In this document: positions 1 through 64,000 of the stretch, in pieces
Layout of the letters: each line of letters begins with the position of its first letter
How positions within the stretch are numbered: the first letter of the stretch is position 1
Source of the DNA: a virus
Strand: one strand, 5' to 3'
DNA length: 64,000 bases
Virus record (IMG/VR): IMGVR_UViG_3300032087_003094
Span: 10,481 to 74,480 of that record
Position numbers and translations under genes: made by a program
Notes under the pieces: model-generated
Databases searched by the model: none
The model's input: the letters and a program-made list of their open reading frames with translations, nothing else
What the model was told of the DNA's origin: nothing

Positions 1-1079
1 ACGACACTATAAGCTCTTTTGATAGCCCCGAGTCCCCTAATTGGCGCGTATCAAACCTTGTCGCCGGAACTAAAGTAAATCTAGGCACTGGCACAAACAC
101 GTCCGATGTAGGATATAACCCTTTCACTAAACGATTTGGATTCATTCGTAACAACTTTGGCACTGTCACTGAAATAAGTGAATCGGACATTGTTAATAGC
201 GTAGCCTCCCCCACCTTAATTAGAGCCGTTACTATTTTAGGTTTGGGTGGTTTGAATGATACCGAGGGTCTTACTGATGTTTATCAGAATTTAACGGAAG
301 GTGGGTACGAGTTTTGGTTTTGTATCGAGAATGGTGGAAGAAACTGGATCTATAACGCCCCCTTCACTGAAGATGACATGTTCAGCACTTCTAATGTTAA
401 CGTTACTCAAAGACAAGAGTTAATTGTTGCAAAAAATTCAGCTGGAACCAATGACGGCTTAGAGGGGGTAGGATTTCACCTGACCAATCAGCAATTATTA
501 GCATGCCAGGAAGGTGCTGTGGATGTTAGAAGGCTATTCTTAATGAACAGGCCTACCAATAGAGATACAGATTACAGTTATTCAAACACGGGGGCCCACA
601 CTGGAGCAGATAACGCCGCAACATTAACCGATTCAGCTCAAGATTGGGAGGTTAACCACTGGACCGGTGAGAACATCGACAATATTACCGACGGCTCATC
701 AAATAGCAGCGTCACATCGAACACAGCAACAACCATCACAGCTACTCTATCAGGCGGCACAGATAACGACTGGGACACAGGTGATGAGTACTTAGTGGGT
801 GATGGCAATTTAGTGGTAACAGAGCCTTTTGATGCTGACTCGGTAATCCCGTCTGGAGAGCTAGCAAGTTGTATATTTCACCCGCCTACAGGTCATATGC
901 TGCTGTTATCAAGTTCTGGAACATCTGTCTATCAATACACCTTCGACGGAACTCTAATCGACACCTTAGATATATCAGGGCAATCGTTTGGAAATGCGGA
1001 AGGTTTATGTATGCATGGTGACAACCTGGTAATTATGGGGGAGGTGGACGAATGCGTTTATTACACCTATACGCCATAG
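1..1079 (+). CDS. 5'-truncated YjiK/SdiA-regulated-like beta-propeller protein (putative virion/fibre protein) carrying an inserted ~68-aa domain
   Basis: Frame is open from nt 3, upstream of the listed 243 start. Repeated blade motifs DTEGL, DGLEGV, NAEGLC..LVIMGE. Similar to the middle of 39536..41611. Confidence 0.6.
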   Translation, partial: DTISSFDSPESPNWRVSNLVAGTKVNLGTGTNTSDVGYNPFTKRFGFIRNNFGTVTEISESDIVNSVASPTLIRAVTILGLGGLNDTEGLTDVYQNLTEGGYEFWFCIENGGRNWIYNAPFTEDDMFSTSNVNVTQRQELIVAKNSAGTNDGLEGVGFHLTNQQLLACQEGAVDVRRLFLMNRPTNRDTDYSYSNTGAHTGADNAATLTDSAQDWEVNHWTGENIDNITDGSSNSSVTSNTATTITATLSGGTDNDWDTGDEYLVGDGNLVVTEPFDADSVIPSGELASCIFHPPTGHMLLLSSSGTSVYQYTFDGTLIDTLDISGQSFGNAEGLCMHGDNLVIMGEVDECVYYTYTP

Positions 1080-3065
1080 ATGGCTGATTATTTAGGCTCA
1101 GCAGTAGCTGCAGACGGCGATAGTTATACGGTTAATACTGGTGCTGATTTTTTAGTCTGGATACCTTACGGCTACAGAAGCGGCACAACAACAGCTAGCG
1201 GGCAAGATTTTGGCGGCGCTGCGCTAACGGAGGTTCAAGACAACAGTATCAACTTGGCTGGTCTTGGTGATCCAACAATAAACCTATCTTACAAAGTTGC
1301 CCCCGTTCTTACTGCGCAAACTCTTAGTCTAACTTGGTCGGGCGCTTTAACTGATGAGAATGGTTATGGGATTTCTCTTGAAGATGTTGATCAAATAAAC
1401 CCAATACCAGCAGTCAATGGTGAAGACTCTGGAACCTACACAACAGACAACTCGCCATCGCTAACTTATGACGCGCCCGCAGGCGCAACAGTGCTTTACT
1501 ATAAGTTTCATTGCACAAACGGCGCCAGCACAATAGGAACCCCTACAGGATTTACTTTAGTAGCTAATGACATTCTACTGACTACTCCAGCATATAGACA
1601 GGTATCAATCTTTAGAAAAAAGGTAACAGCTGACGAGACCGGTGAAACTGTAATAGCGACAACCTCTGGAAGCTCGCCAATAGGGGGCTGTCATGGGCTT
1701 GTTGTAATTCAATCACCCGTAGTATTGCCAGGGGTTAATATAGCTACCGTTGGCGGTGATGACGTTGTAGAGATAGGTGAAAACAATGTAATTATCGCTG
1801 GCACAGGATTTGAGGCAGTTCAAGGTACTGGCGATATAACAATTAGCCCATCTGATAATGTAGCAGACCCTTTAGCGGTAACTATATCAACAGTTGATTC
1901 GTGGGCTGACACTAGCATTCAATTCGATATACCCTCAGCTATAAGCCTCCTGTATGGGGACGTTTACTTTTTTGTCACAAATGACAGCGCAGAGGTTAAC
2001 GCTAGCGGGCATTTAGCCTCATTAACCACGCCAGCCGGAAGGCAGTATTTAACCATAAGAGAGCAAAACGATTTAGGTGTTCTTTTAAATACCACCGGAA
2101 TAGAGTTAGATGCTGACCAGCTAGAATGGCAAACCCTATCCAATGGCGGCGGAACAGTTTATATAGGCCCATCAGGCACAGTTTACATTTACAATTATGC
2201 TGGCTCAGTGCCGGCAACTGAAGAAATTTATATAAGGCTTGGAGATGATACTGATAAAACGTGGTCAGCAGACGCGCTAGAAACAATCACTATAGGCTCA
2301 CTCTCTGCTACGCTATCAGGTGTTTCAGGTGTTTATGTCGCTGGAAATCTATCGGTAGAGACAAATATTGCATTAACTGGAAATTCTGGAGCGTACGCAG
2401 TAGGCAGCGTGACTGCATCCACAGCTATCGATATAGAGCTAACAGGAAATGCAGGAACTTACAGTGTTGGAAGTGTCGATAACCAAACACAAATCAACCT
2501 AACGGGCGTAGCTGGAGCATATTCAGTAGGCAACCTAGACAATCAAACCGATATATCAATCACTGGTAATGCAGGCTCTTATGCCGTCGGAAACGTTGTG
2601 CCTGTAGGTGATGTTACCATTCCATTAACCGGCAACTCTGGAACTTACTCGGTAGGTAATTTATCACCAGAAGGCGATCAAACATTAGCTGTAACAGGTA
2701 ACGTCGGAACTTATCAAGTAGGCAATGTAACCGTATCAACAGCAATTAACACACCAATAACTGGAGTAACTGCTTCCTATTCTGTTGGAAATCTAGAAAA
2801 TGCCACACAAGCTCAATTAACAGGCGTTTCAGGCTCTTATGATGTAGGAAGTCTAGGCGTTGCCGGACCAGTCACTACGTTTATAACCGGCGTAAGTGGA
2901 AGCTTCTCAGTAGGCTCTATGGGCGTAATAAACCAAATAGACCAAACAACCAGAAACAACGCAAGAACAAGTTTTGAAGCAAGGCAAAATAGAGAATCAA
3001 GTTCAGGCGCAAGAGCTAACAGAACAAGTAACTCATCAGTGCGACCAAACAGAACCAGCAGATAA
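1080..3065 (+). CDS. Putative virion fibre/decoration protein: N-terminal beta domain, Ig-like segment, ~22-25 aa repeats, Arg-rich tail
   Basis: SGQDFGG..LAGLGDPTI is shared with the N-terminus of 39536..41611. About 11 repeats of LTGNxGxYxVGx. C-terminus RNNARTS..RPNRTSR. Confidence 0.6.
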   Translation: MADYLGSAVAADGDSYTVNTGADFLVWIPYGYRSGTTTASGQDFGGAALTEVQDNSINLAGLGDPTINLSYKVAPVLTAQTLSLTWSGALTDENGYGISLEDVDQINPIPAVNGEDSGTYTTDNSPSLTYDAPAGATVLYYKFHCTNGASTIGTPTGFTLVANDILLTTPAYRQVSIFRKKVTADETGETVIATTSGSSPIGGCHGLVVIQSPVVLPGVNIATVGGDDVVEIGENNVIIAGTGFEAVQGTGDITISPSDNVADPLAVTISTVDSWADTSIQFDIPSAISLLYGDVYFFVTNDSAEVNASGHLASLTTPAGRQYLTIREQNDLGVLLNTTGIELDADQLEWQTLSNGGGTVYIGPSGTVYIYNYAGSVPATEEIYIRLGDDTDKTWSADALETITIGSLSATLSGVSGVYVAGNLSVETNIALTGNSGAYAVGSVTASTAIDIELTGNAGTYSVGSVDNQTQINLTGVAGAYSVGNLDNQTDISITGNAGSYAVGNVVPVGDVTIPLTGNSGTYSVGNLSPEGDQTLAVTGNVGTYQVGNVTVSTAINTPITGVTASYSVGNLENATQAQLTGVSGSYDVGSLGVAGPVTTFITGVSGSFSVGSMGVINQIDQTTRNNARTSFEARQNRESSSGARANRTSNSSVRPNRTSR

Positions 3066-3110
3066 TGCTATAATTAACCCGACAACAGCAAAGAAAGAGA
3101 GATAAAGATA

Positions 3111-3530
3111 GTGAACACTAACCTGACAGACAAGCAAAGACGCTTTGTAGAATTTTATTGTGGTGAATGTAAATTTAACGCAACTCAAGCAGCTATTAAA
3201 GCTGGGTACAGTAAAGCATCTGCAGATGTGATTGGATGTGAGAACTTAGTAAAACCTAGTATACAAAAAGCAATACAAGCTTTTATGGATAAAGTAACAG
3301 ATGAGGCTCTAGTAACGACAGAATGGGTAGTAGAAAGGCTTAAACTTGAATCAGAGAGGGATGATGAAGGGTCAAGTCATTCAGCTCGTATAAGCGCTCT
3401 TGGAAAGCTTAGCGACTATACCGGCGGATTTGATAAGAATAAGAATCATACTGTTCACTCTGGCTCTGTAGGATTTAAAGATATCACCCAAATGACAGAT
3501 GAAGAGCTCGAAAACGAACTCAATCAGTAG
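3111..3530 (+). CDS. terS: Terminase small subunit (module A)
   Basis: LTDKQRRFVEFY..NATQAAIKAGYS motif of the Terminase_2 family. Confidence 0.9.
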   Translation: MNTNLTDKQRRFVEFYCGECKFNATQAAIKAGYSKASADVIGCENLVKPSIQKAIQAFMDKVTDEALVTTEWVVERLKLESERDDEGSSHSARISALGKLSDYTGGFDKNKNHTVHSGSVGFKDITQMTDEELENELNQ

Positions 3531-3572
3531 CATACTGACCTGAGTCGACCTCGAACGCGACTAACGTGCAGT

Positions 3573-3600
3573 AGCCTCCCTTTATCACGGAGGCTTTTTT
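3573..3600 (+). terminator. Intrinsic terminator after terS
   Basis: AGCCTCC/GGAGGCT stem followed by a T run. Confidence 0.8.
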
Positions 3601-3642
3601 ATGCCCAAAACACTAAATATAACGAATAATTCCTTTAATCTA

Positions 3643-3670
3643 TTGATTATGATGAATAGTTCGGTATAAT
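3643..3670 (+). promoter_or_regulatory. Sigma70-like promoter for the small-gene block between terS and terL
   Basis: TTGATT-16-TATAAT, then AAGGAG RBS before ATG 3701. Confidence 0.55.
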
Positions 3671-3700
3671 AGTTAGCGTATTTGAAAAAAGGAGTATCTA

Positions 3701-3796
3701 ATGTTTGAGCTTATTTTAATAGCCACTTTATGGGTGATTATATTCTCGCTTTGGGGTATAGAATGCGCGATAAAAAAGTTAAGAGGCGGCCAGTAA
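3701..3796 (+). CDS. Small membrane peptide (31 aa, not in ORF track)
   Basis: MFELILIATLWVIIFSLWGIECAIKKLRGGQ; GGAG RBS; stop overlaps next ATG. Confidence 0.6.
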   Translation: MFELILIATLWVIIFSLWGIECAIKKLRGGQ

Positions 3797-4092
3797 TGAC
3801 AGGGGTGACATTTGACAGAGGCCTTTTAATATGGGTTGTTGGCGAGAGGCAGCATTATGTTAAAGGCATGATGAGAGCCATCGATAAAGCTAGGAATCCA
3901 AGTTTAATTTATGATAAACGCTTCTCTAAAACCGACGGGCTTCGAGTTATACGATCATTCGAGAGAGTTAACGAAATACCATTTGACCCCTACAACAAAA
4001 CGCACCTTCTTTACATCTCAAGGATGGCTGGGCACGAACACTTTTTCAGAAGGTTTAAAAAAGTTATGCAGGAAGCTGGATTGAGGGGGTAA
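3796..4092 (+). CDS. Hypothetical protein (likely start 3796)
   Basis: TAATG coupling with the upstream peptide. Confidence 0.6.
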   Translation: MTGVTFDRGLLIWVVGERQHYVKGMMRAIDKARNPSLIYDKRFSKTDGLRVIRSFERVNEIPFDPYNKTHLLYISRMAGHEHFFRRFKKVMQEAGLRG

Positions 4093-4095
4093 GCA

Positions 4096-4260
4096 ATGAG
4101 CGCATCACAAACAGCCAGACTTATGGGAGCATCATCTATCAAAGATATAGCCTCATACTATGGTAAACACCCAGATACGATTCAAAACTATTACAAGAAT
4201 AACCGTGAGCTATTTAATGCCATGGTTAAATACTATGTTGAGAATAAGGAGGTGGAATGA
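4096..4260 (+). CDS. Small HTH DNA-binding protein (54 aa, not in ORF track)
   Basis: SIKDIASYYGKHPDTIQNYY helix-turn-helix pattern; GAGG RBS; ATGA coupling to next gene. Confidence 0.6.
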   Translation: MSASQTARLMGASSIKDIASYYGKHPDTIQNYYKNNRELFNAMVKYYVENKEVE

Positions 4261-5590
4261 TGCCATACTCTGCGTTGATTTACGCTGCCGCTGAGGCGGA
4301 GCGATCTTACTGGTCAAAGCAAGTGCCTATAGATTATGATCGATACAAGGACGACTGTATTCTAACTGGCTCCCATGTGCCAACTTACACCCAGTACGTG
4401 CTAGGCTGCAAAATGGATAGAGATATAAGGATGGCCAAAGCTAGAGAGGAGAAGGCTAAGGATGAGGCTGTAGATTGGGAGGTGTTTTGCAATAGATTTT
4501 ACCGAGAAGAGGTAGAGCTGAGATCAAAAAGGTCGAAGTTTAATCTTGTAGCAAGCTATATATTGCTAGGTATTATCAAGACTGTTGAATTTATAAGGGA
4601 AAAGAGGCAATGAACAATAAAGATATAAAAACATTAGAAATAAGGGTTAGAAATTTAGAACGTATGGTTTATTGCATGACTGGGCTAATACTTCGTCGCG
4701 CAGATAAGGATGACTTTCTTGAGTCTTTGAATAGTTTTAATATATCCCTAGACCGCCTTGGTGTTGACAAGTCTGCTACGGATTTTATAAAGGAGGTCGA
4801 ATGATTTTTTGGAGTGAAGATGAATATAACAGGCTGGATGAGGCCAAAAGTAGGAATGATGCGCTGTTTTTAAATAGTCTTATATGTCCACAGGCTCACC
4901 GATCTCTATTCACCACTTCAGCCACGCAGCGCTTGAGCGGTTTACAGCAGAACAGCAACCAAGCAGAGATAGATAGGTTCTTTAAATTGCGAGAAAAATC
5001 AGCCAGCAAGTCGTTTGAAGTAGAGATTAAGGTGGCGCTTGACGATCTTCATGATAGCGTTTTCAGCGTCATTGAAGAATCCATTTGCGAGCTTAAAATT
5101 TCAGATAAAACAATAATGCCTTTAAGGGGTGAGGGAAATCAATGACTAAAAAAATTAACTGGAAATCAAGAGCGGCTGAAATATACCACATATCACTAGC
5201 TGAAGCTGAAGAGCTAAAGGAGTCTGGAAATACCAAAGACGCGCCACTAGCATTCATGAAGATAGGTGCAGCTATGGCACTACAAGACTTGTTGCTCGAG
5301 TATGGTGTAGATGTCGAGCAAGAAAAGAAATCTAAGATAGTGCTGCTGTCATGAGTGAGTTCAAGTTAAATGATAAGGTTTGGGTTATTCGAAACAATGA
5401 AGTGTCGGAGGTTGTTGTTTGCGGAGTTACTGATGAGCTAGTTGCTAAAGGTGGGATGGTTAGGGAATGCTCTTATTACTTTGTAGCAGATTCTGACCTT
5501 TTTGTAGATATTCAAGGGCGCATGAAGCTAGAGCAGCATTTAGTTTTTAGAACTAAAGAGGCTTTAATAAAAAGCTTGTTAGATGAATAA
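4257..5590 (+). CDS. Run of five translationally coupled hypothetical genes (4257-4613, 4610-4804, 4801-5145, 5142-5354, 5351-5590)
   Basis: ATGA overlaps and GGAGG-type RBSs; no recognisable family. Confidence 0.65.
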
Positions 5591-7076
5591 AAAAAATCCA
5601 GCTAAGAAAAAAAGGGCTGAGCTAGAAAGAAAAGTCCTAATCAAAAGAGAGTTAGAGAGGCGTAAGAAAGCTAATCTAGCTTTTGATCAATACAATCAGT
5701 TTTACGACTGGCAAAAAGACTTCTGCGCAGCCACCGCTGATTACTTCGAGTCGTGTCTATGTGCAGCAAATCAAATCGGTAAGACGTTCACCGGTACAAC
5801 TATTGACTCGTTCCATCTCACCGGCGACTATCCAGAAGGCTACCAAGGGCATAAGTTTGACTTCGCTCCTTTGTGCTGGGGTCTTGGTTATTCTATGGAA
5901 AAGTGTCGAGACCTACTACAAAAAGCTTTGTTCGGTGATTATGTTGGTAAAGAGTTTACTGGCGGTCTAGTCCCTAAAGATAAGATAGTAAGCTGGGAGT
6001 CTGCCACTGGGACGCCTAATGCAATGAGAACAGTTAGAGTTAGGCATAAAACTGGCGGCACATCAGTTATTCAATTCTGGTCATATACTCAAGGCCAGCA
6101 TGCCATTATGGGAGATGTTGTTGACTGGTTCCATGTGGATGAAGAGCCGAGAGACCAAACAATCAGACCTCAAGTTCTAACCAGGACTATTAATGGTGAC
6201 AAAGGCAAAGGTGGTAGAGGGATATATACCTTTACTCCTGAGAATGGTCGAACAGAGCTAGTCATTAAGTTTATGGACGACCCAAGCAAAGACCAGTTCT
6301 TTATGCAGAAAGGCTGGATTGATGCGCCTCATATCACAGAAGAGAAACGGGAAAGGATGCTCGAACAGTATCCGGCTCATCAGAGAGATATGAGAACCAA
6401 AGGTATTCCAATGCTAGGTCATGGTCGAATCTATGACTTGTCCGAAGAGTTTATTAAGTGTGACCCATTTGAAATCCCAAGTCACTGGTTTGTTATTGGG
6501 GGAATGGACTTTGGTTGGGACCATCCTCAATCTCAAGTTAAACTGGTTGAAGATAGGGATACTGGCACGTTTTACTTAACTCACTGCTGGAAAGCCTCTA
6601 AAGTTTCTGCCAATGACGCTTGGGGCGCCGTTAAATCATGGCAATCTAATATTCCTGTAGCTTGGCCTCATGACGGACTGCAAAACGAGAAGGGTCGAGA
6701 TGATGCCGTACAACAGAAGGTTCATTATCAAAATGCTGGATTTAGAATGACCTCGGAACATGCTACTCACCCCCCAATCAACAAAGCCGGAAAGATCCAC
6801 GCGGGAGGAAATAGTGTCGAGCATGGGCTTTACGAAATAAGAGATTTAATGTGCAAAGGCAAGTTTAAAGTGTTTAGTGGATGCCTAGAGTTTTTTAACG
6901 AGTTCAATCAATACCATAGAGATGACAAAGGTAAAATTGTAAAAGTAATGGATGACATCTTGGACGGAGTGCGCTACGCCTATATGATGCGTCGATATTC
7001 TGTTAGAATTGGTGATATAATGGCACCAATCAAGAAAGTTTACATACCCCAGCCTTTAAAAACTATGGGAAGATAG
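5583..7076 (+). CDS. terL: Terminase large subunit, P22 gp2-like (module A)
   Basis: Walker A AANQIGKT, Walker B DEEP, TFTPENG, nuclease GMDFGWDHP and DDILDGVRYA. Confidence 0.95.
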   Translation: MNKKNPAKKKRAELERKVLIKRELERRKKANLAFDQYNQFYDWQKDFCAATADYFESCLCAANQIGKTFTGTTIDSFHLTGDYPEGYQGHKFDFAPLCWGLGYSMEKCRDLLQKALFGDYVGKEFTGGLVPKDKIVSWESATGTPNAMRTVRVRHKTGGTSVIQFWSYTQGQHAIMGDVVDWFHVDEEPRDQTIRPQVLTRTINGDKGKGGRGIYTFTPENGRTELVIKFMDDPSKDQFFMQKGWIDAPHITEEKRERMLEQYPAHQRDMRTKGIPMLGHGRIYDLSEEFIKCDPFEIPSHWFVIGGMDFGWDHPQSQVKLVEDRDTGTFYLTHCWKASKVSANDAWGAVKSWQSNIPVAWPHDGLQNEKGRDDAVQQKVHYQNAGFRMTSEHATHPPINKAGKIHAGGNSVEHGLYEIRDLMCKGKFKVFSGCLEFFNEFNQYHRDDKGKIVKVMDDILDGVRYAYMMRRYSVRIGDIMAPIKKVYIPQPLKTMGR

Positions 7077-7077
7077 A

Positions 7078-9138
7078 ATGCTAACAGCTACAGACGTAAG
7101 AGACCTCCACGACAAAGCTTATACCCACGGACAAACAACAAGAGAAAAAGCGGCAGACGATTTACTGTTTTTTTGGTTAAGCCAGTGGGATGACACACAG
7201 CTAGGAGGCTCATCGCTTCAGTATCGTGGCCAATTCGATATGCTTCGAAAGGCTGCTCGTCAAATTATATCAGACATTAAAGCAAACCCAGTGCAGGTTG
7301 ACTTCGAGCCAATTGAAGACACTGACGAGTCAGGCGCAGACATTATTGACGGCATGTATCGTTCAGATATGCGTAACAATTCAGCATTAGAGGCAAGAGA
7401 AAACGCTATCACGGAATCAATTGTTTGCGGCGTTGGCGCATGGGAGCTCTACACTACCTATAAAACTAGACGAAACGGCGACAATCGACAGATAATCAAC
7501 CGCAGGCCGCTATTTGAAGCCAACAATCAAGTATTCTGGGATCCTAACGCAAAGCTTAATGACAAATCGGACGCTAATTACGTGTCGTGCTTGGTTGGGT
7601 ATTCAGAAGATGGATATAAGCAGCTTGTTAAAGAGTTAGGTGGCGATGAGGTAGATGATGTTCCTAAGTCGTTCGCATTTCCTGAGCACTCCTACGTTTT
7701 CCCATGGCTTACTGGAAACACCGATTATTACGTCACTCGATTCTATCATCGAACCAAGAAGAAAGTTAAGATATTCCTATTTGCTGATGCGATTGGTAGC
7801 GAGCAAGAGGTTAGAGAAGATGATCTCGACGATAAAGAAGACGAATTGATTGATAATGACTTTCAGTTAATCGACGAAATCGAAAAGGAAGTCTACGAGG
7901 TTAAGCTTTACATCGTGGGCGGCGGTGATGAGGTATTAGATTGCTCAGTTATACCTGGTGAGCATATACCAGTCATCCCCAATTACGGAGAAAGGGCTTT
8001 TGTTGAAGGTGAGGAGCATTACGAAGGTATAGTCAGGCTAGCAAAAGACCCTCAAAGGCTGAGAAACTTCCAGCTGTCCTATCTTGCAGATATTGTATCT
8101 AAGAGCCCGAGACAGAAACCTATATTCTTTCCTGAGCAGATACAAGGTTTCGAGTATATGTATGAAGAAGCTGGGGCTGATAACAACTTCCCTTACCAAC
8201 TTCAAAACATGAAGGACGCTAACGGAGACCCGTTACCAATTGGCGCTCAAAGTGTTATGCCTGAACAGCCAATGCCTCAAGCTCTTATCGCAAGTATACA
8301 AGCGTCAAGAGAAGCTATTAATGATGTAGCCAGTGAAGGTCTACCCCAAAATATTACTGATATGGATTTAAGTGGTGAGGCTTTAGTCCAAATAGAAAAA
8401 TTATTTGATAAGCAATCTTTTATTTATCAACACAACCTTAAAGCAGCTCTTAGGCGCGATGGTGAGGTTTATGCCTCAATGGCTTCTGTTGTATATGATA
8501 CAGAGCAAGAAGTCTCACTAGTTAAGCCTGACGGTGTAGCATCTAAAGAAGTTATCAATCAGCAGGAGATAGATCCAGAAACGCTACAACTTGTAGTCAA
8601 AAATGACGTCAAAAGTTACATATTTGACGTCTATGCCGACATTGGACCAAGCTTTCAATCCGTTAAAGAGCAGAGCCGCAAAGAGTTAAAGGAGATGATT
8701 AACAGTGAAGCCCCTGACAGTCCTATGCGTCAAATGATGCTGCTTGAATATATGACTATGATTGATGGTGTAGCGTTTAAATCAATGAGAGAGTACGCGA
8801 GGAATCAATTGGTGCTACAGGGTTATGCTGAACCTGAAACTGATGAAGAGAAGCAGATGCTTGCTCAACAGCAGCAATCACAACAAGAACAACCAGATCC
8901 AGCTCTATTGATAGCTCAAGCTGAAATGGGTAAGGCTCAGGCTGAGCAAATGAATGCTCAATCCAATATGATGGATACTCAAATAGATCAATATAATGCA
9001 GAAACTAGCAGGGCTAAAGTTATGGTTGATGCTAAAAAAGCGGATGCCGAGATAAACTTCAAGAACATCCAATCACAAGGCGCTCGAATAGACAACGTAA
9101 GAAAAGTCACCGGCGCAGACCTAAGGCAGAGAGCATAG
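7078..9138 (+). CDS. Portal protein, P22 gp1-like
   Basis: Follows TerL; 686 aa; GIVRLAKDPQRLRN; Gln-rich C-terminal barrel helix. Confidence 0.9.
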   Translation: MLTATDVRDLHDKAYTHGQTTREKAADDLLFFWLSQWDDTQLGGSSLQYRGQFDMLRKAARQIISDIKANPVQVDFEPIEDTDESGADIIDGMYRSDMRNNSALEARENAITESIVCGVGAWELYTTYKTRRNGDNRQIINRRPLFEANNQVFWDPNAKLNDKSDANYVSCLVGYSEDGYKQLVKELGGDEVDDVPKSFAFPEHSYVFPWLTGNTDYYVTRFYHRTKKKVKIFLFADAIGSEQEVREDDLDDKEDELIDNDFQLIDEIEKEVYEVKLYIVGGGDEVLDCSVIPGEHIPVIPNYGERAFVEGEEHYEGIVRLAKDPQRLRNFQLSYLADIVSKSPRQKPIFFPEQIQGFEYMYEEAGADNNFPYQLQNMKDANGDPLPIGAQSVMPEQPMPQALIASIQASREAINDVASEGLPQNITDMDLSGEALVQIEKLFDKQSFIYQHNLKAALRRDGEVYASMASVVYDTEQEVSLVKPDGVASKEVINQQEIDPETLQLVVKNDVKSYIFDVYADIGPSFQSVKEQSRKELKEMINSEAPDSPMRQMMLLEYMTMIDGVAFKSMREYARNQLVLQGYAEPETDEEKQMLAQQQQSQQEQPDPALLIAQAEMGKAQAEQMNAQSNMMDTQIDQYNAETSRAKVMVDAKKADAEINFKNIQSQGARIDNVRKVTGADLRQRA

Positions 9139-9149
9139 TTTCAATAAAT

Positions 9150-9258
9150 TTGCAGCTGGTACTTAATAGTTTTATACTATAGGTACTGGCGAGTGAGTAC
9201 GCAAACCCGAATATAGGCGGTCTTACCTATAGTTATCGTTCACTACGAGGATAATCAA
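9150..9258 (+). promoter_or_regulatory. Promoter and structured leader of the scaffold gene
   Basis: TTGCAG-17-TATACT; ACTATAGGTA/TACCTATAGT inverted repeat (9176-9185/9224-9233); small hairpin over the GAGG RBS. Confidence 0.55.
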
Positions 9259-10308
9259 GTGGAAACATTATCGTTAAGCGAGCTTAAAGCTCAAAACGAG
9301 GCTGCTGAACAGCCTAAAGATACACCGGAAGATGAGTATGTTGAGGTGGATAACGAAACTTTAGAGCCGATTGAGGTTGAGGAACCCGAAGAGCTAGAAG
9401 TTGAAGAAGAAGCTGAGACTGATGACGAAAAGTCAGAACCAGAAGGTGAATTGGAAGACTGGCAGAAGACCGAAGACGATAATAAAAGCGGTTTCATTCC
9501 AAGCGCTGAAGCTAAACATCTACGTCTAAAAAACAAAGATTTAAAGGCTCAGAAAGAGGAAAGAGACGCCGAGCTAGAAGAGCTTAGACAGAAAGTTGAA
9601 GCCTTATCTAATCAACCCAAGAAAGCTGAGGATGTTTTACCTCCAAGGCCGGTATTAGAGGATTATGATTATGATGAGAAGCTTCATGGTGATGCGCTTG
9701 AGGCGTGGTTTGATAAAAAGATCGAGTTAAAACTTAACAAAGGTCTCGAGTCAACCCAGCAAGATAGGGCTAAACAGCTTGAAATTGAAGCGGCAAACAA
9801 AGCTCGGGAAAATGCAGTTCATGAGCATTTAAACAAAGCAAGCAAATTAATTGCTGAGAAGAAGATAACCCAAGACGCTTGGCTAGCTGGAGATTTATTA
9901 ATCCGGCAGACTTTGGATCAAGTGTTTCCAGGTTCAGGCAATGAAGTTGCAGATCAATTTGTCTCACTCATGGAAAGCAATGGCGAAGGTAGCGAGAAAG
10001 CTTGGTTTTACTTAGGCAGAAATCCTAAAGCCCTTAATGAGTTCAAAGACAAACTAATGAACGACAAGACAGGCGCTAGCGGAGTTATGTATTTAGCTAA
10101 GATTCAAGAGAAAGCCTCAAAACCTCCACGTAAAAAACGTAGTGACGCACCAAAACCAGCAGCGGAACTCAAGGGTGACGCAGCAACCGGAACAGCCAAG
10201 TCATTAAAGAAGCAATATGACAAAGCGGTAAAGGATGGCGACACTCAAGGCAGAATTGACGCCAAGAGAGCAGCCAAAAAAGCTGGTGCAGATGTGTCCA
10301 AATGGTAA
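9259..10308 (+). CDS. Scaffolding protein, P22 gp8-like
   Basis: Between portal and coat; acidic N-terminus, coiled coil, basic C-terminal helix-turn-helix. Confidence 0.85.
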   Translation: METLSLSELKAQNEAAEQPKDTPEDEYVEVDNETLEPIEVEEPEELEVEEEAETDDEKSEPEGELEDWQKTEDDNKSGFIPSAEAKHLRLKNKDLKAQKEERDAELEELRQKVEALSNQPKKAEDVLPPRPVLEDYDYDEKLHGDALEAWFDKKIELKLNKGLESTQQDRAKQLEIEAANKARENAVHEHLNKASKLIAEKKITQDAWLAGDLLIRQTLDQVFPGSGNEVADQFVSLMESNGEGSEKAWFYLGRNPKALNEFKDKLMNDKTGASGVMYLAKIQEKASKPPRKKRSDAPKPAAELKGDAATGTAKSLKKQYDKAVKDGDTQGRIDAKRAAKKAGADVSKW

Positions 10309-10321
10309 AAGGTAACTAAAA

Positions 10322-11587
10322 ATGTCTAGTACAGGTAAGATTGTAGAAGTAATGTTTGAGTCCGCGTTAGAGACTTACGAAACCCAAGACATGATGCTCC
10401 CCTTAACGAATTTCTTTGAGCCGGAAGCGGGCGACATGCAGAACTCGGGCAACTTTATTTGGCGCCCAGTCCAGCAACATGCACCAATTATCGACGGCTG
10501 GGATTTAACAGGGTTAGAAACTGATATTATCGAGGAGACCTATCCTGCGATTCTAGGAAGCCCTAAAAATGATTTTGTAGAGCAGCGTGCTGATGATTTG
10601 CGTGATATGACGTTCTGGAAGCGCAGAGGCGAGCAGTCTGGTAGGCGTCAAGCGTCTAACCTTAATCAAACTATCGCGACAGCAGTGGCCACACAAGGCT
10701 CCTTATTCTATCGTGATGTAGCATCGACCAGTGGTTATGATTTCATTGCTCAAGGTCAAGCTATCATGAATGAGAGGCAAGGCGCTCAAAGTGAAAGATG
10801 TTACGTTCTTAATGATCGCTCAACACTTCGTTTTGGTCAGGATTTAGCAGCCAGACAAACTCTTCAGGGTCGCCCTGCGGAAACTTGGAACACTGGTCAA
10901 ATCGGCCAAAATGTAGCCGAGTTTGATGTCTACACTGGCTCATATTTGCCAAACCTAGTAGGCGGTGCAAATCCAGCAACTACCGTAACAGGAGCACAAT
11001 CATTCGCTCCAGAAGGTGGAACGGTTGACGCAGCTACCGGCGTTTGTACTAATGTTGACTATCGTTCAGCAGAGATTCCGGTCGCAGATTCAAGCGGTTA
11101 CAATATTGGAGACAAGGTTACTATTGGCTCTCTTAATGCTGTTGGTCTTGATGACAAAACCGACACTGGTGAGTTGATGACATTCACTATTGTGGCAAAA
11201 CCTTCAGGAACCAGTATCACTGTATATCCTAAACCCATTGCGGCTGATGATGCGGCATTATCAACTTTAGAAAAGGCTTATGCTAATGTTAATACAACAA
11301 TTGCAAACCTTGATACAGTAGATCGTTTAAATACAGACGCTTCAGCAAAAACCAATTTATTTTGGGATAAAGACGCTGTTGAGGTTCTTGGTGGCAGCAT
11401 TCCAGCCAACTTGTTTAAAGAGTTTGACGGCATGAAGGTTGTTTCTAGCACTATGAGCAACGGTCAGACTATGTACATGGTCTACGATGGCGACATTGCT
11501 AAAATGACATTCAGATACCGCTTATTCACTTGGTTTGGCGTGACAATTGCCAACCCTAGCCAGTGTGGTGTTTCAGTATCAGGCTAA
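10322..11587 (+). CDS. Major capsid protein, P22 coat (gp5) family
   Basis: 421 aa; WRPVQQH; I-domain-like insertion (GDKVTIG..LMTFTIV..ITVYPKPI). Confidence 0.9.
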   Translation: MSSTGKIVEVMFESALETYETQDMMLPLTNFFEPEAGDMQNSGNFIWRPVQQHAPIIDGWDLTGLETDIIEETYPAILGSPKNDFVEQRADDLRDMTFWKRRGEQSGRRQASNLNQTIATAVATQGSLFYRDVASTSGYDFIAQGQAIMNERQGAQSERCYVLNDRSTLRFGQDLAARQTLQGRPAETWNTGQIGQNVAEFDVYTGSYLPNLVGGANPATTVTGAQSFAPEGGTVDAATGVCTNVDYRSAEIPVADSSGYNIGDKVTIGSLNAVGLDDKTDTGELMTFTIVAKPSGTSITVYPKPIAADDAALSTLEKAYANVNTTIANLDTVDRLNTDASAKTNLFWDKDAVEVLGGSIPANLFKEFDGMKVVSSTMSNGQTMYMVYDGDIAKMTFRYRLFTWFGVTIANPSQCGVSVSG

Positions 11588-11607
11588 CTTAAGCTTTAGT
11601 GTTGTAT

Positions 11608-11636
11608 GGGGTGGCTTTTGGCTGCCCCTTTTTTTT
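11608..11636 (+). terminator. Intrinsic terminator after coat gene
   Basis: GGGGTGGC/GCTGCCCC stem followed by T8. Confidence 0.85.
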
Positions 11637-11667
11637 GCTATAATGAAAGAAAACCGGAGATTAATAT

Positions 11668-11907
11668 ATGTCAGTTGTTATTTGGAAAGATGGTGTTAGT
11701 TCTTTATGCGAACCTAAATACCTAGCTAATGAGCTAGCCGCTGGTTACACGTTGGAAAATATCAAAAAGGAAGTTAAGAAAGAAGAAAGTGATGAGGATA
11801 AAGATATTAGACTACAAGCAAAAGAGCTAGGCATTAAAAGCCCTCACAACAAAAAAATACCAACGTTGATAAAAGAAATCGAGGCCAAGTTAAATGATAG
11901 CGACTAA
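11668..11907 (+). CDS. Small protein with C-terminal HeH/Rho-N-like helix pair
   Basis: IRLQAKELGIKSPHNKKIPTLIKEI; common position after coat gene. Confidence 0.55.
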   Translation: MSVVIWKDGVSSLCEPKYLANELAAGYTLENIKKEVKKEESDEDKDIRLQAKELGIKSPHNKKIPTLIKEIEAKLNDSD

Positions 11908-12643
11908 AGATGATCTCCTTATTGGGGCCTTTGATGAATTGAGGATTAGCGGCTTAACTGTTGACCCCACCCCAAAAGAAAAGCAACAGGCGCTAATCAA
12001 GATGGAGGAAATAGCGGCCGAATATGAAAGCCGCAACATCTGCATCAACTATCTTTTTGAGGATGAGCCAGACCCGAGCACCACCAGCGGGATACCACCT
12101 CAATTCAATCAAATGATGAAAACTAATGTTGCAGTGAGATTGATACCAATGTTTGGTAAAAACTCTCAAGCGTCCCCAGCATTAATGGATTTAAAAAAAC
12201 AAGCTTCAGGCGCCCTATCCAACGCTAGCGCTAGGACTGCAGTCGTTAATGAAACGAACTACCCAGACAGGCAGCCAGTAGGCTCTGGGAATAACTTTAG
12301 ATGGGGTCAGAAATGGCGTAGATTCTACAAAGAATCTCCTAATGCACCTATATCTTGCTCAACAGAAAAAATGCAACTAAATACGATAGATAGCTTTATT
12401 GCATCGTGGGCTAATTTCCTTGGTGAAGGTGAAACAATATCCAGTTATGAGATAAAATCTAGTAATGGTCTAACTATTTCTGGCGATCAAATACAAAACG
12501 ACAGCACCGAGGTTTTTTATAGGGCGCTTGCTACTTTATGCGGTTACCAAACCGTGACCATATCTATTGTAACAACATCTAGCACCCCTGAATTTGCTGA
12601 CGTCAGAACAATTAACTTTAATGTTATTGATAATTTAAGCTGA
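11894..12643 (+). CDS. Head-to-tail adaptor (P22 gp4-like) fused to a C-terminal Ig-like fibre-adaptor-type domain
   Basis: TKDDLLIGAFDELRISG and YPDRQPVGSGN are gp4-like; extension W..FL.EGETISS...RTINFNV. Confidence 0.75.
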   Translation: MIATKDDLLIGAFDELRISGLTVDPTPKEKQQALIKMEEIAAEYESRNICINYLFEDEPDPSTTSGIPPQFNQMMKTNVAVRLIPMFGKNSQASPALMDLKKQASGALSNASARTAVVNETNYPDRQPVGSGNNFRWGQKWRRFYKESPNAPISCSTEKMQLNTIDSFIASWANFLGEGETISSYEIKSSNGLTISGDQIQNDSTEVFYRALATLCGYQTVTISIVTTSSTPEFADVRTINFNVIDNLS

Positions 12644-12730
12644 TATAATAGCGCTAGGCCGTGTCGGGCGGCCTAGGTAGCGCTACCGTCCACCATCCCG
12701 ACAACCCGATAAGCTTTGTCCTCCCGACCT
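12641..12730 (+). ncRNA. Hairpin with three downstream loop-complementary sites (antisense/attenuator-like leader)
   Basis: TGA-TATAAT extended -10; CTAGGCCG/CGGCCTAG stem; loop TGTCGGG; CCCGACA 12697, CCCGATA 12705, CCCGACC 12723. Confidence 0.5.
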
Positions 12731-12766
12731 TGGACATGGAAGTTCAATTTTTTAATGAGGCTTATC

Positions 12767-14791
12767 ATGGCGTTTAATCAATTTAAACTCGACCGCTCAA
12801 ACTCTCAATCTCGCGGAATTTTCGATTCTTATATCTATTCAACCTCAGACACTATTGCGGAAGTTCAGGCAACTTCTTATTTCATAGAGAGCCGTTTTGC
12901 CGGAAGAGTCCCTGAGAAATGGGTCGGCAGCTTTATTACTTGCAAGTGTGCTGACGGAGTATACGAAGGTGAGATAGATGAAAATGGCACTGCTCAACCT
13001 ATTGCTACAGGCGCAGCCGATGGAGATGTGGTTGGCCCAGCGTCCAGCACTGATACGTCGCTTGTTTTATTTAGTGGCGCGACCGGAAAAGTCATTGATG
13101 AGGCCCCTGTAACTGTCGACTTAGATGGGAAGATGACTTTTACAAATCTAAATAATGTTAAGGGTTCTTTTGTCGGGGTTAATGTTTATGAAATATTAAG
13201 CGCTTCAGATTTAGACGACTTAGCTGTAGGTGGTGTTATTACAGTTAATTCGGTTACTGTTTTTCTATGGAATAGTATCGATACAGAAATAGAGTCTGAC
13301 GTGAGGATTGTCTGTGAAAATGGCGGAATATTTCAAGTTCAATCCTCGGCTGGCAGAATGGTCTGGATATACACCGGAACCGATACGTTCATATCGGGTG
13401 ACGGAGCATTTACAGCAATCAATATGACCCTAGAGAGCAATTCAGGAAGTGCTAAGTTTATTGATTTAGGTACTAGAGCTCTATTACTAGAAAATGCGGG
13501 AGTTAGAGGTTGGAATGATTTGGGAGAGTTTTTCGGCGGAGTTGTGAATCTAGATTCCACTAGATTTATAGCAAACTCAACCACTCTATCACTAAGAAAT
13601 TGCAGCAGTATAACTATTGATAAAGTGTCGCCTATTGCCTTAGCTCCAGGGCTTAACATGATCACAATAACTAATCAGTTTGCAAAAACGCAAGCTGTAA
13701 GAATTTTATTTGCGACTGGGGCTATATCAAGCACTAGTAACATAGTTAGGATCGACCCTGCAGTACTTGATGGCTCTAGATTCTTAGTGACCGGTTGTAC
13801 AGTTTCAGGTGGCGGCGTATTTGATACATCGGGCTCCAGTGGTACATTTACCGCTGTTGCAGATGCGACTATTGCGACAACCACTGTAACTAGCGTCACC
13901 GATTCGGGAGGGCTAGCAAGATTCAATTATACTGGCTCCAGTGTGCACGCTGGCCAAATAGTTGAGCTCACAGGCTTTGCTACGAGCTCCTACAATACGA
14001 GCGGGAGAGTCATAACCACTGCTGGCGCTGGTTTTTTTGAGTTTGAAAATGTCAGTTATAGTGTTAATGATAGCGGATCTTTCACTTCCAATTCTGTTAC
14101 GTTAACCGACATTGGAACCGCTCTAGTTGATGGCGATACCATTACTGTCAATACCGATTCCTCAACTGATTACGATGGCGGTTCATATGTTTACAATCAA
14201 CAGCTTGACAGCTTTCAAATAAACAGAGAGTTTACAGTTACAGCTAGCGGAACTTGGAGTGCGGCAGGATTGGATGGTTCAGATTCAAGAGTTATTGCTA
14301 TATCTAATGTTGGCTTTGAAGATAGCTCGTATATTGGCAGCGGCTTTGTTAATGATAACTCAGTACAAACGACTGGCATTGTTAATGGTGTATATCAGGA
14401 CATAGTTTTTGGCACGGCTGGTAGCTCATTAATACAGGCGACCAATACCGAAAGATTTAAATTAATTGATGATGTCAGTGGTACTTGGGAATGCACCTCA
14501 AATGAAGAGGTTAACGGGGAGATAACAAGCCCAATAACAGCAGTCAGCTCCGGAGGGGCTAGAGAGTTTTTATTTAAGTGGGTAATTGACCGAAGAGATG
14601 GGAATGGTTTTGTTGATATGACTAACGCAGCTATAGCAATGAATGAGATTGGATCGTCTGCTGGTAATACTTCATTCGCCGCTCCTATATCAATGCAAAA
14701 AACATGGAGAATGAAACCTCAAGTAACTAGACAGGATGGAAGTAGCGATTTAACAATAAGATATGCTCAAATCTACATAAGAGGAAAATAG
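12767..14791 (+). CDS. Large beta-rich virion/tail accessory protein (likely start 12767)
   Basis: GAGG RBS before ATG 12767; GDVVGPASSTD fibre-type motif; Gly/Ser/Thr rich. Confidence 0.6.
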   Translation: MAFNQFKLDRSNSQSRGIFDSYIYSTSDTIAEVQATSYFIESRFAGRVPEKWVGSFITCKCADGVYEGEIDENGTAQPIATGAADGDVVGPASSTDTSLVLFSGATGKVIDEAPVTVDLDGKMTFTNLNNVKGSFVGVNVYEILSASDLDDLAVGGVITVNSVTVFLWNSIDTEIESDVRIVCENGGIFQVQSSAGRMVWIYTGTDTFISGDGAFTAINMTLESNSGSAKFIDLGTRALLLENAGVRGWNDLGEFFGGVVNLDSTRFIANSTTLSLRNCSSITIDKVSPIALAPGLNMITITNQFAKTQAVRILFATGAISSTSNIVRIDPAVLDGSRFLVTGCTVSGGGVFDTSGSSGTFTAVADATIATTTVTSVTDSGGLARFNYTGSSVHAGQIVELTGFATSSYNTSGRVITTAGAGFFEFENVSYSVNDSGSFTSNSVTLTDIGTALVDGDTITVNTDSSTDYDGGSYVYNQQLDSFQINREFTVTASGTWSAAGLDGSDSRVIAISNVGFEDSSYIGSGFVNDNSVQTTGIVNGVYQDIVFGTAGSSLIQATNTERFKLIDDVSGTWECTSNEEVNGEITSPITAVSSGGAREFLFKWVIDRRDGNGFVDMTNAAIAMNEIGSSAGNTSFAAPISMQKTWRMKPQVTRQDGSSDLTIRYAQIYIRGK

Positions 14792-14868
14792 CGCCACCCA
14801 AACAAGCTAACGCGGGACTGTTTATTATTGTGTGGTACAATGGCTTATAATTTTAAATAGGTAGCGCT

Positions 14869-16272
14869 ATGGAATTAAAACTCCCAATTTCTATAGGTGA
14901 TAAGCACGGCTCAGAAACCGATTATCGCGATCAATTATTAGTTAACTACACTTTAATTTCTAGAGAAATAAAAGGCGATCAAGGATATATATTATCTCAT
15001 CCAGGGCTAACTCTTCTTGGTAACGCTGTAGGGGTAGATCGGGGTGGGTGGTTCAATCCGCGCCAAAACTCTCACCTTAGGGTTTCAGAAACTACATTAA
15101 TATCCCTTAATACAAACGGCTCTTATGATGCTGTCGGCGTTATTCCAGGCTCTCAACATGTCATCATGGATAACTCCTTCGAGACTCAAGGTATCTTATC
15201 AGATGGTAGATTTTGGCTGTACGATGGCGCAACATTAGCTGAGGTAATAGACGAAGATTTAGGCTCGCCTATAGACTTTAAATGGATAAATGGCGTCTAC
15301 TTTTTCACTGATGGCGAAAACCTATATCATACTACAGCAACATCTGAATTTAACATAGACCCGTTAACCTTTGCCACTTCTGAATTTTCACCCGATAGAA
15401 CATACGGGCTGATAAAAAATGAGCAAAACCAAATGGTTGTTCTTAACAGGTACACTATTGAATGGTTTAGAGATACTGGCGCCGCTGTAAACTTTAGATT
15501 TGAGAGAATTCAAGGTAAGGCCGTTAAGGTCGGAATTGTCGGCACTAATTGCAAGGTCGAGATGAATGGTCAGATATTTATTCTTGGTGGCAGGAAAAAC
15601 GAAGACCCGAGCGTTCATATTGTATCAGGCGGAAAGAACTCCAGAATAGCCACTAGAGAAATAGACAAGCTGATTAATGCTTACACCGAGGCTGAACTCC
15701 AATCTGTTGTCATGGAGACGAGGACTCAATATGGTGATCAATTTATTATCATAAGACTACCTGATACAACGCTTTTGTATAACTTCACCATCGCCTCTAA
15801 ATATGGCAACAAATATGGCTGGACAATAGCCAAAACAGGTGTTGTTGACAGTTCTCCATGGAGGGGAAGAAACGGTGTGTTTGATCCGAGGCTGTCAAAG
15901 TGGATTTATGGTGACTCGCTTGATGGCTCTATTGGTTATCTTGATGAAATGACCGCCGCTCAATATGGCGAGCAAATGGAAGGATTGTTTTATAGTCCGA
16001 TCGTTAAATTGGAAACGTTTAGCATTAATGAGATGGAGATGGAAACCATACCAGGCTTTCATTCTGGCCCTATCACTGTATTCATGTCTCAATCTCTTAA
16101 TGGTGTTAATTACGCGCAAGAATATAAATTTTTAGAAAGCGAAGAATTCAATTACGATTTGAGGTTTATTGGCAGGAATATCGGTTATGTGAGGGATAAT
16201 TTCAACTTCAAATTTAGAGTTGTTTCCACCGGTAGAACCGCATTTGGAGGGTTGGAAATAGAATATGATTAA
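14869..16272 (+). CDS. Tail hub / DNA stabilisation protein, P22 gp10-like
   Basis: DYRDQLLVN, HPGL..GVDRG, FATSEFSPD, IATREIDKLI motifs; 467 aa; synteny. Confidence 0.9.
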   Translation: MELKLPISIGDKHGSETDYRDQLLVNYTLISREIKGDQGYILSHPGLTLLGNAVGVDRGGWFNPRQNSHLRVSETTLISLNTNGSYDAVGVIPGSQHVIMDNSFETQGILSDGRFWLYDGATLAEVIDEDLGSPIDFKWINGVYFFTDGENLYHTTATSEFNIDPLTFATSEFSPDRTYGLIKNEQNQMVVLNRYTIEWFRDTGAAVNFRFERIQGKAVKVGIVGTNCKVEMNGQIFILGGRKNEDPSVHIVSGGKNSRIATREIDKLINAYTEAELQSVVMETRTQYGDQFIIIRLPDTTLLYNFTIASKYGNKYGWTIAKTGVVDSSPWRGRNGVFDPRLSKWIYGDSLDGSIGYLDEMTAAQYGEQMEGLFYSPIVKLETFSINEMEMETIPGFHSGPITVFMSQSLNGVNYAQEYKFLESEEFNYDLRFIGRNIGYVRDNFNFKFRVVSTGRTAFGGLEIEYD

Positions 16273-16543
16273 GTCAAATCAAACCATTGAGGATTGGAGC
16301 GACTGCTCTACAGAGCATACTGGATGGTCAGACAACTCTGTAGAGGACTATATGGCTGTAAAGGGTGACTTGCAAAGAGTTGAAGGGTTAATCAATGATG
16401 GTGCGCTGTCTCCACAGTTCGGCACTGGAAGCCCGGAGGGCGTAGTTATAGCTAATTATTCCTTAAAGTACATCGATACAAGCGTTCCAACAGAATACTA
16501 CAACCCAACATTTGGTTCCGATACTGGATGGGTAGCATTGTGA
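16265..16543 (+). CDS. Short tail needle/plug protein (gp26 position)
   Basis: Directly after gp10; WS..VEDY and GTGSPEGVV motifs. Confidence 0.55.
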   Translation: MIKSNQTIEDWSDCSTEHTGWSDNSVEDYMAVKGDLQRVEGLINDGALSPQFGTGSPEGVVIANYSLKYIDTSVPTEYYNPTFGSDTGWVAL

Positions 16544-17073
16544 GTTACTTTATTTCTGGATTGCCAAGAAGTAGGACGGCATGGTTATCAGTGTTTATGT
16601 CTCAATCAGGACAGTATTGCCATCATGACGGCTTTAATCATTGCCAATCGATGGAGGAGTATCGAAATAAAATAAAAGGCTGCGGCGACAGCTCTACTGG
16701 ATTAACTTTAATTAACTTAAATAAAGATTTTCCAGACTCCAAAGTGGTAATCATAGAAAAAAACGAACAAGAGTTTGAAAGATGTGTTGAATGGTGCGAT
16801 GCAATGTACGGAAAAGGCTCGCGTGGCAACTTGATTGAGATGAGGGAAAAGCAAAAGACAATAGAAGGGCTTAGGGTGAATCAATACGATTTGGACAATA
16901 AGTTAAGAGACATCTGGGAGTATTTGGTCGATACGCCGTGGAGTAATAGATATTTAAAATTAACACAATTTAACATTCAGTCAGATCCCTTTAACATCAA
17001 TTTACAAGCAGCAAAATCACTATATGAAAGCATTCAACAAGATAAGCTCAACAGTAGACGCGTCCAAAGCTAG
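16540..17073 (+). CDS. Sulfotransferase-like P-loop protein (likely GTG start 16540)
   Basis: FISGLPRSRTAWLS resembles the PAPS-binding PSB loop. Confidence 0.6.
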   Translation: MSYFISGLPRSRTAWLSVFMSQSGQYCHHDGFNHCQSMEEYRNKIKGCGDSSTGLTLINLNKDFPDSKVVIIEKNEQEFERCVEWCDAMYGKGSRGNLIEMREKQKTIEGLRVNQYDLDNKLRDIWEYLVDTPWSNRYLKLTQFNIQSDPFNINLQAAKSLYESIQQDKLNSRRVQS

Positions 17074-17608
17074 GCAAGAGCTTTATAATAATTATGGATT
17101 ATTTGGTGAATTTAATGCCAGAAAAGAGGCTGGTCCAGTGCATGCAGATATGGATGATATATGGCTAAGATATGGCGATATATCTGGAATGAATGAAAGT
17201 GGGGACTATTCAAAAATAGCCGACGAGCATGACTCTATCTGGCTTAAAAACTTACCTGAATGTAAAAAGCTGTGTTTTAAGGTTATGTCCTTAGTGGATG
17301 GGGAAAGGTTGGGAGGTGTTTTAATTACAAAGTTACCTCCTGGGGGAAAAATACAGCCGCACGCTGATTCTGGCTGGCACGCTGAATATTATGACAAATA
17401 CTACATCCCAATCCAGAACGCCAAGGGCGCGATATTCGGTTTTGAATGTGGTATTATAGAGCCAAACTATGGTGATGTATGGGCGTTTGATAATTCCTAT
17501 ACTCACTGGGTGGAAAACAACTCTGATGAAGAGAGGATAGCGATGATTATTTGTATTAAGCAATCTAAAATGGATAAGTCAGGCTTTATGCTTGGCGATA
17601 GAGTGTAA
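17024..17608 (+). CDS. Aspartyl/asparaginyl beta-hydroxylase-like 2OG-Fe(II) oxygenase
   Basis: LPPGGKIQPHAD...WAFDNSYTHWVEN...RIAMIICI. Confidence 0.85.
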   Translation: MKAFNKISSTVDASKARQELYNNYGLFGEFNARKEAGPVHADMDDIWLRYGDISGMNESGDYSKIADEHDSIWLKNLPECKKLCFKVMSLVDGERLGGVLITKLPPGGKIQPHADSGWHAEYYDKYYIPIQNAKGAIFGFECGIIEPNYGDVWAFDNSYTHWVENNSDEERIAMIICIKQSKMDKSGFMLGDRV

Positions 17609-17610
17609 AA

Positions 17611-18180
17611 TTGCCTTGGGGTTACGCTGCCGCGGCGGTAGGCACCTATTTAGGCTCTAGAGAAGCAGGTAGGGGAGCAGAGAGCGCGGCTAGAACAGAA
17701 GCTGACGCCATGAATAGAGCGCTAGATTATCAGCAAGAGGTTGAGAGGCTTCCGCTTGAGATTAGAAATCAGTTTTTGCCATTAATGTCCGATTTTTACT
17801 CTGGAGGGGAAGGTCAAAACCAGTTTATCGAAGACACTAAATCAAGTCCTTTTTATCAACAGATGATTCAAGCAGGACAGGAAGGTGTATTGGCTAATGC
17901 TGGCGCTAGAGGTTTAACTCGATCAGGGAACACGGCACAAGATTTATCCCTATCCAATCAAAATGTTTTAAATAGCCTTGTTAACCAAAGGCTTGCTGGC
18001 GTCTCCACGCTTGCTAACCAGCCATTAAATACCAACGCAATAGCTAACTCTATGAGCGGCATTGGTCGAACTATGGGTCAAGGTCAGATTGCTCAAGCTA
18101 ACGCTATGCAGCAGGGTTATGGCGGGATGTTCGACGCAATCATACAAGGCACGAATGAATACAACAGGAGCGGCGGCTAA
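17611..18180 (+). CDS. DNA ejection protein, P22 gp7-like
   Basis: SPFYQQM..GVLANAGARGLTRSGNT motif; synteny. Confidence 0.7.
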   Translation: MPWGYAAAAVGTYLGSREAGRGAESAARTEADAMNRALDYQQEVERLPLEIRNQFLPLMSDFYSGGEGQNQFIEDTKSSPFYQQMIQAGQEGVLANAGARGLTRSGNTAQDLSLSNQNVLNSLVNQRLAGVSTLANQPLNTNAIANSMSGIGRTMGQGQIAQANAMQQGYGGMFDAIIQGTNEYNRSGG

Positions 18181-19295
18181 TGAATCGTTTTTCGGTCAAT
18201 CCTTTAGGTGGGTTTAATCCAGTTCAAGCTGTTACGAATATCAAACAGCAGAACCGCGAAGAAGATGCACAAAAAGCTCAACTTCAAGCAGATAGGGATA
18301 AGAGGTTGGCATTCGCCAATGCCGCTAGTGGCGACCCTCAAGCTATGATCAAGCTTGCAGAGGCTGACCCTAATCTATTTCAATGGATGGATCAGAGAAA
18401 CGCTAAAAGAGCTGCCACAGAGGGTGCTGCAAGAGCGCAAATAAAACAGCAAGCAGAACAGCAATGGCTGATTAGATATGATCAAGCTTTAGAATCTGAA
18501 GACGAGCAAGCAAAGCAAGCTTTAATGCAAGAAGCGATCGACGACCCTAATAATGATTTAGAGCATGGCGCAATTGGCAAAGACCCAATGGCAGATAGAG
18601 CTATTACCAAGGCCATCTTGTTTAATTCGATGGGTAAAGATGCCTATAATCAGTTTTATGGACAGGATAGAGGGCTTGAGAAAGGTGTTTTTTCAATAAC
18701 TCAAACGCCAACTGGCTTTTTAAGATTAAACAATAAGACAGGTCAAGTTACTGAAATATCAAGCTCATCAAAAGAGGCAGCTGAAGCAAGAAAGGCTGAG
18801 AAAGAAAGAATTGAGCAGGAGCTTAAGCAGTCTAATACAACTTTTGATAGATCTAAAAAAATAAGAGATAGGTACGATAAGCAGAGTGGTGACTTTGTTA
18901 AGGTTAGGGATGCTTTTGGTCGTATTGAGGCTTCCTCTAGCGATCCAGATCCAGCAGGAGACCTATCCTTAATATTTAATTACATGAAAATGCTAGACCC
19001 AGGCTCAACCGTAAGAGAGGGCGAGTTTGCAACCGCCGAAGGAGCTGCCTCAGTTCCCGAAAGGTTTAAGGGGGCTTACAATAAAGTTATAAGTGGCGAA
19101 AAGCTGACAGAAAAGCAAAGAAACGGCTTTGTTAATCGAGCCAAGATGCTTATGAAAAAAGCAAACTCTCAACAGTCTAAAGATAAAGCAGAAGCTATCA
19201 GGCTTGGAAAGCAGTTTGGTATCACAGAGAATGATATTTTTGGTGTTCAGCCTGAAGAGCCAGCAGCAAACGCAGTCAACTGGAGCGACCTGTAA
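18180..19295 (+). CDS. DNA ejection protein, gp20 position
   Basis: Helical and Ala/Gln rich; GDLSLIFNYMKMLDPGSTVREGEF conserved motif. Confidence 0.65.
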   Translation: MNRFSVNPLGGFNPVQAVTNIKQQNREEDAQKAQLQADRDKRLAFANAASGDPQAMIKLAEADPNLFQWMDQRNAKRAATEGAARAQIKQQAEQQWLIRYDQALESEDEQAKQALMQEAIDDPNNDLEHGAIGKDPMADRAITKAILFNSMGKDAYNQFYGQDRGLEKGVFSITQTPTGFLRLNNKTGQVTEISSSSKEAAEARKAEKERIEQELKQSNTTFDRSKKIRDRYDKQSGDFVKVRDAFGRIEASSSDPDPAGDLSLIFNYMKMLDPGSTVREGEFATAEGAASVPERFKGAYNKVISGEKLTEKQRNGFVNRAKMLMKKANSQQSKDKAEAIRLGKQFGITENDIFGVQPEEPAANAVNWSDL

Positions 19296-21265
19296 TGGAT
19301 GTCACACTTCCTAACGGAAAAGTCATAAAAGGCGTTCCTGACGGCACCCCTAAAGAGGTTGTTATGCAGAAGGCTATAGATTCTGGGCTTGCTGTGGCTT
19401 CAGATTTTCCAGTTGAGCAACCTCGGGCGCAAATTCAACCTGAAGAGGATGTCGGATTTATTGATAAGTTATCGACCATTGTGTCTGGTTCTGATAGAAC
19501 AACTCCTGAAATAGAAGCTCTCCCAACCATCGGCAACGCTCCAGAGTTTAGCGAAATGTCTAGCGACGCATTTAAGGCTAATTTAGGAACCTTTACAACT
19601 GGCGACTTGTCCGAGCAGGCGAAAATAATTAAACAGCAATATGGCGATAGGGTTAATTTCAGGCGGGATGAGAAAGGGAATTACATAGCGGACTTTCCAT
19701 CGGGTTCTTATGCTTTAAATAAGCCAGGCCTATCTCTCCAGGACATTCCAAAATTTATGGGTGATATTTTAGCTTTCAGTCCAGCAGGGAGAGCCACAAC
19801 AATACCTTCCGCGATAGGTAGGAGTGCCACTGGTGAGGCGTTGCTAGAGGGCGGAGATGTGGCTTTAGGTGGAGACTTTGACGCTGGAGAGGTAGCAACT
19901 TCCGCCGCTCTTGGGGGCGTATTCAAGGGTGCTGAGGATTTGCTTGGCGCTGCGTGGAGAGCTTTGAGAGGGAAATCCCCAGATGAGGCTGCTGCTCTAC
20001 TAAAATCAGCAGAGGATTCCGGCATACCAATTATGACTAGCGATGTCATGCCGCCTCAAACATTCCCTGGTAAGGTGGCCCAGCAAACGGGTGAGAAGAT
20101 ACCATTGGCTGGAACTGCTGGAGCAAGAGAGGGTCAACAAGAGTTTCGAGTACAGGCAGTTGATGAGATCGCTCAAAAGTATAATTCGTTTAGCTATAAA
20201 TCTATAATTGATAGTCTGAAAAGTAAAAAAGATAGAGTTAAGCTTGCGGCCGGCAATGTATTAGAATCCGCCGGAAACAAGCTGGATGATGCGGGAGTAA
20301 TACCAACCGATAATACAACTAAAAGAATAAATAGCGTTAAGGAAGAGCTTTCTAAGCCTGGAGTAATGACTCAATCTAGCGCTTTGGATGATTTGGCCGA
20401 AATTTCTAATGCGGTAGGGTCGGCGCCTCAAACCTATTCAACATTAAAGGAAAATAGGACAGCCTTTAGAGAAGTTGTTGATGGTCTAGATCCAACAGCT
20501 AGGAGTCAACTTTCAACTAGGGCGAAATCTCTTTTAAAAAGTGTCGAGCATGCCATGACTGCTGACATGAAGGCTTTTGCTAAAAACAATCTTACGCCAC
20601 AAGAATTCATGAAGCTTAATAAGGCTAATGCAGTTTACGCAGAAGAGGCTAAAAAACTAACAAAAACCAAACTTAAAAACATTTTAGATAAGGGTGATTT
20701 CACTCCTGAAAACGTTAAACAATTATTATTTAGCAAGAACCAGTCAGATATGAAGCTGCTTTATGATGGATTAACTCAAACAGGTAGAGCTAATAGTCGA
20801 GCGGCCATTATTAATAAAATTGTGTCCGATTTATCTTCTAGGCAAAGCGGGTTGACGCCAAATTCTTTTGCATCCCAGCTTAAGAAATACGACCCTCAAA
20901 TAAAGACCTTTTTCAAAGGCAAGGAAAGAAAGCAATTAGAGGGTTTAAGAAGGGCTTTGGAGGCAACCAGAAGAGCGCAGGATGCAGCAGTGACAACGCC
21001 AACAGGTCAATCTCTTGCTGGAGGGTTAACTGCTTACTCAGCCTTTACAGACTTAGGCGCCACGCTAGGCATAGGAGGCACGGCAGGAGGATTAGCAAGG
21101 CTTTACGAGTCTGCTCCAGTTCGAAATGCTTTACTGAATCTCTCCGGCGCTCCAAAAGGCTCGACGGCATTTGAGCAGGCCTTGCGAGAGGTGAACGAAT
21201 CTTTGCTAGTTGCAGCTCAAGCAATGCGGAGCGAATTACAGGATAGAGAAGAATCCCAAGAATAA
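19295..21265 (+). CDS. DNA transfer/ejection protein, P22 gp16-like
   Basis: 656 aa; LNKPGLSLQD and ARLYESAPVRNALL motifs; synteny. Confidence 0.75.
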   Translation: MDVTLPNGKVIKGVPDGTPKEVVMQKAIDSGLAVASDFPVEQPRAQIQPEEDVGFIDKLSTIVSGSDRTTPEIEALPTIGNAPEFSEMSSDAFKANLGTFTTGDLSEQAKIIKQQYGDRVNFRRDEKGNYIADFPSGSYALNKPGLSLQDIPKFMGDILAFSPAGRATTIPSAIGRSATGEALLEGGDVALGGDFDAGEVATSAALGGVFKGAEDLLGAAWRALRGKSPDEAAALLKSAEDSGIPIMTSDVMPPQTFPGKVAQQTGEKIPLAGTAGAREGQQEFRVQAVDEIAQKYNSFSYKSIIDSLKSKKDRVKLAAGNVLESAGNKLDDAGVIPTDNTTKRINSVKEELSKPGVMTQSSALDDLAEISNAVGSAPQTYSTLKENRTAFREVVDGLDPTARSQLSTRAKSLLKSVEHAMTADMKAFAKNNLTPQEFMKLNKANAVYAEEAKKLTKTKLKNILDKGDFTPENVKQLLFSKNQSDMKLLYDGLTQTGRANSRAAIINKIVSDLSSRQSGLTPNSFASQLKKYDPQIKTFFKGKERKQLEGLRRALEATRRAQDAAVTTPTGQSLAGGLTAYSAFTDLGATLGIGGTAGGLARLYESAPVRNALLNLSGAPKGSTAFEQALREVNESLLVAAQAMRSELQDREESQE

Positions 21266-21278
21266 CAGAAAGAACCAT
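21045..21278 (-). CDS. Antisense small membrane protein overlapping the end of the gp16-like gene
   Basis: Minus-strand TGTTATAAT (21308-21300), AAGGAGG RBS (21289-21283), hydrophobic N-terminus. Confidence 0.5.
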   Translation of the reverse strand: MVLSVILGILLYPVIRSALLELQLAKIRSPLARPAQMPSSLLERRRDSVKHFELEQTRKALLILLPCLLCLAWRLSL

Positions 21279-21340
21279 ATAACCTCCTTAAAAAAGGTTA
21301 TTATAACATATAAGCCATAAACCAATACTAGAGGCGAAAG

Positions 21341-22501
21341 ATGACTGAAATTACTAACCCTTATATCTATATTCCTGATCCAGATAAATCTAGAGCTTTA
21401 TTTAACGCTCAGCTTTACTTTGGCCTACCTGATACCGATCCAACTATAGCCTCCAACCAGAAGCTCGTTAGAGGCATTCAAGAGGATGGCATACCTGTTA
21501 GCTTAGCGCAGCCCGTGCTAACAAATTCAGGCGGCGTTCCTGAGTTAAACGGCAAGCCTTTAAGGTTGGACATTTCTGGCGATTACTCTTTCGCTGCTAG
21601 AGATAGACTTGATGTCCCAAAGTACTATGCACCAAACGTAGAAAACCCAGAAAGCGGAAGCGATGGATTTAGTGGCGTAGTTGTTATTGAAGATCAAGAG
21701 TTATCACTAGGTCAATTAGATGTTACGTTTTCAAATGTTGGAGCAAATGAGTCTGTCTTCTATCTACAAACGAATATAGGTGATCAAGGTTTTTTAGCTA
21801 AAGATATCGATTACACCGTTAAAAACTCAACCACAATCACATTAACAAGCTCAAAAAACGCTGGCGATAAAGTTATTGGAAGGCAGAATGACCCAACCGG
21901 ACAACTAGTTCCAGTTAACGATGATGCTGAATCGCTGTTAGTTTTTTCAGACTTGGCAGACGCTGCTGCAAGCGCGGCAGCAGGTAACTTGGTTGCAGGT
22001 AACACTGTCACTTTAAATGGCAATGCAGTTTCAGGGGATGGTCTTGGAGGTGATAAATATTTAGTCCAAGTTACAGGCCCAGCCAATGACGGAGTGAATT
22101 ATTTAGATTTAAATGGCACGCTTCAACTAGCATTGCAAAACAACTATTATAGATTTCAAAATTACTCTGAAACTATAGCAGTCGCCTCCTCTGCTGCTGG
22201 CGTTCTGAATATAAATCTTAATAGCGGATCTTCACAACAAATCATATTAACAGAAAGCATATCAAGCTTAGCTTTTGTTAATTTTAATCCAGGCGGCGAT
22301 TACTCAAGCACGGTAACGTTAAAAGTTCAACAAGATGGTGTTGGCGGGTGGGGTATAACTTGGCCAGCATCTATAGTATGGGCTGGAGGTATTGCCCCAT
22401 CAGTGACTGCAACGGCTAATGCTATAGACATGTACGGATTTACAACTTATGACGCCGGCGTGAGCTGGTTTGGCTTCTCTCTGGGTGCGGACTTCTCATG
22501 A
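21341..22501 (+). CDS. Tail protein with P22 tailspike head-binding domain (receptor-binding adaptor)
   Basis: ITNPYIYIPDP..LFNAQLYFGLPDTDP..AQPVLTNSGG head-binding motif; C-terminal fibre domain (QDGVGGW.ITWP). Confidence 0.8.
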   Translation: MTEITNPYIYIPDPDKSRALFNAQLYFGLPDTDPTIASNQKLVRGIQEDGIPVSLAQPVLTNSGGVPELNGKPLRLDISGDYSFAARDRLDVPKYYAPNVENPESGSDGFSGVVVIEDQELSLGQLDVTFSNVGANESVFYLQTNIGDQGFLAKDIDYTVKNSTTITLTSSKNAGDKVIGRQNDPTGQLVPVNDDAESLLVFSDLADAAASAAAGNLVAGNTVTLNGNAVSGDGLGGDKYLVQVTGPANDGVNYLDLNGTLQLALQNNYYRFQNYSETIAVASSAAGVLNINLNSGSSQQIILTESISSLAFVNFNPGGDYSSTVTLKVQQDGVGGWGITWPASIVWAGGIAPSVTATANAIDMYGFTTYDAGVSWFGFSLGADFS

Positions 22502-22845
22502 TTGGGGTAGCTAAAAACTTTGCAGCGACAGTTGCATCAACAACATACAGTGCTTTTGTTACCCCCTTTGAGGCTGTTGCTATTGGCCCCCCTGGAAGTT
22601 TAACAACAAACACTGTGACAATTAACGTCTCAGGCGGCGCACCCCCTTATACATATGCTTGGTTAAAGCTGATTGGTGATGATATCACTGTAGCAGATAC
22701 AACTGCTGCGTCTGTAACGTTTTCAGCCTCTGGAGCCAATGGAGACGGCAAGCTTGCTGTCTTCAGATGCACAGTAACAGATAACGCCTTAGACGAAGTC
22801 TTTGTCGATGTTAACGTATCTTTTTCATTTGGAACGCAATTATGA
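22498..22845 (+). CDS. Small Ig-like tail accessory protein
   Basis: SGGAPPYTYAW...FRCTVTD. Confidence 0.65.
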   Translation: MIGVAKNFAATVASTTYSAFVTPFEAVAIGPPGSLTTNTVTINVSGGAPPYTYAWLKLIGDDITVADTTAASVTFSASGANGDGKLAVFRCTVTDNALDEVFVDVNVSFSFGTQL

Positions 22846-24986
22846 TTAAATTTGACACTGCAGTATCTTTCATTAATAACCATCTAAACCCTTCAGGCTA
22901 CAGCGCGGGGCAGATAATCTCGTTTGAAGGCTATACAACCACTGGTGATAAAGGTGCGGCGAGGTGGCGCTCTCTTGGCACTGTTGGGACGGCAAGCGTA
23001 GATCCATTAACAAACAACAGCCCCAACCTATCAGACGCCTCTGGAAATGAGTTTGTGCTGGTTGGTGAGGGCGTTATCGATTTAAATGTGCTTGGCGGAA
23101 CAGGGGTCTCATACCAAAACATTGCTGATGCAGCAGGACTTGTTTACTCTCAAGGGCTTACAAGCAACCCGAACGTCTCAGACAGGTATATTATAGCTGA
23201 CGAGGCCGGAATGGTGGCTAGGGCCAACCCTCAAGTGGATGAGGCTTACATCGTATCAGACAGAGCTGATGGCATATTTGACACTGTAACAGTCGGAACT
23301 ACTGCAAACGTAGACCTACCCAACACTTATAATATTATCGTATCAACGGTTGATGCGACTAAGTGCTTTGTGTTGAGAGTTCAAGATGCTGTTTACGCTA
23401 AGCAGCTGGGTATGTTTGACGGGGTATCAGACGATGCTCCTGCATGGCCTATATTCTTATCTTTATCAACTCAATGCTTTGGCGCTGAGGGCTCAACATC
23501 AATAACATCGGAAGAGATAGTTTTACCCGAAGGGGTGACGTTAGACCTGCTTGGTGGGGCTATTAAGGCAGATCCAGACCTACCAAATACAGGCAATATT
23601 GTTAAATTATCAAATGCCAAGTCGATAATTAAAAACGGGAAGGTTGATGGGAATAAAAGCAATTTAAATAATGCTTTTGCATCGGGAACAACTGGTAATT
23701 GCATATATATAACGACTGGGGCTGACGGTTCAAGGGCTATCGATATAGAGGCGTTTAACGGGCCGACAAATGGGATTGTAGTTGTTGGTAATGCTGTTGA
23801 CGACATACAGATTGTTGGCTTTAACTGCCATGATAATGATTTTACAGGGACAGGTGTGGAACTACTTAACAATGGCGGCGGCGAGCCTTCAAATATACTT
23901 ATTAAAGATGGCATTACAAAGAACAACAACACAGGCGGCGGAATTAGAATTCAGGCTTGTAATGGGTATGTTATCGATAATTGCGTTGCGGTAGACGAGC
24001 AAAAAGAAGGCTTGGTTATAGGTGTTGCTGAGGCGAATGGTGTTTGTGTTGGTAAAATAACAAATTCTACATTCGGCACTGCTAATGCGGCTACTGATGG
24101 AATATCTATTGATGGTATGGTTGGTGGGGGTGGGGCGCAGGCTGGAAAAATAAACACATGCCTTGTTCAGATGGCAAATGTTAGAGCTGAGGGTGCTGGA
24201 GGCGCGACCGGTTTAAGGGTTGAGAATTTTGCTAGGGTAGAAGGGGTTAATGTAACAAGTAATAATTTCACCAACGGCCACAACTACAACTCAAACGCAT
24301 CGGTATCAATTTACAACCCATGTGCATTGAACAGCGGTGGATCTGGTTTTGATATAGACGCCAAAGTGTTTTTGTCAAGACCCAAGGTCGAGATCTGGAG
24401 TTCAACGGGTGATGCGGTGTTATTTAGAGCTAATAGCGGAGGCTCTGCAATATTGAGTGGTAATTTTGGCGCGCAAATAAGAGAGTCAGGATCACATGAC
24501 GGTGCTGGCAACGCATCAACATTATCAGATAGTACTGCCAACTTCATTGCGGATGAACTGGTGGGCTTTTTTGTTAGGAATACCACTGACGGATCACAGG
24601 GTGCAATAACAGCAAACACAGCAACCACGGTAACAGCTACATTGTCAGGCGGGACTGATAATGACTGGGACGCCTCAGATGTTTACGAGATTACTTCTGA
24701 AAACGGTCAGGATGCGTTAGGCGTTGTTGGCACTCCGGCCGATATAAGGTTTGAGGTTCAATCCTTTACGGGTACGAGAAATACCGTAGGCGGTGTTGGT
24801 GGGTCTGTTCTTAATACGTGGGAGGTTGTCGATCTTGGATCTAAAAACATGGTTGAGCTTATAGACGGGATAGCCGCTCCAGCATCTGAAACTGGGCGAG
24901 CAAAAATGTATATAAATTCGTCAAACGGGGATCTACAAATAATATTTGGCGATGGCGTGACTAAAACAATAGTAACCGATATTTAA
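22842..24986 (+). CDS. Tailspike with right-handed beta-helix (pectin-lyase-like) and one inserted ~68-aa domain
   Basis: DDAPAW, IKNGKVDGNKSN and Asn/Gly ladder repeats; end of late module A. Confidence 0.8.
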   Translation: MIKFDTAVSFINNHLNPSGYSAGQIISFEGYTTTGDKGAARWRSLGTVGTASVDPLTNNSPNLSDASGNEFVLVGEGVIDLNVLGGTGVSYQNIADAAGLVYSQGLTSNPNVSDRYIIADEAGMVARANPQVDEAYIVSDRADGIFDTVTVGTTANVDLPNTYNIIVSTVDATKCFVLRVQDAVYAKQLGMFDGVSDDAPAWPIFLSLSTQCFGAEGSTSITSEEIVLPEGVTLDLLGGAIKADPDLPNTGNIVKLSNAKSIIKNGKVDGNKSNLNNAFASGTTGNCIYITTGADGSRAIDIEAFNGPTNGIVVVGNAVDDIQIVGFNCHDNDFTGTGVELLNNGGGEPSNILIKDGITKNNNTGGGIRIQACNGYVIDNCVAVDEQKEGLVIGVAEANGVCVGKITNSTFGTANAATDGISIDGMVGGGGAQAGKINTCLVQMANVRAEGAGGATGLRVENFARVEGVNVTSNNFTNGHNYNSNASVSIYNPCALNSGGSGFDIDAKVFLSRPKVEIWSSTGDAVLFRANSGGSAILSGNFGAQIRESGSHDGAGNASTLSDSTANFIADELVGFFVRNTTDGSQGAITANTATTVTATLSGGTDNDWDASDVYEITSENGQDALGVVGTPADIRFEVQSFTGTRNTVGGVGGSVLNTWEVVDLGSKNMVELIDGIAAPASETGRAKMYINSSNGDLQIIFGDGVTKTIVTDI

Positions 24987-25014
24987 GCCAATAAAGAATA
25001 TTGCTTAAAGCCGC

Positions 25015-25063
25015 AAACCCGCTCGAAATTAAATTTGACAGCGGGCATTATTTTATCTATCCT
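25015..25063 (+). promoter_or_regulatory. Late/early boundary: hairpin overlapping a sigma70 promoter; copy 1 of the 31-bp direct repeat
   Basis: CCCGCT..AGCGGG inverted repeat enclosing TTGACA; TATCCT 17 nt downstream; 25015-25045 identical to 60131-60161. Confidence 0.75.
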
Positions 25064-25092
25064 ATTACTACAGTAATTAATGAGGAGTCAGA

Positions 25093-25272
25093 ATGATAAA
25101 GAAAAGAGGTCCAAAACGATTAACCGAGGATGAGCGCAGAAAGCGATTTCAGATGGTTGTATCGCCAGCTACATCAGAGTGGCTAGAATCTCAACCTGAG
25201 GCCGCTGGAAGGGTTGTAGATAGGTTGGTAGAGAATCATCGAATCAAACAAGACTACGACAGTAAGGGGTAA
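25093..25272 (+). CDS. Small ribbon-helix-helix-like regulator (59 aa, not in ORF track)
   Basis: MIKKRGPKRLTEDERRKRFQMVVSPATSEWLESQ; GAGGAG RBS. Confidence 0.6.
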   Translation: MIKKRGPKRLTEDERRKRFQMVVSPATSEWLESQPEAAGRVVDRLVENHRIKQDYDSKG

Positions 25273-25275
25273 ATT

Positions 25276-25389
25276 ATGAATAACGAGCAAGATAACGCAA
25301 CAGAGGGTCAAGTAAGCCTATTATGGCTAGGATTAATTGCGCTAGGATTTTGGTTAAGCGCATTATTTATAGGGTGGTTAGTGTCATGA
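25276..25389 (+). CDS. Small membrane peptide (37 aa)
   Basis: MNNEQDNATEGQVSLLWLGLIALGFW..; homologue at 60414-60539. Confidence 0.65.
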   Translation: MNNEQDNATEGQVSLLWLGLIALGFWLSALFIGWLVS

Positions 25390-25835
25390 GAACCATTCAA
25401 AGCAGAATACAGCACTGTAAAAACAGAGTTCCGATCGCCGCGCCAAAAGTTGAAGAAAGCGCAAAGCTTCAAGCTGATGTGGACGCGTGGCTAGCGAAGG
25501 GTAACGAGATTTACGACGCTGATAAAAAAGAGGCTAATTTCAGGAATGATATTGAAAAATCTCGAGCCTACAAAAGGCGCACCAAGCCAGTATTAAACCT
25601 ATCCATGTGGCGCTTTAGAGGTGAAGATACCATCCTAACCACTAAAGATATGGTCAGAGTTTTAGAGTGCTCCAGCGATTGGGTTGTGACTGAATACACT
25701 AAGAAACATCTTATTCCAGCGCCCTATAAAATCAGAGATTTAGATGGAAAAGTAAAAATAACCAAGAAAAATCACAACGCCAACTATTGGAAGTTAGGCG
25801 ATTTAATTAAACACAATAAGGAGCTAGAAAAATGA
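25386..25835 (+). CDS. Hypothetical protein with C-terminal AlpA/Xis-like winged HTH (likely start 25386)
   Basis: ILTTKDMVRVLECS..IPAP..NYWKLGDL; near-identical copy at 60536. Confidence 0.6.
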   Translation: MRTIQSRIQHCKNRVPIAAPKVEESAKLQADVDAWLAKGNEIYDADKKEANFRNDIEKSRAYKRRTKPVLNLSMWRFRGEDTILTTKDMVRVLECSSDWVVTEYTKKHLIPAPYKIRDLDGKVKITKKNHNANYWKLGDLIKHNKELEK

Positions 25836-26437
25836 GACAATCAACCGAACTAAGCAACTTAGTCGCTAGGCACCTGCAAGGCCAAGTACCACCTACCGTA
25901 GTCAACGAGTTTAACAAGCTAATTGTAAAAATGCGTAAAGATGAATCAACTATTGCGGATGCTGTGGATAAGTTTGAAGCTATCCACAACCCTCAAGTTG
26001 GAGCAAACAACCTAAACGGTGAAATTCTTAAGGGGAAGCTTTTTGAAATTTAGACTTGAATCGCTCGTGAAGAGCTACAACAAGCCTAAGAAGCGCGATA
26101 TAGAGAAAGACGTAGAAGTTATCGATTTAGAAGAGAAAACGCCGTCAGAGCCAGATTTCGAGCTTGCTGACGCCATGATAGAGTATTCTAGGGAGAAATT
26201 ATGAAAGATGCTATTTTAGTTGTGCTAATTGTCTTTACGGCTGCTCTTAGCTTTATCTTTGGTGCGATATGGGAGCAGAGGCAAAATTTCAAGAAAGGTC
26301 GCCAACCAACATGCCAAAGCGAATTAAAAGACCCATGCCAAGAGATACACGGGTTAAACACTAAAGGCATGCGAGATTACAAGCCTAAGTATGACCGTAA
26401 TTTAAAACAAGTAGTATTAACATGTGAGGTGGAGTGA
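25832..26437 (+). CDS. Three small coupled genes (25832-26053, ~26019-26204, 26201-26437 membrane-anchored QPTCQSE protein)
   Basis: Homologues in the second copy (61200-61781); overlapping start/stop codons. Confidence 0.65.
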
Positions 26438-26665
26438 TGAGAAGCGCGATAATCGGGTTTTGTATAGGCTTATTGGCTACAATGATTGCTTTTCTAGCGG
26501 TTCTCACTTTCAGGTTTCTGTTGATTGTCAATTTTGGCGACCCGCAGCAGCCAACATGCCAAAGCGAATTCAGCCAGCAAATCAACCAGTATCGAGTATG
26601 GCCAGAATATCCCACACAAGGGAAAGCGGCCTAATCGAATAGTCATTGAATGCGAGGATAAGTAG
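26434..26665 (+). pseudogene. Frameshifted membrane-anchored QPTCQSE protein
   Basis: Indel near 26578 relative to intact 61569-61781; KSTSIEYGQNIPHKGKRPNRIVIECEDK continues in another frame to TAG 26665. Confidence 0.65.
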
Positions 26666-27668
26666 ATGAAAATAGAAACGAGAGCAACTTTATATGATTG
26701 GGTAGAGTTTAAGGTTGAATGTGGTAGCACAGTAATTAACGAGGATATTCATCCAGAGCAGGCGGCCGACCTAATTGAGCAGCTTGAAAGCGCTATAGAC
26801 GATCTAAAAGGGCTAGCTAGAGAGGTTGATGTTGAAGAGATATTCGCAGGGACCAGAAAGAAAGTCGAATCTTTAAATATTAGAGGATAACAAACAATGA
26901 GCATAGAAAACCATAAGTGGAGTGATGAAGATTTAAGTCTTTTTGACACCTCTGAATCTGAATATGCAGGGTTATTATTTAGCCTAAGATGCAATTCTAT
27001 CATGAGTTCGTTTAGCGATTTTTACATCAACAAACAAGACGCCATAGCTATAGCCAAACACTTTAACGTAGACAATGAGTCTCTAGTGGAGGGTATAAAG
27101 GAGTTGATTAACTCTGTTGACTGCTCGTCTTGCTGCCCAAACACAGAGGTATTCTCAATTGACGACCTACAAAAACTAATAACTAAGGAGGATATAGAAG
27201 AATGAGTAATGTAATAGAGTTTCCGCAAACTGATGTTGAGTATATATTCAACAGTACTGGCGAAATTGTAGAGTCAATTATCATCGATTTATCAAGACTA
27301 AAAAGCATCGAACTAAGAAGGGATGAGTCAGACGAAGTCAGAGGCCGCATAACTAGACTGTGTATTGCTTGGCTAGCTTTAGAGAATCCAGAGGTATTAA
27401 ATTTTGATGATGAATTAAATGAGGAGGATGGAGAGTGAATGATATAGAGTTTATTATCTTGTGGTTTTTGTCTGGATTTTTGCCATTTTTATTATCAGGG
27501 ATTGTGATGGAATCAAGAAGCCCTAAAATTGATTTTGAGTTGGTGTCGCTTTCGATTTTGTCTGGCGGCTTTGGATTTTTATCGTTTTTTTTATTTTTTC
27601 CAGTATTTATATTTATTTGCTTCCAAAGGGTATTCTTTTTTATTAATGATAGGAGGGCTAGACAATAA
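26666..27668 (+). CDS. Four small hypothetical genes (26666-26890, 26897-27205, 27202-27438, 27435-27668 membrane protein)
   Basis: Good RBSs; 26897 and 27435 have homologues at 61958 and 62441. Confidence 0.7.
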
Positions 27669-27686
27669 CCAAGAATGAGGTATAAT
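27659..27686 (+). promoter_or_regulatory. Sigma70-like promoter of the non-coding cluster
   Basis: TAGACA-16-TATAAT, identical in the second copy (62664-62691). Confidence 0.7.
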
Positions 27687-27692
27687 TAAAAG

Positions 27693-27829
27693 GCTGATTG
27701 AAACCGGCGTCAAGAATCACAAAACGAGAAAGAGACTTTAAGTAAGAATCCAGAAGCCTAGTTGTTAAATCGTTTTGTGTAACTAGAGATGCTTGTTTCA
27801 ACTGGGTTCTTTCTTAAGGTCTTTTTTTT
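27693..27829 (+). ncRNA. P4-CI/P1-C4-like antisense/attenuator RNA, copy 1
   Basis: Long interrupted stem ending in U8; loop TCGTTTTGTG pairs with CACAAAACGA 27718; bulge GTTTCAA pairs with TTGAAAC 27698; compensatory changes in copy 2. Confidence 0.7.
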
Positions 27830-27851
27830 CGCCTCAAGTTTCCTCAGTAAA

Positions 27852-28350
27852 TAGATGATATATGTGGTGGAGTTAGTTGTAACCGTGGCGCGCGGATATA
27901 GTTACATGCTGGCAATGGCCTTATTCAGTTGACTAGACCGGCCTAGCTCCCCTTCATATATCATCTACAATTAGCATATCAACGACCACTTGTCACAGAT
28001 TGGGTTTAAGTCCCTTTTGGAGATAACTGGCGGGAATATTAATTCCGACGATGCCGTTTCAATAGGTGACGTTGATATGCTAATTGACAAGTCCTTAAGA
28101 ATTTAGATTCTTGTTCAGCAAAAAATGAAAATGAATGCCTATAGCTAAAGGCTTTAAACAGCAAATTTACAAAGTTTTACATTTTCTACTTATCACTACG
28201 ACATTTAGACCGTGGACAAAGCAGGTTAAGTTGATGTGCCAACTATCTTAAGCTGGATATCGGAGCGACAACTCTAAAAACTGTTCTGCATATTGAGAGT
28301 GATAAGAATATAGATTTACCTTTATATCAACTAAAGGTCTAATGACCACT
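27852..28350 (+). ncRNA. Tandem stem-closed structured RNA-like domains, copy 1
   Basis: Closing stems 27852-64/27955-67 (13 bp), 27968-84/28070-86 (17 bp), 28189-97/28298-306 (9 bp); no ORF. Confidence 0.55.
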
Positions 28351-28370
28351 ATTAACTAAAGGAAAACAAT

Positions 28371-28628
28371 ATGAAAGTAGAAGAAACACTGAAAGAGCGA
28401 GGAGAGCGATACGGAAGCTTTGATGGTTATGCACTGCAATTAGAAGCATTGAAAAATGCGGTTGATTTGGAGGCTTCGTCACTTAATTGTGTGCACAAAG
28501 CCGGAATGGAGATGATATTAACTAAAATAGCTAGGATTATGAATGGCGATCCTGATTATGTTGATAACTGGCATGATATAGCTGGATATGCAACATTGGT
28601 AGAAAGAGATATTGAAAAGAATTTTTAA
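28371..28628 (+). CDS. DUF6378-like phage protein
   Basis: TLKERGERYG..KIARIMNGDPDYVDNWHDIAGYA; copy at 63604. Confidence 0.8.
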   Translation: MKVEETLKERGERYGSFDGYALQLEALKNAVDLEASSLNCVHKAGMEMILTKIARIMNGDPDYVDNWHDIAGYATLVERDIEKNF

Positions 28629-28647
28629 CTAAATAGGAGATAAGAGA

Positions 28648-29324
28648 GTGATAGCAAACGTAATGGTAAAAAAGAATATTGATGTTAAGTACCTAAAGGT
28701 TTCGGCGAATGTTCGATATTGGGGAGATTCAGAAATTAACGGCGAAATGTCAGATGATGAAGGTGAGGGAGTCCCGTTTAAAAATGCAGAGTTATGGGAG
28801 CCTGTCATTGATGTTGATAAAGGGGCGGTTTGTGACTGGCCTATTGGTACTGTAGCAAAATTTCATTTTAAGGTTTGCGATGCTGGCAGTTACTATTTGT
28901 TGGATGATAACTTTAATGAATTGTTATCAAGGGTAAATAATTACGTTCCTGACGGTTTATGTCATGGCGATGAAGGATATGGGGATTATATTATTTTTGA
29001 TGTAGGGCAGGACGGCTGTATAGTTAACTATTCAAATAAAATTAATATTGAAGATTGGGAAGGAGAGCAATAACAATGAGTAACAAGTGTAAAAATTGTG
29101 ATTCAGGTATTTATTGCCATGATTGCGGGGTGTGTGGAGAGTGTCACACTAGAAAGATATGGGTATTAAAAGAGCAAATAGAGCAACTACAAAAAGAGAA
29201 TGAGGAAAGCTTTAGAAAGGGTTTTTGGGCTGGATATGAAGACGCTAGATGCTTTCCTGATGAAAATAACATATTGCAGCGCTATGCAGCTCTGACTGAA
29301 AATAGGAATAGCAATGACCAATAA
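28648..29324 (+). CDS. Two hypothetical genes (28648-29073; ~29076-29324 with CxxC/CxxH zinc motif)
   Basis: First is repeated at 63881; second has CKNC..CHDCGVCGECH. Confidence 0.65.
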
Positions 29325-29354
29325 AATAATAATACACAACCAGTCAAACTAGTT

Positions 29355-29453
29355 TATAATACATATACGCGGCTAGGTTTAGCGACCGAAAAACAAACCC
29401 CTTATTTGTTTGCCGCTCATATTTCATAAGGGCTGATGCTAAAGGAGCGTTAA
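29355..29453 (+). ncRNA. C4-like two-loop antisense RNA with downstream targets at the RBS
   Basis: TATAAT; GCGGC/GCCGC closing stem; TTTAGC and CCCTTAT in the two loops are complementary to GCTAAA 29438 and ATAAGGG 29426, next to AAGGAG. Confidence 0.7.
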
Positions 29454-29967
29454 ATGATAGATCTAAAAACCTGCACAAGAGCCGATTTTATAGAGGCTTA
29501 CACAAATCTAGAAAACTCTCACAAGCACCTAGAAAGCGAAGTTCATCATCTTAACGAGCGCCTGCAGGAATACGAAGGCATTCAAACTGATGATGAAAAG
29601 GAGGCGGAGTTTCAAAAAATTCTGGACGATGTACGAAAAGAAAGGAAATCTCAAAACTACCCGAACTAGGTGGAATAAGCTAAGCAATAAGAAAAAGAAG
29701 CTAATATTCGACCACCTGCCAAAGTATGTGAAATCAACCTACAAAGATGCTCGATACCCATCAAGAAAAAATGCAGAGGTCTACATTAGTAAAGAAGCAT
29801 GGCTTGATGAAATTATTGAGAATAAAGACTATCAGAAGTTTTCACCACAGCCAGCGGTAGGAAGCGCATCATTTAAACCAAGCCCGATAAAAAATAGAAG
29901 CAAGGAGCTAGATAGGCTTAGAGAGCAGAGTAAATCGGTTAACATTAAAGAGAGGTTAGGGTTATGA
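29454..29967 (+). pseudogene. Replication-initiator-like protein split by a frameshift in an A6 run
   Basis: Removing one A at 29614-29619 gives EAEFQKFWTMYEKKG..WNKLS, a motif typical of phage replisome-organiser C-terminal domains. Confidence 0.6.
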
Positions 29968-30149
29968 GTAGCAATAACTGGATAGATGTGAATCACTGTA
30001 GATTATGTGGCGGTCCTATAAATTATGATAGGGGTATAGTGCTGACAAGTTCACCACCTCAATATTAAGGGCGATGCCAAGATTGCGGAGATTTAACAAA
30101 TAGATTGTGCGGCGAGGTTGATCAAAACACCAACAAAGCAAAAGGATAG
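29964..30149 (+). pseudogene. Small zinc-ribbon gene with internal TAA (30066-30068)
   Basis: CRLCGG..VLTSSPPQY*GRCQDCG; second CxxC is in frame after the stop. Confidence 0.65.
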
Positions 30150-30155
30150 TAAATA

Positions 30156-30893
30156 ATGATTGAGATACATAATATTGATTGCATGGAATATATGAAAAGC
30201 ATGAGTGATGAAAGCGTTGATTTGATTGTTACCGATCCGCCTTATGATATAAAAAACACAACATCGGGCGGCGACTCCGATCTTTCTCGCAGCATCCAAT
30301 CTCAACATGATCAATTAATCAGAGACAATATAACCAACTCCATAGATTATTCTAAAGTTTGCGCGGAGATGGTTAGAGTCTGTAAGAAGATAAATATCTA
30401 TATATGGTGCAACAAAGCCCAAATTCCCTACTATTTGAAAGAGTTTTACGCCGATAGGGGCTGCTCGTTCGATATTATTAAATGGGTTAAAACAAATCCC
30501 GTACCGGCTTATTGCAACAAATATATGACAGACACCGAATATTGTTTATATTTCAGGAAAGGCGGTTATTGCATGCCTCAAAATTCGTCTGATGCATCAA
30601 CGCTATATAGTGCACCAATAAACCAGCTAGATAAAAAGAAATATAAACATCCAACCATAAAACCTGTTGATATCCTCAAGCGGCTAATAAGGAATAGTTC
30701 AAAAGTTGGCGATCTGGTATTTGATCCTTTTGCTGGTTCGGGTAGTACGGGGGTTGCATCAGCGATTGAAGGCAGGGGGTTTATAGGGTGTGAGCTTTTG
30801 CAAGAATATACCGATATTGCTAGGTATAGAGTAAGCGAGATAATAGGGGGCAACAAAGTCAACTCTCACACTGGTCAAGCGGCACTGTTTTGA
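30156..30893 (+). CDS. DNA methyltransferase (N6-A/N4-C, beta class)
   Basis: DLIVTDPPY, HPTIKP, DPFAGSGSTG. Confidence 0.95.
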   Translation: MIEIHNIDCMEYMKSMSDESVDLIVTDPPYDIKNTTSGGDSDLSRSIQSQHDQLIRDNITNSIDYSKVCAEMVRVCKKINIYIWCNKAQIPYYLKEFYADRGCSFDIIKWVKTNPVPAYCNKYMTDTEYCLYFRKGGYCMPQNSSDASTLYSAPINQLDKKKYKHPTIKPVDILKRLIRNSSKVGDLVFDPFAGSGSTGVASAIEGRGFIGCELLQEYTDIARYRVSEIIGGNKVNSHTGQAALF

Positions 30894-31048
30894 ACTGGTC
30901 AAGAAAGCACAAATACTACACTGATAGCGGCCCATATAGAATATGCTGGACAGATGCTAGGCCACCGCTATTTATGTGTAGTTATAAGAAAGAGTTTATT
31001 GGCAAGTCGAACAATGCCGATGAAGCCAGGCGAATTTGTGAAAGCCAT

Positions 31049-31219
31049 TCACTCACCTGAAGCTACAAAGCTAGAGTTATTCTCTTTTTCAAGTTCTTCT
31101 TCTATCAGTTGAGCAATGATATCCTGTTTTGTTTTGATGATAGCATCTCTATTTTTTCTGATAGCCGATAAGGTGCTTAAGTTTTCGTTAGCCAAGTCTG
31201 AGATTTTAATTGTTTTCAT
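31049..31219 (-). CDS. Small ribbon-helix-helix-like regulator (56 aa, not in ORF track)
   Basis: MKTIKISDLANENLSTLSAIRK..KQDIIAQLIEEE; AGGTGA RBS; divergent from TTGCAT-16-TATACT (31248-31275). Confidence 0.65.
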   Translation of the reverse strand: MKTIKISDLANENLSTLSAIRKNRDAIIKTKQDIIAQLIEEELEKENNSSFVASGE

Positions 31220-31308
31220 GTATTCACCTAAGTAGTCAAAAAAGTAGTTGCATAATTAGTAAGATGAAGTATACTAGATTCATTGGATAAAGTTAAGGAA
31301 TAAATCAA

Positions 31309-31884
31309 ATGAAAACAACATTAGGTAAGATTTGGGAGTTCGGTCCTTGCTGTAGAGAGGATGAGTCTGGCGGGTGGGGTTTGCTAACTAAAAACTTAGG
31401 AACTAGCGATCACTCAAAAGAAGTTGATTTGATGGAAATATTAAAATCAAACGGAATTAAAGATGCAGTTTGGGCTTTAAGATGTTTTGATTATCTTGAT
31501 TATTGCCTTTTTCTTGCTGATGTTGCAGAAAGCGTACTTGATATTTATGAGAAGAAAAACAGTTCAAGCGCTCCGAGATTAGCAATTCAGGCAGTTAGAG
31601 ATTATAAGGCTGGAGGTATAACAAAAGAAAAATTACGATCTGCTGCTGATGCTTATGCTGCTTATGCTGCTGCTGATGCTTATGCTGCTGCTTATGCTGC
31701 TGATGCTGCTTCTGCTTATGCTGCTGCTTATGCTGCTTATGCTGCTGATGCTGCTTATGCTGCTGCTGATGCTGCTGCTGATGCTTCTGCTGCTGCTGAT
31801 GCTTCTGCTGCTTATGCTGATGCTAGATCAAAAAAATGGGATGAAATAGAACAATTATTCATTAAGCATTTTGGAGATAAATAA
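31309..31884 (+). CDS. Phage protein with Ala/Tyr/Asp low-complexity tract
   Basis: ILKSNGIKDAVWAL and PRLAIQAVRDY motifs plus (AADAY)n. Confidence 0.8.
   Translation: MKTTLGKIWEFGPCCREDESGGWGLLTKNLGTSDHSKEVDLMEILKSNGIKDAVWALRCFDYLDYCLFLADVAESVLDIYEKKNSSSAPRLAIQAVRDYKAGGITKEKLRSAADAYAAYAAADAYAAAYAADAASAYAAAYAAYAADAAYAAADAAADASAAADASAAYADARSKKWDEIEQLFIKHFGDK
31640..31824 (+). repeat. GCT/GAT/TAT/TCT codon-level tandem repeat
   Basis: About 185 nt of nNT triplets, mostly GCT. Confidence 0.9.
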
Positions 31885-32262
31885 ATGAGTCAATTAACAT
31901 TTTTCGAACAGTATGTAGAATCAGTATTCGGCCTTGAAGATGTAACTTACATCTCAGACGAGCAAGCGCTATCAAATCTAGGTTTTATGCAAGTCAACCA
32001 TCCTGATGAGTATCAAGAGATAATCGACCAAGTAAACGCAAGCTATGAGCCGCCAGAGGGTAAAGAATGCGACCTCGATGAATTAACAGACGCTATCACT
32101 AATAGAAACCCAATGAAGTTCGTTGTGGAATTAGAGCGATTAATGATAGTCGAGTTCAAAGCTTACATTGATGAAGTTCAGCAAGAAATCGCATACAAGA
32201 GTGCAAATCCAGAGCGTGACGGCTCTTATGAGACTAAGCAAGCAAGGGAGATGGTGTTATGA
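31885..32262 (+). CDS. Hypothetical acidic protein
   Basis: ORF track; coupled to neighbours. Confidence 0.65.
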
Positions 32263-32969
32263 GAGAGATTAAGTTCAGGGCGTGGGATAAAGATAAAAGC
32301 AAGGGTTATCTGATGCACGGCTATCAGTATAGAAAAGCTGAATATCACCCTTTAGCCACTTCTCGCGGTTATGTTTTAGAGCATAGGCTTGTTATGGAGA
32401 ATCATCTTGGTAGGTATTTGGAAAAAGGGGCGGTTATCCATCATAAAAATGGTGTTAGAGATGATAACAGGTTGGAAAACTTAGAGTATCATCAAGAGCA
32501 GTCTAGGCACGCAAAGTCACATGATTCCGGAGTTAGAAATAAAAACGGGCAGTTTGTTGCAGAATCGCAAGAATTTCAAAACAAAAAATTTAAACTTTTT
32601 AATAAAAATTCTAAACAGGTTCAAATTTTTACTCTGCAAAAGCTTATATCTACAACATTTAGAAGAAGTCAATTTGAGTATTGCGGAGAGTTTACCGGTC
32701 TAAAAGACAAGAATGACGTTGAGATTTATGAGGGGGATATAGTTAAAGTAGTATATGAGGAATATCCAGATGAAGATTTTGCGATCGGAAAGGTGTGGTG
32801 GTTTCAATGCTATTATCCGGCTTTTGATGTTTATGTTCCTTCGGAGCGAGCAAAGACAGGATTTGAAAGCTACTCTGATGGATATAACGCGTTCACATGC
32901 GATGAAATATCAATTGAGGTAATCGGCAACATCTACGAAAACCCAGAACTACTAGAGGTTAAACAATGA
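32259..32969 (+). CDS. YopX-family protein with in-frame HNH endonuclease insertion
   Basis: [10 protein letters not shown] ... [18 protein letters not shown] ... [13 protein letters not shown] flank [28 protein letters not shown]. Confidence 0.85.
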
Positions 32970-33230
32970 AACTAACAATAGAAGAAAGAAAAGAGCTAGC
33001 ATGGGTAATAGCTGGCTGCATATTTTTAATATCATTAATGAGTTTGGTGGAGTCGATATGAAAACAGAAACGCAAGAAATGGAGAGCAATTTAGCTCTCG
33101 CGTGGTTCGATGGTGTTTATACTCAAGATCAAGCACAAGTATCTGCCGAGCTTCAAGGGTTGAGTTTTGAAAATATAGTAAACGAATACTCAAAGCTTTA
33201 TCACGATGCAGAAAGCGCGGGGGCTTATCA

Positions 33231-33887
33231 ATGGAATTAGTAGAAAAATTAGCAAATATTCAACAACGCTTAGTTGCGCCAAAAGGGCAAACTAACAAGT
33301 TTGGCGGGTACAAATATCGATCTTGCGAGGATATTTTAACGGCCTTAAAACCATTACTTGATGATTGCGCGCTTACCATTACCGACGAAATTCAAATGAT
33401 AGGCGACCGCTTTTATGTAGTCGCAACAGCAACATTAACAAACGGCAAAGACTCAATTAGTGTTAAAGGCTACGCTAGGGAGTGCGAAAGCAAAAAAGGG
33501 ATGGATGATAGCCAGTTAACCGGCTCGTGTAGCAGCTACGCTAGAAAGTACGCCCTAAACGGCTTGTTCTGTATTGATGACTCAAAAGACGCTGATGCGA
33601 TGGACAATAGAAAACCGCAACTGCCAAGCAAGCTAAAAAAGATTTATCAGCAAGCGCGTGAGCACTACGATGCTGGTGATTTGCAGGCGGTTAGAGAGGT
33701 TTTAGCTAGCTTTGAAATGATTGAGCAACAAAGAGCGGTAATGCTTGAGTTCGTATCAAATGAAAGAGCGGCAATAACCAAATATGTAAAAGAAAACGCG
33801 GATAGTCGGTGCGATGTCCAAAAAGCGGATTACTTAACAGCGAAAGAGCATGATCAACTGTGTAAAAACTACGGATTCAACGGATAA
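33231..33887 (+). CDS. erf: ERF-family single-strand annealing protein
   Basis: APKGQTNKFGGYKYRSCEDI and Q.TGSCSSYARKYALNGLF..DD.KDAD. Confidence 0.9.
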   Translation: MELVEKLANIQQRLVAPKGQTNKFGGYKYRSCEDILTALKPLLDDCALTITDEIQMIGDRFYVVATATLTNGKDSISVKGYARECESKKGMDDSQLTGSCSSYARKYALNGLFCIDDSKDADAMDNRKPQLPSKLKKIYQQAREHYDAGDLQAVREVLASFEMIEQQRAVMLEFVSNERAAITKYVKENADSRCDVQKADYLTAKEHDQLCKNYGFNG

Positions 33888-33902
33888 CAAAAGGGTAATA
33901 AA

Positions 33903-34364
33903 ATGAAAGGCGTAAACAAAGCAATAATAGTGGGGACGTTAGGTAAAGACCCAGAAATTAGATACGCTCCAGCAGGCGCAGCAATAACAAATATCAGCGT
34001 TGCAACAAGCGAAAGCTGGAAAGATAAAAATTCTGGCCAAAAACAAGAGAAGACAGAATGGCATCGAGTGGTATTTTTTGGGAAGCTGGCTGAAATTGCT
34101 GGCGAATACTTGAAGAAAGGCTCTCAAGCTTATATTGAAGGCAAGCTTCAAACCCGTAAATGGCAGGATAAACAAGGTCAAGACCGTTACACAACTGAAA
34201 TCGTTGTTGATGGCTTTAACGGCGTTATGCAAATGTTAGGCGGCAAGGGTGACAACAATCAAGCAAAGCCGCAATCAGAAAGTCAAGGTAGTCAACAATA
34301 CCAAAAAGACGCACAGCAAGCGCAGCAATTTGATAATAGCTTTGACGACGACATACCCTTTTAA
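33903..34364 (+). CDS. ssb: Single-stranded DNA-binding protein
   Basis: [21 protein letters not shown]-terminal DDDIPF; gammaproteobacterial style. Confidence 0.97.
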
Positions 34365-35306
34365 CCATAAGGAATAGATGATGTTTGAATCGGTAGCGGT
34401 ATGGGCAGATGTTGGGCATGGAAAGTTTTTAACTAAAGACAGACACCTTACTAGTAGAGAGGCTCGGACAGTCTGCGAATTGTTGGAGAAAAACGGCTTT
34501 GGAGGTGAGGGTTTAGTATTTCCAGAGTCAACAGAGGTTAGAGAAATTAACACCGACGGCTCGCACTTAACAGAATTCGAGAAAAAAGCTGGCTTCGACG
34601 GTAAATAATCAACCATAAGGAATAGATGATGGGACCAATAAGATTTAGTTTTAAACCATTAGTGGTAATAGCCATTCTTCTTTCTGCGGTTGTAGGGTGG
34701 GCGGTCATAGAACTTTTGATATGGCTGATTAAAAATGTCAGTGTAACTTTTGGATAAGGAATAGATGATGAGTGTAGGCGGGAAAGTAATAGATCATAAA
34801 ATATTCGATGAAAAAGTTTATATAAACACAACTGACGGTAGTGAGTGCGCTATCTATGTGGAAAGAGACAAAAACTCAGAGTCGGTATCAATTAACGATG
34901 TTGTTTGGTGGCAGGGCGATAAAGCATACTGGACTACAAAGGATAGAAAGGCTCAGGTTGAAACAGTCTTATTTAGACGCGGCTTTTCTGGTGTTCCTTA
35001 TCCGCACGACAAGCCAGAAGTGAAGCCTAAATATTAACCAACCATAAGGAATAGATGATGATTGAGCTATCTAATAATCAAATTTCAATACTAGGCAAGC
35101 CAAATTTTGCATGCGCACCTATTGCAAAACTACTGATAAAGCATTCGATTTATGAAGATAAAGAAAACAAGGCGGAATATGAGCAAGCTGTTTTCATCCA
35201 TTGGGCGAGTGATTTGCTTGAAAAATTTGGTGATGGCTGGGTTGATGAAGCAAAAAGAATAATTGACAAGCTGTTAGAAGCCGAATCTTTAATCAACCAT
35301 AAGGAA
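34363..35306 (+). repeat. Gene-junction direct repeats AACCATAAGGAATAGATGATG
   Basis: Full copies at 34363, 34611, 35040; 3' 17 nt at 34754; 5' 12 nt at 35295. Confidence 0.9.
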
Positions 35307-35464
35307 GGTAACGAGAAATGAGGTGGCTTTGGATAAAAATTAGATGTTTCTTTGGTTGGCATGTATGGGCTTGGAAACTTAGAAGCGGGTCAATCATCTA
35401 TATGCAAGGTGACCCTCCAAGTGATGTTAAATGTAAATATTGTGGAGAGATATGGGATGAATAA
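34378..35464 (+). CDS. Five small cassette-like genes (34378-34608, 34626-34757 membrane peptide, 34765-35037, 35055-35321, 35318-35464 Cys/His zinc-ribbon)
   Basis: First four start in the ATGATG of the repeat; the last has CFFGWH..CKYCG. Confidence 0.7.
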
Positions 35465-35698
35465 CCTAACACAAGAGCAAGTGAGGGAAAAAAGAATTAA
35501 TGCGTTTTGGAACGGTGTTTTACTTAACTGGTATTTTAGTGGTAAGTATTGGTATTGCGGGACAGCTAAAAGAAATGCCAAAGTGAATGGAATAACTTGC
35601 AGAAAAAGTGGCAGCGGAAACAACAAAGACGAGGCTTTTCAGGATTTTAGGAATGCTAATGGGGTTTATGATTGTCAGCCACAAGAGAAAGCTAAATA

Positions 35699-36124
35699 AT
35701 GACCTCTTTCACCATAAACTCAAAACAAGCCGTTGAAAGCTTTCAAGAGTTTATACAAGAAGAATTTATAAAAGAAAAATACTTGATAGCTAAGATAGTC
35801 AAGGCCACAAGGTTGCAAATTCAAAATCGATGGATACAACAGTTTTACAATATGGTGTCAGGTCAGACAGGCCAGCCAAGGCAAACGCTAGTCAACCACT
35901 GCAAGTATTATCACGGCATGCCTATACTGCTAGCAGACCAGCCAGAACAAGCGGAACTATGGCGCAAGATGATGATTCCGCTAACGGAAGAAGAAAGGCT
36001 TGCAGCTATGGAAATAACGGCTGTAACTAGCTTGATGGACGTTCACGAGTGTTCAGATTATATTAAACAGTTGATAGCTCATTTCGATCACTGCGAGCTA
36101 CCAAGAAAACAATGGAGAGAGTAA
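35699..36124 (+). CDS. NinB/YbcN-like protein
   Basis: R..IQNRWI..FY, CKYYHGMPIL, VTSLM...SDYI; nin-region synteny. Confidence 0.6.
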   Translation: MTSFTINSKQAVESFQEFIQEEFIKEKYLIAKIVKATRLQIQNRWIQQFYNMVSGQTGQPRQTLVNHCKYYHGMPILLADQPEQAELWRKMMIPLTEEERLAAMEITAVTSLMDVHECSDYIKQLIAHFDHCELPRKQWRE

Positions 36125-36371
36125 TGAAAGTAGATGAGTATGATGTGCCAAGGCTTATTCAAAAAATGGAATACAGCTACTCTGCAATGGCGTTTACGGT
36201 TTTATTCTTTAATGATAGGCAAAGCTCATTCCCTACTGATCTTGTATGTCCATCCATAGGCTTAATGCAAAGCAAGCCAACAAGAATGCAGTGGCTGGAG
36301 GCTGAAAACAATATAAGAAAATACGTTGATAAGAATTGGAAATCAATGAATTCTTAAGAGATAGCTAAATA

Positions 36372-36992
36372 ATGCCAAACGCTAAACTAAAATGCTGCAA
36401 CTGCAAAGATAGGTTCAAGCGCGAATCTATGACCAAATTACCAGTGGGCAACTTCTGTAGCCAGGATTGCATTGTTGAGTACGCAGCTAATAAGGGCAAG
36501 AGGGCAGTTAAGAGGCAAATAGCAAAAAAAAAGAAAAAAGACAACCTAGAAAAAAAGCTTTTTAATATTAACGATGTCAAGAAGCAGTTAGAGCTAACAC
36601 AGCCTGTATTTAACAAGCTTAGACGATTACAAGAGTTTGAATGGTTCAAGCAAAGAGGTTTGGAGCCTGAGTGTATAAGTTGTGGAAAAAAGAATATGGA
36701 CTGGTGTAACGGCCATTTTAAAACGGTAGGCTCTCAGGGAGGCTTAAGGTTCGACCCTATGAACAGTTATTTGCAATGTAATCGATATTGCAACAAAGGG
36801 CTAAGTGGGAATATTGAAGGCAATAAAAACACTCGAGGCTATAAGGTTGGACTGGCTGAGAGGTTCGGCGCTGACAGGGCTAAAGAGATAATAGAATACT
36901 GTGAGATTGATCAAGTAAGAAAGTGGACTGGTCAAGAGCTATTTGAAATGAGAAAAGAATTCAACAAGCAAATTAGAGATTTAGAAGCTTAA
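36372..36992 (+). CDS. ninG: NinG/Rap-like recombination endonuclease
   Basis: CCNC, FCS..C, CISCG, GHF, LRF...N..QC..CN. Confidence 0.9.
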   Translation: MPNAKLKCCNCKDRFKRESMTKLPVGNFCSQDCIVEYAANKGKRAVKRQIAKKKKKDNLEKKLFNINDVKKQLELTQPVFNKLRRLQEFEWFKQRGLEPECISCGKKNMDWCNGHFKTVGSQGGLRFDPMNSYLQCNRYCNKGLSGNIEGNKNTRGYKVGLAERFGADRAKEIIEYCEIDQVRKWTGQELFEMRKEFNKQIRDLEA

Positions 36993-36993
36993 C

Positions 36994-37065
36994 AGCGTCT
37001 AGCACTTCCTTTCTGCGGGTTTTGGCCGAATATCCCAACTCCCGCTTTAGGTTAGGCGTTTTTTT
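36994..37065 (+). terminator. Extended hairpin/terminator after ninG
   Basis: AGCGTCTAG/TTAGGCGTT outer stem, inner GCGGG/CCCGC stem, T run. Confidence 0.65.
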
Positions 37066-37121
37066 ATATTTTTGATACAATAAAAGAGTTCTGCTGAAAC
37101 GAGGGGCTGTTTGCCCCACTA

Positions 37122-37154
37122 AGCCGCCTTTCCTAACAGATTGGCGGTTTTTTT
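37122..37154 (+). terminator. Intrinsic terminator before the lysis region
   Basis: AGCCGCC/GGCGGTT stem followed by a T run. Confidence 0.75.
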
Positions 37155-37382
37155 ATCCCTGTTGTATAATTACCTATCTTTTAATCAAGGTGTAAGAACA
37201 ATGCCGATACAATGGTCAAGCTATCCGTATTTAATAAACGGTGGCGAATCTCAGAAAACAACAAGACTGTATTGTCTGGGATTGGATCTACCCAACAAGC
37301 GATAGCAATTGCTAAGCGTTACGGGTTTGTATTGTCAGAGTTAAAGTATATTGATTATTTGAAAGCGGCATAAGGTTTAGGA

Positions 37383-38095
37383 ATGAACGAAGGGAATACT
37401 TTGATCCAGATTAGCGGAGATAATAAGGGCTCAATACCCTTAATAATTATTTTCCTGCTTGTCACAATTGGCTTGCTTATGTGGGTCACGCTTAGTCTAA
37501 TCTCTCTGCGAGATACATTTAAAGAGGCTAAGACGGAGATAAGAATTCTTCAAATGCACATCCAAGACCAAAATGCTATTTTAATTCGAGAGGGCATTAA
37601 AAAGCCTGGAGACTCGACAACGGGACCAACGGACCCAGATAAGCTAGAGGTTAAAAGTAGTGAGCGCTATTGAATGTAAGATTATTATATGCGGGAATGA
37701 GGCTGGAAACGCTTCCCAATCATCAAAGGATGTTGTGAGCGATTTAGCCAAAAATCCAGAGCTTGCAAAAAAAGTAATCAGCGTGCAGGAAGATTACGTT
37801 GCAAAAATGCACAAGGCGCTTTCTGAGCTAACGAAAAATGACTGATAAAGCGAGGATTATAACTTATTGGCCGGTCGCTTTAGTTACCGTTGTTCACATT
37901 CTTGCAGTTGGCGTTTTGTATGGAACATTAACCACTGAAATGCAGACGTTTAACAAGTCGCTTATTAATGTCGTTGATGAGCTAAAAGAGACTAATCGCT
38001 CTATACAAGGCTTGAAGGAGAAAGATATTGAGTTGGGTTTTTTGCAAAAAAGGCTTGATGAAAAAGTTAAGCGGCTAGAGACTAAGCATCCATGA
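37383..38095 (+). CDS. Three small genes ahead of the endolysin (37383-37673 and 37838-38095 are single-TM coiled-coil proteins, holin-like candidates)
   Basis: Hydrophobic segment plus heptad tail; position. Confidence 0.55.
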
Positions 38096-38427
38096 CGCTA
38101 GGGCAAAAGCAAAGAAAGTTCACTTTAATGATTAGCGATTTGATCTGTTGGGCTTATAATCACGGTTACGAGTTAACATTTGGTGACGCTTACAGAGATA
38201 GGCGACTGCATGGTAATATAGGCGAAAAGAAAGCTTACGGCCATAAAAACAGCAACCACAAGCAGCGACTAGCTGTCGATTTTAATCTATTTAAAGATGG
38301 CGAATATCTAACCTCAACAGAATCTCATAAACCCCTTGGTGAATACTGGGAGTCAGTAGGTGGGACTTGGGGTGGTCGATTTAATGACGGCAACCACTAC
38401 AGCTTAGAGCATAACGGGTATAAATAA
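38092..38427 (+). CDS. Endolysin, M15-family peptidase
   Basis: DAYR, SNHKQRLAVDFNL, WGGRFNDGNHYS zinc-peptidase motifs. Confidence 0.9.
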   Translation: MTLGQKQRKFTLMISDLICWAYNHGYELTFGDAYRDRRLHGNIGEKKAYGHKNSNHKQRLAVDFNLFKDGEYLTSTESHKPLGEYWESVGGTWGGRFNDGNHYSLEHNGYK

Positions 38428-38624
38428 TGAATGACATGGTAAAAGATAAATCCGGTAAAGTATGCGCTGCAAAGATAGCGTATTGGATAACATTAATATC
38501 ATGCCTTGTTAAAATATTCATGCAAGAGTCCCCAGATTACTCAGGACTAGCTTTATTTCTATCGCCTGTAGCTGCAACTTACTTCGGGCGTAACTGGTCT
38601 AAGGAGCATAAGAAAGATGCTTAA
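38427..38624 (+). CDS. Holin-like two-TM protein
   Basis: Two hydrophobic helices, basic tail, next to endolysin. Confidence 0.6.
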   Translation: MNDMVKDKSGKVCAAKIAYWITLISCLVKIFMQESPDYSGLALFLSPVAATYFGRNWSKEHKKDA

Positions 38625-38874
38625 AGGTATTTGGTTAAAGGTGGCGGCATTCTTCGCAGCATTAAGTGGTATTCTGTTAGTTTGGGGTAGGCGCCAGCAA
38701 AGCCAAAGAGAAAAGGCAGAGCATGAAGTAAAAATCAAAGACACTATCGAAGAAATCGACGCAGAGCAGGAATTATTCGAGCAGGAATTGAGAAAAGATG
38801 AACAAAAACGAATTAATCAAAAGGTTAAAAACAGCCAGTTTGCTAGTAGGCGTGATCGCGCTTCCAAGTTGTAG
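38617..38874 (+). CDS. Inner-membrane spanin (Rz-like)
   Basis: N-terminal TM plus coiled coil; overlapped by a lipoprotein gene. Confidence 0.65.
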   Translation: MLKGIWLKVAAFFAALSGILLVWGRRQQSQREKAEHEVKIKDTIEEIDAEQELFEQELRKDEQKRINQKVKNSQFASRRDRASKL

Positions 38875-39079
38875 CAGTTTAGAAATAGCTCATAGCGACC
38901 TAAATTGCGTACTATATCCTGATAAATCACTTGCTGATAGAATGAGTGATGAAGAATTAAACTCAATGTCTGACGAAGTGTTTAATAAGGTAGAGATTCA
39001 TATAATCAGCTACCAAGAGCGCATGAATACTCAATGTGAAGCAATTAAGAAGCATAATCAATTACACGGTGATAAATAA
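38798..39079 (+). CDS. Outer-membrane spanin lipoprotein (Rz1-like)
   Basis: Signal peptide with lipobox-like IALPSC; overlaps the i-spanin. Confidence 0.65.
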   Translation: MNKNELIKRLKTASLLVGVIALPSCSSLEIAHSDLNCVLYPDKSLADRMSDEELNSMSDEVFNKVEIHIISYQERMNTQCEAIKKHNQLHGDK

Positions 39080-39534
39080 TGGCTCAAGGTGATTTTCAAC
39101 TTTTTGAAGAATTTGCATTAAGTCTTGGTAGGGGTGACCACGACCTAACTAGTGACACTATTTCTGTAATTCTGATAACTACACTCCCTACAGCCTCCGA
39201 CACAACGCCAGACAGAGCCGATTATACAGAATGCTCAGCTGGAGGAAGTTATGCAACAGGCGGTATAGCTTTAACTAGAACTTACACTGAATCGGGCGGG
39301 GTCGGAACCTTTGACTTTACTAATGATCCAGAGTGGGCGGCAGCGGCATCAAGTCCAGAAAACATTAAAGCGGCTCTATTTGTTAACGATACGCACACCG
39401 GAACGACCGACGCTATAGGCTTTACAGATCTAACTACCGACAACGGAACGACAGCCATCTCAATGGTGGCAGGCAAAATAAAAGTTGTTGCCAATCCGTC
39501 TGGAATGTTTACTGTAACGGTAAACGCCGCATAA
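39079..39534 (+). CDS. Small virion beta-protein, paralogue of 41611-42033
   Basis: HDLTSDTI..L, TECSAGGSYATGG, NDTHT vs HNMGSDTL, TEISAGNGYTAGG, NDTPT. Confidence 0.65.
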   Translation: MAQGDFQLFEEFALSLGRGDHDLTSDTISVILITTLPTASDTTPDRADYTECSAGGSYATGGIALTRTYTESGGVGTFDFTNDPEWAAAASSPENIKAALFVNDTHTGTTDAIGFTDLTTDNGTTAISMVAGKIKVVANPSGMFTVTVNAA

Positions 39535-39535
39535 A

Positions 39536-41611
39536 ATGGCTTTTGTTTCTGGGGCTACCACCAACCCATCAGCATCCTACAACCCTGCTAGCGGCACTAA
39601 TACAATGCTTGTCTGGGTTACTGGTGCTACCGGTGTCGGTACGGCTACAGTTAGCGGTCAAGATTTTGGTGGGACTTCAATGTCCGAGATTGCCAATTCT
39701 GACCAATCAGTCGATTTAGCGGGTAGTGGTGATCCTACAATTGCATCAGCCTTCCTATTAACTCCAGGAACAACAAGCCAAACCTGCTCCCTAACATGGT
39801 CTAGCTCTCGCCTAAACGAAGGCGGCTATGCGTTCACAGTGGGCGATGCTGGAAGTATAACCGGAACATCAGGTGGCACTTATTCAGGTTCAGGAACTAC
39901 CGAGCCAAGCTTAAGTTACGATGCAGAGGACGGTGATACAGTTGTTTATGTTAGGCAGCATTGCCGCGGTGGTGGGGCTATATCATGGACAGCGCCGACC
40001 AATTTCACGGAAAGGTCAAATATCGCTCTAGTTACAAGTCCTGGACGTCGCTCAATGGCTGTATGGACTCGAGATGTAACAAGTACACTATCTGGCCAAA
40101 CAGTTCAAGCAGGCGAATCAGCAGACGGTAACGGCGTTCATCATGTATTCGTTATTAAAAAATTCTCATCTGATGTGACAGCTAATATGACACTAGAGAC
40201 TATCTCAATCGATAGTTTTAACATGTTTGTACTGGCATCAAATATAGCCTCTCTAATCAACACAGTAGACAATTATGAATTAGTCGGAAGTGGAGTGTCT
40301 AATTTTGGCGCAGGAGGCTCAAATACCTCCGATGCTACCTATAGGGATGAAACTGACGAGCTAATCACTATTAGAAATGGCAGTGCAACAGCTGATGTTT
40401 ATGATTTGGGAAGTTACGGCACTGCAACAAAAACCATCACGCTAAACTTTGACGGCTCAGATTGTGAAGGTATTTGCGATATGGGTGGCGGTGAGTTTGC
40501 TACTTGCTCAGAGGATGGTGGAAGATACCAATTTAATATCTATGATTGGCCTAGCGACGTAGGAACGACCGCAACCAGCAAGCAAGAATTCACAATAGCC
40601 GCTAATGCCGCTAATAACAACAGTCAGCTGGAGGGGATTGGTTACGACCGAGCAAACAAGATATTTTATTTGGTCGGCGAAGGTGAAGAAACTAGTACGG
40701 ATAGGGAGTTTTTTAAGGTCTTGCGCCCCGGGGTTAATGGTCGTTTTGGTGATACGTCTACTAGTTATGCTTACAATGATGCGGATGACGGTGACGGATG
40801 GTCGCTAGATGATTATATTTCTCAGCCTTGGGACCCTGAAACGGCTTTTTCATCGTATGGCGCAACGGGTGCGACGTTTGACTTGTCGAGTATTGACTTT
40901 GATCACGATTCTGGCAATGTTTTAATCGCCTCGCACACAGGTCAAAAGGTTTTGCAGGTTGATGTTACTGACGGTTCAGTAGTTGCTGAGGTAGACAATA
41001 CAGACCTAACCCAAATGGAAGGAATAGCAATACTTCCAGATGGCAAGCTGATGATGATGGGTGAAGCTGACGAGTATCAAATATTCGAATCAATTACCAC
41101 AATTAACATGACTACTGCAACAATGACAATTCAAGGGCATAATATGACCATTGAAACGGCTGTTGCGGAAGTTATGACGGCTGATTCAGGCAGTTATTCA
41201 ACAACAGGAACAGATTTAGACTTAAGGGCTGGTCGAAAAATATCAGCTGATAGCGGTGCCTACTCTACAACTGGAACAAATATAGACCTAGTTGGAGCGT
41301 TTAAGTTGCTGGCCGAGGCTGGGAGCTACTCAGTATCAGGAACTGATGCAGCTTTATCTAAAGGCTCTCGCCTAGAGGCTGAAACTGGTTCATATTCTTA
41401 CACTGGCACAGCTTTAGATTTAGATATTGCTGCAAAAATGACTTTAGATAGTGGATCTTATATAATAACCGGAACAGATATATCTCTTTTAGATGGCGAA
41501 AGCCTCTGGACAGACACAGCTATTACAGAAGTATCTTGGGCAGATACAGCCTTAGATGGCTCTACTTGGACAGATACAACAAGCACGTCAACAACTTGGA
41601 TTGATTTATAA
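39536..41611 (+). CDS. Fibre/decoration-like protein: N-domain, YjiK-like propeller, ADSGSYxxTG repeats, Trp-repeat tail
   Basis: Combines domains found in separate genes at 1-1079 and 1080-3065. Confidence 0.65.
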   Translation: MAFVSGATTNPSASYNPASGTNTMLVWVTGATGVGTATVSGQDFGGTSMSEIANSDQSVDLAGSGDPTIASAFLLTPGTTSQTCSLTWSSSRLNEGGYAFTVGDAGSITGTSGGTYSGSGTTEPSLSYDAEDGDTVVYVRQHCRGGGAISWTAPTNFTERSNIALVTSPGRRSMAVWTRDVTSTLSGQTVQAGESADGNGVHHVFVIKKFSSDVTANMTLETISIDSFNMFVLASNIASLINTVDNYELVGSGVSNFGAGGSNTSDATYRDETDELITIRNGSATADVYDLGSYGTATKTITLNFDGSDCEGICDMGGGEFATCSEDGGRYQFNIYDWPSDVGTTATSKQEFTIAANAANNNSQLEGIGYDRANKIFYLVGEGEETSTDREFFKVLRPGVNGRFGDTSTSYAYNDADDGDGWSLDDYISQPWDPETAFSSYGATGATFDLSSIDFDHDSGNVLIASHTGQKVLQVDVTDGSVVAEVDNTDLTQMEGIAILPDGKLMMMGEADEYQIFESITTINMTTATMTIQGHNMTIETAVAEVMTADSGSYSTTGTDLDLRAGRKISADSGAYSTTGTNIDLVGAFKLLAEAGSYSVSGTDAALSKGSRLEAETGSYSYTGTALDLDIAAKMTLDSGSYIITGTDISLLDGESLWTDTAITEVSWADTALDGSTWTDTTSTSTTWIDL

Positions 41612-42033
41612 TGGCAACTTACACAAAATTTAATCAAACGGTAGCCGATGTAAATAACGGTGTTCATAACATGGGTTCTGACACATTAAAATTTGCATTA
41701 ACAAACACAGCGCCGGTGGCTGGAAATACGGTATTTGCGAATATCACTGAAATATCAGCAGGAAACGGTTATACAGCAGGCGGTACAGCGGTAGCAATTA
41801 CAAGCTCAACCCAAACAGGTGGGACGTATTCTTTAGTACCTACGGCTGATGTAGTATTCACGGCCTCAGGCGGTAGTATTGGGCCGTTTAGGTATGTAGT
41901 TTTATACAATGATACGCCAACAAGCCCAGCAGACCCTCTTATAAGTTATTATGACAGAGGTTCATCATTGACCTTGCTAGACACTGAAACCTTTACGGTA
42001 GATGTTGGCGCAACCTTGTACACATCGAGCTAA
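41611..42033 (+). CDS. Small virion beta-protein
   Basis: SDTLKFALTNTAP..GPFRYVVLYNDT..LISYYDRG. Confidence 0.65.
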   Translation: MATYTKFNQTVADVNNGVHNMGSDTLKFALTNTAPVAGNTVFANITEISAGNGYTAGGTAVAITSSTQTGGTYSLVPTADVVFTASGGSIGPFRYVVLYNDTPTSPADPLISYYDRGSSLTLLDTETFTVDVGATLYTSS

Positions 42034-42135
42034 TTATGGGAAAAGGTAGCGGCGCAAGAAAATTCACCAAAGAAGGTGCAGACAATTACAGAAGTAATAA
42101 ATTCTGGGATAGCTTGAAAGATGTAAAACAAAGCC

Positions 42136-42679
42136 ATGAAAAGACCGTCAATAAAAAGCCTTGAGAATTACGCATCAAGACCGGTATTGGTTTTTTCAGG
42201 CTCGATACTGGTCTTATCAATAGCGCTAAATAATATAGGCTTCAAAGGTGTTATAGACGCATGGGTTAAATCAATAGAACACAAGATAGAGCAAAACCCT
42301 AGCGATATACAGTTAAAACTAAACGAACTAGAAAAACGATTAGAAAAAGTGGAACATCTCGCCCACAAAAGCGGAGATAAACAACACGAATAACCGAGAG
42401 GACTCGTAACCAATGAAGCTTCAAAAAAACAAATATGGCAAGAGCTTTTTGGGAGGGTGCTATAAACGTAGCTACCCAAGCAAGAAAGATGCAAAAGTCG
42501 CTATGAAATCATCTAGAAAGGTCGGCAAAAAAAGAATGAAATCTTTCTATCTATGTAAAGCATGCGAAAAATTCCACTTAAGCCATTTAACAACTAAAGA
42601 GTTTCTAAGAAAACAGGCCGATTATAAATTGATGGATTTTCTTAAAGGCAATTTAGCAGGTGAGAGCCATGGCCGGTAG
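42136..42679 (+). CDS. Two small genes (42136-42393 TM/coiled coil; 42413-42679 basic, Y.C..C..FHL zinc motif)
   Basis: ORF track and motifs. Confidence 0.6.
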
Positions 42680-43046
42680 ACCTACAGAGTGGAGTGAAGA
42701 GCTAGAGCAGGAAGCTTGGAACTATATCAAAACATTTGCAGAACACGGGCATGCCGTCCCAAGTGTAGTAGGATTGTGCTCAGTATTAAATCGAGGAAAA
42801 TCAACTATTTACGATTGGGCTGGTCAAGACGATAAACAATTTTCGGATATATTAGCCGCAATTAAGCAAGAACAAGAGCTTGTAACCTTCAATAAAAGCC
42901 TTACAGGGGAGTACAACGCAACGATAGCAAAGCTACTACTAGGCAAGCATGGCTACCACGATAAACAAAGCACAGAGCTGTCTGGGAAGGATGGAAACCC
43001 CATAGAGATAGATCAGAGCTGGACGGTAGAGGTGGTAGGCGAATAA
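42669..43046 (+). CDS. terS: Terminase small subunit (module B, P22 gp3/Sf6-like)
   Basis: MAGRPT.W, PSVVGLC..L, YNATIAKLLL, ELSGKDGNPI; directly before terL. Confidence 0.85.
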   Translation: MAGRPTEWSEELEQEAWNYIKTFAEHGHAVPSVVGLCSVLNRGKSTIYDWAGQDDKQFSDILAAIKQEQELVTFNKSLTGEYNATIAKLLLGKHGYHDKQSTELSGKDGNPIEIDQSWTVEVVGE

Positions 43047-44467
43047 TGCCTAAAATGCAAATCCCTAGAAAGCTCCTACCTTTAATCAAAAAGAAAAAAA
43101 GATTCAAAGTGATTATAGGTGGTAGAGGCTCAGGAAAGTCTCACACTGTAGCCGATATATGCTTAATGGACGCCCAAACAAAAGGAATTAAAACAGGCTG
43201 CTTCCGAGAATTCCAAAATTCAATCAGTGATTCCGTATACTCACTATTAACTGATGAGATAGAAAGATTAGAACTCCAAGGTTTCGAGATACAAAACAAC
43301 CACATATTAAGAAAGGGGCAAGAGGCTTTTACGTTTAAAGGGCTGGCCAGAAATCCTGAATCAATTAAATCTATGCATGGTTATGAGCGATTCTTTGTCG
43401 AAGAAGCTCAAACTATCAGCTCCAAGTCGCTTAAGATGTTAACGCCTACTCTAAGGGTAGAGGGTTCTGAGGTCTGGATGGTTGGCAATCCTGCTAGTAG
43501 TGCAGACCCTTTTAGCCAAAGATTCATAGTCCCATTCCAAAAAGAGCTGGATAAGAATGGCTATTATGAAGATGATTTGCATCTAGTTATAGTTTGCAAC
43601 TATTACGACAACCCATTCTTCCCCCAAGTATTAGAAGAAGAGAGGGTTTATGATTACGAACATTTAGATAGAGCTGAGTATGATCATATATGGCTAGGCA
43701 AATTCAATGACACGGTAGCTAACGCAATTATTAAGACAGAGTGGTTTGATGCTGCTATTGATGCACACAAGAAGCTTGGATTCAAACCAAGGGGTGCAGT
43801 GGTGGCCAGTCATGACCCTAGCGACACCGGTCCAGACGATAAAGGCTTGGCAATACGCAAAGGCTCAGTATTCTTAGATGTATTAGCTAAAGATTCTGGG
43901 GATGTTAATGAAGGTGCTGATTGGGCTACAGAAATAGCCATAAATCATAACGCTGACTTGTTTACATGGGATTGTGACGGGATGGGGGTTAGTCTTAATA
44001 GACAAATATCATCATCATTTGATGGCATAAACTGCGAGGTTAGAATGTTTAAAGGCTCCATGGGCGTGGATGACCCAGATCAAATATATGAACCATTAGA
44101 CAACATCAAAGAGCCAAAAACCAACAAAGAAACGTTTAAAAACAAGCGGAGCCAGTATTACTGGAGGCTTAGAGACAGGTTTTACAATACGTATAGAGCA
44201 GTTGTTAAGGGTGAATACATCGACCCAGATGAACTAATAAGCCTGTCGTCAAACATTAAAGACTTGCAAGCTTTAAGAAGTGAGATTTGTAGAATACCTA
44301 GAAAACCAAACGGATCTGGATTAATACAAATAATGTCTAAAGATGACATGCTTAAGTTAGAAATACCATCACCAAATATGGCTGACTCTTTAATGATGAG
44401 TATGGAGCTTCCCGATATTGCTGAAAGCTTTGTACCGCTTAACTACCAGTCTATTAGCTATGCCTGA
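43046..44467 (+). CDS. terL: Terminase large subunit, PBSX family (module B)
   Basis: GGRGSGKS, REFQNSI.DS, VEEAQ, SPNMADSL. Confidence 0.95.
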   Translation: MPKMQIPRKLLPLIKKKKRFKVIIGGRGSGKSHTVADICLMDAQTKGIKTGCFREFQNSISDSVYSLLTDEIERLELQGFEIQNNHILRKGQEAFTFKGLARNPESIKSMHGYERFFVEEAQTISSKSLKMLTPTLRVEGSEVWMVGNPASSADPFSQRFIVPFQKELDKNGYYEDDLHLVIVCNYYDNPFFPQVLEEERVYDYEHLDRAEYDHIWLGKFNDTVANAIIKTEWFDAAIDAHKKLGFKPRGAVVASHDPSDTGPDDKGLAIRKGSVFLDVLAKDSGDVNEGADWATEIAINHNADLFTWDCDGMGVSLNRQISSSFDGINCEVRMFKGSMGVDDPDQIYEPLDNIKEPKTNKETFKNKRSQYYWRLRDRFYNTYRAVVKGEYIDPDELISLSSNIKDLQALRSEICRIPRKPNGSGLIQIMSKDDMLKLEIPSPNMADSLMMSMELPDIAESFVPLNYQSISYA

Positions 44468-44534
44468 CAATAGTTTTTGTCTATATGCTTTATTATGATA
44501 GAATTAACATGTTTAAATCACACGAGTTCAGCCC

Positions 44535-46580
44535 ATGCCTAATATGTCAGATCAAGAATTGCTATCAATTATAAGCAATGCTGAATCGCAAGCAGTAATC
44601 TATAACGGTGAATTTAGCCGTATTAACGAAAGACTTCTAAAAGACTACCTCCAAGACCCTTATGGCGACGAGGTGGCCGATCAATCTCAAGTTATATCAC
44701 CAGACGTTCAAGACGTTGTTGAGTCCGATATGCCATCATTAGCAAGGGTATTCCTCGGCTCTAGTCAACCGGTAGTGTTCGAACCTAGATCAAACAATGA
44801 AGATGAAATAAAAGAAGTCGAAGAAAAGAATAAGTACGTCAATTATCTAATAATGAATAAGCCTGATTCATATCAAACACTATTCAACTGGATGAAAGAT
44901 GCAGAAATACAAAAGAACGGAGTATTAAAATACTTTATCGAGGACTCAAGAAAAACGGAAGAAGTGTCGTATTCTGGAGTTAATGAAGATGAGCTACAAC
45001 AGATTGTATTAGATTTACAGCGCGACCAAGTAAAAAAGATTGAAGTAGCATCAAGCTCAGAGGATGAATTTGGGTCATTTGATATTACATTTAAAGTGAC
45101 TAGAGGCTCACAAGAGCTAAAGATAATCAATGTTCCTAATGAGCAATTTCTTATATCTAAGAACGCATCAACGCTTGATAATGCCGAATTAGTGGGCGAC
45201 AAGGTTAATAATAAGACCCGTGGTCAATTGCTTTCTGAGGGTATTGATAGAGAATTAATTAATCAATTACCTAGGGTGTCGGTGCAAAGAGACAACAATT
45301 CAACTCTTAAGAATATCAGGAATAGAGATACAGGCCAGTCAGTTGAAGGTGAAGAAATAAACGACTGGGCTAACGAGCTGGTAGAAATTACAGACCTTTA
45401 TGTAATGGTTGATTATGATCAAGACGGAGTAGCAGAAAGGCGACATATTCTAAAGTCTGGTAACCACATATTAATCAATGAAGCCTTCGATCATGTTCCA
45501 TACGCCTCATTAAGTTGCTTATTAATGCCTCACAAAGCTATCGGCAGAAGTCGAGCAGAGCTTACACAGCAAACACAGAGAGTTAAAACCGTACTAATGC
45601 GTCAAACTCTTGACAATATGTATGCTGTTAATAGGCCTCGAAATGTATTGCATCCCGATGTAAATATCGACGACTACCTACAAATGCGACCTAATGGAGC
45701 GGTAAGGCTTAAGTCTAAAACTCAAGTTAATCCAGCTAACGCTGTAGTCCCTTTAGTTGTACCCCCTATGATGCAGCAATCACTACAAGTGGTTCAATAC
45801 ATGGACTCAGTAAGAGCGCAATCAACAGGCACTTATCTAGCCTCTCAAGGGCTGGATGCTGACTCAATCGCTAAAGAAACAGCCACGAGATTTATGGGCG
45901 TACAAGAAAAAGGCGATGAAAAAATTGAACTAGTGGCCAGAACTATGGCTGAAACTGGATGGAGAAAACTCTATGAGGGTGTCGCTTGGATGGTCTCTCA
46001 CTTCCAGGATGAAGAAACAGAGATATTTGTCCTTGGTGAATCTTTAAAGGTCAACCCTTCTGGCTGGCGTTATGAACACTTTGTATCGTCTAAAGTGGGT
46101 TTAGGTGCAGGAAGTCCTGAAAAGATGGTTGAGTCAATGCAGGGTATCTTGGGAATTCAGCAGCAATTACAAGCTGCAGGCTCGCCAATGGTTGACCAAG
46201 TTAAGCTGTATAATACGCTTGATGACATTATTAAAGGTTTAGGCCTTAAGCAGACGGATAAGTTCTTTAATGACCCAGAAAAGCCAGAGCAATTATTATT
46301 GGCTGAAAATGAAATATTAAAAGCTCAGTTATTGCAAACACAACAATTGCTAGAGCAATCACAAAACCCGTTAGCCGAAGCTGAAACTATCAAGGCTCAA
46401 GCTAGGCTGATAGAAGCTCAAGGTAAAAGTGGATTAGAGGCGGCAAAAATAGCAGAGAATGCAAGACAGTTTAATATAAAAACCGCCCAAGATGCTAAAC
46501 AACATCAAGACGATTTAGTATTTGATTTAACTAAGCTGGAAGTTGATAGCGGTGTCAATATTCAAGGGGCCAACGTATGA
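44535..46580 (+). CDS. Portal protein (module B)
   Basis: Follows TerL; SQVISPDVQDVVE..MPSL, PHKAIGRS.AE; 681 aa. Confidence 0.9.
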   Translation: MPNMSDQELLSIISNAESQAVIYNGEFSRINERLLKDYLQDPYGDEVADQSQVISPDVQDVVESDMPSLARVFLGSSQPVVFEPRSNNEDEIKEVEEKNKYVNYLIMNKPDSYQTLFNWMKDAEIQKNGVLKYFIEDSRKTEEVSYSGVNEDELQQIVLDLQRDQVKKIEVASSSEDEFGSFDITFKVTRGSQELKIINVPNEQFLISKNASTLDNAELVGDKVNNKTRGQLLSEGIDRELINQLPRVSVQRDNNSTLKNIRNRDTGQSVEGEEINDWANELVEITDLYVMVDYDQDGVAERRHILKSGNHILINEAFDHVPYASLSCLLMPHKAIGRSRAELTQQTQRVKTVLMRQTLDNMYAVNRPRNVLHPDVNIDDYLQMRPNGAVRLKSKTQVNPANAVVPLVVPPMMQQSLQVVQYMDSVRAQSTGTYLASQGLDADSIAKETATRFMGVQEKGDEKIELVARTMAETGWRKLYEGVAWMVSHFQDEETEIFVLGESLKVNPSGWRYEHFVSSKVGLGAGSPEKMVESMQGILGIQQQLQAAGSPMVDQVKLYNTLDDIIKGLGLKQTDKFFNDPEKPEQLLLAENEILKAQLLQTQQLLEQSQNPLAEAETIKAQARLIEAQGKSGLEAAKIAENARQFNIKTAQDAKQHQDDLVFDLTKLEVDSGVNIQGANV

Positions 46581-46873
46581 ATGAGATTGAGCAGGCAAGG
46601 CAAGCTAAAAGCGACCTTAATCGAGCAGAATTAGCTAGACAAGTTAAAGATAATTCAATCTATCAAGAGGCTTTTATGATGTTTAGAGCTGAATTGATGG
46701 AGAAATTTACAACAACAAACTACAAACAAAGTGATGAGCGCGATGAAATATGGCGCAAAATGCAAACAATTCAATACGTCCAAGACTACCTAGAGGAAGT
46801 CATGGATACTGGGAAACTTGCAAACGAGACTCTTTCTATTTTGGAAAGGGCTAAAAAAACTATAGGATTATAA
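46577..46873 (+). CDS. Small helical protein between portal and scaffold
   Basis: Conserved position; ERDEIW.. Confidence 0.65.
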   Translation: MNEIEQARQAKSDLNRAELARQVKDNSIYQEAFMMFRAELMEKFTTTNYKQSDERDEIWRKMQTIQYVQDYLEEVMDTGKLANETLSILERAKKTIGL

Positions 46874-46874
46874 A

Positions 46875-47855
46875 ATGTTAGACAACCATCTTGGATCTAA
46901 TGAAGAATCATTATTGAACAGAATTTCTCAAGTCAGAAACCCATCGGAGCCAAATGAGCCAACCGAAGTGGAAGAAAGCCTTGAGGTTACACCAGAAGAA
47001 GTAGAGGCGGAATCAGTCGAAGAATTAGCAACTGATGAAGTCGAGCTTGAAGCTGAGGAGTTGGATGAGTCAGCACCACAAACTGAAGAATCTGAAGAGT
47101 TTTACGTCGATATAGATGGGCGTGAAATATCCTTTAGTGATATCAAGGAGTGGGAGCAGGGCAACCTAAGACAATCCGACTATACTCGCAAAACACAAGA
47201 AGTAGCCGATAAGCGTAAAGCCTTAGAAGCTCAAGAACAAAGCCTTACTAGTAAAACAGCGGAGCTAGATGAAAAAATAGCAATGCTTGATACTTATATC
47301 GCTGAGTTTGACACGTCCGAAATTGATGGCATGTCACTTGATGAATTGCGAGATCTTGACCCAGGTCAGTACTTGAAGGTAAAAGAAGATCAAGAGAAAA
47401 GAAAAGCAGCCTTGGAAGCCGCCAAGAACTCTCGATCAACTTTATCTAGCGAAGAAATGCAAGCAAAGCAAAACGTTGAACTGTCAAAGCTTATTAAAAA
47501 CAATCCTCAATGGATTAAAGACGGCAAAGAAACCGAAAACTATCAAAACGATATGTCTATGGTTATGAGCTATCTAGATAAGTTAGGATATGATGACGCA
47601 TCAAAGCAAGGAATCCTGACTAATGGTCACGGACAAGTCTTTCTAGATGCAGCAAGGTTCAATGCAAGCAAAAAAGCTAACGCATCAATTGCCAAGAAAG
47701 TACGAAAAGCGCCTACGGTCACTAAACCAAGTGGAGCAAGTAAGAGTCAGGCAACTTTAGCCCTAGAAAAAGCTAGAGAACACCATAAAAAGGTGGGAAC
47801 TCCTGAGTCAGCGCTTGCATTAAGAAAAGCTCAACGAAAATTTAAAGGTGAATAA
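46875..47855 (+). CDS. Scaffolding protein (module B)
   Basis: Acidic N-terminus, RQSDYTRKTQ motif. Confidence 0.85.
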   Translation: MLDNHLGSNEESLLNRISQVRNPSEPNEPTEVEESLEVTPEEVEAESVEELATDEVELEAEELDESAPQTEESEEFYVDIDGREISFSDIKEWEQGNLRQSDYTRKTQEVADKRKALEAQEQSLTSKTAELDEKIAMLDTYIAEFDTSEIDGMSLDELRDLDPGQYLKVKEDQEKRKAALEAAKNSRSTLSSEEMQAKQNVELSKLIKNNPQWIKDGKETENYQNDMSMVMSYLDKLGYDDASKQGILTNGHGQVFLDAARFNASKKANASIAKKVRKAPTVTKPSGASKSQATLALEKAREHHKKVGTPESALALRKAQRKFKGE

Positions 47856-47857
47856 TT

Positions 47858-48811
47858 ATGGCAACTCCAACCAACACAACTAGTACATACGATGCGATTG
47901 GTAATCGCGAAGATTTGGCCGATGTAATTTATGACATTAGCCCAACTAAAACCCCGTTTATTAGCGGTATTGCTCACGTTCCTGCAACAGCAACTAATCA
48001 CGAGTGGCAAACTGATAGTTTAGGCGCAGCGGCTAACAACGCCGTTATTGAGGGTGACGACGCTACAACCACAGCAGCGGTAGCAAGCGTTCGATTAGGT
48101 AACCGAACTCAAATCAGCAGCAAGGTTCCTCGCGTTACTCGAACTCAGCGACAAGTCAATTCGGCTGGCCGTGGTGATGAGCTTGACTATCAGATTATGA
48201 AAATGTCTAAGCTTCTCAAGAATGATATGGAAACTGCACTTTTAGCTAATAAAGCTAAGGTCACAGGTTCTGAGTCGGTCGCTAGAGAGCTTGCTGGTAT
48301 CGAGTCTTGGATAGCTTCAAACACTGATTTAGGTACTGGTGGCGTGGCTCCAACTGGTGATGGTACGGACGCAAGAACATCAGGAACAGACCGTGCATTT
48401 GCTCAAACTCAACTGGACGGTGTTTTGGCTGATATTTGGGATGCAGGTGGTGATCCGGACACAATCATGGTTGGGTCGACTGTTAAGCAGGCCTTATCGG
48501 GTTTGGTTAATGGTGGCGCATCTGGTGCAGCCCAAAGAACTATCGACGGCACCGGGTCGACTGTTAACACGTCTATTGATGTTTACGTGTCTGACTTTGG
48601 TGATTTGGCGGTAGTTCCGAATCGTTTTCAGGTTCAAGAGTCCATGCTTATTTTAGAGATGGATAAGTGGGCTATGGCTTCACTAGCAGAGTTTCAAGAG
48701 ACCGAGCTAGCAAAAACCGGTGATTCAGATAGAGTTCAAATCCTATCAGAATACACTCTAGAAGCTAGAAACGAAGCAGCAAATGGTATTGTTTCTGACC
48801 TTAACGGGTAA
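47858..48811 (+). CDS. Major capsid protein, SU10/DUF5309-like
   Basis: GNREDL.DVIY.ISP..TPF, HEWQTD.L, N.TQI, ELAKTGDS..EYTLE..NE. Confidence 0.9.
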   Translation: MATPTNTTSTYDAIGNREDLADVIYDISPTKTPFISGIAHVPATATNHEWQTDSLGAAANNAVIEGDDATTTAAVASVRLGNRTQISSKVPRVTRTQRQVNSAGRGDELDYQIMKMSKLLKNDMETALLANKAKVTGSESVARELAGIESWIASNTDLGTGGVAPTGDGTDARTSGTDRAFAQTQLDGVLADIWDAGGDPDTIMVGSTVKQALSGLVNGGASGAAQRTIDGTGSTVNTSIDVYVSDFGDLAVVPNRFQVQESMLILEMDKWAMASLAEFQETELAKTGDSDRVQILSEYTLEARNEAANGIVSDLNG

Positions 48812-48826
48812 TCTTAACAATTAGAT

Positions 48827-48848
48827 TGGGGCGAAAGCCCCTTTCTTT
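48827..48848 (+). terminator. Terminator after capsid gene B
   Basis: GGGGC-GAAA-GCCCC followed by TTTCTTT. Confidence 0.8.
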
Positions 48849-48861
48849 AACAGGTGAATAT

Positions 48862-49352
48862 ATGAGCGAAGAAAAAAAGAAACCTAAACCAAAAAAAGCA
48901 AAAGTTCTAGTATTAAGAAATTGCTGTGATTTGGAAGGTAATCAATTAAAGAAAGGTCAGCAGGTTGTAATTAGCTCAAAATCCTTAGATGCTCTCAAGG
49001 AAGTAAAGGCCGTAAAATGAATGGCGTACTGCTTGATGATGATAAGTTTACAGGTATTAAAGAGGTCTATCACAAGGAAGGTAACAAGATTACCATCCAC
49101 AAGAGTGCTGACGTATCTAAAGAGCTTAATCAAAATCAAATAGAATATAATAACGCCTCATCAGGTTGGAAAGGGCATTTTCATAAAGTGGCATCAATTC
49201 CCACTATTATGATCGAGATATGGCGCGAAGAATTAAAGAGAAAAGGTTGTCCAGACGTCAATCCTCTATCAAAAAACAACAGGCCGTTTCTGATGGCAAA
49301 GTTAAATAATGGCGATTACGCAAAGCTTAGAACAAAAGGCGGCAATATATGA
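48862..49352 (+). CDS. Two small head-region genes (48862-49020, 49017-49352)
   Basis: RBS GGTGA before 48862; HKVASIP..W and LRT motif in the second. Confidence 0.65.
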
Positions 49353-49975
49353 GTCTTAACACATATAACAACTTAAAAAAGTCAATTATTAATTGGTCTA
49401 AGCGTTCAGATTTGGATTTGTTGGTAGATGATTTTATAGACCTCACAGAAGTGGATATGTTTAAATCGAGCAGAATTCACGAAGCTTTAGAGATAAGGGG
49501 TGAAGAAACAACCTCAAGCGCCAGTGTTAGCACTAAGTTTTTTGCGCTGCCTGATAACTATCACTCATGGCGATCAATACGCCTTGCTTTATCTGATGGT
49601 AGCGGTGAAATAAACTACAAGGCACCTAACCAGCTGCAAAGAAGAGGCGGCACGGGCATGCCAAGGTATTTTACTATTGGCTCTCAGGTTGAATTCGATA
49701 TAACGCCAGATCGAACGTACACTGTAGAAGTTAACTATTTTAAAAAGCCGGCTTCTTTATCGCCAACACAAACAACTAATATTGTTTTAGATAACCACCC
49801 AGATATCTACCTGCATGGTGCGCTGTATATGCTGTTCAATTACGCTCAAGACGACCAGCAAGCACTAAGGCATCAAGCTTTATACTCAGACGCTATAAAC
49901 GGCGCTAACCAAGCCGATGAAGATGGAAGGTATGGGCCGGCTCCATACGCTAGAATTGACGGGCCTACGCCGTGA
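49349..49975 (+). CDS. Head-tail adaptor protein (module B)
   Basis: Y..LK..I..W..RSDL, FIDLTE, HPDIYL.GAL. Confidence 0.8.
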   Translation: MSLNTYNNLKKSIINWSKRSDLDLLVDDFIDLTEVDMFKSSRIHEALEIRGEETTSSASVSTKFFALPDNYHSWRSIRLALSDGSGEINYKAPNQLQRRGGTGMPRYFTIGSQVEFDITPDRTYTVEVNYFKKPASLSPTQTTNIVLDNHPDIYLHGALYMLFNYAQDDQQALRHQALYSDAINGANQADEDGRYGPAPYARIDGPTP

Positions 49976-51378
49976 CATTTAAAAAAAACATTCCAATTAA
50001 TATAACTGGGCCAAGCTACCAAAGCAGGTCTAAGCCTTTGTCTGTCCAGCAGACTAAAAATTTGTATCAAACAGTTGTAGAAGAAGGTAAAGATAATTAC
50101 GTAATGCAGCAGTTTGCAGGATTGACCCTTAAGGATTCAGCATCAGGGATTGACCGCGGCATGGTTAAAATGAAAGGCGTTCCCTACTGGGTATCAGGCA
50201 ATAACCTGTATTCATTTAATAATCAAGGGTTACTAACCAACTTAGGAGCTATTCCTGGTGGTGATCGATGCATCCTATCAAATGACGGAACCAATATAAT
50301 TATTGTTTCAAGCTCGGGCGTTTTTAAGTATGACGGCGCAATAACCGAAGTAACAGACTCTAATATTACTGGTTCAGCAGCGGTAACATTTCTTAACAGT
50401 CAGATGATTTACACTAAGGACCGGTTATTCACTATTGCCAACCCCAATCAACCAGACTCAGCAAGCGGGTTAAACTCAGCAGCAGCAGAATCTAAACCTG
50501 ATGATTTAGTGATTGCTTACGCATTTCAACAAAACGCCTACATGTTTGGAAAAGAATCAACCGAGCCGTGGTGGAATACTGGTGAAGGAAACCCTCCCTT
50601 AGCTAGGATTGATGGTCAAATCTTTGAGGTTGGCTGCGCCTCTAAATATTCAGTGGATAACACAGATGAGTTTTTATACTGGCTAGGAGATGATTTTGCT
50701 ATTTATAGAGCGACTGGAGGCAATAAAGATAGAGTTTCCACCGCTGCTATATCTCATGCAATTGAGAGTTATTCAAAAATAGATGATGCAATAGGTCAAA
50801 CTTTCACGCTAGAGGGAATTAATTTCTACATGATAACTTTCCCATCAGCCGACAAAACGTGGTGCTTAAATGAGTCCCTTGGGAGTAATGGATGGTTTGA
50901 GTTATCCAGCGGATTAAATGATGGTAAGTACCAAATTACTAGCATTATTCAAGCTTATGGTAAGTTGTGGGGCGCTGATGATGGTAATTTGTACGAGTTA
51001 GATGTTGATGTTTTTGACAACGCTGGCCAAGAGATACAGCGAAGAAGGGTAACGAGCTCGATCAACGGTAAGGTTTTAGGTGCTCCAGGTGCCAGGTTGC
51101 AAATGAGCCGCTTTGAGGTGTTGATGGAGAAAGGTAACGGCCTTGCAAGTGGTCAAGGTGATGACCCCAGGATTCAATTTGAAGTCTCTTATGATGGCGG
51201 GAGATCGTGGGTCCCGAAAGGGTGGGGAAGGGTTGGCCGTAGAGGCGAGTTTGTCATTAAGGTTGAAATGTTTAATCTTGACTCATTTTTAGACTGTATT
51301 GTGAGGCTAACAACGACTGACGCCAATAAATATACTTTGTATTCGGCATCGGCTGATTTAAGGCTTGCGGGGTGGTAA
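49972..51378 (+). CDS. Tail hub/stabilisation protein (gp10-like, module B)
   Basis: AAESKPD, STE.W.N.G, RVST.AI, SYDGG..W; distant paralogue of 14869. Confidence 0.85.
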   Translation: MTFKKNIPINITGPSYQSRSKPLSVQQTKNLYQTVVEEGKDNYVMQQFAGLTLKDSASGIDRGMVKMKGVPYWVSGNNLYSFNNQGLLTNLGAIPGGDRCILSNDGTNIIIVSSSGVFKYDGAITEVTDSNITGSAAVTFLNSQMIYTKDRLFTIANPNQPDSASGLNSAAAESKPDDLVIAYAFQQNAYMFGKESTEPWWNTGEGNPPLARIDGQIFEVGCASKYSVDNTDEFLYWLGDDFAIYRATGGNKDRVSTAAISHAIESYSKIDDAIGQTFTLEGINFYMITFPSADKTWCLNESLGSNGWFELSSGLNDGKYQITSIIQAYGKLWGADDGNLYELDVDVFDNAGQEIQRRRVTSSINGKVLGAPGARLQMSRFEVLMEKGNGLASGQGDDPRIQFEVSYDGGRSWVPKGWGRVGRRGEFVIKVEMFNLDSFLDCIVRLTTTDANKYTLYSASADLRLAGW

Positions 51379-51379
51379 A

Positions 51380-53309
51380 ATGGCTAACGTAAACCCGCCA
51401 CCACAAATAAAACTACCAAAGAAGTTTCAGCAAGACAGGGATGCAAGGATATATTTCGACCATTTAAGTCGGGTTATACTTCAATTATGGGAAAGAACAG
51501 GCGGAAGTAGCGATCTAATTAGCGAGGCCGCAACAAATTTTAACACTAGCTCAGCCTCAGCTATATTTGATATATACAGTAGGATTGGGTCTGACATACC
51601 GGTAACTATCGATACAACTGGATTTACTATCGACAACACAAAGCAAACAACCGACAAAACAGAGGTCTAACCGTGGCTCAACAGAATTTAACAATAGGCA
51701 CAGCAGACGCCAAAGCGGGTGACACTTATTTTGACGCCTTCACAAAGGTTGAGGCTAATTTTACAGAGCTTTACTCTCAAAACCTAACGGGTAGAGTTGT
51801 TGTATCTAGCGCAAGCGATTTAGCTGGTACTTTGGATAGCACTAAAGAATATTTTTTGGATGGCGTTATTGATATGGGGTCTCAGTCTATCGAGGTTCCA
51901 TCAGGCGGCCTATACATCAGCGGCTACAACTTTGATACTTCAAAACTAACATCTGCACAAAGCTCTTACACAATGTTTACTTCACCAACTGGCGGAAGTG
52001 GTAACGTGGTATTTAAAGACTTCGCTATCGAGGTAACAGGTACAGGCTCTCAGGTTTATAATTTAGAATCTGACACAGGAGCAGAAGCTTTTGAGGTCGC
52101 AAGAATAAACTATAACAACTGCACAAGTCTTGGAGAGATTGACAACTACAGACAGGGGTTAGAGATTGGTACTGGTCGTTTTGGTGGATCGCCTAGCCTA
52201 ACCCTAACGGGTGCGTGGTCTGGTGGCTATCTTGCCGAAACGCTAATAGTTAGGAGTCTGACCGATGGGTCGTATTCTCTATTTCAAGCGGGGGCTGGGT
52301 TTGTTATGGCTTCACGGTTTAGAAGCAATATTAATGCTGACCTACCAGCAACTGCAAGTCTATTAGATTTTGCGCCTAGCAACTTTACCAACCCCTCAAC
52401 GCTACAATTACAAGGGTGTATATTGTCAAGGTCTGGCTCTTTTAATGCAGCGGACACCAATTTAACGCCTAATATCGACTCAACAGACCTAGAAAGCTCT
52501 TGGCGTGACAATATCGGCTTACCTAATACATTTGAGGGCGGCACATCAACAATCACAACCGAGACGGCGACAACAGTCAGCGCATCTAGTACTTATTATG
52601 ATTTAGCTGGCACTTGGACCGCTACTGACCTCCAGCACTTTGACGCACCATCTAACGGGCAGCTTAGGCACACCGGCCAATCGCCAATAGAATATAGAGT
52701 ATCTGGAAATCTGGTTATTGATGGGACTGCTAATGATGAAATTAATGTAAAAATAAGAAAATACGATGACAGTGCAGCTACTTTTAGTGATGTTTTAATA
52801 CAGGCTAGGCAGATCAACTCATTAGTAGGCGCTAGAGATGTGGCCTTTTTTACTCTAATCGCTAACGTAACACTAGAACAAAATGATTACATTTACTTAC
52901 AAGTCAGCAATGAAACCGCGGCCAACAATGTAACAGTTGAGCTCGATTCTTTCTTTATGATTGAGACTAGATAATGGCAACTCCAACTCAATTGGCAGAC
53001 AGCGCGACCAACTCGGTAGCTGATACAGCTCAGGCAATCTTTACAGCGCCATCGACAGGTAATGGCGTTTTAATCGATAGCTTTACAGCTGCAAATCAAA
53101 GTACCGCGAATGCAAGTTACAAGGCTTACATAACAGGTCTAGGCGAGCCGGCTACTAATCCAGTCATACCCTACAGAATAGTCGTTTGGAATGAGATAGA
53201 TTTAGGGGGTGGGTTAATAAATCAATTAATCCCTCCTGGGGGAGCCTTGCAAGTAGAGCAGTCTACAGCTAATAGTATTTATTTTACAGTCTCGGGTAAG
53301 GCGGTTTGA
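51380..53309 (+). CDS. Three tail accessory genes (51380-51670, 51673-52974, 52974-53309)
   Basis: GD...AF.KVEANF.ELY fibre N-terminal motif in 51673; beta-rich. Confidence 0.6.
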
Positions 53310-53767
53310 TTTGCGAGGTTTTAAGCAACCCAAAGGAAATAAAAAGCCTTGTTTTAAAGGTTAGTCAATTAGCTTTTGAAGATGGTGTAAATGCCGACAA
53401 TTGGACGCCAAAAGCATTTGGTAATAATTGTTGGTTAGCGATTAAAGAGGAAGGTGAGATATTTGGCTTGGCGGCTTTTAGGGCTATACAAGCGCACACG
53501 GTTGAAATACACATGTATGCAATGCCGAATAAATGCAATAAATGGAAAAGTATAGTAAAATCGGTTTTAGAATGGCTTTACAGTAAAGAGAATATAAACA
53601 AGGTTATAGCGCTAGTTGGCGTTAATCATAAAACCACTTATAAACTTCTAAAGAAAATCGGCTTTACTCAAGAGGGATTGATAAAAGAATCCTATTTGAA
53701 AGATGGCAAATTTCACGATCAATATGTGATGGGTTTAACTAGAAAAGATATAGGCAGGTTAATATGA
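53306..53767 (+). CDS. GNAT-family acetyltransferase (P22 gp14 position)
   Basis: EIHMY, N..LLKKIGFTQEG..K.SY..DG...D. Confidence 0.8.
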   Translation: MICEVLSNPKEIKSLVLKVSQLAFEDGVNADNWTPKAFGNNCWLAIKEEGEIFGLAAFRAIQAHTVEIHMYAMPNKCNKWKSIVKSVLEWLYSKENINKVIALVGVNHKTTYKLLKKIGFTQEGLIKESYLKDGKFHDQYVMGLTRKDIGRLI

Positions 53768-54660
53768 GTATTGGCGGTGGCGCAGCTGACACAATAATCG
53801 ATATAGCAAGCGGTGGCCCTATAGGTGATGCCGTTTTTGGTGAAGAAGGTTCCGATATTTTAGGCGACCCTCTCGACCTCTTTGGTCGAAGAGCTGCTGG
53901 AGATATTGCAGACGCAGAGGCTGAACAGCTAGCCGCTCTAGACGAAGCCACAAGACAGGAAATACTCGCCAGAGAGGCCGCGCAAGGTTTTTTTGAGCCG
54001 TTTGCAGGGGTTGCTGAGCGAGGTGTAGAATTAAGCTCGTTTCTAACCGACCCACAACAACAGTTTGACTTCATTCAAAACAACCCATTTTTCCAAGCTT
54101 CATTGCAAAACGCCAATCGAGCTACTGACGCAAGAGCAGCGGCAGGTGGAAGATTAAGCGCTGGTGACACGCTACAACAATTATCCAGCAACTTCTTAAC
54201 AACGGCTCAACCTCTAATTGACCGTCAATCACAAGGCATCCTAGACCTATTAGGCTTAGGGCAAGGAATTGCAACATCACAAGCTAATACAGCAATCGGT
54301 CAAGGTACTGCATTGTCCGGCCTTGCTCAAAATGCCGGAAACGTGAGAGCAGCATCTCAAGCAGCTCAAGCCCAGAACCAAGCACAATCAACTCAAAATA
54401 TCGCCCAACTAGGCGGAGCTATCCTCGCCGCTTTTTCAGACTCAAGATTAAAAGCCAATGCCGAAATAGTCGGACATGAAAACGGTTACGACGTTTGGAA
54501 GTGGGATTGGAATGGTGACGCTTGGGAGAAATTCGGGCTTCGAGGCAGCTCAAGAGGTGTTATGATCTCAGACGTGCTAGAAAAAGACCCAGATGCAGTA
54601 AGCTATGAAGATGGGTACGGCAAAGTAAATTACACAATGATAGGTGTTAAGAATGGCTGA
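53764..54660 (+). CDS. Ejection protein (gp7-like) with C-terminal peptidase S74-like domain
   Basis: NPFFQ..AAAGGRLSAGDTL; FSDSRLK.N..GV...V....PDAV..GY..VNY. Confidence 0.7.
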   Translation: MSIGGGAADTIIDIASGGPIGDAVFGEEGSDILGDPLDLFGRRAAGDIADAEAEQLAALDEATRQEILAREAAQGFFEPFAGVAERGVELSSFLTDPQQQFDFIQNNPFFQASLQNANRATDARAAAGGRLSAGDTLQQLSSNFLTTAQPLIDRQSQGILDLLGLGQGIATSQANTAIGQGTALSGLAQNAGNVRAASQAAQAQNQAQSTQNIAQLGGAILAAFSDSRLKANAEIVGHENGYDVWKWDWNGDAWEKFGLRGSSRGVMISDVLEKDPDAVSYEDGYGKVNYTMIGVKNG

Positions 54661-55789
54661 AATAAACCCAAACTTACTTTTGCAAATAAGGCCTCAAGCC
54701 GATGTTGGTAGGACTTTCGGTAGCATTTTAACGAATGTGGATAACTTTGATCGAATCAGAGAAAATAGAGAGCAAGCCCCACTAAGAAACCAGTTGCTAC
54801 AACAGCGGGTTGATTCAGGGCAACTCATAAACCAACAGCAGGAAGGAATCAATCGAGAGCAAGCTAACCAAGCCTTAACCCAGTTTGCGGCTAGAATTAA
54901 GCCTATGTTGGATGCAGGTGATACAGAAGGCGTTAGACAGTTGGTTCAACAGCAAAAGGCGGGCCCATTAGGTGGAGCGGCTGATAACTTTCTACAGATA
55001 TTAGAAACTAACCCAGCATTGGCAAAGCAGCGAGTTGATCAAGTGGTTGAGCTTGGTAGACAGTCCGGCCAATTTGGGCAAACTAAATCAGTAGGACAGA
55101 GAGAGTTTGATGAGCTGATAAAAATTGCTCAAGATCCCAACTCAACACAACTAGAGAAAGACTCAGCAAGACGAAAGCTTGGCGACTTAGCTAGAGTTGG
55201 GACGTCTGCACAAGAAAGGATAGCACAAGACCCTGAATTAACAACAAAAGTATCAGAATCTCAATCTCAGATAACAGAATCTAAAGAAATAGGAAAGCTA
55301 TCGGCTCAGTTAAAGTTAACTCCGCAGGTTAAATCAGCAGTAAGCGACGCTGTCGAGCTGTCGAAAGCTACAGCAAAGGTTAACGAGAAAAACAGGTCCA
55401 ACGCTAATACGTTAGCAGTTTACGAGGCTGGGATAGGCGCATTATCAGAAGCTTTAGATATTACAACAACAGGCCCAGTATCGGGCTTATTACCAGCTTT
55501 AACAGCTAACCAGCAAGCAGCGGATGGCGCAGTTGCGGCAATGGCTCCAATTTTAAAGCAAATGTTCAGAAGTGCTGGAGAGGGCAACTTCACTGATGCT
55601 GATCAAAAGTTATTATTAGACATGATACCGACAAGAGCCGATTTGCCAGAAGCTAGAGCGGCAAAACTTAAAAATATTGATTTAATTGTTAGAGCAAAAC
55701 TCCAAGAGCCTGACGTTGTTCAGCAAGACAAAATCCAACAGCCCCAACAGGCCGACTTTTCAGGTTTTAAAATAATTAGCGTGGAATAA
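54653..55789 (+). CDS. Ejection protein, gp20 position (likely start 54653)
   Basis: Gln/Ala rich; FRSAGEGNFTDADQ motif. Confidence 0.65.
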   Translation: MAEINPNLLLQIRPQADVGRTFGSILTNVDNFDRIRENREQAPLRNQLLQQRVDSGQLINQQQEGINREQANQALTQFAARIKPMLDAGDTEGVRQLVQQQKAGPLGGAADNFLQILETNPALAKQRVDQVVELGRQSGQFGQTKSVGQREFDELIKIAQDPNSTQLEKDSARRKLGDLARVGTSAQERIAQDPELTTKVSESQSQITESKEIGKLSAQLKLTPQVKSAVSDAVELSKATAKVNEKNRSNANTLAVYEAGIGALSEALDITTTGPVSGLLPALTANQQAADGAVAAMAPILKQMFRSAGEGNFTDADQKLLLDMIPTRADLPEARAAKLKNIDLIVRAKLQEPDVVQQDKIQQPQQADFSGFKIISVE

Positions 55790-55790
55790 T

Positions 55791-57671
55791 ATGCCAGTCG
55801 CAAAAATACAAGCTCCAGATGGTCAGATTATCACTCTAGAAGTTCCGGAGGGGGCTACTCAAGAGCAGATATTGCAGTTTGTAGCATCTCAGCAAGGGGT
55901 GCAACCAGCACCTCAGCTAACACCAGAGCAGCAAGCAATAAAACAAGATGCTGAGGCTAGAATACAATCAATTCAAGGCGATTTAGACCGTTTAAATCAA
56001 GTCAGACAAAATCCAGACCTGTTAGAGCAAGTATTTGGCGGGGTTGAGGGTTTTCTTGCTGTTGGTAGTGGGTTAGTTTCTGGTCCAATATCTGGAATTG
56101 CTGGCCTAGCTGATGCAGCCAATCCTTTTGCGCCTGAATTTGCAGGAGCGGCAAGACAAAAACAAGTCCAAGAGGCGTTAACTTTTGAGCCTAAGCTAAG
56201 AGCAGGCCAAGGAGCGGTGCAAGATGTTGTTGAGACATTGCAGCCGGTTACTGAGGGTTTGGAGACTGTTAGAGGGAGTGTTGGTGATGACGTCTTAAAC
56301 AAAACAGGCAGCCCCTTTGTTGCCGCTATTGCTTCCACGCTGCCAGATGCAACATTATCTTTGCTAGGGGTTAAACAATTAGCAGGTGTTAAAGGGCTTC
56401 CAGGTCAATCAGCTGCTAGCACAGCTGCGCAACAGCAAGCAACTCGAGCAACAGTGGATAAATTTTCAAAGCTTCAAACACCAGCAAAACAAAAACTATC
56501 TCAAATGATAGCGGAAGGCTCTACCGATGCTGATGTGGTAGGGGTGAAGCTAAGCGCAAACAACCTGAAAAGCAAAATAACTGACGGACTCCCGAGAGTT
56601 GTTAAAGATCCAATTGCTCAAAACGCTATCGACAAAGGGTTAGATGCAGCTACAACTTCAATGATTAAAGCCTCCAGGCCACTTGAGAGGCAAAAGTTCT
56701 TAAAAATGCTAGAGATAGCTGAGAAATCATTAAAAAACAGAAAATTTGGCGCACAAAATAGAGTTGGAGACGTTGCTGGAGAGTCATTACTGCAAAGAGT
56801 TAAGGCGGTGAGTCAAATCAATAAGCGCTCAGGCCAATCCCTAGATAAGATCGCATCCAGTAAAGCCTTTAGAAGCCAATCAATAGATAAAGCTTCTGCT
56901 TTTGATGACTTTGCTAAGGAGTTGCAGAGATTAGATATAAAATTAGATAGGGGTGGGAAAAGACTTAATTTTACCGACTCAGCTATCGAAGGCGGCGTTT
57001 CTGGCGCTTCGAGCGCACAAAAGATACTGTCGTTAACCCTCAAGCGGTTCAACGCTATCAAAAACAGTGGGAACGCTCTAGAGCTGCATAAGTTAAAGCG
57101 TTTTATTGATAAGCAGGTCACCTTTGGCAAGACTCCAACAGGTACGGCTGGAGCAGCGGAAGCCCCATTAAAAGCATTAAGAAGGGCTATCGATGAGGCT
57201 TTAGATTCTAAATTGCCAGCCTACAAAAAAGCTAACGATGTATTTTCTCAAACAAGAGGATCTTTAGATGATTTTCAAAAGGCCGCTGGAACAAATCTAA
57301 ACTTGACCGGCGGTCAAGCTGATAAAGCGCTAGGCGTAAAACTTCGATCACTAACAAACAACACTCAGACTAGGGCTAACCTAATTGAATCTATGGCAAA
57401 ACTAGAAGATGCAGCCATTAGTAATGGTGTTAAGTTTAAAGATAGAATACTTGATCAAGTTCTTTTTGCTGACGATATTGAAACGCTACTTAAAATAGCC
57501 CCGAAAACAGGGCTTAAAGGGCAGGCGACTCAGGCAATTGCCGATGCCGCAACCGGATCAACAACCCAGGCAGGGATAACGACCGCAAAAACATTAGTTG
57601 ACAAGCTAAAAGGCACTACGCCAGAAAAAACAATACAAGCAATAAGAGAACTCTTAGAGGATTTAAAATAA
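55791..57671 (+). CDS. Ejection/DNA transfer protein, gp16 position
   Basis: APDGQ..VPEGAT N-terminus like 19295; long helical body. Confidence 0.65.
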   Translation: MPVAKIQAPDGQIITLEVPEGATQEQILQFVASQQGVQPAPQLTPEQQAIKQDAEARIQSIQGDLDRLNQVRQNPDLLEQVFGGVEGFLAVGSGLVSGPISGIAGLADAANPFAPEFAGAARQKQVQEALTFEPKLRAGQGAVQDVVETLQPVTEGLETVRGSVGDDVLNKTGSPFVAAIASTLPDATLSLLGVKQLAGVKGLPGQSAASTAAQQQATRATVDKFSKLQTPAKQKLSQMIAEGSTDADVVGVKLSANNLKSKITDGLPRVVKDPIAQNAIDKGLDAATTSMIKASRPLERQKFLKMLEIAEKSLKNRKFGAQNRVGDVAGESLLQRVKAVSQINKRSGQSLDKIASSKAFRSQSIDKASAFDDFAKELQRLDIKLDRGGKRLNFTDSAIEGGVSGASSAQKILSLTLKRFNAIKNSGNALELHKLKRFIDKQVTFGKTPTGTAGAAEAPLKALRRAIDEALDSKLPAYKKANDVFSQTRGSLDDFQKAAGTNLNLTGGQADKALGVKLRSLTNNTQTRANLIESMAKLEDAAISNGVKFKDRILDQVLFADDIETLLKIAPKTGLKGQATQAIADAATGSTTQAGITTAKTLVDKLKGTTPEKTIQAIRELLEDLK

Positions 57672-60127
57672 TGGCATATTTTCCAATTGCTAAAATATCA
57701 CCACAATATGACTCCGAAGAGTACGCTAACTGGTGGCTGAAAGCTTACACGCAAGGCACTACAACACCCATCTTGATGGCCTTGGATGCCGGAGGTGTCA
57801 CAACTGTTGCTAAGCTAGAGCTTAATGAGGACGGCTTTATTAATACGTCTGGCGATGCGATTGTAATCCCTTATATTAACGAGGCTTACGACTTATGGCT
57901 GTTTCCAACAGAGGCTGAGGCTGATGCTAATGATACATCTAACGCTATTCAATTGGCTGACAATATAGACCCAAGCAATACAGATAGTGGCAATATCGAT
58001 AAAGACAATATTTCAACCTATACAAATTACGAATTCTTAACTACTGCCGATATGGCTAGCGGCACACTATCAGACGGTAGCACAATAGTAACAATTAAAG
58101 CTGGCGATATTTGCAAAACTAAAGAATTTTCAACCGGTGATGGTGGGGGCGCGACTTATGATGTTATAGCTGGGACAGGAGCGGCCAACGGATACAATAT
58201 TATTGCTCACGATACGCTGAGCTTTAGTTTTGTATTAAGGGTTGATGATACGGTGATTTCAGATCAATTCGGAACAGTTGAGACGGGCGACACCACAGCA
58301 GCAATGCAAGCAGCAATAGACTATGCCGACGCTTTCAATATTGAGTTTGTTGAGGTTTCTGGAAGCTACACGGTAACCAATCTAACTAAGCTAAATACAG
58401 TAAAACTAGTTTCTGTGGATAAACTTTCTACTATAACTATAGGCTCGACAGTGTTCAATGTCCCTTTTAAATACCAAACAAACGGACCCACCAATCTATA
58501 TGTCGCCACAACCGGCTCTGATTCGACCAATTGCGGGTTCGACTCCACTGTTCCATTTGCAACCCCACAAGCAGCGACAAAGTATTTACCAACAAATATA
58601 GCCAACGATACTGTTATAAATTTAGCTGATGGAAGCTACGGGCCAACAGGAGGGCAGGCTGAGTTTGGGCGCCCTGCAATCTTAGATTTATCGATATTTA
58701 ACATTTCAGCGCTTAGAGACTCCAGCTTGCCATTAAATACAAAAGCCGGAAAGTTAATCATTAGAGGTGAAAGTGAGGCAGGAACGATACTTGACGGACA
58801 GAAGGCTGTAGGAACGCATACTGGCTCTAGTGGGGGTAGCGTTCTAATCGACTCAACTAAAAGCTTCACTGTTAATGAGCTTGTCGGTTATTACCTTGTA
58901 AACACTACAGACAACTCCAGCACAACTATAACCGCGAACACAGCCACAACGATAACTGGAACCCTATCAGGTGGCACCGATAATGATTGGGATGCCGGAG
59001 ACTCATATAAAGTTATGGCTAGATATGGCGTTTGGTCTCACGAGTCCCCAGGGGTTCAACTTGAAAACCTAACAGTTAAAAACTGTTACTTTGGAATTAT
59101 GGGGCATCAAAATGACGATATAACCTTAAGAGATGTAACTACTTCAAACTGTGTGTTTGGAAGAGGTATAGAGTCAAACTCCAGAATGGAGGTTTTGAGG
59201 GGTAGCAACGGCACAGCAAGCGAACCCAATACTAGGAATTATTTTATTAAAAACGGCCAACTCCAAGAGAATGACTCCAGCCAAGCCTCATTCACTGAAA
59301 ATGGATTCCTTATTGATGGCGACGCTTGGGTTTACTGTTTAAGAGTTGATATCGACTCAACCGCAAGCAAGAACACAATCAATTCAGCTGGCAAGGTTTG
59401 GATGGAGTTTGAGAATTGCAACATATACGGAGGTGGAAATAGCTTTGTCGAGGGTACTTATACAGAGCTTAAGTTTAGTAACGAGTGTAAAATTGGAGAT
59501 TTCACATCGTCAGTATTTTCCAATGAGGCTGGATATGCTCAAACGGATGGATTGTGCCATTTTTATAATAATAGTTTTTTGGCGTTCATAACTAAAGGTT
59601 CACCAACTTTCAATCTTGATAATTGTGATTCTACCGCTGCGTCTGGAACTCACGATGGATCTGGCAATGCGGCAATCTTAACAGACTCTGGTAAAAGTTG
59701 GATTGTTGATCAATTTGTCGGCTTAACTATTTCCAATACTACAGATGGATCAAGCGCAACCATTACTGCCAACACGGCCACGACAATAACCGGAACATTA
59801 TCTGGCGGAACCGACAATGATTGGGATGTATCAGACGCTTACACCGTCACAGGCGCAAACGCTAACGGCATAAGAATACAAGGCGGAGCCACGTCAGCAC
59901 TAATAGATCCAGACTGCACTATAACCAGCGCAGATAGGATATTATCAAGACCAACCTCTGGCCTTGTGCTAAAAGGCACAGCCGCCCCATCTGACGCGAA
60001 CTCATTTTACGAAAGAGGAACAATAGTGTTGAATGAAGCTGCCGCCGTAGGACAGCCCCAAGGCTGGATATGCACAACAAAAGGATATGGTGGTGTAGCA
60101 GTATTCACAGCAATGCCAAACCTGTAA
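57671..60127 (+). CDS. Tailspike/fibre with beta-helix regions and two inserted ~68-aa domains
   Basis: DTTAAMQAAID, LYVATTGSD..PFAT.Q.A, G..GTILDG; two LSGGTDNDWD copies. Confidence 0.8.
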   Translation: MAYFPIAKISPQYDSEEYANWWLKAYTQGTTTPILMALDAGGVTTVAKLELNEDGFINTSGDAIVIPYINEAYDLWLFPTEAEADANDTSNAIQLADNIDPSNTDSGNIDKDNISTYTNYEFLTTADMASGTLSDGSTIVTIKAGDICKTKEFSTGDGGGATYDVIAGTGAANGYNIIAHDTLSFSFVLRVDDTVISDQFGTVETGDTTAAMQAAIDYADAFNIEFVEVSGSYTVTNLTKLNTVKLVSVDKLSTITIGSTVFNVPFKYQTNGPTNLYVATTGSDSTNCGFDSTVPFATPQAATKYLPTNIANDTVINLADGSYGPTGGQAEFGRPAILDLSIFNISALRDSSLPLNTKAGKLIIRGESEAGTILDGQKAVGTHTGSSGGSVLIDSTKSFTVNELVGYYLVNTTDNSSTTITANTATTITGTLSGGTDNDWDAGDSYKVMARYGVWSHESPGVQLENLTVKNCYFGIMGHQNDDITLRDVTTSNCVFGRGIESNSRMEVLRGSNGTASEPNTRNYFIKNGQLQENDSSQASFTENGFLIDGDAWVYCLRVDIDSTASKNTINSAGKVWMEFENCNIYGGGNSFVEGTYTELKFSNECKIGDFTSSVFSNEAGYAQTDGLCHFYNNSFLAFITKGSPTFNLDNCDSTAASGTHDGSGNAAILTDSGKSWIVDQFVGLTISNTTDGSSATITANTATTITGTLSGGTDNDWDVSDAYTVTGANANGIRIQGGATSALIDPDCTITSADRILSRPTSGLVLKGTAAPSDANSFYERGTIVLNEAAAVGQPQGWICTTKGYGGVAVFTAMPNL

Positions 60128-60130
60128 TCT

Positions 60131-60179
60131 AAACCCGCTCGAAATTAAATTTGACAGCGGGTATTATTTTGCCTATAGT
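60131..60179 (+). promoter_or_regulatory. Late/early boundary hairpin and promoter; copy 2 of the 31-bp repeat
   Basis: TTGACA(60151)-17-TATAGT; 31 bp identical to 25015-25045. Confidence 0.75.
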
Positions 60180-60210
60180 GTTCGTAATCCAATAACAAAG
60201 TAGGTGCAAA

Positions 60211-60417
60211 GTGAACAATACGAGACGTCCAAACAATGTAAGAAAAATTAGGAGAGCGCAAGATTTTACGTTGCAATCCCTGGCTGATATGGTCGGCACT
60301 AGTAAAAGCTATATTCACGATTTAGAGAATGGAAATATTAGAAGTCCATCCCTAGGTAAGGCTAGATTGATAGCTATGAATCTTAATTCAACAGTTGACG
60401 AGGTATTTCCACAATGA
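60211..60417 (+). CDS. XRE/Cro-family HTH regulator
   Basis: TLQSLADMVGTSKSYIHDLENG..PSL. Confidence 0.9.
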   Translation: MNNTRRPNNVRKIRRAQDFTLQSLADMVGTSKSYIHDLENGNIRSPSLGKARLIAMNLNSTVDEVFPQ

Positions 60418-62683
60418 ATAACGAACAAGATAACGCAACAGAAGGTCAAGTAAGCCTACTGTGTTTAGCTGGCATAGGTTTACTGTTTTGGCTGATTGGG
60501 CTTGGTTTAATATGGTTTATAGGGTGGTTAGTGTCATGAGAACTATTCAGAGCAGAATACAGCACTGCAAAAACAGAGTTCCTATCGCGGCGCCAAAGAC
60601 CGAGGAAAGCGCAAAACTTCAAGCTGATGTGGATGCATGGCTAGCGAAGGGTAACGAGATTTACGACGCTGATAAAAAAGAGGCTAATTTTAGGAACGAC
60701 ATTGAAAAATCCAGAGCCTACAAAAAACGCACCAAGCCAGTGCTAAACCTATCTATGTGGCGCTTTAGAGACGAGGATACCATCCTAACCACTAAAGATA
60801 TGGTAAGGGTTTTAGAGTGCTCCAGCGATTGGGTTGTGACCGAATACACTAAAAAGCATCTTATTCCAGCGCCCTACAAAATCAGAGATTTAGATGGGAA
60901 GGTAAAAATAACCAAGCAAAACCACAACGCCAACTATTGGAAGTTAGGCGATTTAATCAAACACAATAAGGAGTTATCGAAATGAATAATGGAGATATGC
61001 CAATAAATGCCACATCGCCAAACAAGCATCAACCAGAATGGGCAGCGGCTAGAGTTGGAGGCCTAACCAAGAGAGAGTATTTCGCAGGGCTGGCCATGCA
61101 GGGCATGCTATCAAGTTCGGATTACGCCACATCCACATGGAATACTGTGGCTATAGAGGCTGTAGAGGTCGCAGACGCACTACTAAAGGAGCTAGAAAAA
61201 TGAGGCAGTCAACTGAACTAAGCAACTTAGTCGCTAAACACCTGCAAGGTCAAGTGCCACCTACAGTAGTTAATGAATTTAACAAGCTAATTGTAAAAAT
61301 GCGTAAAGATGAGTCGACCATTGCGGACGCTGTGGAAAAATTAGAAGTTATCCACAACCCTCAAGTTGGAGTAAATAACTTAAACGACGAAATACTCAAG
61401 GGGAAGCTCTTTGAAATTTAGACTTGAATCGCTCGTAAAGAGCTACAACAAGCCTAAGAAGCACGATATTGAGAAAGATGTAGAAGTTATCGATTTAGAA
61501 GAGAAAACGCCGTCAGAGGCCGATTTCGAGCTTGCTGATGCTATGATAGAGTATTATAGGGAGGAATTATGAAAGATTTGTTACCAGCGTTGATCCTTGT
61601 TTGGCTTGGGGGTTTTTTCTTCGGGGGCGCTGTTTTTGGTGATTTTGAAAAACCCAAGCAGCCTACATGCCAAAGCGAATTCAACCAGAAAGTTAAATCA
61701 ACCAGTATCGAGCATGGTCAAGATATCCCACACAAGGGAAAGCGGCCTAATCGAATAGTAATTGAATGTGAGGGTAGGTAGATGCTATTTAATAACGCTG
61801 CAAAGGGTAGGTTAATGAGCGGATTTGACGCTGAATTTATTGAAGCATCATCTCGCGATCTTGCTAAAAGAGAGATTGAAGACTTCGAGCTTGATTTATT
61901 CAACGCTAAAATTAGATCTATACAGCTTGCAAATTTAAAGAAAAAGGATAACAAACAATGAGCATAGTAGAGTATGATTTTAGCGATGATGAGTTAAATT
62001 TCATTAATTGTGATTCAGATGTAATCCAATTAGAGGCTCTTGGGTATAGCGATTGTTATGATAATGAATGCTTCATTGACATCAGAAAACAAGACGCCAT
62101 AGCTATAGCCAAGCACTTTAACGAGGATAGGGAGTCTCTAGTGGAGGGTATAAAGGAGATGATTTACAAACTTGAAAATAAGACGCGTGGAGGGGTAAGT
62201 TTGCAGGCGTTAATGACTCAGCACTCACAAACAGATGAATTTATTGGCGACCTACAAAAACTAATAACTAAGGAGGAATAGAAGAATGAAAGCCAATATG
62301 ATAGTTAGGATTTTAGGCGCTATAGCGTTGATGTATTTTGTTTATCAAGAGACTGGCTGGGCTACAACTATTTGCTTGTCGTTTATCACTCTTCAGGTTG
62401 AGCTTTCAGAGTATATCAACAAGTTAAGGAGGAATAGAGAGTGAATGATATAGAGTTTATTATCTTGTGGTTTTTGTCTGGATTTTTGCCATTTTTCTTA
62501 TCAGGGATTGTGATGGAATCAAGAAGCCCTAAAATTGATTTTGGGTTGATCTTGCTTTCGATTTTGTCTGGCGGCTTTGGATTTTTATCGTTTTTTTTAT
62601 TCTTCCCAGTATTTATATTTATTTGCTTCCAAAGAGCATTCTTTTTTATTAATGACAGGAGGCTAGACAATAACCAAGAATGA
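60414..62683 (+). CDS. Second mosaic copy of the early small-gene run (60414-60539, 60536-60985, 60982-61203, 61200-61421, 61569-61781, 61958-62281, 62441-62683 and others)
   Basis: Gene-by-gene similarity to 25276-27668 with swaps and insertions. Confidence 0.75.
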
Positions 62684-62698
62684 GGTATAATTAAAAAC

Positions 62699-62844
62699 GC
62701 TGAAATGAGACGCAGCAAAGATTTAAAAACACACAAACAGATAATAGAAAGACTTTAAGAGAACTCAGAAAGCCTAGTTGTAATTCGTTTGTGTGTAACT
62801 AGATCAAGCTTGTCTCAACTGGGTTCCCTTAAGGTCTTTTTTTT
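62699..62844 (+). ncRNA. P4-CI/P1-C4-like antisense/attenuator RNA, copy 2
   Basis: GTTTGTGTGT (62787) pairs with ACACACAAAC (62729); GTCTCA (62812) pairs with TGAGAC (62706); U8. Confidence 0.7.
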
Positions 62845-62866
62845 CGCCTCAAGTTTCCTCAGTAAA

Positions 62867-63370
62867 TAGATGATAAGAATACAACAGCCAGTCCTGGGCA
62901 GCGAACGTGACTTAAAAAGGCCCACTTATATCATCTACAGTTAGCATATCAACGACCACTTGTCACAGATTGGGTTTAAGTCCCTTTTGGAGATAACTGG
63001 CGGGAATATTAATTCCGACGATGCCGTTTCAATAGGCGGCGTTGATATGCTAATTGACAAGTCCTTAAGAATTTAGATTCTTGTTCAGCAGAAATGAAAA
63101 TGAATGCCTATAGCTAAAGGCTTTAAACAGCAAATAACAAACTAATTTTTTCTGTCTCTAAGTTACGACTTTTGAGGGTGAGGATAAAGCAGGTTAATGT
63201 TGACATATTTGCCAATAACACGAGATTTAACAAATCAATAATCGGGCAAGGTCGGGGCGACACCCTAAAAATGTTCTGCATATCGTGAGCTTAGAGAATA
63301 ACAGAGAGAGGGTAAACTAAGTAGATCTTATTATAGGTCAACTCAAACCCTCATTAGACAACCTATAACT
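62867..63370 (+). ncRNA. Tandem stem-closed structured RNA-like domains, copy 2
   Basis: Stems 62867-75/62929-37, 62938-54/63040-56, 63155-68/63283-97. Confidence 0.55.
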
Positions 63371-63391
63371 TAATAACTGGAGAATAGAGGA

Positions 63392-63577
63392 ATGAAAATT
63401 AAAGTAACAGTAAATACAGGCTGGGCAAATTGTGATCATATTGATTATGAAGACCTGCCTAGCGATTGGGAATCACTAACAAGCAAAGAAAAAGGGAACT
63501 ATTTGCACGAAAGCGCGCAAATTATGTTAAATGAGCACTGTCAGGCGTACGCTGAAGTAGTTGACGACGAAGAATAA
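63392..63577 (+). CDS. Small acidic hypothetical protein, absent from copy 1
   Basis: GAGG RBS; lies between the non-coding cluster and the DUF6378-like gene. Confidence 0.7.
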   Translation: MKIKVTVNTGWANCDHIDYEDLPSDWESLTSKEKGNYLHESAQIMLNEHCQAYAEVVDDEE

Positions 63578-63603
63578 ACCCCTATTAACTAAAGGAAAAC
63601 AAT

Positions 63604-63861
63604 ATGAAAGTAGAAGAAACGCTGAAAGAGCGAGGTGAGCGATACGGTAGTTTTGATGGTTATGCTATGCAGTTGGAAGCATTGAAAAATGCGGTTGACT
63701 TGGAGGCTTCATGCCTTAATTGCGTTCACAAAGCCGGAATGGAGATGATATTAACTAAGATAGCTAGGATTATGAATGGCGATCCTGATTATGTTGACAA
63801 TTGGCATGATATAGCTGGATATGCAACATTGGTAGAAAGAGATATTGAAAAGAATTTTTAA
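63604..63861 (+). CDS. DUF6378-like protein, copy 2
   Basis: Differs from 28371-28628 at 2 of 85 residues. Confidence 0.85.
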   Translation: MKVEETLKERGERYGSFDGYAMQLEALKNAVDLEASCLNCVHKAGMEMILTKIARIMNGDPDYVDNWHDIAGYATLVERDIEKNF

Positions 63862-63880
63862 CTAAATAGGAGGTAAGAGA

Positions 63881-64000
63881 GTGATAGCAAACGTAATGGT
63901 AAAAAAGAATATTGATGTTAAGCACCTAAAGGTTTCGGCGAATGTTCGATATTGGGGAGATTCAGAAATTAACGGCGAAATGTCAGATGATGAAGGTGAG
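63881..64000 (+). CDS. 3'-truncated homologue of 28648-29073
   Basis: Nearly identical DNA to 28648 onward. Confidence 0.8.
   Translation, partial: MIANVMVKKNIDVKHLKVSANVRYWGDSEINGEMSDDEGE

What the first reader, a model, noticed from the sequence alone, without database searches (positions are those of the whole stretch)
27693..27829. CI/C4-like RNA switch with co-varying specificity between the two units
Seen: after a shared promoter, site X lies in the loop of a small GCTG/C(G/A)GC hairpin and site Y follows; a long terminator-like stem then shows Y' in its apical loop and X' in a bulge. Copy 1: TTGAAAC/GTTTCAA and CACAAAACGA/TCGTTTTGTG. Copy 2: TGAGAC/GTCTCA and ACACACAAAC/GTTTGTGTGT. 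Both pairs changed together while the scaffold stems were kept, with G-U pairs favouring the + strand. Established: P4 CI and P1/P7 C4 RNAs use loop/bulge pairing, and base changes there define immunity groups. Inference: RNA-based immunity or attenuation in a phage with no evident CI repressor; unlike P4, I find targets only upstream.
Basis: partly seen in the sequence, partly recalled or inferred. Interest (0 to 1): 0.8.

Follow-up and report, generated by a model that had tools for sequence, protein, structure and literature searches.

The report
Address-coded terminator-switch leader RNA in phages
At the start of the early genes of a small group of marine phages sits a roughly 140-base RNA that can fold either into a transcription stop signal or into a competing shape, and the short matching stretches that build the competing shape differ in every phage type, which suggests an RNA-only, type-specific gate on early gene expression.

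Summary
Behind a near-consensus sigma-70 promoter lies a 140-157 nt RNA. It has a 5' hairpin with site X in its loop, a single-stranded site Y, and a long imperfect hairpin followed by eight U. That hairpin shows Y' in its apical loop and X' in a 3' bulge.

I found six different X/X' and Y/Y' sets in eight related ~35 kb marine podophage genomes. Pairing is kept in every set.

In cis they build a long alternative helix that excludes the terminator. This helix is about as stable as the terminator and is the best fold until the last 3' arm is made. The element is therefore a two-state transcription attenuator. It sits between the only strong promoter and the early operon (DUF6378, methylase, Erf, SSB, NinG).

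It matches no Rfam family, C4/CI included, and no second target exists in any genome. The module is a divergence hotspot that swaps as a cassette at its exact RNA ends. This favours, but does not prove, type-specific control in trans by the terminated leader RNA, as in P4 CI.

This scan has noted analogous, sequence-unrelated 'kissing-loop terminator leaders' in other phages. No expression data exist.

The parts
27659..27686 (+). Promoter of copy 1 (TAGACA-16 nt-TATAAT). The same 29-nt promoter stands in 7 of 8 related genomes.
   Evidence: 11 of 12 matches
27693..27708 (+). P1 hairpin at the 5' end of the RNA (GCUG/CGGC), with address site X (UUGAAAC, 27698-27704) in its loop
   Evidence: opening cost 0.0 kcal/mol
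27718..27727 (+). Single-stranded address site Y (CACAAAACGA)
27733..27822 (+). Long imperfect terminator hairpin (34 pairs, 4 G-U, about -31 kcal/mol)
27770..27779 (+). Y' (UCGUUUUGUG) in the apical loop, complementary to Y
27795..27801 (+). X' (GUUUCAA), a 7-nt bulge on the 3' arm, complementary to X
27822..27829 (+). U8 tract that ends the short leader RNA
27831..28370 (+). About 540 nt of ORF-free, partly conserved structured spacer. A read-through transcript must cross it before the first early gene.
   Evidence: no other + strand promoter-like site in it
28371..28628 (+). First gene downstream (DUF6378). Erf, SSB and NinG genes follow in the co-assembled sibling genome.
62664..62691 (+). 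Promoter of copy 2 (identical hexamers and spacing)
62696..62845 (+). Copy 2 RNA. P1 62699-62716 with X UGAGAC at 62706-62711; Y 62729-62738; hairpin 62749-62837 with Y' 62787-62796 and X' 62812-62817; U-tract 62837-62844. Its minimum-energy fold is the antiterminator.
   Evidence: identical RNA in L007

Best explanation
The element is a promoter-proximal leader RNA that works as a two-state transcription attenuator at the head of the phage early operon.

Terminator fold. The long hairpin plus U8 stops RNA polymerase and releases a ~140-nt RNA.

Antiterminator fold. The leader (X in the P1 loop, Y, and the bases between them) pairs with Y', X' and the neighbouring 3'-arm bases. This loops out the 5' arm and leaves the last 3' arm and the U tract single-stranded, so polymerase reads on into the spacer and the early genes. 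Y' is transcribed before the 3' arm, so the antiterminator nucleates first and read-through is the default.

Inferred step. The terminated leader RNA accumulates and displays Y' and X' unpaired. It binds X and Y of nascent transcripts of the same address type, blocks the cis antiterminator and forces termination. That would give RNA-only negative feedback, or immunity, on early transcription. Only phages with the same X/Y code would be affected, and this would select for new codes.
For: Shown in silico:
- An 11/12 sigma-70-like promoter stands 4-7 nt before the P1 hairpin. In L030 an unrelated 10/12 promoter ends 7 nt before the same hairpin.
- The hairpin plus U7-8 architecture recurs in all 6 variants, at -28 to -38 kcal/mol.
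- In growing transcripts the leader:Y'-X' helix is the minimum-energy fold (-31 to -37) until the last 3' arm appears. For copy 2 it is the global minimum.
- The two states are close in energy in copy 1, copy 2 and G002: -33/-37, -37/-32 and -36/-35.
- Cognate leader-plus-hairpin chimeras gain -10 to -18 kcal/mol, against about 0 to -8 for non-cognate ones. Only 0-3 of 200 shuffled leaders do as well.
- Loop-only duplex matrices are dominated by the diagonal.
- All four sites cost <= 3 kcal/mol to open in the terminator fold.
- G-U pairs make the fold + strand specific.
- No other + strand promoter-like site lies between the terminator and the first gene.

Favouring trans specificity:
- The RNA module of copy 1 vs copy 2 is 77% identical, against 95-98% for its flanks.
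- Identical RNA cassettes sit behind different promoters and flanks (G003 vs L030).
- The same promoter precedes different cassettes, and contig breakpoints in seawater runs fall at the RNA's 5' edge (27691-27693) and 3' edge (27827-27840).
- At least five codes come from one sample.

Precedent:
- P4 CI RNA pairs with seqA/seqC of its own leader to cause termination, and IsrK acts in trans on its own read-through transcript (PMC4825925).
- In the pLS20 attenuator the antiterminator forms by default, and an oligonucleotide against it promotes termination (PMC13401043).
Against: - There is no RNA or expression data of any kind.
- Only six distinct variants exist, all from a few seawater samples. 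MAFFT/RNAalifold could not align the address sites, so covariation rests on per-sequence folds and my own duplex calculations.
- The full-length terminated RNA carries its own X and Y. It could fold back on itself, since the alternative fold is as stable, and so be inert in trans unless it is processed or kinetically trapped.
- The time window for trans binding is only ~50 nt of transcription.
- For the two group-2 variants (L033, L034) the chimera test was not significant (21 and 39 of 200 shuffles), although their loop pairings are cognate-best.
- Cassette mosaicism is common in phages even without selection on specificity.
Confidence: 0.45

Rival explanations
1. Purely cis attenuator. The same two folds exist, but the choice is set by something other than RNA in trans. 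Candidates are polymerase speed or pausing, temperature, a phage or host RNA-binding protein that stabilises P1 or the conserved GCCUAGUUG/AACUAG top of the hairpin, or an RNA chaperone. X/Y differences would be neutral compensatory drift plus module exchange.
For: - The nested order X..Y..Y'..X' and the extended leader:3'-arm helix explain everything in cis.
- No second target exists anywhere in five genomes.
- The pLS20 zipper attenuator works in cis with an unknown trigger (PMC13401043).
- Conserved scaffold motifs (GCUGA at the 5' end, the top of the hairpin) could be protein sites.
Against: - A cis-only switch gives no reason for the module to diverge far faster than its flanks (77% vs 95-98%).
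- It gives no reason for the main pairing sites to sit exactly in the unpaired loop and bulge of the terminator fold.
- It gives no reason for many codes to coexist in one sample.
- There is no conserved ligand-type core and no Rfam riboswitch hit.
Confidence: 0.3
These would be self-dimers or rings, as in phi29 pRNA loops, or a compact pseudoknotted fold. It would serve a job other than gating transcription, and the hairpin plus U tract would simply be its terminator.
For: - All four sites are exposed in the hairpin fold.
- A 5' terminal hairpin and a 3' terminator hairpin are typical of stable sRNAs.
- In G003 the linker between Y and the hairpin base is ~18 nt, long enough to reach the apical loop.
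Against: - In copy 1 the linker is ~6 nt, too short to reach a loop ~30 bp away without melting the stem (geometric inference).
- Pairing extends well beyond the loops into the 3' arm.
- The phages have ordinary terminase genes.
- There was no pRNA or other Rfam match.
Confidence: 0.1
3. Origin-linked RNA. The promoter and folded RNA feed transcription into the 540-nt spacer to prime or activate replication. The address-coded pairing would act as a ColE1-like copy or incompatibility control.
For: - No replication initiator, helicase, primase or polymerase was recognised among the ORFs scanned; only Erf, SSB and NinG were.
- A long conserved structured spacer follows the RNA.
- Address-coded loop pairing is how ColE1-type plasmids set incompatibility (own knowledge).
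Against: - No iterons, DnaA boxes or AT-rich unwinding element were seen by eye in the spacer (no motif search was run).
- GC skew gives no origin signal.
- Many small ORFs have no annotation, so a replication protein may simply be unrecognised.
- No antisense promoter is conserved.
Confidence: 0.07
4. DNA-level element (cruciform, packaging or recombination site) or chance complementarity.
For: The region lies in a long non-coding stretch near where several assemblies break.
Against: - G-U pairs make the fold strand-specific.
- A promoter and a U tract frame it precisely.
- A 10-nt complement recurs with different letters in six variants, against ~0.1 expected per 64 kb.
Confidence: 0.03

Closest known systems
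Satellite phage P4 immunity: CI RNA (seqB) pairing with seqA and seqC of its own leader (summarised in PMC4825925). By my recollection also N15 CA RNA.
   Same: Regulator and target lie on the same-sense leader transcript from one promoter. Short complementary stretches decide whether transcription of the early or replication genes stops. Base changes there would define specificity groups. No protein repressor is needed.
   Different: There is no match to the Rfam C4/CI model. Targets lie only upstream of the regulator. The regulator is the intrinsic terminator hairpin itself, and the same sites form a complete cis antiterminator. Processing and trans action are untested here.
P1/P7 c4 antisense RNA (Rfam RF01695; a'/b' loops with a1/b1 and a2/b2; own knowledge)
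   Same: Two separate recognition sites are displayed in unpaired regions of a folded RNA. Upstream copies of the targets lie in the same transcript.
   Different: c4 blocks a downstream ribosome-binding site (a2/b2 at icd). Here there is no downstream target and no RBS involvement. The fold is different and there is no CM match.
Zipper-type attenuator cATT of plasmid pLS20 (PMC13401043)
   Same: A leader attenuator at the head of a long mobile-element operon. Terminator and antiterminator are near isoenergetic, the antiterminator forms first by default, and blocking it with a complementary oligonucleotide promotes termination. The trigger is unknown.
   Different: In pLS20 a central long stem persists and is extended by an upstream weak hairpin pairing with the terminator. 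Here the leader pairs with the apical loop and 3' bulge of the terminator hairpin and expels its 5' arm. The pairing letters here are hypervariable between close relatives.
Countertranscript-driven attenuation (pT181, pIP501, pCF10 Anti-Q; cited in PMC2879508, PMC13401043)
   Same: A small RNA would bind the nascent leader through loop contacts and tip it from antiterminator to terminator. Loop letters would set specificity or incompatibility.
   Different: Those regulators are transcribed from the opposite strand. Here no conserved antisense promoter exists, and the complementarity is built into the sense strand.
Gifsy-1 IsrK (PMC4825925)
   Same: The short RNA made by termination and the long read-through RNA come from one promoter. 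The short form competes in trans with its own cis copy inside the long form.
   Different: IsrK activates translation of a downstream ORF. It belongs to the C4/SeqA structural family, and this RNA does not.

Membership tests
C4 antisense RNA family (Rfam RF01695: P1/P7 c4, P4 CI and relatives) | Match to the family covariance model | tested here: not met
   No hit at gathering score on the whole window. No hit at E <= 10 on 27400-28450 or at E <= 1 on four relatives' loci.
C4 antisense RNA family (Rfam RF01695: P1/P7 c4, P4 CI and relatives) | A target copy downstream of the regulator (a2/b2 at an RBS; seqC) | tested here: not met
   Y and Y' each occur once per genome in G000, G002, G003 and G004. 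One-mismatch hits are at chance level.
C4 antisense RNA family (Rfam RF01695: P1/P7 c4, P4 CI and relatives) | Regulator and upstream target lie in one same-sense transcript, with recognition sites in unpaired regions | tested here: met
C4 antisense RNA family (Rfam RF01695: P1/P7 c4, P4 CI and relatives) | Processing (RNase P) to a ~77-80 nt RNA that acts in trans | not testable with these tools
   No RNA run holds the sequence.
Terminator/antiterminator leader attenuator | Hairpin followed by a U tract directly behind a promoter and ahead of genes | tested here: met
   The simple terminator scan missed it because the loop exceeds its 8-nt limit.
Terminator/antiterminator leader attenuator | A mutually exclusive alternative fold of similar energy that forms earlier during transcription | tested here: met
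   (in silico only)
Terminator/antiterminator leader attenuator | Both folds kept across relatives by compensating changes | tested here: met
   Six variants with different letters. Chimera matrix. A formal alignment-based count failed.
Countertranscript (antisense) attenuation, pT181/pIP501 type | Regulator RNA transcribed from the opposite strand of the leader | tested here: not met
   No conserved - strand promoter faces the leader. - strand folds are weaker.
Zipper-type attenuator (pLS20 cATT) | A central long stem kept in both states and extended by an upstream weak hairpin pairing with the terminator | tested here: not met
   Here the 5' arm of the terminator is expelled and only small local hairpins remain inside the alternative helix.
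Riboswitch | A conserved ligand-binding core upstream of the expression platform | tested here: not met
   There is no Rfam hit. The leader is the least conserved part, and the RNA modules as a whole are only 52-77% identical.

The most novel reading that the evidence does not exclude
The terminated ~140-nt leader is a trans-acting, address-coded immunity RNA. It would shut the early operon of any incoming or co-infecting phage that carries the same X/Y code and ignore others. That would give protein-free heteroimmunity groups in marine podophages that have no integrase or CI repressor. New codes would arise by paired mutations (copy 1 vs copy 2) and spread as cassettes.
Probability: 0.35. Interest if true: 0.8.

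Novelty: new variant of a known kind. Interest (0 to 1): 0.62.

Why it matters
RNA-only control of phage early transcription is known from a handful of enterobacterial elements (P4, P1/P7, N15). This element would be an unrelated, uncatalogued solution in marine P22-like phages. In it the terminator hairpin itself carries the address sites, and the same sites build the antiterminator.

The six natural address codes on a shared scaffold make a ready orthogonality panel. They make the cis-versus-trans question directly testable with simple termination assays. If trans action holds, the element would explain how phages with no detectable integrase or CI-type repressor set early-gene timing or exclude close relatives. 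It would also offer a compact set of orthogonal RNA transcription gates.

Tried and rejected
- Rfam: no C4/CI, pRNA, riboswitch or other family covers the element.
- More homologues, DNA patterns: searches of metagenome contigs and genome contigs found nothing.
- More homologues, protein anchors: searches in viral contigs returned only the same eight contigs.
- More homologues, distant DUF6378 loci: these lack any similar leader.
- Prophage relatives and host: genome contigs gave no prophage relative, so the host is unknown.
- No RNA holder is listed among public runs. Only DNA contigs could be laid, so nothing can be said on expression or RNA ends.
- RNAalifold on a MAFFT alignment failed to align the address sites and gave only a 10-pair stub. 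I therefore relied on per-sequence folds.
- Second targets: none beyond chance.
- Leader peptide: short frames exist in some variants (AUG in copy 2 and G002, read). They have no shared start, frame, peptide or Shine-Dalgarno, so I rejected this.
- Conserved antisense promoter: none.
- GC skew as an origin signal: flat and uninformative.
- G001 leader: the contig ends inside it, so it was not counted as a variant.

Full report
**What is there**

The window is bases 10481-74480 of a 74.5 kb viral record. The record consists of two different ~39 and ~35 kb phage genomes joined head to tail: record bases 1-999 recur at 39457-40447 and the record's end matches 38825-39247. All relatives are single ~35 kb contigs.

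In copy 1 a promoter TAGACA-16-TATAAT (27659-27686, 11 of 12 matches) is followed by an RNA with these parts:
- a small hairpin, GCUG/CGGC, with X = UUGAAAC in its loop;
- a single-stranded Y = CACAAAACGA;
- a 90-nt imperfect hairpin (27733-27822) and U8.

The hairpin's apical loop holds Y' and a 7-nt bulge on its 3' arm is exactly X'. Copy 2 (62696-62845) has the same layout with X = UGAGAC and Y = ACACACAAAC. Each Y 10-mer occurs in the window only as Y and Y', where shuffles give about 0.1 matches. The hairpins carry 2-5 G-U pairs and fold 4-11 kcal/mol better on the + strand.

**Relatives**

Pattern and protein-anchored searches of IMG/VR found seven further contigs, all from two seawater-type samples. 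They yield six distinct complete RNAs:
- copy 1;
- copy 2, identical in L007;
- G002;
- G003, identical in L030;
- L033;
- L034.

A seventh is cut off by a contig end.

Every complete variant has a 5' hairpin, a long hairpin plus U7-8 of -28 to -38 kcal/mol, and cognate X/X' and Y/Y' pairs with different letters:
- G002: GUGGUG/CACCAC and GAAACAAGAU/AUCUUGUUUC.
- G003: UCGUAC/GUACGA and AGUUCACG/CGUGAACU.
- L033: X is UGU-AGAAAG, pairing with the bulge through one bulged A.
- L034: X is UGU-GGUAG, with the same geometry as L033.

Duplex energies between leader sites and loop or bulge sites are best on the diagonal of the 6 x 6 matrices. The exceptions are explained by a long purine-rich G003 leader and by stem bases of L033/L034. 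In the terminator fold all four sites cost no more than 3 kcal/mol to open.

The sites are nested: X, Y, Y', X'. In cis they form one long helix, and pairing runs beyond X and Y along most of the leader and the upper 3' arm. Folding of growing transcripts shows that this helix is the minimum-energy structure (-31 to -37 kcal/mol) in all four group-1 variants. It stays so until the last 3' arm is made, and only then does the terminator win. In copy 2 the alternative fold remains the global minimum.

With the last 12 nt of the 3' arm held open, the alternative state lies within a few kcal/mol of the terminator state in three variants: -33 vs -37, -37 vs -32 and -36 vs -35. In chimeras, cognate leaders gain -10 to -18 kcal/mol and foreign leaders about 0 to -8. 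Only 0-3 of 200 shuffled leaders reach the cognate value in group 1. The test is weak for L033 and L034.

The alternative fold leaves the U-proximal arm unpaired, so it is an antiterminator. Y' is transcribed before the 3' arm, which makes read-through the kinetic default. That last step is inference.

**Context**

No other + strand promoter-like site lies between the terminator and the first gene 540 nt downstream. The genes that follow are early functions:
- DUF6378;
- a DNA methyltransferase;
- HNH-YopX;
- Erf;
- SSB;
- NinG.

After these come lysis genes and a P22-like packaging, head and ejection set. No integrase or S24-type repressor was recognised among about 60 ORFs scanned. One 68-aa HTH_3 protein lies 2.3 kb upstream of copy 2. 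The host is unknown. The sequences come from seawater metagenomes, and the Erf/SSB genes are nearest to those of Vibrio phages.

**Cis or trans?**

The attenuator reading needs no trans factor. Three things point to selection on specificity.

First, the RNA module is a divergence hotspot. Copy 1 and copy 2 are 77% identical in the module, against 95% and 98% in the flanking 229 and 168 nt. The X and Y changes between them are paired: A-U becomes G-C in X, and Y and Y' carry a matching one-base insertion.

Second, the module behaves as a cassette.
- An identical RNA sits behind an unrelated promoter in L030. That promoter also ends 7 nt before the 5' hairpin.
- Contigs from seawater runs break at the RNA's edges. 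A G002-type cassette follows the copy-1 promoter at 27691, a copy-1-like cassette follows the L030-type promoter at 27693, and different sequence follows at 27827-27840.

Third, the strongest pairing sites sit exactly in the unpaired loop and bulge of the terminator fold. That is the arrangement used by RNAs that must find partners quickly.

The precedents are P4 CI RNA and IsrK (PMC4825925), antisense-driven attenuation (PMC2879508), and the pLS20 attenuator. In pLS20 the antiterminator forms by default and an oligonucleotide against it promotes termination (PMC13401043). My model is that the terminated leader accumulates, binds X and Y of nascent same-code transcripts, and forces termination.

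Against this model:
- The released RNA carries its own X and Y and may fold back on itself.
- The binding window is short.
- No RNA data exist.

I put the two-state attenuator at about 0.75 and the trans step at about 0.45.

**Family membership**

The element is not a member of the C4/CI family. There is no covariance-model match and no downstream target. It is not a countertranscript system, because no conserved antisense promoter exists. It is not the pLS20 zipper geometry either. It works like these systems but is a separate, uncatalogued RNA.

This scan's own notes describe analogous 'kissing-loop terminator leader RNAs' in gut and rumen phages. They share no sequence with this one. Such gates may therefore be widespread in phages.

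**Verdict**

- Observation: confirmed.
- First reading: partly supported.
- Novelty: a new variant of a known kind.
- Interest: moderate to high, because the six natural codes make the open cis-versus-trans question directly testable.

Noticed in passing
window 29366-29432 (+): Rfam int-alpA RNA (RF02996) at 46 bits, above its gathering score. It lies in the early region between two small ORFs. Another first-reader note (e1-6096379) says its loops and targets differ between the two genomes.
   Followed up: partly
window 27852-27968 and 62852-62938; L007 about 8150: A variable insert sits just behind the terminator. It is closed by an inverted repeat TAGATGATA...TATCATCTA and has unrelated interiors in the two copies. 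In L007 the insert is absent and the flanks abut.
   Followed up: partly
window 27970-28087 (copy 2: 62940-63057): A ~115-nt non-coding domain closed by a 14-bp stem (TTAGCATATCAACG...CGTTGATATGCTAA). It is 98% identical between the copies and is also present in L005 and L007. It has no Rfam match.
   Followed up: partly
L005 884-998 (-): In G002 the spacer behind the switch holds a 115-nt match to the Rfam tRNA model (39.9 bits, above threshold) that ARAGORN does not call. It may be a tRNA with an insertion or a tRNA-like element.
   Followed up: partly
L030 about 8778-9260 (+): In this relative an ORF occupies the spacer between the switch and the early genes. By eye it resembles a homing-endonuclease-type protein. 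It was not analysed with any tool.
   Followed up: no
window 60211-60417 (+): A 68-aa Cro-like HTH_3 protein directly after the tailspike gene of unit B. The ORF at the matching place in unit A (25093-25272) has no Pfam hit.
   Followed up: partly
whole record (G000 1-74480): The record is two different phage genomes head to tail (A about 1-39456, B 39457-74480). Its first kilobase recurs at the junction. All relatives are ~35 kb, so the 74.5 kb molecule is probably an assembly chimera.
   Followed up: partly
window 31610-31843 (+): A run of 9-nt tandem repeats (GCTGCTGAT/GCTTATGCT type) inside ORF 31309-31884 encodes a low-complexity Ala/Tyr/Asp stretch.
   Followed up: no
run X5 ('organism A'), laid on window 27971-28375: A 35.9 kb contig at depth 151 in a small 2021 data set shares the conserved spacer but not the copy-1 RNA cassette. 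It may be a cultured relative with another address code.
   Followed up: no
window 27698-27704 / 62812-62817 and 62706-62711 / 27795-27801: Cross-pairing between the two codes is asymmetric. Copy 2's X can pair with copy 1's X' through a G-U wobble (-6.4 kcal/mol). Copy 1's X pairs poorly with copy 2's X' (-2.5).
   Followed up: partly

Follow-up and report, generated by a model that had tools for sequence, protein, structure and literature searches.

A promoter-led array of stem-closed non-coding units with exchangeable contents in a phage early region

The question raised by this locus is what a phage does with a stretch of about 500 nt that lacks open reading frames (ORFs) and consists of consecutive units, each closed by its own inverted repeat. 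The DNA analyzed here (the window) is a 64-kb part of a 74.5-kb IMG/VR virus record and is made up of two differing but related phage genomes of ~35 kb, arranged head to tail, with every gene on the + strand and no integrase between them. The pair could be a true tandem, or the metagenome assembly could have fused two strains that occur together. The nearest relatives of the large terminase are found in siphophages of Pseudomonas, Aeromonas, Shewanella, Vibrio, and Escherichia (46 to 56% identity), and DNA of the phage is present in seawater metagenomes. The phage encodes homologues of Erf, SSB, NinB, and Rap and no RNase III. The early regions of the two genomes (25000-28650 and 60100-63900), which carry copy A and copy B of the array, are 88 to 98% alike, in patches.

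In copy A, a 77-amino-acid ORF (27435-27668) precedes the non-coding stretch, and a DUF6378 gene (28371-28628) follows it. ORFs in 27669-28370 reach at most 47 amino acids, whichever strand is read, and none shows signs of coding; 27852-28306 is devoid of any credible ORF, in agreement with the ORF-free ~500 nt of the preliminary description. The GC content of the stretch is ordinary for the early region. In copy B, an additional 61-amino-acid DUF7167 gene (63392-63577, +), absent from copy A, lies between the array and the DUF6378 gene. Farther downstream in copy A, an int-alpA RNA motif (Rfam RF02996; 46 bits, gathering score 35.8) occupies 29366-29432 (+), directly 5′ of a weak replication-initiator-like ORF; the same motif occurs at an equivalent relative position (3431-3498) in the distant relative L007. 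A GCTGCTGAT/GCTTATGCT repeat with a 9-nt period (31610-31843, +) lies within a 191-amino-acid ORF, giving an Ala/Asp/Tyr-rich repeat protein.

Closing stems and interiors of the units

Unit 1 of copy A (27852-27967, +) is closed by a perfect 13-bp outer stem, TAGATGATATATG/CATATATCATCTA (27852-27864 paired with 27955-27967), which we call S1. Its inner part, recognized by alignment and a covariance model, is a member of a family that we call the G element, a constant irregular helix that here includes GGAGTTAG (27869-27876) and CTAGCTCC (27943-27950); the innermost ~66 nt are unlike those of any other member. Unit 2 (slot S4; 27968-28086, +) abuts unit 1 and has a perfect 17-bp stem, CAATTAGCATATCAACG/CGTTGATATGCTAATTG (27968-27984 and 28070-28086), around an 85-nt interior. 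It is followed by a conserved tail (28087-28166, +), recognized by its sequence conservation, and by unit S5 (28189-28306, +), with a perfect 9-bp stem, CTTATCACT/AGTGATAAG (28189-28197 and 28298-28306). We searched for perfect inverted repeats of at least 12 bp with loops of 30 to 260 nt. The real sequence (27840-28370) contains two, and any at all occurred in only 2 of 300 dinucleotide shuffles. Abutting units with closing stems of 9 to 17 bp, as first described, are therefore real, and stems of 13, 17, and 9 bp go far beyond chance.

The fold signal stems from the closing helices and not from what they enclose. With their stems, units 1 and 2 have fold z scores of −3.7 and −5.2; the interiors alone score +1.06 (copy A unit 1), +0.79 (copy B unit 1), and −0.39 (unit 2). 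The unit 1 interiors had been drawn as a branched fold in copy A and a pseudoknot-like fold in copy B, within a picture of elaborately folded domains; since the interiors alone are no more stable than shuffles, with z scores near or above zero, neither fold is upheld and the interiors contain no detectable structure. Because these interiors are shuffle-like in stability and mutually unrelated, they lend no support to folded functional cargo in the window's own units. Likewise, the tail had been described as a conserved triple-hairpin segment: its sequence is indeed conserved (97 to 100%), throughout in copy B and as far as 28134 in L006, L016, and L017, but 28087-28166 has a fold z score of +0.13.

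Comparison of the two copies separates the stems from their contents. Copy B unit 1 (62867-62937, +) keeps the S1 stem as TAGATGATA/TATCATCTA (9 bp) around a 53-nt interior that is unrelated to that of copy A and is not a G element; copy B contains no G-element member at all. The claim that this stem is constant and its interior replaced is thus correct. Unit 2 behaves differently, as had also been observed: copy B unit 2 (62938-63056, +) is identical to copy A at 116 of 119 positions, and its 17-bp stem contains one G-U pair, generated by a change from CAATTAGC to CAGTTAGC opposite an unaltered GCTAATTG, which turns A-U into G-U. Across copy A, copy B, L016, and L017, 82 to 84 of the 85 interior nucleotides of unit 2 are identical, while the leaders of the same arrays are only ~81% alike, indicating either constraint on the unit 2 interior or its recent spread. 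An internal structure of unit 2 was considered and set aside, as the four near-identical copies have three variable positions without covariation. In all four copies, TGACAAGT (28085-28092), just past the unit 2 stem, is perfectly complementary to ACTTGTCA (27988-27995) inside the unit, and this complementarity could represent a pseudoknot or an alternative pairing.

The S5 unit shows compensatory change in its stem. The S5-type unit of copy B (63155-63297, +) has a larger interior than that of copy A and is closed by the compensating pair TCTCTAAGTT/AGCTTAGAGA in place of the copy A stem, and a small inner hairpin changes from GGAG/CUCU in copy A to GGGG/CCCU in copy B. The S5 of L169 is 88% and that of copy B ~70% like copy A, and the three have a core in common.

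Slots, cargo, and the G element in related phages

We gathered related arrays by means of the flanking protein, the unit 2 stem, the promoter word, the linker word, and both halves of the unit 1 core. This yielded the IMG/VR arrays L006, L016, L017, L119, L137, L142, L158, L164, L168, L169, and L171, as well as L070, a leader-only end. Their layout is promoter, leader, and terminator, followed by stem-closed slots in the order S3-S2-S1-S4-S5. The S3 stem reads TA(A/G)(A/G)C(C/T)TGTTTA... / ...TAAGCAG(G/T)(T/C)TA, the S2 stem AGTGTTTATA / TATAAACACT, and the S1 stem, across arrays, TAGATGATAT / ATATCATCTA; S4 is the unit 2 stem, and the S5 stem is that given above for copy A.

Within these slots the cargo changes. 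The S1 slot is occupied by a G element in copy A and L016, by the 53-mer in copy B, by tRNA-Arg(TCT) together with tRNA-Arg(ACG) in L006, by a tRNA-like RNA with the end GGTTCAATTCC...CCA in L137, and by a tRNA-Leu-like RNA in L158; in L017, the S1 unit is wholly absent and the linker continues directly into unit 2. G elements occupy S2 in L006, L119, L137, L142, L158, and L171, and a tRNA-Leu-like RNA (Rfam tRNA, 39.9 bits) does so in L016. The G element and the tRNA-Leu-like RNA therefore trade slots S1 and S2 between L016 and L006/L158, with a straight swap between L016 and L158. Ordinary tRNAs also lie within other closing helices (L164, 10816-10889; L168, 2701-2776), so that Rfam-grade tRNAs are enclosed in L006, L164, L168, and L016. 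The repeats enclose the tRNA genes exactly, and CCA directly adjoins the 3′ arm. L158 contains an S4-like stem with a different interior. The interiors do vary across relatives collected by their stems, and the exchange of contents between constant stems that had been proposed from two copies is seen in ~12 contigs, with four to five stem types in a fixed order and differing cargo. Distant relatives found through the DUF6378 protein (L007 to L015) have no non-coding array upstream of it.

Read on the + strand, stem substitutions become G-U pairs in S1 of L006 and L142 and in S4 of copy B, L016, and L017. When both strands were compared, helices containing G-U were in only ~2-fold excess on the + over the − strand, a weak difference that is also confounded by the excess of G over C. 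The tRNAs in the same frames (as we call the closing helices), the G-U and compensatory stem substitutions, and the common orientation of all units with a strong promoter together suggest that the units behave as RNA genes of the + strand, as had been proposed.

The core of the G element, as found in copy A unit 1 without the outer S1 arms, is TATRTGGTGGAGTT...AGCTCCCCTTCATATA, and its helix of ~24 bp reads UAUAUG-U-GG-U-GGAGUU / AGCUCC-CC-UU-CAUAUA, with fixed mismatches and with outer and inner ends that covary. The first alignment comprised nine members and was used to build covariance model R1; over its 23-pair helix, 98.6% of positions were paired and 8 pairs were compensatory. Run on 634 kb of phage DNA, the model finds 15 members and nothing else with an E value better than 0.01, scoring 49 to 105 bits on the + strand and at most 35 on the − strand. 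Positions 27846-27972 of the window score 88.4 bits with R1 on the + strand and 26 on the − strand and so belong to the family as defined. Over all 15 members, 97% of cells are paired and 8 of 23 pairs are compensatory; the covariation score was reached by none of 500 shuffles, and slid controls were 42 to 58% paired. The central 12 pairs are invariant except for one C-G replacing a U-G wobble; on the opposite strand, this near-invariant U-G would become an A-C mismatch.

The interiors of the G elements, by contrast with their helix, have nothing detectable in common. They range from 50 to 149 nt (n = 15), their pairwise identity is 0.479, against 0.474 in shuffles, and their stability is like that of shuffles (mean z = −0.16, p = 0.38). 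Pieces of the D and T arms of the tRNA-Leu-like RNA are found in the L168 interior. Three G elements are solitary; they lie between ORFs of the same direction in L111, L141, and L163, phages that otherwise differ. A constant helix enclosing arbitrary content is the most unusual trait of the locus.

Metagenome assemblies gave a further view of the exchange. Contigs of four public runs were placed on 27600-28450, and their breakpoints coincide with the cassette edges set by the comparative data. One contig joins 27854 to 27971, with unit 1 cleanly missing as in L017; in others, the match is interrupted either between 27860 and 27957, at the inner edge of S1, or between 27875/6 and 27943/4, at the inner edge of the G helix. 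Exchange at the stems, as had been suggested, is thus reflected in contigs that break at stem and cargo edges. A 35.9-kb contig carries the 3′ arm of S2 and then unit 2 through S5 with five differences; because it comes from a run labeled with an organism and not as a metagenome, a culturable system may exist. A metagenome scan with the promoter word returned unrelated promoters only. Together, the comparisons establish the anatomy of the array, the covariation of its stems, the replacement of its cargo, and the presence of tRNAs in the same frames.

Some contents of the related arrays deserve mention in their own right. The tRNA-Leu-derived RNAs (L016, 884-998, −; L158, 3265-3400, +; L169, ~10850-11030, −; L168, ~2250-2400, −) have differing inserts of up to ~130 nt in place of the anticodon and variable arms; their acceptor, D, and T arms remain, as does an encoded CCA, and they thus appear to resemble natural “tRNA scaffolds.” S3 cargos (L006, ~870-1100, +; L119, ~3860-4000, +; L168, 2567-2670, −) end in a T-arm-like GGTTCGAxTCC hairpin that abuts a 9- to 12-bp inner stem, and that of L168 gives a sub-threshold match to tRNA-Sec (27.5 bits); these may be long-acceptor tRNA-like RNAs of the kind described in PMC5389517. 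A non-coding module, CAGCTCGARTTAAG...GGRACCCTCACCGRCTTAA, lies 3′ of the S1 slot in L070 (1-100, −) and L137 (~330-480, + coordinates) and, judged from these two occurrences, appears to be another uncatalogued array family. Finally, a MUG113/T5orf172 (GIY-YIG-type) gene is found directly 3′ of the array in L017 (8465-9058, +), with equivalents in L006, L016, and L158, and is absent next to both window copies; its product is possibly a homing-type nuclease that promotes exchange.

Transcription, processing, and competing readings

A promoter-like site, TAGACA-16-TATAAT (27659-27686, +), matches 11 of 12 consensus positions and is kept 5′ of all related arrays; the copy B site (62664-62691, +) is 100% identical. 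It is followed by a 137-nt leader (27693-27829, +; fold z score −4.4), which likewise precedes all related arrays and ends in a long helix and a U-run resembling an intrinsic terminator, an end also recognized in the copy B leader (62699-62844, +) by comparison with copy A and the other leaders. Nine homologous leaders have a common structure, in which 10 of 26 pairs are compensatory. No further promoter-like site was found on the + strand in 27690-28371, that is, at or past the terminator, so transcription of the array would have to come by read-through of the leader terminator or from farther upstream. Given the strength of the terminator-like helix and U-run, the array is perhaps poorly transcribed unless read-through is regulated. 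A boxA-like antitermination signal in the leader was sought by eye and was unconvincing. Among the sequencing runs in which the locus occurs, no RNA run was listed.

Transcription, cleavage, and function of the array we infer as follows. With slightly more confidence than doubt, we regard the locus as an operon of co-transcribed stable RNAs in which leader-trailer helices serve as processing or end-protecting frames and also as recombination boundaries. The strong early promoter would drive the conserved leader with its terminator-like helix, and read-through would carry transcription into the row of RNA modules and on to the next protein gene (28371). Each module would be framed by its own 5′ leader/3′ trailer helix, as are 16S and 23S rRNA in rRNA operons. 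These helices would let the modules fold independently, would mark the cuts of host nucleases (RNase III at helices of about two turns, such as the G element, and RNase E or RNase P elsewhere), and would give the released RNAs paired, protected ends. End protection and the independent folding of neighboring RNAs are roles as plausible as RNase III cutting, and RNase E might cut at the A/U-rich ...AAAUAG linkers 5′ of each unit. Since several phages have these conserved, A/T-rich frames in common, recombination inside them would swap one cargo for another, and the replacement of cargo within frames would in turn produce the cassette-like pattern; most simply, the exchange would be homologous or microhomology recombination in the common A/T-rich arms. 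The cargo would comprise tRNAs and tRNA-derived RNAs in the relatives and, in the window, the G element with its free interior, unit 2, and the S5 RNA; that these last three act on host translation or tRNA-directed defense is our likeliest guess.

The properties of RNase III bear on this proposal. Escherichia coli RNase III requires a helix of at least 11 bp, and phage sites span two helical turns, with internal loops that restrict cutting to one strand and so leave a protective hairpin (PMC1540722). Against this standard of about two turns and at least 11 bp beyond the cut (PMC1540722), unit 1 of copy A offers 13 + 2 + 8 to 10 bp and unit 2 offers 17 bp. RNase III would therefore be a reasonable agent for the G helix, by analogy with such sites of about two turns and fixed mismatches (PMC1540722). 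The stems of copy B unit 1 and of S5 measure 9 bp, which falls short of the 11-bp minimum and makes RNase III an unlikely agent there (PMC1540722).

A bolder reading takes the helices as portable frames, the RNA counterpart of integron cassettes: any insert would be transcribed early, excised, and end-protected, and phages would load arbitrary RNAs and trade them through arm recombination. The loads would include tRNAs, tRNA scaffolds with replaced anticodon arms, and unstructured antisense or decoy RNAs directed against host defense or rival phages. Both the reading and its list of loads are doubtful in our judgment; the G element, with its invariant-core helix of ~24 bp around 15 unrelated interiors, would be the clearest case.

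Other explanations give the interiors, or the RNA itself, no role. The helices might be mere intercistronic processing or stabilizer hairpins of an early mRNA, as in T7, with interiors that are filler and not cargo, the whole forming a long processed 5′ UTR of the DUF6378 operon. The mutually unrelated, shuffle-like G interiors are the main support for this view, and the solitary G elements, placed as T7-type sites are, and a helix geometry that fits RNase III (PMC1540722) agree with it. A pure hairpin, however, needs only a loop, and all 15 G interiors measure 50 nt or more and are never short; the near-identity of the unit 2 interior in four arrays with diverged leaders points to constraint, and genuine tRNAs sit in identical frames. 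We consider this explanation unlikely on balance. The same G interiors weigh the other way when the repeats are read as the termini of mobile or recombinogenic DNA palindromes, MITE-like or targets of the T5orf172 GIY-YIG-type nuclease, with RNA playing no part: copies of one MITE have a common interior, and here 15 of 15 differ. Clean-edged presence and absence (in L017 and at the joint of 27854 to 27971), what may be a TAG/ATAG repeat at the two junctions, the G elements at unrelated intergenic sites of other phages, and the MUG113/T5orf172 gene 3′ of four arrays are what such elements would leave behind. Yet every unit is on the coding strand, scores of the model drop sharply when the other strand is read, with A-C in place of the invariant U-G, and tRNA genes occupy the repeats exactly, with CCA at the 3′ arm; moreover, there is no transposase or integrase nearby, the window copies lack T5orf172, and the S1 arms occur nowhere in the window except in the arrays. 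This makes mobile palindromes improbable.

Least of all do we expect the hairpins to act as single-stranded or cruciform DNA, in a replication origin, in lagging-strand priming, or as a packaging signal. Such a role would suit long inverted repeats located in non-coding DNA of the early region, a weak replication-initiator-like ORF (29590-29967) lies 1.2 kb downstream, and DNA hairpins tolerate G-T pairs. The stretch, however, contains no iterons or direct repeats and is ordinary in GC content for its region, and tRNA genes occupy the same frames; an essential origin is unlikely because close relatives gain, lose, and swap the units.

Relation to known families and systems

Within 27690-28370, Rfam 15 returned no match, either at gathering score or at E values up to 10 (27400-28500 searched), and neither ARAGORN on the window nor cmscan (E up to 10, 27400-28500) found a tRNA in the window's own units; tRNAs are known only from the equivalent slots of relatives. 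Among the relatives' cargos, only tRNAs and int-alpA matched Rfam, and the G elements had no Rfam match. A blastn search of GenBank phages with 27640-28400 gave no match, and a scan of 185,579 species genomes with the 5′ half of the G element gave 44 chance matches, none of them accompanied by the 3′ half. The interiors are complementary to the window or to related loci only over 14- to 15-mers, at chance level. In the literature, we found no description of stem-closed arrays of this kind.

Several named systems were considered and rejected. The ORFs scanned next to the array contain no recombinase domain and all genes lie on one strand, which does not fit an integron cassette array. The 15 G elements have common termini and shuffle-like interiors and S1 arms occur at the array only, which does not fit a MITE or transposon repeat; the TAG/ATAG repeat at both junctions is ambiguous. 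There is no direct-repeat family and there are no iterons in 27690-28370, the repeats are inverted, and the pairs all differ from each other, which sets the locus apart from CRISPR and toxIN-type arrays. Inverted repeats are also a feature of retron ncRNAs, but no reverse transcriptase was found among the early-region ORFs scanned.

Likeness is found in part with several known arrangements. Like integron cassettes with attC hairpins, the units are ordered behind one promoter, are gained, lost, and shuffled, and are bounded by imperfect inverted repeats with a variable center; unlike integrons, the array has no integrase and no recognizable R′/R″ core sites, shows no sign of site-specific recombination, and carries its cargo as RNA inside the hairpin and not as an ORF beside it. 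Like T7 R1.1 and related RNase III sites (PMC1540722), the G element forms an irregular helix that spans about two turns, has fixed mismatches, and lies between genes or RNAs along the direction of transcription. By eye, the G helix has no sequence likeness to R1.1 or R1.3; the T7 sites end in a small loop, and every G element encloses 50 to 149 nt. A further likeness is with bacterial rRNA operons, in which leader-trailer RNase III stems surround 16S and 23S rRNA (PMC10250234). In both, a flanking helix encloses each RNA, the polycistronic precursor includes tRNAs, and a conserved leader follows the promoter. In the array, by comparison, the cargo is only 50 to 170 nt, several units stand in a row, the frames are reused, and the helices, with their putative cleavage, are 9 to 24 bp.

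The tRNA cluster of phage T4 includes small stable RNAs, species 1 and 2 (rnaC and rnaD); these RNAs, whose function is unassigned, and the tRNAs are co-transcribed and processed by host enzymes. The array resembles it as a putative phage operon mixing tRNAs with small RNAs; the two have no relation in sequence or through Rfam. To our knowledge, no account of the T4 cluster divides it into slots whose closing stems stay constant while their contents are exchanged.

Phage tRNA clusters are usually viewed as simple sets of tRNAs for codon supply or against host defenses. The array suggests a more general device, in which conserved leader-trailer helices act as exchangeable small-RNA slots behind one early promoter. 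Should the frames serve as adaptors for processing and stabilization, they would explain how many unrelated phage small RNAs are expressed and shuffled, and their constant arms would provide a sequence handle for cataloguing unknown phage RNAs in viromes. In kind, the locus would belong with known phage tRNA and stable-RNA operons having rRNA-like processing stems; within it lies an uncatalogued RNA family, the G element with its 15 members, which combines an invariant helix core with wholly unconstrained contents, an unusual combination.

Follow-up and report, generated by a model that had tools for sequence, protein, structure and literature searches.

A family of folded marine phage RNAs with a near-invariant core and two co-varying pairings to a downstream hairpin

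The element described here represents a family of folded phage RNAs that is uncatalogued in Rfam 15; the 8495 unnamed candidate RNAs from IMG/VR (PMC10690425) lie outside this comparison. It occurs twice in the window, a stretch of 64,000 nucleotides of viral DNA corresponding to bases 10481-74480 of a 74.5 kb IMG/VR record. The predicted structure, two long-range pairings to a downstream hairpin and a competitor for each of these pairings are established through covariation, that is, by comparison of sequences. The element is tentatively interpreted as a cis-acting leader switch for an early operon, with the invariant core binding a conserved factor (probability about 0.45).

Copies 1 (28189-28306) and 2 (63155-63297) contain all the strings quoted in an earlier, sequence-only reading of this DNA. 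The core of copy 1 consists, in order, of ACGAC, GGACAAAGCAGGTTAA, the hairpin CCAAC..GCTGG, TCGGAGCGACAACTCTAAAAAC and TGTTCTGCATA. Copy 2 has the same core within the outer stem TCTCTAAG(TT)ACGA (63155-63168) / TCGT(GAG)CTTAGAGA (63283-63297). As that reading held, the outer stems differ while the core is kept: the sequences flanking the two copies share 90-98% identity at a ~35 kb offset, and the block enclosed by these flanks has diverged except for the core. The A-U to G-C compensation it reported is found in P4 (GGAG..CTCT in copy 1, GGGG..CCCT in copy 2), and its GCAG/CTGC pairing is part of helix P2, whose strands GCAGG and TCTGC are complementary in 18/18 sequences. The functional unit reaches further 3′ than the proposed extent of 28183-28310, to ~28344 in copy 1 and ~63353 in copy 2. 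Missing from its account of the variable parts was a downstream hairpin, P5, that pairs with the variable unpaired segments. The features of both copies are listed in Table 1.

Table 1. Positions of the features of copies 1 and 2 in the window
Copy	Feature	Sequence	Position	Strand	Remark
1	P0 5′ strand	TCTA	28185-28188	+	P0 variants TCTA/TAGA, TCTG/CAGA and CTAA/TTAG read from flanks
1	P1 5′ strand	CTTATCACT	28189-28197	+	pairs with AGTGATAAG; 9/9 P1 pairs doubly changed (18 sequences); 98.8% of cells pair
1	J1/2	ACGAC, segment a CATTTAGACC (28202-28211), GTGGACAAA	28198-28220	+	
1	P2 5′ strand	GCAGG	28221-28225	+	pairs with TCTGC 28285-28289
1	J2/3	TTAA and segment b GTTGATGTG (28230-28238)	28226-28238	+	
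1	P3 base 5′ strand		28233-28237	+	same nucleotides as part of segment b
1	P3 top hairpin	CCAAC-TATCTTAA-GCTGG	28239-28261, including P3 base 3′ strand	+	5/5 top pairs doubly changed
1	P3 base 3′ strand	ATATC	28257-28261	+	
1	P4 hairpin	GGAG-CGACAA-CTCT	28262-28275	+	98.6% of cells pair; loop CGACA invariant
1	J4/2, P2 3′ strand, J2/1, P1 3′ strand	AAAAACTGT, TCTGC (28285-28289), ATATTGAG, AGTGATAAG (28298-28306)	28276-28306	+	
1	3′ extension	AATA bulge, then P0 3′ strand TAGA (28311-28314)	28307-28344	+	
1	P5	ACCTTTA / loop TATCAAC / TAAAGGT	28318-28324 / 28325-28331 / 28332-28338	+	
1	b′′; a′	a′ GGTCTAATG	b′′ 28323-28331; a′ 28336-28344	+	complementary to b and a
1	Candidate leader mini-ORF	ATG ACC ACT ATT AAC TAA (MTTIN*)	28342-28359	+	read from sequence
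2	Core domain		63151-63297	+	94.5 bits against model R1
2	P0/P1 5′ strands; a; b; long P3	a TGAGGGT; b GTTGAC	P0/P1 63151-63162; a 63173-63179; b 63199-63204	+	
2	P2; P4	GCAGG / TCTGC; GGGG / CCCT	63189-63193 / 63275-63279; 63254-63257 / 63263-63266	+	
2	P1 3′ strand	CTTAGAGA	63290-63297	+	partner TCTCTAAG 63155-63162
2	3′ extension	ATAA bulge, CAGA, P5 GAGGGT (63308-63313) ... ACCCTC	63298-63353	+	
2	b′′; a′	GTCAAC; ACCCTCA	b′′ 63337-63342; a′ 63347-63353	+	

Family members were collected with pattern scans built on conserved strings and run over viral and metagenome contigs. This gave 18 distinct sequences on contigs of ~35-50 kb from seawater, sediment and mat-type metagenomes. A covariance model, proposed in the sequence-only reading as a check, was built and used; it separates true copies (48.7-143.7 bits) from false ones, and the loose-pattern matches L010, L012, L044-L046, L048-L052, L057 and L059 were discarded by it. 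Its minus-strand matches in the ORF at 25323-25835 and in the homologues of this ORF are weak (16-24 bits) and were judged to be chance. An exact-core pattern has no true match in 185,579 prokaryote genomes (one per species); 11 pattern hits there are all high-GC false positives, the fold being absent from each. Record bases 1-10480, which precede the window, contain no copy even with filters off.

At the gathering threshold the only Rfam 15 family matching the window is the int-alpA RNA (RF02996), at 29366-29432 (+) with 46 bits against a gathering score of 35.8. This match lies directly after a promoter-like site (29333-29360) and ahead of the ORF at 29454. At E≤10, matches of Rfam 15 to copy 1, copy 2, L011 and L058 are at chance level, the best having 19.4 bits (E 1.4) and 18.9 bits (E 0.33). 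The earlier view that the element cannot be assigned to a known class thus agrees with the searches; of the outcomes named there as counting against it, a match in Rfam was not seen, and the lack of homologues named together with a lack of structure on probing is contradicted by 18 distinct homologues. Searching GenBank phages with blastn gave a single unrelated coding match of 74 nt, and ARAGORN, run on the window and on L003-L007, called neither a tRNA nor a tmRNA. A retron was considered as well: the element does have a closing inverted repeat, and no reverse transcriptase family was found in the 30 neighbouring and large ORFs scanned.

The covariance-model alignment of the 18 sequences, which was fitted to the structure and hence favours it, has 96.6% of cells paired in five helices (P1, P2, P3 base, P3 top and P4) and double, compensatory changes in 18 of 28 helix pairs. 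Pairing falls to only 36-47% in slid controls, where the 3′ partners are moved by 1-3 columns, and 0 of 500 shuffles match the observed values. A first pass with MAFFT and RNAalifold had already given the same helices. P1 takes the form of at least six unrelated sequences, every one complementary, and P3 is exchanged wholesale, its length ranging from ~25 to ~90 nt. In P3 of copy 1, C at 28253 forms a C-A mismatch; this position is T in L003 and in a contig from run X3. P4 is compensated in copy 2 and again in L053 (GAGAC/GTCTT). P2 is invariant in all 18 sequences, an invariance that, like that of the core, stems partly from ascertainment because the scan patterns required those strings. Since P2 is constant and P4 rarely varied, both helices rest on complementarity only. 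The junction nucleotides are near-invariant across phages of 36-53% GC, and the alignment as a whole bears out the proposal of a structured RNA whose co-varying stems enclose conserved unpaired nucleotides. Every helix (P1, P2, P3 and P4) includes G-U pairs, which would become C-A on the opposite strand; the folded molecule is therefore the + strand RNA, the transcribed one. Folding of single sequences was uninformative (z-scores of -1.3 to -1.9).

Several motifs and classes were tried and set aside. A pseudoknot of J1/2 with the P3 loop is not conserved, and a CGAC/GTTG pairing clashes with P3 and is broken in L011. A T-box-like UGGN varies between members, CsrA-type GGA sites are likewise variable, and the core of copy 2 does not fit an attC site. 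A phi29-type pRNA was dropped in view of the terminase and SU10-type portal that the phage encodes.

Inspection of the sequence around each copy revealed the hairpin P5 after every one of them, beginning 10-25 nt past P1. Its loop, b′′, is complementary to segment b, which comprises J2/3 and the first bases of P3 (GTTGAT in copy 1). The sequence after the loop, a′ (GGTCTAATG in copy 1), is complementary to segment a in J1/2 (CATT-T-AGACC in copy 1). Both pairings are present in 18/18 copies, with the cognate target always adjacent, and co-vary across about seven specificity types. The six core pairs of b:b′′ (PK2) form in 96 of 96 cells of a MAFFT alignment (A5) that was not fitted to this pairing, and three of these pairs are doubly changed; variants include GTTGGT/ACCAAC, GTTGAC/GTCAAC, GGTGGC/GCCACC and GCTGGC/GCCAGT. 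Segment a is TGAGGGT in copy 2 and GAGCC in L055, and the a′ targets are changed to match. Type 2 has both sides of a:a′ replaced, as TGAGGGT/ACCCTCA, ATGAGGGC/GCCCTCAT and CTTTGAGGGC/GCCCTCAAAG. An a:a′ mismatch without compensation is present in L022 and L047.

Types 4 and 5 were obtained after the pairing hypothesis had been written down, and both fit it; the pairs found later are ATGGTGGT/ACCACCAT with AGACC/GGTCT and TAAGTGGTG/CACCACTTA with GAGCC/GGCTC. When duplex energies are summed, the cognate assignment ranks lowest among all 5040 permutations of the seven b classes and best among the 24 of the four a classes, duplexes between types being weaker than cognate ones. Elsewhere in the window the target strings are absent except for one match in a coding region, and GTCAAC-N-CCCTC is matched by copy 2 only. 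The helices are interleaved in the order P1, a, P2, b ... P2′, P1′, b′′, a′, and b′′ and a′ are joined by an A-rich linker (TAAA, ACAA or AAAA).

Both long-range pairings compete with local helices. The P3 base shares its 5′ nucleotides with segment b and co-varies too, and the 3′ strand of P3 is copied in the downstream loop for 5-11 nt (ATGTGTCACAC, 11 nt, in L055; ATATC in copy 1; AGGTC in copy 2; GGGCC in L011). Similarly, a′ can pair with a or with the 5′ strand of P5, and both of these partners co-vary. The P5 5′ strand resembles a (TTACC vs AGACC; GAGGGT vs GAGGGT). Because both shared strands, b and a′, have co-varying competitors, two mutually exclusive folds are indicated; three-way covariation at both sites is what selection for such a pair of folds would be predicted to leave. 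The minimum-energy fold of the full-length RNA from L016 and L025 is the one with a:a′ and b:b′′, and the two folds are therefore of comparable stability. L053 has a weak P3 base and a weak P5. The same covariation fits alternating folds and a single fold that exchanges helix ends only equally well.

Every one of the 18 copies directly precedes the first ORF of a gene block. The window holds two related units of ~35 kb whose genes, all on the + strand, encode an SU10-type portal, terminase, tail-spike-like proteins, Erf, NinG and a methylase. The first gene downstream of the element varies by locus and may be DUF6378, DUF7167 or one of several unrelated ORFs. The element of type 1 phages is the last member of a non-coding array. 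At L011 and L053 it stands alone, directly after a promoter-like region that diverges from a NinG-like gene, and is followed by genes for an HNH protein, a YqaJ-type exonuclease, a recombinase and a helicase. Contigs in runs X1 and X2 join 28166 or 28124 straight to 28345, which places the end of the exchanged block at the final base of a′.

The mini-ORF that starts within a′ of copy 1 has an SD-like AAAGG inside the 3′ strand of P5, and its stop codon abuts the SD of gene 28371; it may be translated. The a′ of types 1, 3, 4 and 5 holds an SD-like AAAGG and the start (ATG, GTG or TTG) of an ORF of 5-22 codons, the stop of which abuts or overlaps the SD or start of the next gene in several loci. 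No start codon is present in a′ of type 2 or L011. The CCTTTA in the 5′ strand of P5 is complementary to the SD of gene 28371 in copy 1 only, and a general anti-SD role for this strand was rejected. With these exceptions in type 2 and L011 and the anti-SD confined to copy 1, the link to translation is not universal.

If the element is a cis-acting leader switch, its RNA would be a + strand transcript that opens an early gene block with methylase, recombination and replication genes. A sensor domain of 125-175 nt would be made up of P0/P1, the invariant 5-bp P2, the variable long P3 and the small P4 with its invariant CGACA loop, and the second part, P5, would carry the partners b′′ and a′ for the sensor segments b and a. 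In fold X the sensor would be closed, with P3 full and P5 formed. Fold Y would be a double pseudoknot of a:a′ and b:b′′, formed at the expense of the P3 base and P5. It would, in most types, bury the SD-like AAAGG and the start codon of the short leader ORF; in copy 1 it would also release CCTTTA, leaving it free to pair with the SD of gene 28371. A conserved factor on the invariant core, possibly a small molecule, a protein or a host machine, would set the balance of the folds and so gate the early genes. We infer the alternation of two folds in vivo, translation as the output and a factor on the core.

The element shares with riboswitches that use pseudoknot or strand-exchange platforms a conserved domain of several co-varying stems with invariant nucleotides at the junctions, located directly 5′ of an ORF. 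It also shares mutually exclusive pairings around one strand (both partners of b and of a′ co-vary), a later-transcribed competitor copying an aptamer strand. It differs in lacking a constant association with genes of one family or pathway and a defined ligand, in switching through P3 and J1/2 and not through P1, and in being restricted to one group of marine phages. Since the downstream genes differ by locus, no ligand is proposed and a classical metabolite riboswitch is not favoured. It is doubtful that the three-way-junction core forms an aptamer of a new kind, or the core of a new kind of self-cleaving ribozyme, with the start of phage recombination and replication tied to a host metabolite or signal via a double-pseudoknot switch whose switching strands can freely diversify.

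The same pairings might instead serve an antisense RNA like c4 of P1 and P7 or the CI RNA of P4. The stem-closed domain would then be excised as a stable RNA, and a and b would bind b′′ and a′ on transcripts of the phage's own type, both in cis and in trans; the leader ORF, and with it the operon, would thereby be blocked, and the types would serve for immunity or exclusion among related phages that occur together. c4 and CI are likewise small structured RNAs co-transcribed with their target in an early or immunity operon, with two variable, unpaired recognition segments complementary to a two-part site just 3′ in the same transcript, and their specificities also co-vary among related phages. 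The specificities here are lineage-specific, as shown by the weaker cross-type duplexes and the top rank of the cognate assignment among 5040 permutations, and the two units of the record carry different types. In types 1, 3, 4 and 5 the a′ target covers an SD-like sequence and start codon of a putative short first ORF, much as the b2 site in immI of P1 covers the ribosome-binding site and start of icd. Processing is suggested by the array around the type 1 element, whose other members are small RNAs closed by stems and tRNA-like genes. However, the C4 family of Rfam (RF01695) has no match at E≤10 in copy 1, copy 2, L011 or L058, and the element, roughly double in size, has a large three-way junction core with invariant nucleotides, for which antisense action has no need. 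Unusually for an antisense loop, an internal copy of the target keeps half of segment b in the P3 base, and the targets of type 2 and L011 have no start codon. Downstream lie recombination, replication and methylase genes and not an antirepressor-like gene, and the window has no second copy of the target elsewhere. An antisense role is accordingly considered unlikely. Slightly less likely still is a static double-pseudoknot RNA with an activity of its own (a new self-cleaving ribozyme, a signal for processing that separates the mRNA from the array of small RNAs and tRNAs upstream, or a structural RNA that acts in trans, for example as a decoy), with P5 and the P3 base as mere folding intermediates. 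The interleaved helices would suit such a fold, in which the A-rich linker between b′′ and a′ could lie along the invariant P2, and so would junction nucleotides near-invariant despite the spread in GC and the position at the 3′ end of tRNA-like arrays in relatives. A static fold does not, however, require the competitor strands (P3 3′ and P5 5′) to co-vary as they do; moreover, the element matches none of the Rfam ribozyme families and a cleavage site cannot be named.

A put-like RNA for processive antitermination, whose core binds the transcribing RNA polymerase and permits read-through of a long single-strand operon, is very unlikely. Like put of HK022, the element is a folded, cis-acting, RNA-only feature at the start of phage early operons, and an invariant core would suit a very conserved partner such as RNA polymerase. 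The phage genes are all on one strand, and at L011 and L053 the element comes just after an early promoter and before recombination genes, which is also the position of putL in HK022. Yet put consists of two simple stem-loops of ~70 nt, as against five helices here, and has no counterpart of the pairing with P5. Terminator-like sites are not enriched downstream of the element (10 observed vs 14.3 expected), so a need for antitermination is not apparent, and the one clear terminator (27813-27830) lies upstream of it. Hardly credible, finally, is an element acting as DNA (a recombination site, an origin or an ssDNA hairpin) or a functionless piece of mosaic intergenic DNA. The block is indeed swapped as a cassette between related phages, but the compensatory changes with many G-T pairs fit the transcribed strand only, the core is retained while stems are replaced, and neither direct repeats nor a recombinase gene lie alongside. 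A last comparison is with the stable RNAs of phage tRNA clusters (for example species 1 and 2 of T4): the type 1 element similarly ends an array of stem-closed RNAs and tRNA-like genes behind one promoter, but it stands alone behind a promoter in L011 and L053 and is always accompanied by its cognate target hairpin.

To our knowledge, only a few systems of RNA-only control of phage early operons have been described (c4/CI antisense RNAs, put and a few riboswitches). The present family joins features of two of them: its core is invariant and aptamer-like, and its two recognition segments diversify freely together with their targets. Should it prove to be a switch, it would offer RNA engineering a compact natural form of toehold-type strand exchange in about seven orthogonal types; should it act in trans, marine phages would have a new RNA-based system of immunity or exclusion. 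Given such strong covariation, the structure is ready for direct probing and reporter assays.

The array of the type 1 phages has further features. Ahead of it lies a strong promoter-like site, TAGACA-16-TATAAT at 27659-27686 (+), with 11/12 matches and no differences among five related viral contigs. After it comes a leader of ~130 nt that varies between phages and ends in a hairpin and T-run (27813-27830); a corresponding promoter and leader region is present in the second unit at 62666-62838. The inserts at 27852-27950 are variable and closed by long stems such as GATGATATATGTGGTGGAG/CTCCCCTTCATATATCATC (compare L005 880-1010 (-), L008, L009, L021 and L047). The arrays of relatives contain tRNA-like genes enclosed by long stems, with a T-arm and a CCA end; the L005 gene, which ARAGORN does not call, shows an oversized anticodon loop and variable region. 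'Domain B' (27968-28086 (+) and 62938-63056; also in L005, L006 and L018) is ~120 nt long with a 17-bp closing stem, TTAGCATATCAACG.../...CGTTGATATGCTAA. It is 98% identical between the units, has a folding z-score of -3.4 and matches no Rfam family.

The loop and 3′ strand of P5 in copy 1 (28325-28338) form a two-mismatch copy of a ribosome-site cassette, TATTAACTAAAGGA, which heads the DUF6378 gene in both units (28350-28363 and 63583-63596). An extra DUF7167 gene at the cassette junction in L003 and copy 2 suggests recombination at TATTAAC. Action of segment b on many such cassettes was considered and rejected, just two exact cassettes being present.

The 74.5 kb record comprises more than two related ~35 kb units in tandem with cassettes exchanged, and copies 1 and 2 are probably carried by two separate but related phage genomes that are chained together in it. 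Run X3 has a 35.9 kb contig with the element at depth 151, so that a culture of such a phage may exist, and the likely source run has short branching contigs; this suggests a real genome size of ~36 kb and a record that is an assembly chain of co-occurring related strains. The 73 kb contig Ga0208161_1000021 also has two copies of the element, identical to each other (L020 and L032). Further downstream in the window, the ORF at 31309-31884 contains a tandem 9-nt repeat (GCTGCTKMT-like, 31610-31843 (+), ~16 or more overlapping copies) that encodes a low-complexity stretch rich in Ala, Asp and Tyr.

Follow-up and report, generated by a model that had tools for sequence, protein, structure and literature searches.

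Two classical explanations compete for the joints of mosaic phage genomes, illegitimate recombination at random points that selection then sorts and homologous exchange at linkers that are conserved, and to our knowledge such linkers have rarely been found at mosaic joints. In lambdoid phages the boundary (linker) sequences (Susskind and Botstein 1978; Clark et al. 2001, via PMC3029335) are, in the summary of them that PMC3029335 gives, short conserved sequences at the boundaries of genes or modules, which otherwise different phages have in common, and are proposed to be sites of homologous exchange. In the hyperplastic regions of T4-type phages small non-essential ORFans are bordered by repeated regulatory motifs, the promoter-early stem-loop (PeSL) cassettes, with recombination explaining their insertions, deletions and replacements and mini-circles proposed as the vehicle (Arbiol et al. 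2010, PMC2839356; PMC4122927). Cluster K mycobacteriophages carry start-associated sequences (SAS) of 13 bp with the motif GGGATAGGAGCCC, the function of which is described as unproven (Pope et al. 2011, PMC3203893).

In the window, by which is meant the whole stretch of 64,000 nucleotides that was analysed, a run of small early genes is punctuated by copies of one short junction (Table 1). Comparison of assembled sequences suggests that a small group of uncultured marine phages gains, loses, swaps and moves single genes exactly at this one linker of 17-21 bases, and since one tandem linker bounds the gains, the losses, the swaps and a change of site, the linker model becomes directly testable here. 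The junction, termed T1, consists of AACC followed by a 17-nt core, ATAAGGAATAGATGATG. The exact 21-mer AACCATAAGGAATAGATGATG is present three times, all on the + strand, and the core alone makes a fourth copy. Its expectation is 0, and none of 100 dinucleotide-preserving shuffles matched it, even with 3 mismatches allowed. The 5' 12 nt of T1, AACCATAAGGAA, reappear at 35295-35306, where they are followed by GGTAACGAGAAATG and a start at 35318, and are the part that T1 has in common with this sister junction, T2. The preliminary description had placed the full repeat before 34378, 34626 and 35055, its 17-nt part before 34765 and its 5' 12 nt before 35318, all of which was confirmed. It was also right that the array adjoins erf-ssb, ERF (PF04404) and SSB (PF00436) being directly upstream, and that the genes between the repeats are unrelated, as blastp finds no similarity between them and pairwise identity in forced alignments is at most ~20%.

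Table 1. The array and its flanking genes, in coordinates of the window
Feature	Position	Strand	Remarks
ERF-family single-strand annealing protein, 218 aa	33231..33887	+	PF04404 E 1.7e-37; phrog_155
SSB, 153 aa	33903..34364	+	PF00436
T1 junction copy 1, AACC + 17-nt core	34363..34383	+	SSB stop TAA overlaps first two bases
Cassette F28, 76 aa	34378..34608	+	found only in window and run X4 contig
T1 junction copy 2	34611..34631	+	exact 21-mer
Cassette F0, 43 aa, hydrophobic single-pass peptide	34626..34757	+	also in G005, G006, G007
T1 junction copy 3, 17-nt core only	34754..34770	+	core TAA is the F0 stop
Cassette F2, 90 aa	34765..35037	+	also in G006, G007
T1 junction copy 4	35040..35060	+	exact 21-mer
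Cassette F1, 88 aa	35055..35321	+	in G003, G005; missing from G006, G007
T2 junction, AACCATAAGGAAGGTAACGAGAAATG	35295..35320	+	5' 12 nt common with T1; closes T1 array
T2-headed gene, 48 aa, Trp-rich, CxxC	35318..35464	+	swapped for another segment in X2/X3/X4
80-aa gene, begins MNNLTQEQ	35457..35699	+	first ~32 nt common to otherwise different post-array genes in relatives
T3 junction, AAGAGAAAGCTAAATAATG, third conserved gene joint	35682..35701	+	precedes NinB-like gene
NinB/Orf-like recombination mediator, right conserved flank	35699..36124	+	phrog_7283 E 1.6e-13; 89-93% nt identity to relatives
NinG/Rap-like junction endonuclease	36372..36992	+	PF05766

The T1 core holds TAA, TAG and TGA, one in each frame, and the genes upstream end at the core TAA (6 cases), at the place of its TAG, by TAG or an equivalent stop (7), or at TGA (2); as stops in all three frames occur in ~5% of composition-matched 17-mers, this property is only suggestive. 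A predicted ribosome site, UAAGGA, is found 7 nt before the second ATG. The preliminary description had the first four genes begin with Met-Met, and the ORFs of 76, 43, 90 and 88 aa (the next being of 48 aa) do so, although the first Met of F1 is probably not a real start. Homologues of F1 have a single Met that aligns to the second ATG of the 88-aa protein of the window, so it is probably this second ATG that starts the gene.

On the mRNA the linker may serve to close the upstream gene, give an unstructured UAAGGA ribosome site and open the next gene. Because the T1 core stops each frame, promoterless small genes could follow one another in whatever order on a single early transcript and still be translated. 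Folding of 61-nt stretches at four junctions of the window, on both strands, gave -2.7 to 0 kcal/mol (z 0.0 to +1.3), that is unstructured sequence, and no local inverted repeat was found at the junctions. Neither T1 nor T2 has a -35/-10 arrangement, the region is not enriched over shuffles in promoter- or terminator-like sites, and the one promoter-like site within the array (34547-34576, 9/12) is weak and lies inside a cassette rather than at a junction.

It might be argued from these properties that the junction is kept mainly as a shared translational operator or enhancer, either bound by an RNA-binding factor of phage or host or acting as an especially efficient (re-)initiation site, so that all genes of the array would be regulated together, with recombination a by-product. 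Its register to the start codon is fixed, it is found on one strand only, positions beyond UAAGGA and ATG are also ~100% conserved, its surroundings are unstructured as an initiation site should be, and the SAS, as PMC3203893 describes them, offer a precedent, yet no antisense partner (a reverse-complement match of more than 10 nt) exists anywhere in the window, Rfam gives no match in 33000-36500 even at E <= 1 and no candidate binding protein was found. The two roles are not mutually exclusive, but as the main reason for the junction the operator is rather doubtful, since it leaves unexplained the core-to-core indels, the sharing of nothing but cassettes by dissimilar phages and the filled and empty second site that are described below.

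When the repeat was searched for in related contigs, as had been proposed, junction arrays with varying cassette content were found. In nine related early regions, and in one contig of a run, the same junctions form clusters of 0-8, and the gene set differs in every one of the 10 arrays. Grouping of the 41 ORFs headed by a junction gave 30 families, with 23 singletons among them, and the 17-nt core is 93-100% conserved over 28 copies in 9 loci. The junction is confined to the clusters, at one or two places per genome, and of the 9 loci that have T1 and sequence beyond it 8 have T2 at the end of the T1 array; in G003 a T2-like copy is without a start codon. The largest arrays, those of G001 and G005, are at a different genome position. 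On the left, the SSB 3' end (DDDIPF, then the stop) and the junction form a 58-nt block (34317-34374) that matches three relatives (L012, L014, L017) at 87-91%, the match stopping inside the junction, and because these relatives have a different gene body the SSB 3' end is taken to be the left anchor of the array. A second cassette site is found in relatives just past the NinG terminator, and is missing from the window.

The phages that bear T1 are small (~35-43 kb) and lambdoid-like, the relatives being mostly metagenome assemblies. No close relative was found among cultured phages, where ssb and erf are all that match, at ~70%, and the more distant relatives reached through NinB (~60% aa identity) are without T1 or T2. 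A scan of IMG/VR with the 17-mer gave 19 contigs outside the family with one match each, which are read as chance because none resembles the window, and the single copies of the 21-mer in Fusibacter, Chlamydiales and Clostridiales contigs among bacterial genomes are likewise taken as chance. A scan of metagenomes with the 21-mer gave one further contig, of 1.7 kb.

Comparison of genome with genome placed 36 of 36 ends of intra-array matches at 0-6 nt from a junction. Phage mosaic joints tend toward gene boundaries anyway, through selection, and since every boundary here carries the repeat this coincidence alone is no proof of homology-driven exchange. Single genes are, nonetheless, present or absent from junction to junction. 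F1, which the window has, is missing from G006 and G007, where T2 directly follows F2. Run X4, an isolate-sized run of an unrelated study, gave a 35.9-kb contig (depth 151) from which F0 is absent, core to core; its joint 34614>34754 skips 139 nt, 17 nt fit both sides and the shorter side is of 238 nt. Contigs of runs X2, X3 and X4 have another segment, of 306 nt, where the window has the 48-aa gene headed by T2; joints of X2 and X3 that extend no more than 23-28 nt to one side were left out of the count because the repeat itself fits several places.

Exchange between otherwise dissimilar phages is also apparent, as G005 and the 10-kb early region of the window have in common only F0 (95.2%), F1 (97.9%) and 237 bp at 75%. 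Identity steps at a junction too: F2 is identical at 91 of 91 codons in G006 and G007, whereas F0 beside it has differences at 11-13 of 44. In G004 and G007 the site past the NinG terminator contains two cassettes known from the array of G001, F3 (94%) and F11 (90%), bordered by ATAAGGAATA, and the empty site in G006 has one copy. The preliminary description had pictured an accordion that adds or removes single genes through the repeat, each coming with its own ribosome site, and had held that a fixed gene order without repeat-bounded indels would speak against it; the order is clearly not fixed, as the 10 arrays differ, homology breaks at 0-6 nt from junctions and relatives show precise junction-to-junction indels, and the accordion, with replacement of genes included, is supported. 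Outside the clade 13 homologues of F1 were found in IMG/VR, in ~11 distinct upstream contexts with unrelated upstream sequence, and 11 of the 13 begin with a single ATG-AT; they come without the junction, which again does not favour an operator. As far as the sequences compared can tell, the junction belongs to the array and not to the gene.

A variety of this kind might be produced by assemblers that misjoin co-occurring strains at short repeats, and it is the case that the 74.5-kb record of the window resembles two sibling ~36-kb genomes joined head to tail and that the short contigs of runs X2 and X3 end at junctions. Metagenome read lengths and final k-mers, however, normally exceed 17-26 nt, so that reads should span the repeat. 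G006 and G007, which come from different metagenomes, agree in the order F6-F0-F2, the contig that lacks F0 from core to core is a single deep one of another study, each junction fits the reading frames and the stop usage, and the array of the window was reproduced by independent assembly, a 1453-nt contig from the probable source run covering 34345-35797 with 0 differences. Misassembly as the source of the variety is therefore scarcely credible.

We consider it likely from these comparisons that a clade-specific stop, ribosome-site and start linker is also a short-homology crossover site, and that single genes move through the junctions. On the DNA the stretches of identity, 17-21 nt long and often reaching 25-30 nt, would act as crossover points at which single genes could be deleted, inserted, replaced, swapped between co-infecting relatives or moved to the second junction-bearing site. 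The minimal segment for efficient pairing is given as 23-27 bp for Red-beta and 31-34 bp for RecA (PMC3945230), and the junction itself, at 17-21 nt, is shorter than either. Candidate agents would be the annealase of the phage or of a co-infecting phage, host RecA, or replication slippage. The phage's own ERF, which had been put forward as the agent, found no support in this role: ERF was found only in G000, G004 and G007, and the largest arrays are without it. A RecT-like protein is present in G006 and exonuclease modules of other kinds in G002 and G003, and G001 and G005 gave no match to ERF, RecT or AAA_24. A role specific to ERF is not supported by this distribution, and in the window ERF counts as an adjacent gene rather than as a proven component of the mechanism.

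That a dedicated site-specific recombinase of an unrecognised type acts on the junction, making it a true integron- or shufflon-like system, would fit the same short site bordering each cassette, the one copy at the empty site and two at the filled, and the presence of several conserved neighbour genes without known function. It is nevertheless very improbable. The tyrosine recombinase PF00589 had no match in five complete or near-complete genomes (G000, G001, G004, G006, G007), with all 14 of 14 control genomes matching, the junction is without inverted repeat or hairpin on either strand, and the 12-kb regions of G001 and G005 have in common with those of the other array phages no more than a few families of small genes without known function, none of them annotated as a recombinase. 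Crossovers, moreover, fall anywhere in the common 12-21 nt, as homology predicts. The integron reading of the preliminary description was accordingly rejected in its literal form, for want of both integrase and hairpin, and stands as an analogy.

For insertion by short-homology crossover at a site with a single junction, the simplest intermediate would be a circular cassette with one junction. More tentatively, then, the cassettes may be exchanged without an integrase, recombination between flanking junctions freeing a circle of one gene and one junction that re-enters at any copy of the junction, in the main array, at the site after NinG or in a co-infecting relative. As the junction stops all three frames and supplies both ribosome site and start, a gene borne on such a circle could be expressed wherever it lands. 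If true, this would be an undescribed general route for phages to trade single accessory genes.

Searches of 32 cassette proteins against Pfam and PHROGs gave three weak DUF-type matches and three unnamed PHROGs, and a search of the ESM Atlas with the cassette cargo gave no named lead. By tblastn against phage records F2 and F28 had no match and F1 had one weak match, to a hypothetical protein. F1 belongs to a family of small helical proteins of phages that is conserved but unnamed; searches of PDB and BFVD with its model, which is good (pLDDT 90), gave nothing significant, the top match being an uncharacterised Caulobacter phage protein at E 0.08. Early genome regions of such fast turnover are a source of known host-takeover or anti-defence genes. 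The array flags ~30 families of small, rapidly replaced early proteins, with a role in host takeover or anti-defence not implied by the data here.

The best reading of the linker is as a variant of the lambdoid boundary sequences and the T4 PeSL cassettes. As in lambdoid phages the array of the window lies within an erf-ssb ... ninB ... ninG early region, and a boundary sequence is common to phages whose flanking genes differ, with homology starting and stopping there. Unlike the lambdoid linkers, as far as PMC3029335 describes them, T1 recurs in tandem, with 1-8 copies in the genomes that bear it, and encloses genes one at a time instead of whole modules; it also provides the stop, the ribosome site and the start. 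With PeSL the arrays have in common that indels and replacements between relatives are bounded by repeats, but PeSL acts on transcription, through a sigma-70 promoter and a terminator hairpin, whereas T1 and T2 are without either and are placed at the translational joint. Mini-circles, moreover, belong to the PeSL proposal, whilst the T1 array is known here from assembled contigs.

The SAS, in the description given in PMC3203893, resemble T1 in being asymmetric and of one orientation, in carrying a ribosome site shortly (3-7 nt) ahead of the ATG in many non-structural genes, and in sometimes including the upstream stop. The T1 sequence differs from the SAS motif, however, and the SAS are there reported as scattered over half the genome and largely tied to particular gene families, whereas T1 is in tandem, stays with the array instead of following the gene, marks breakpoints and heads 30 families within the clade; the account of SAS in PMC3203893 makes no mention of cassette indels at them. 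Integrons offer the likeness of promoterless single-gene cassettes, of highly variable content, with the same site bordering each, but in place of IntI acting on attC and attI there is here no integrase and no folded attC-like site, the site being a translation start, and homologous recombination, either general or through an annealase, is the presumed mechanism. As a natural scarless connector of stop, ribosome site and start, the T1 linker could also help in the design of synthetic operons.

The repeat that punctuates the array, AACCATAAGGAATAGATGATG, was read directly at three places in the window and nowhere else in it, on either strand, with up to 3 mismatches allowed, and dinucleotide-preserving shuffles gave no match (0/100). 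Its 17-nt core, ATAAGGAATAGATGATG, forms a fourth copy whose TAA terminates the preceding 43-aa gene, and its 5' 12 nt, AACCATAAGGAA, recur further downstream, continuing as GGTAACGAGAAATG up to a start at 35318. The repeat-headed ORFs are of 76, 43, 90 and 88 aa (cassette families F28, F0, F2 and F1), each starts Met-Met, no mutual similarity was found among them, and the next ORF is of 48 aa (F29). These positions and gene starts stand as the preliminary description gave them, and a separately made assembly of the probable source run covers 34345-35797 in one contig at zero differences. The genes for ERF and SSB lie directly upstream and a NinB/Orf-like and a NinG/Rap-like gene downstream, therefore the array sits in an early region of lambdoid type.

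Array genes, recombination genes and coordinates of features (/T2/ marks the first T2 junction; G001-G007, related IMG/VR contigs; L0xx, individual sequence stretches)
Locus or feature	Coordinates	Array genes in order	Recombination gene
Window (G000)		F28-F0-F2-F1 /T2/ F29	ERF
G001		two arrays in series, nine genes	
G002		F5 /T2/ four T2-headed genes	exonuclease + 328-aa protein of no assigned family
G003		F18-F1-F19 (no T2 bar)	RecE-like exonuclease
G004		F5 /T2/ cl5	ERF
G005		F21-F0-F22-F23-F1 /T2/ F24	
G006		F6-F0-F2 /T2/ F4	RecT-like protein
G007		F6-F0-F2 /T2/ F26	ERF
Sibling unit L017		none /T2/ F25	
X4 run contig		F28-F2-(182-nt segment) /T2/ (306-nt segment)	
AACCATAAGGAATAGATGATG copies	window 34363, 34611, 35040		
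Fourth copy, ATAAGGAATAGATGATG	window 34754		
AACCATAAGGAA recurrence	window 35295		
F1 gene	window 35055-35321		
SSB tip, stop and junction	window 34317-34374		
191-aa gene	window 31309-31884		
Joints GGAATAAATCAAATGA and GGAGATAAATAAATGA	window 31291-31312, 31867-31888		
~32-nt shared gene start	window 35457-35489; L011 6955-6986; L014 oriented 6062-6093		
Fused ORF in G001	L011 5638-6054		
Second cassette site	L016 6580-6610 (- strand); L038 3314-3510; L014 2731-3000 (- strand)		
CAATAAAGGAA-like joints	L050 6610-7296		

Seven related IMG/VR contigs from two metagenomes (G001-G007) also carry the repeat, six by an exact match to the 21-mer and the seventh by the 17-mer; most array-bearing relatives are metagenome assemblies. 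Three junction types recur: T1, which is (AACC)ATAAGGAATAGATGATG, T2, which is AACCATAAGGAA-GGTAACGAGAAATG and has its 5' half in common with T1, and T3, GGAGAAAGCTAAATAATG, which precedes the NinB-like gene. Copies of T1 are always clustered, 1-8 at one place per contig, and an array consists of n T1-headed genes followed by a closing T2-headed gene. Conservation over 28 T1 copies is 93-100% in the 17-nt core and 64-82% in the AACC. Neither T1 nor T2 is present in more distant phages (NinB ~60% identical), so the junction family is clade-specific, and scans of bacterial genomes and JGI metagenomes gave, beyond one short contig, only single matches that were taken as chance. In a relative at greater distance, three small genes in a row each stand behind a CAATAAAGGAA-like joint; these joints may belong to another, weaker junction family of a different clade.

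The window covers bases 10481-74480 of a virus record of 74.5 kb, within which window 25276-28767 matches 60414-64000 at 87-95%, the first 10.5 kb (L017, record 1-10480) matches window 28977-37067 piecewise and the early regions of the two halves are 82-95% alike in patches. From these matches the record looks like a head-to-tail join of two related phage genomes of ~36 kb each, and instead of one genome it may represent two co-occurring strains united in assembly. The sibling unit, L017, has no T1 array: after an ssb-like gene with the same 3' end as that of the window come AACCATAAGGAA-GGTAACGAGAATG and a single 93-aa gene. The SSB C-terminal tip (DDDIPF), stop and junction are 87-91% conserved in relatives, where tip and junction terminate a different, shorter protein (105-113 aa); when one of these, that of L012, was scanned, no PHROG of the SSB family matched.

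The array gene sets are all different among nine loci covering the whole array and the X4 contig, a 35.9-kb relative, with repeat-bounded insertions and deletions present in place of a fixed gene order; 41 junction-headed ORFs from ten loci form 30 families, 23 of them singletons. When array regions were compared all-against-all by blastn, every end of an intra-array match (36/36) lay 0-6 nt from a junction. The F1 match (35039-35306) is 98.1% in G003 and 97.9% in G005, its right neighbour being T2 in the window and G005 and another T1 cassette in G003. F0 and F2 together (34617-35051) match G006 and G007 at 97%, and there T2 comes directly after F2, so F1 is a clean single-cassette difference. 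Over the 10-kb early region G005 and the window have in common only F0 (95.2%), F1 (97.9%) and 237 bp at 75%, and array cassettes are 95-98% alike whereas conserved flanking genes are 87-93% alike, which argues for recent transfer of individual cassettes between phages that otherwise have little in common. Identity also steps at the junction: three genomes agree at 91/91 codons of F2, while in neighbouring F0 11-13 of 44 codons differ. Within G001 a single 138-aa ORF represents two fused cassettes because the TAG of its internal junction, AACAATAAGGAACAGATGATG, became CAG in frame; in G004 its second half stands alone as an 80-aa gene.

Logan contigs of four runs were compared over 33000-36600, and the depth-151 contig of X4, an isolate-sized data set from a different study, has a joint from 34614 to 34754 that skips 139 nt, where 17 nt fit on either side of the joint and the shorter side measures 238 nt. 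The segment skipped is precisely the F0 cassette, core to core between consecutive T1 copies. In the same contig 182 other letters replace F1 between two AACCATAAGGAA copies and 306 replace the 48-aa gene, the latter replacement also being found in contigs of runs X2 and X3, whose joints with only 23-28 nt on one side were left out of the count. The proposed accordion, in which single genes are gained or lost at the repeat, is supported by comparison, through the junction-bounded matches, the missing F0 and the F1 difference.

A second cassette site lies just after the NinG terminator, ahead of a TTGCGA-17-TATAAT promoter-like site. In G006 the site is empty, with one ATAAGGAATAA (...TTTTTTATTAACCAGCCATAAGGAATAAGCAGCCCTAAATTGCG... 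at L016, reverse-complement coordinates ~5630-5660), and in G007 and G004 it is filled by a cassette flanked on both sides by ATAAGGAATA. The G007 cassette is the 180-bp F11 and that of G004 is F3, respectively 90% and 94% identical to copies in the G001 array, with homology spanning junction to junction, and therefore the same cassettes occupy different sites in different phages. One junction copy when empty and two when filled is the mark left by an insertion through recombination within the junction, for which a circle with one junction would be the simplest intermediate.

The 191-aa gene, which has an Ala/Tyr-rich low-complexity region, stands between two similar ribosome-site/start joints, and four relatives have one such joint immediately before a conserved 125-aa gene, so it looks like another joint-bounded insertion. 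The first ~32 nt of the gene after the array (MNNLTQEQ...) are 97-100% identical between genes with differing remainders, a mosaic joint within the coding region.

F1 is part of a well-conserved family without a Pfam or PHROG entry, with 42 homologues that are 50-70% identical and in which the motif GxPNFACA...AEYEQAV.IHW is invariant. At 13 IMG/VR loci, in ~11 other phage contexts, the upstream sequence is unrelated and most homologues start with a single ATG-AT, which indicates that T1 was gained when F1 entered the array of this clade, the second ATG probably being the original start. The junction is thus a property of the array and not of the gene. The model of F1 (pLDDT 90) is small and helical, and fold comparison gave no significant match. 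Among 32 cassette proteins there are three weak DUF-type Pfam matches and three to unnamed PHROGs, with no useful matches in cultured phages and no lead from Atlas. F0 is a hydrophobic peptide, and CxxC pairs are present in several cassettes; an anti-defence role for this cargo is no more than a guess.

The junction may also act as an expression element. Its core contains UAAGGA, a match to the 5' portion of the canonical UAAGGAGGU Shine-Dalgarno sequence, 4 nt before the first ATG and 7 nt before the second, and carries the stops TAA, TAG and TGA, each in a different frame. Genes upstream of it stop at the core TAA (6), at TAG or a TAA in its position (7) or at the TGA inside ATGATG (2), most of the remainder stopping just before the core. 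Stops in three frames occur in ~5% of composition-matched 17-mers and at 6 of 94 gene starts in the window, so this feature is suggestive but falls short of proof. On folding the junctions are unstructured, and the array region has no enrichment of promoter- or terminator-like sites and no Rfam match. Ribosome site, stops, lack of structure and lack of promoter enrichment fit translational coupling, by which the array genes would be expressed along one early transcript. A trans-acting operator at the junction is a conceivable alternative, and no antisense partner was found.

As for the agent, the suggestion that the phage's own ERF drives the exchange finds no support, as the largest arrays, those of G001 and G005, are in genomes without an ERF, RecT or AAA_24 match; there the array lies between small genes, whose window homologues are downstream of NinG, and the terminase. 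The integron analogy likewise lacks support as a mechanism, a tyrosine integrase being absent from five complete or near-complete genomes. Junction identity of 17-21 nt is below the minimum cited in PMC3945230 for pairing by Red-beta (23-27 bp) and RecA (31-34 bp). It is often extended, to 58 nt for the ssb end plus junction, and the ends of F2 and F1 have 30 nt in common at 83%; over evolutionary time rare exchanges suffice. The junction is probably both a linker and a crossover site, with the chief reservations that all the evidence is comparative, that junctions fall at gene boundaries and that most relatives come from metagenome assemblies.

Full-text literature searches turned up no account of a tandem array of stop/ribosome-site/start linkers. 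The closest concept is the boundary or linker sequences of lambdoid phages, and among worked examples the PeSL cassette of T4-type phages comes nearest, in which a promoter and hairpin form repeats, with recombination between repeats and mini-circles (PMC2839356). The start-associated sequences of cluster K are like the junction in position and ribosome-site content but are unlike it in being scattered and staying with their genes (PMC3203893).
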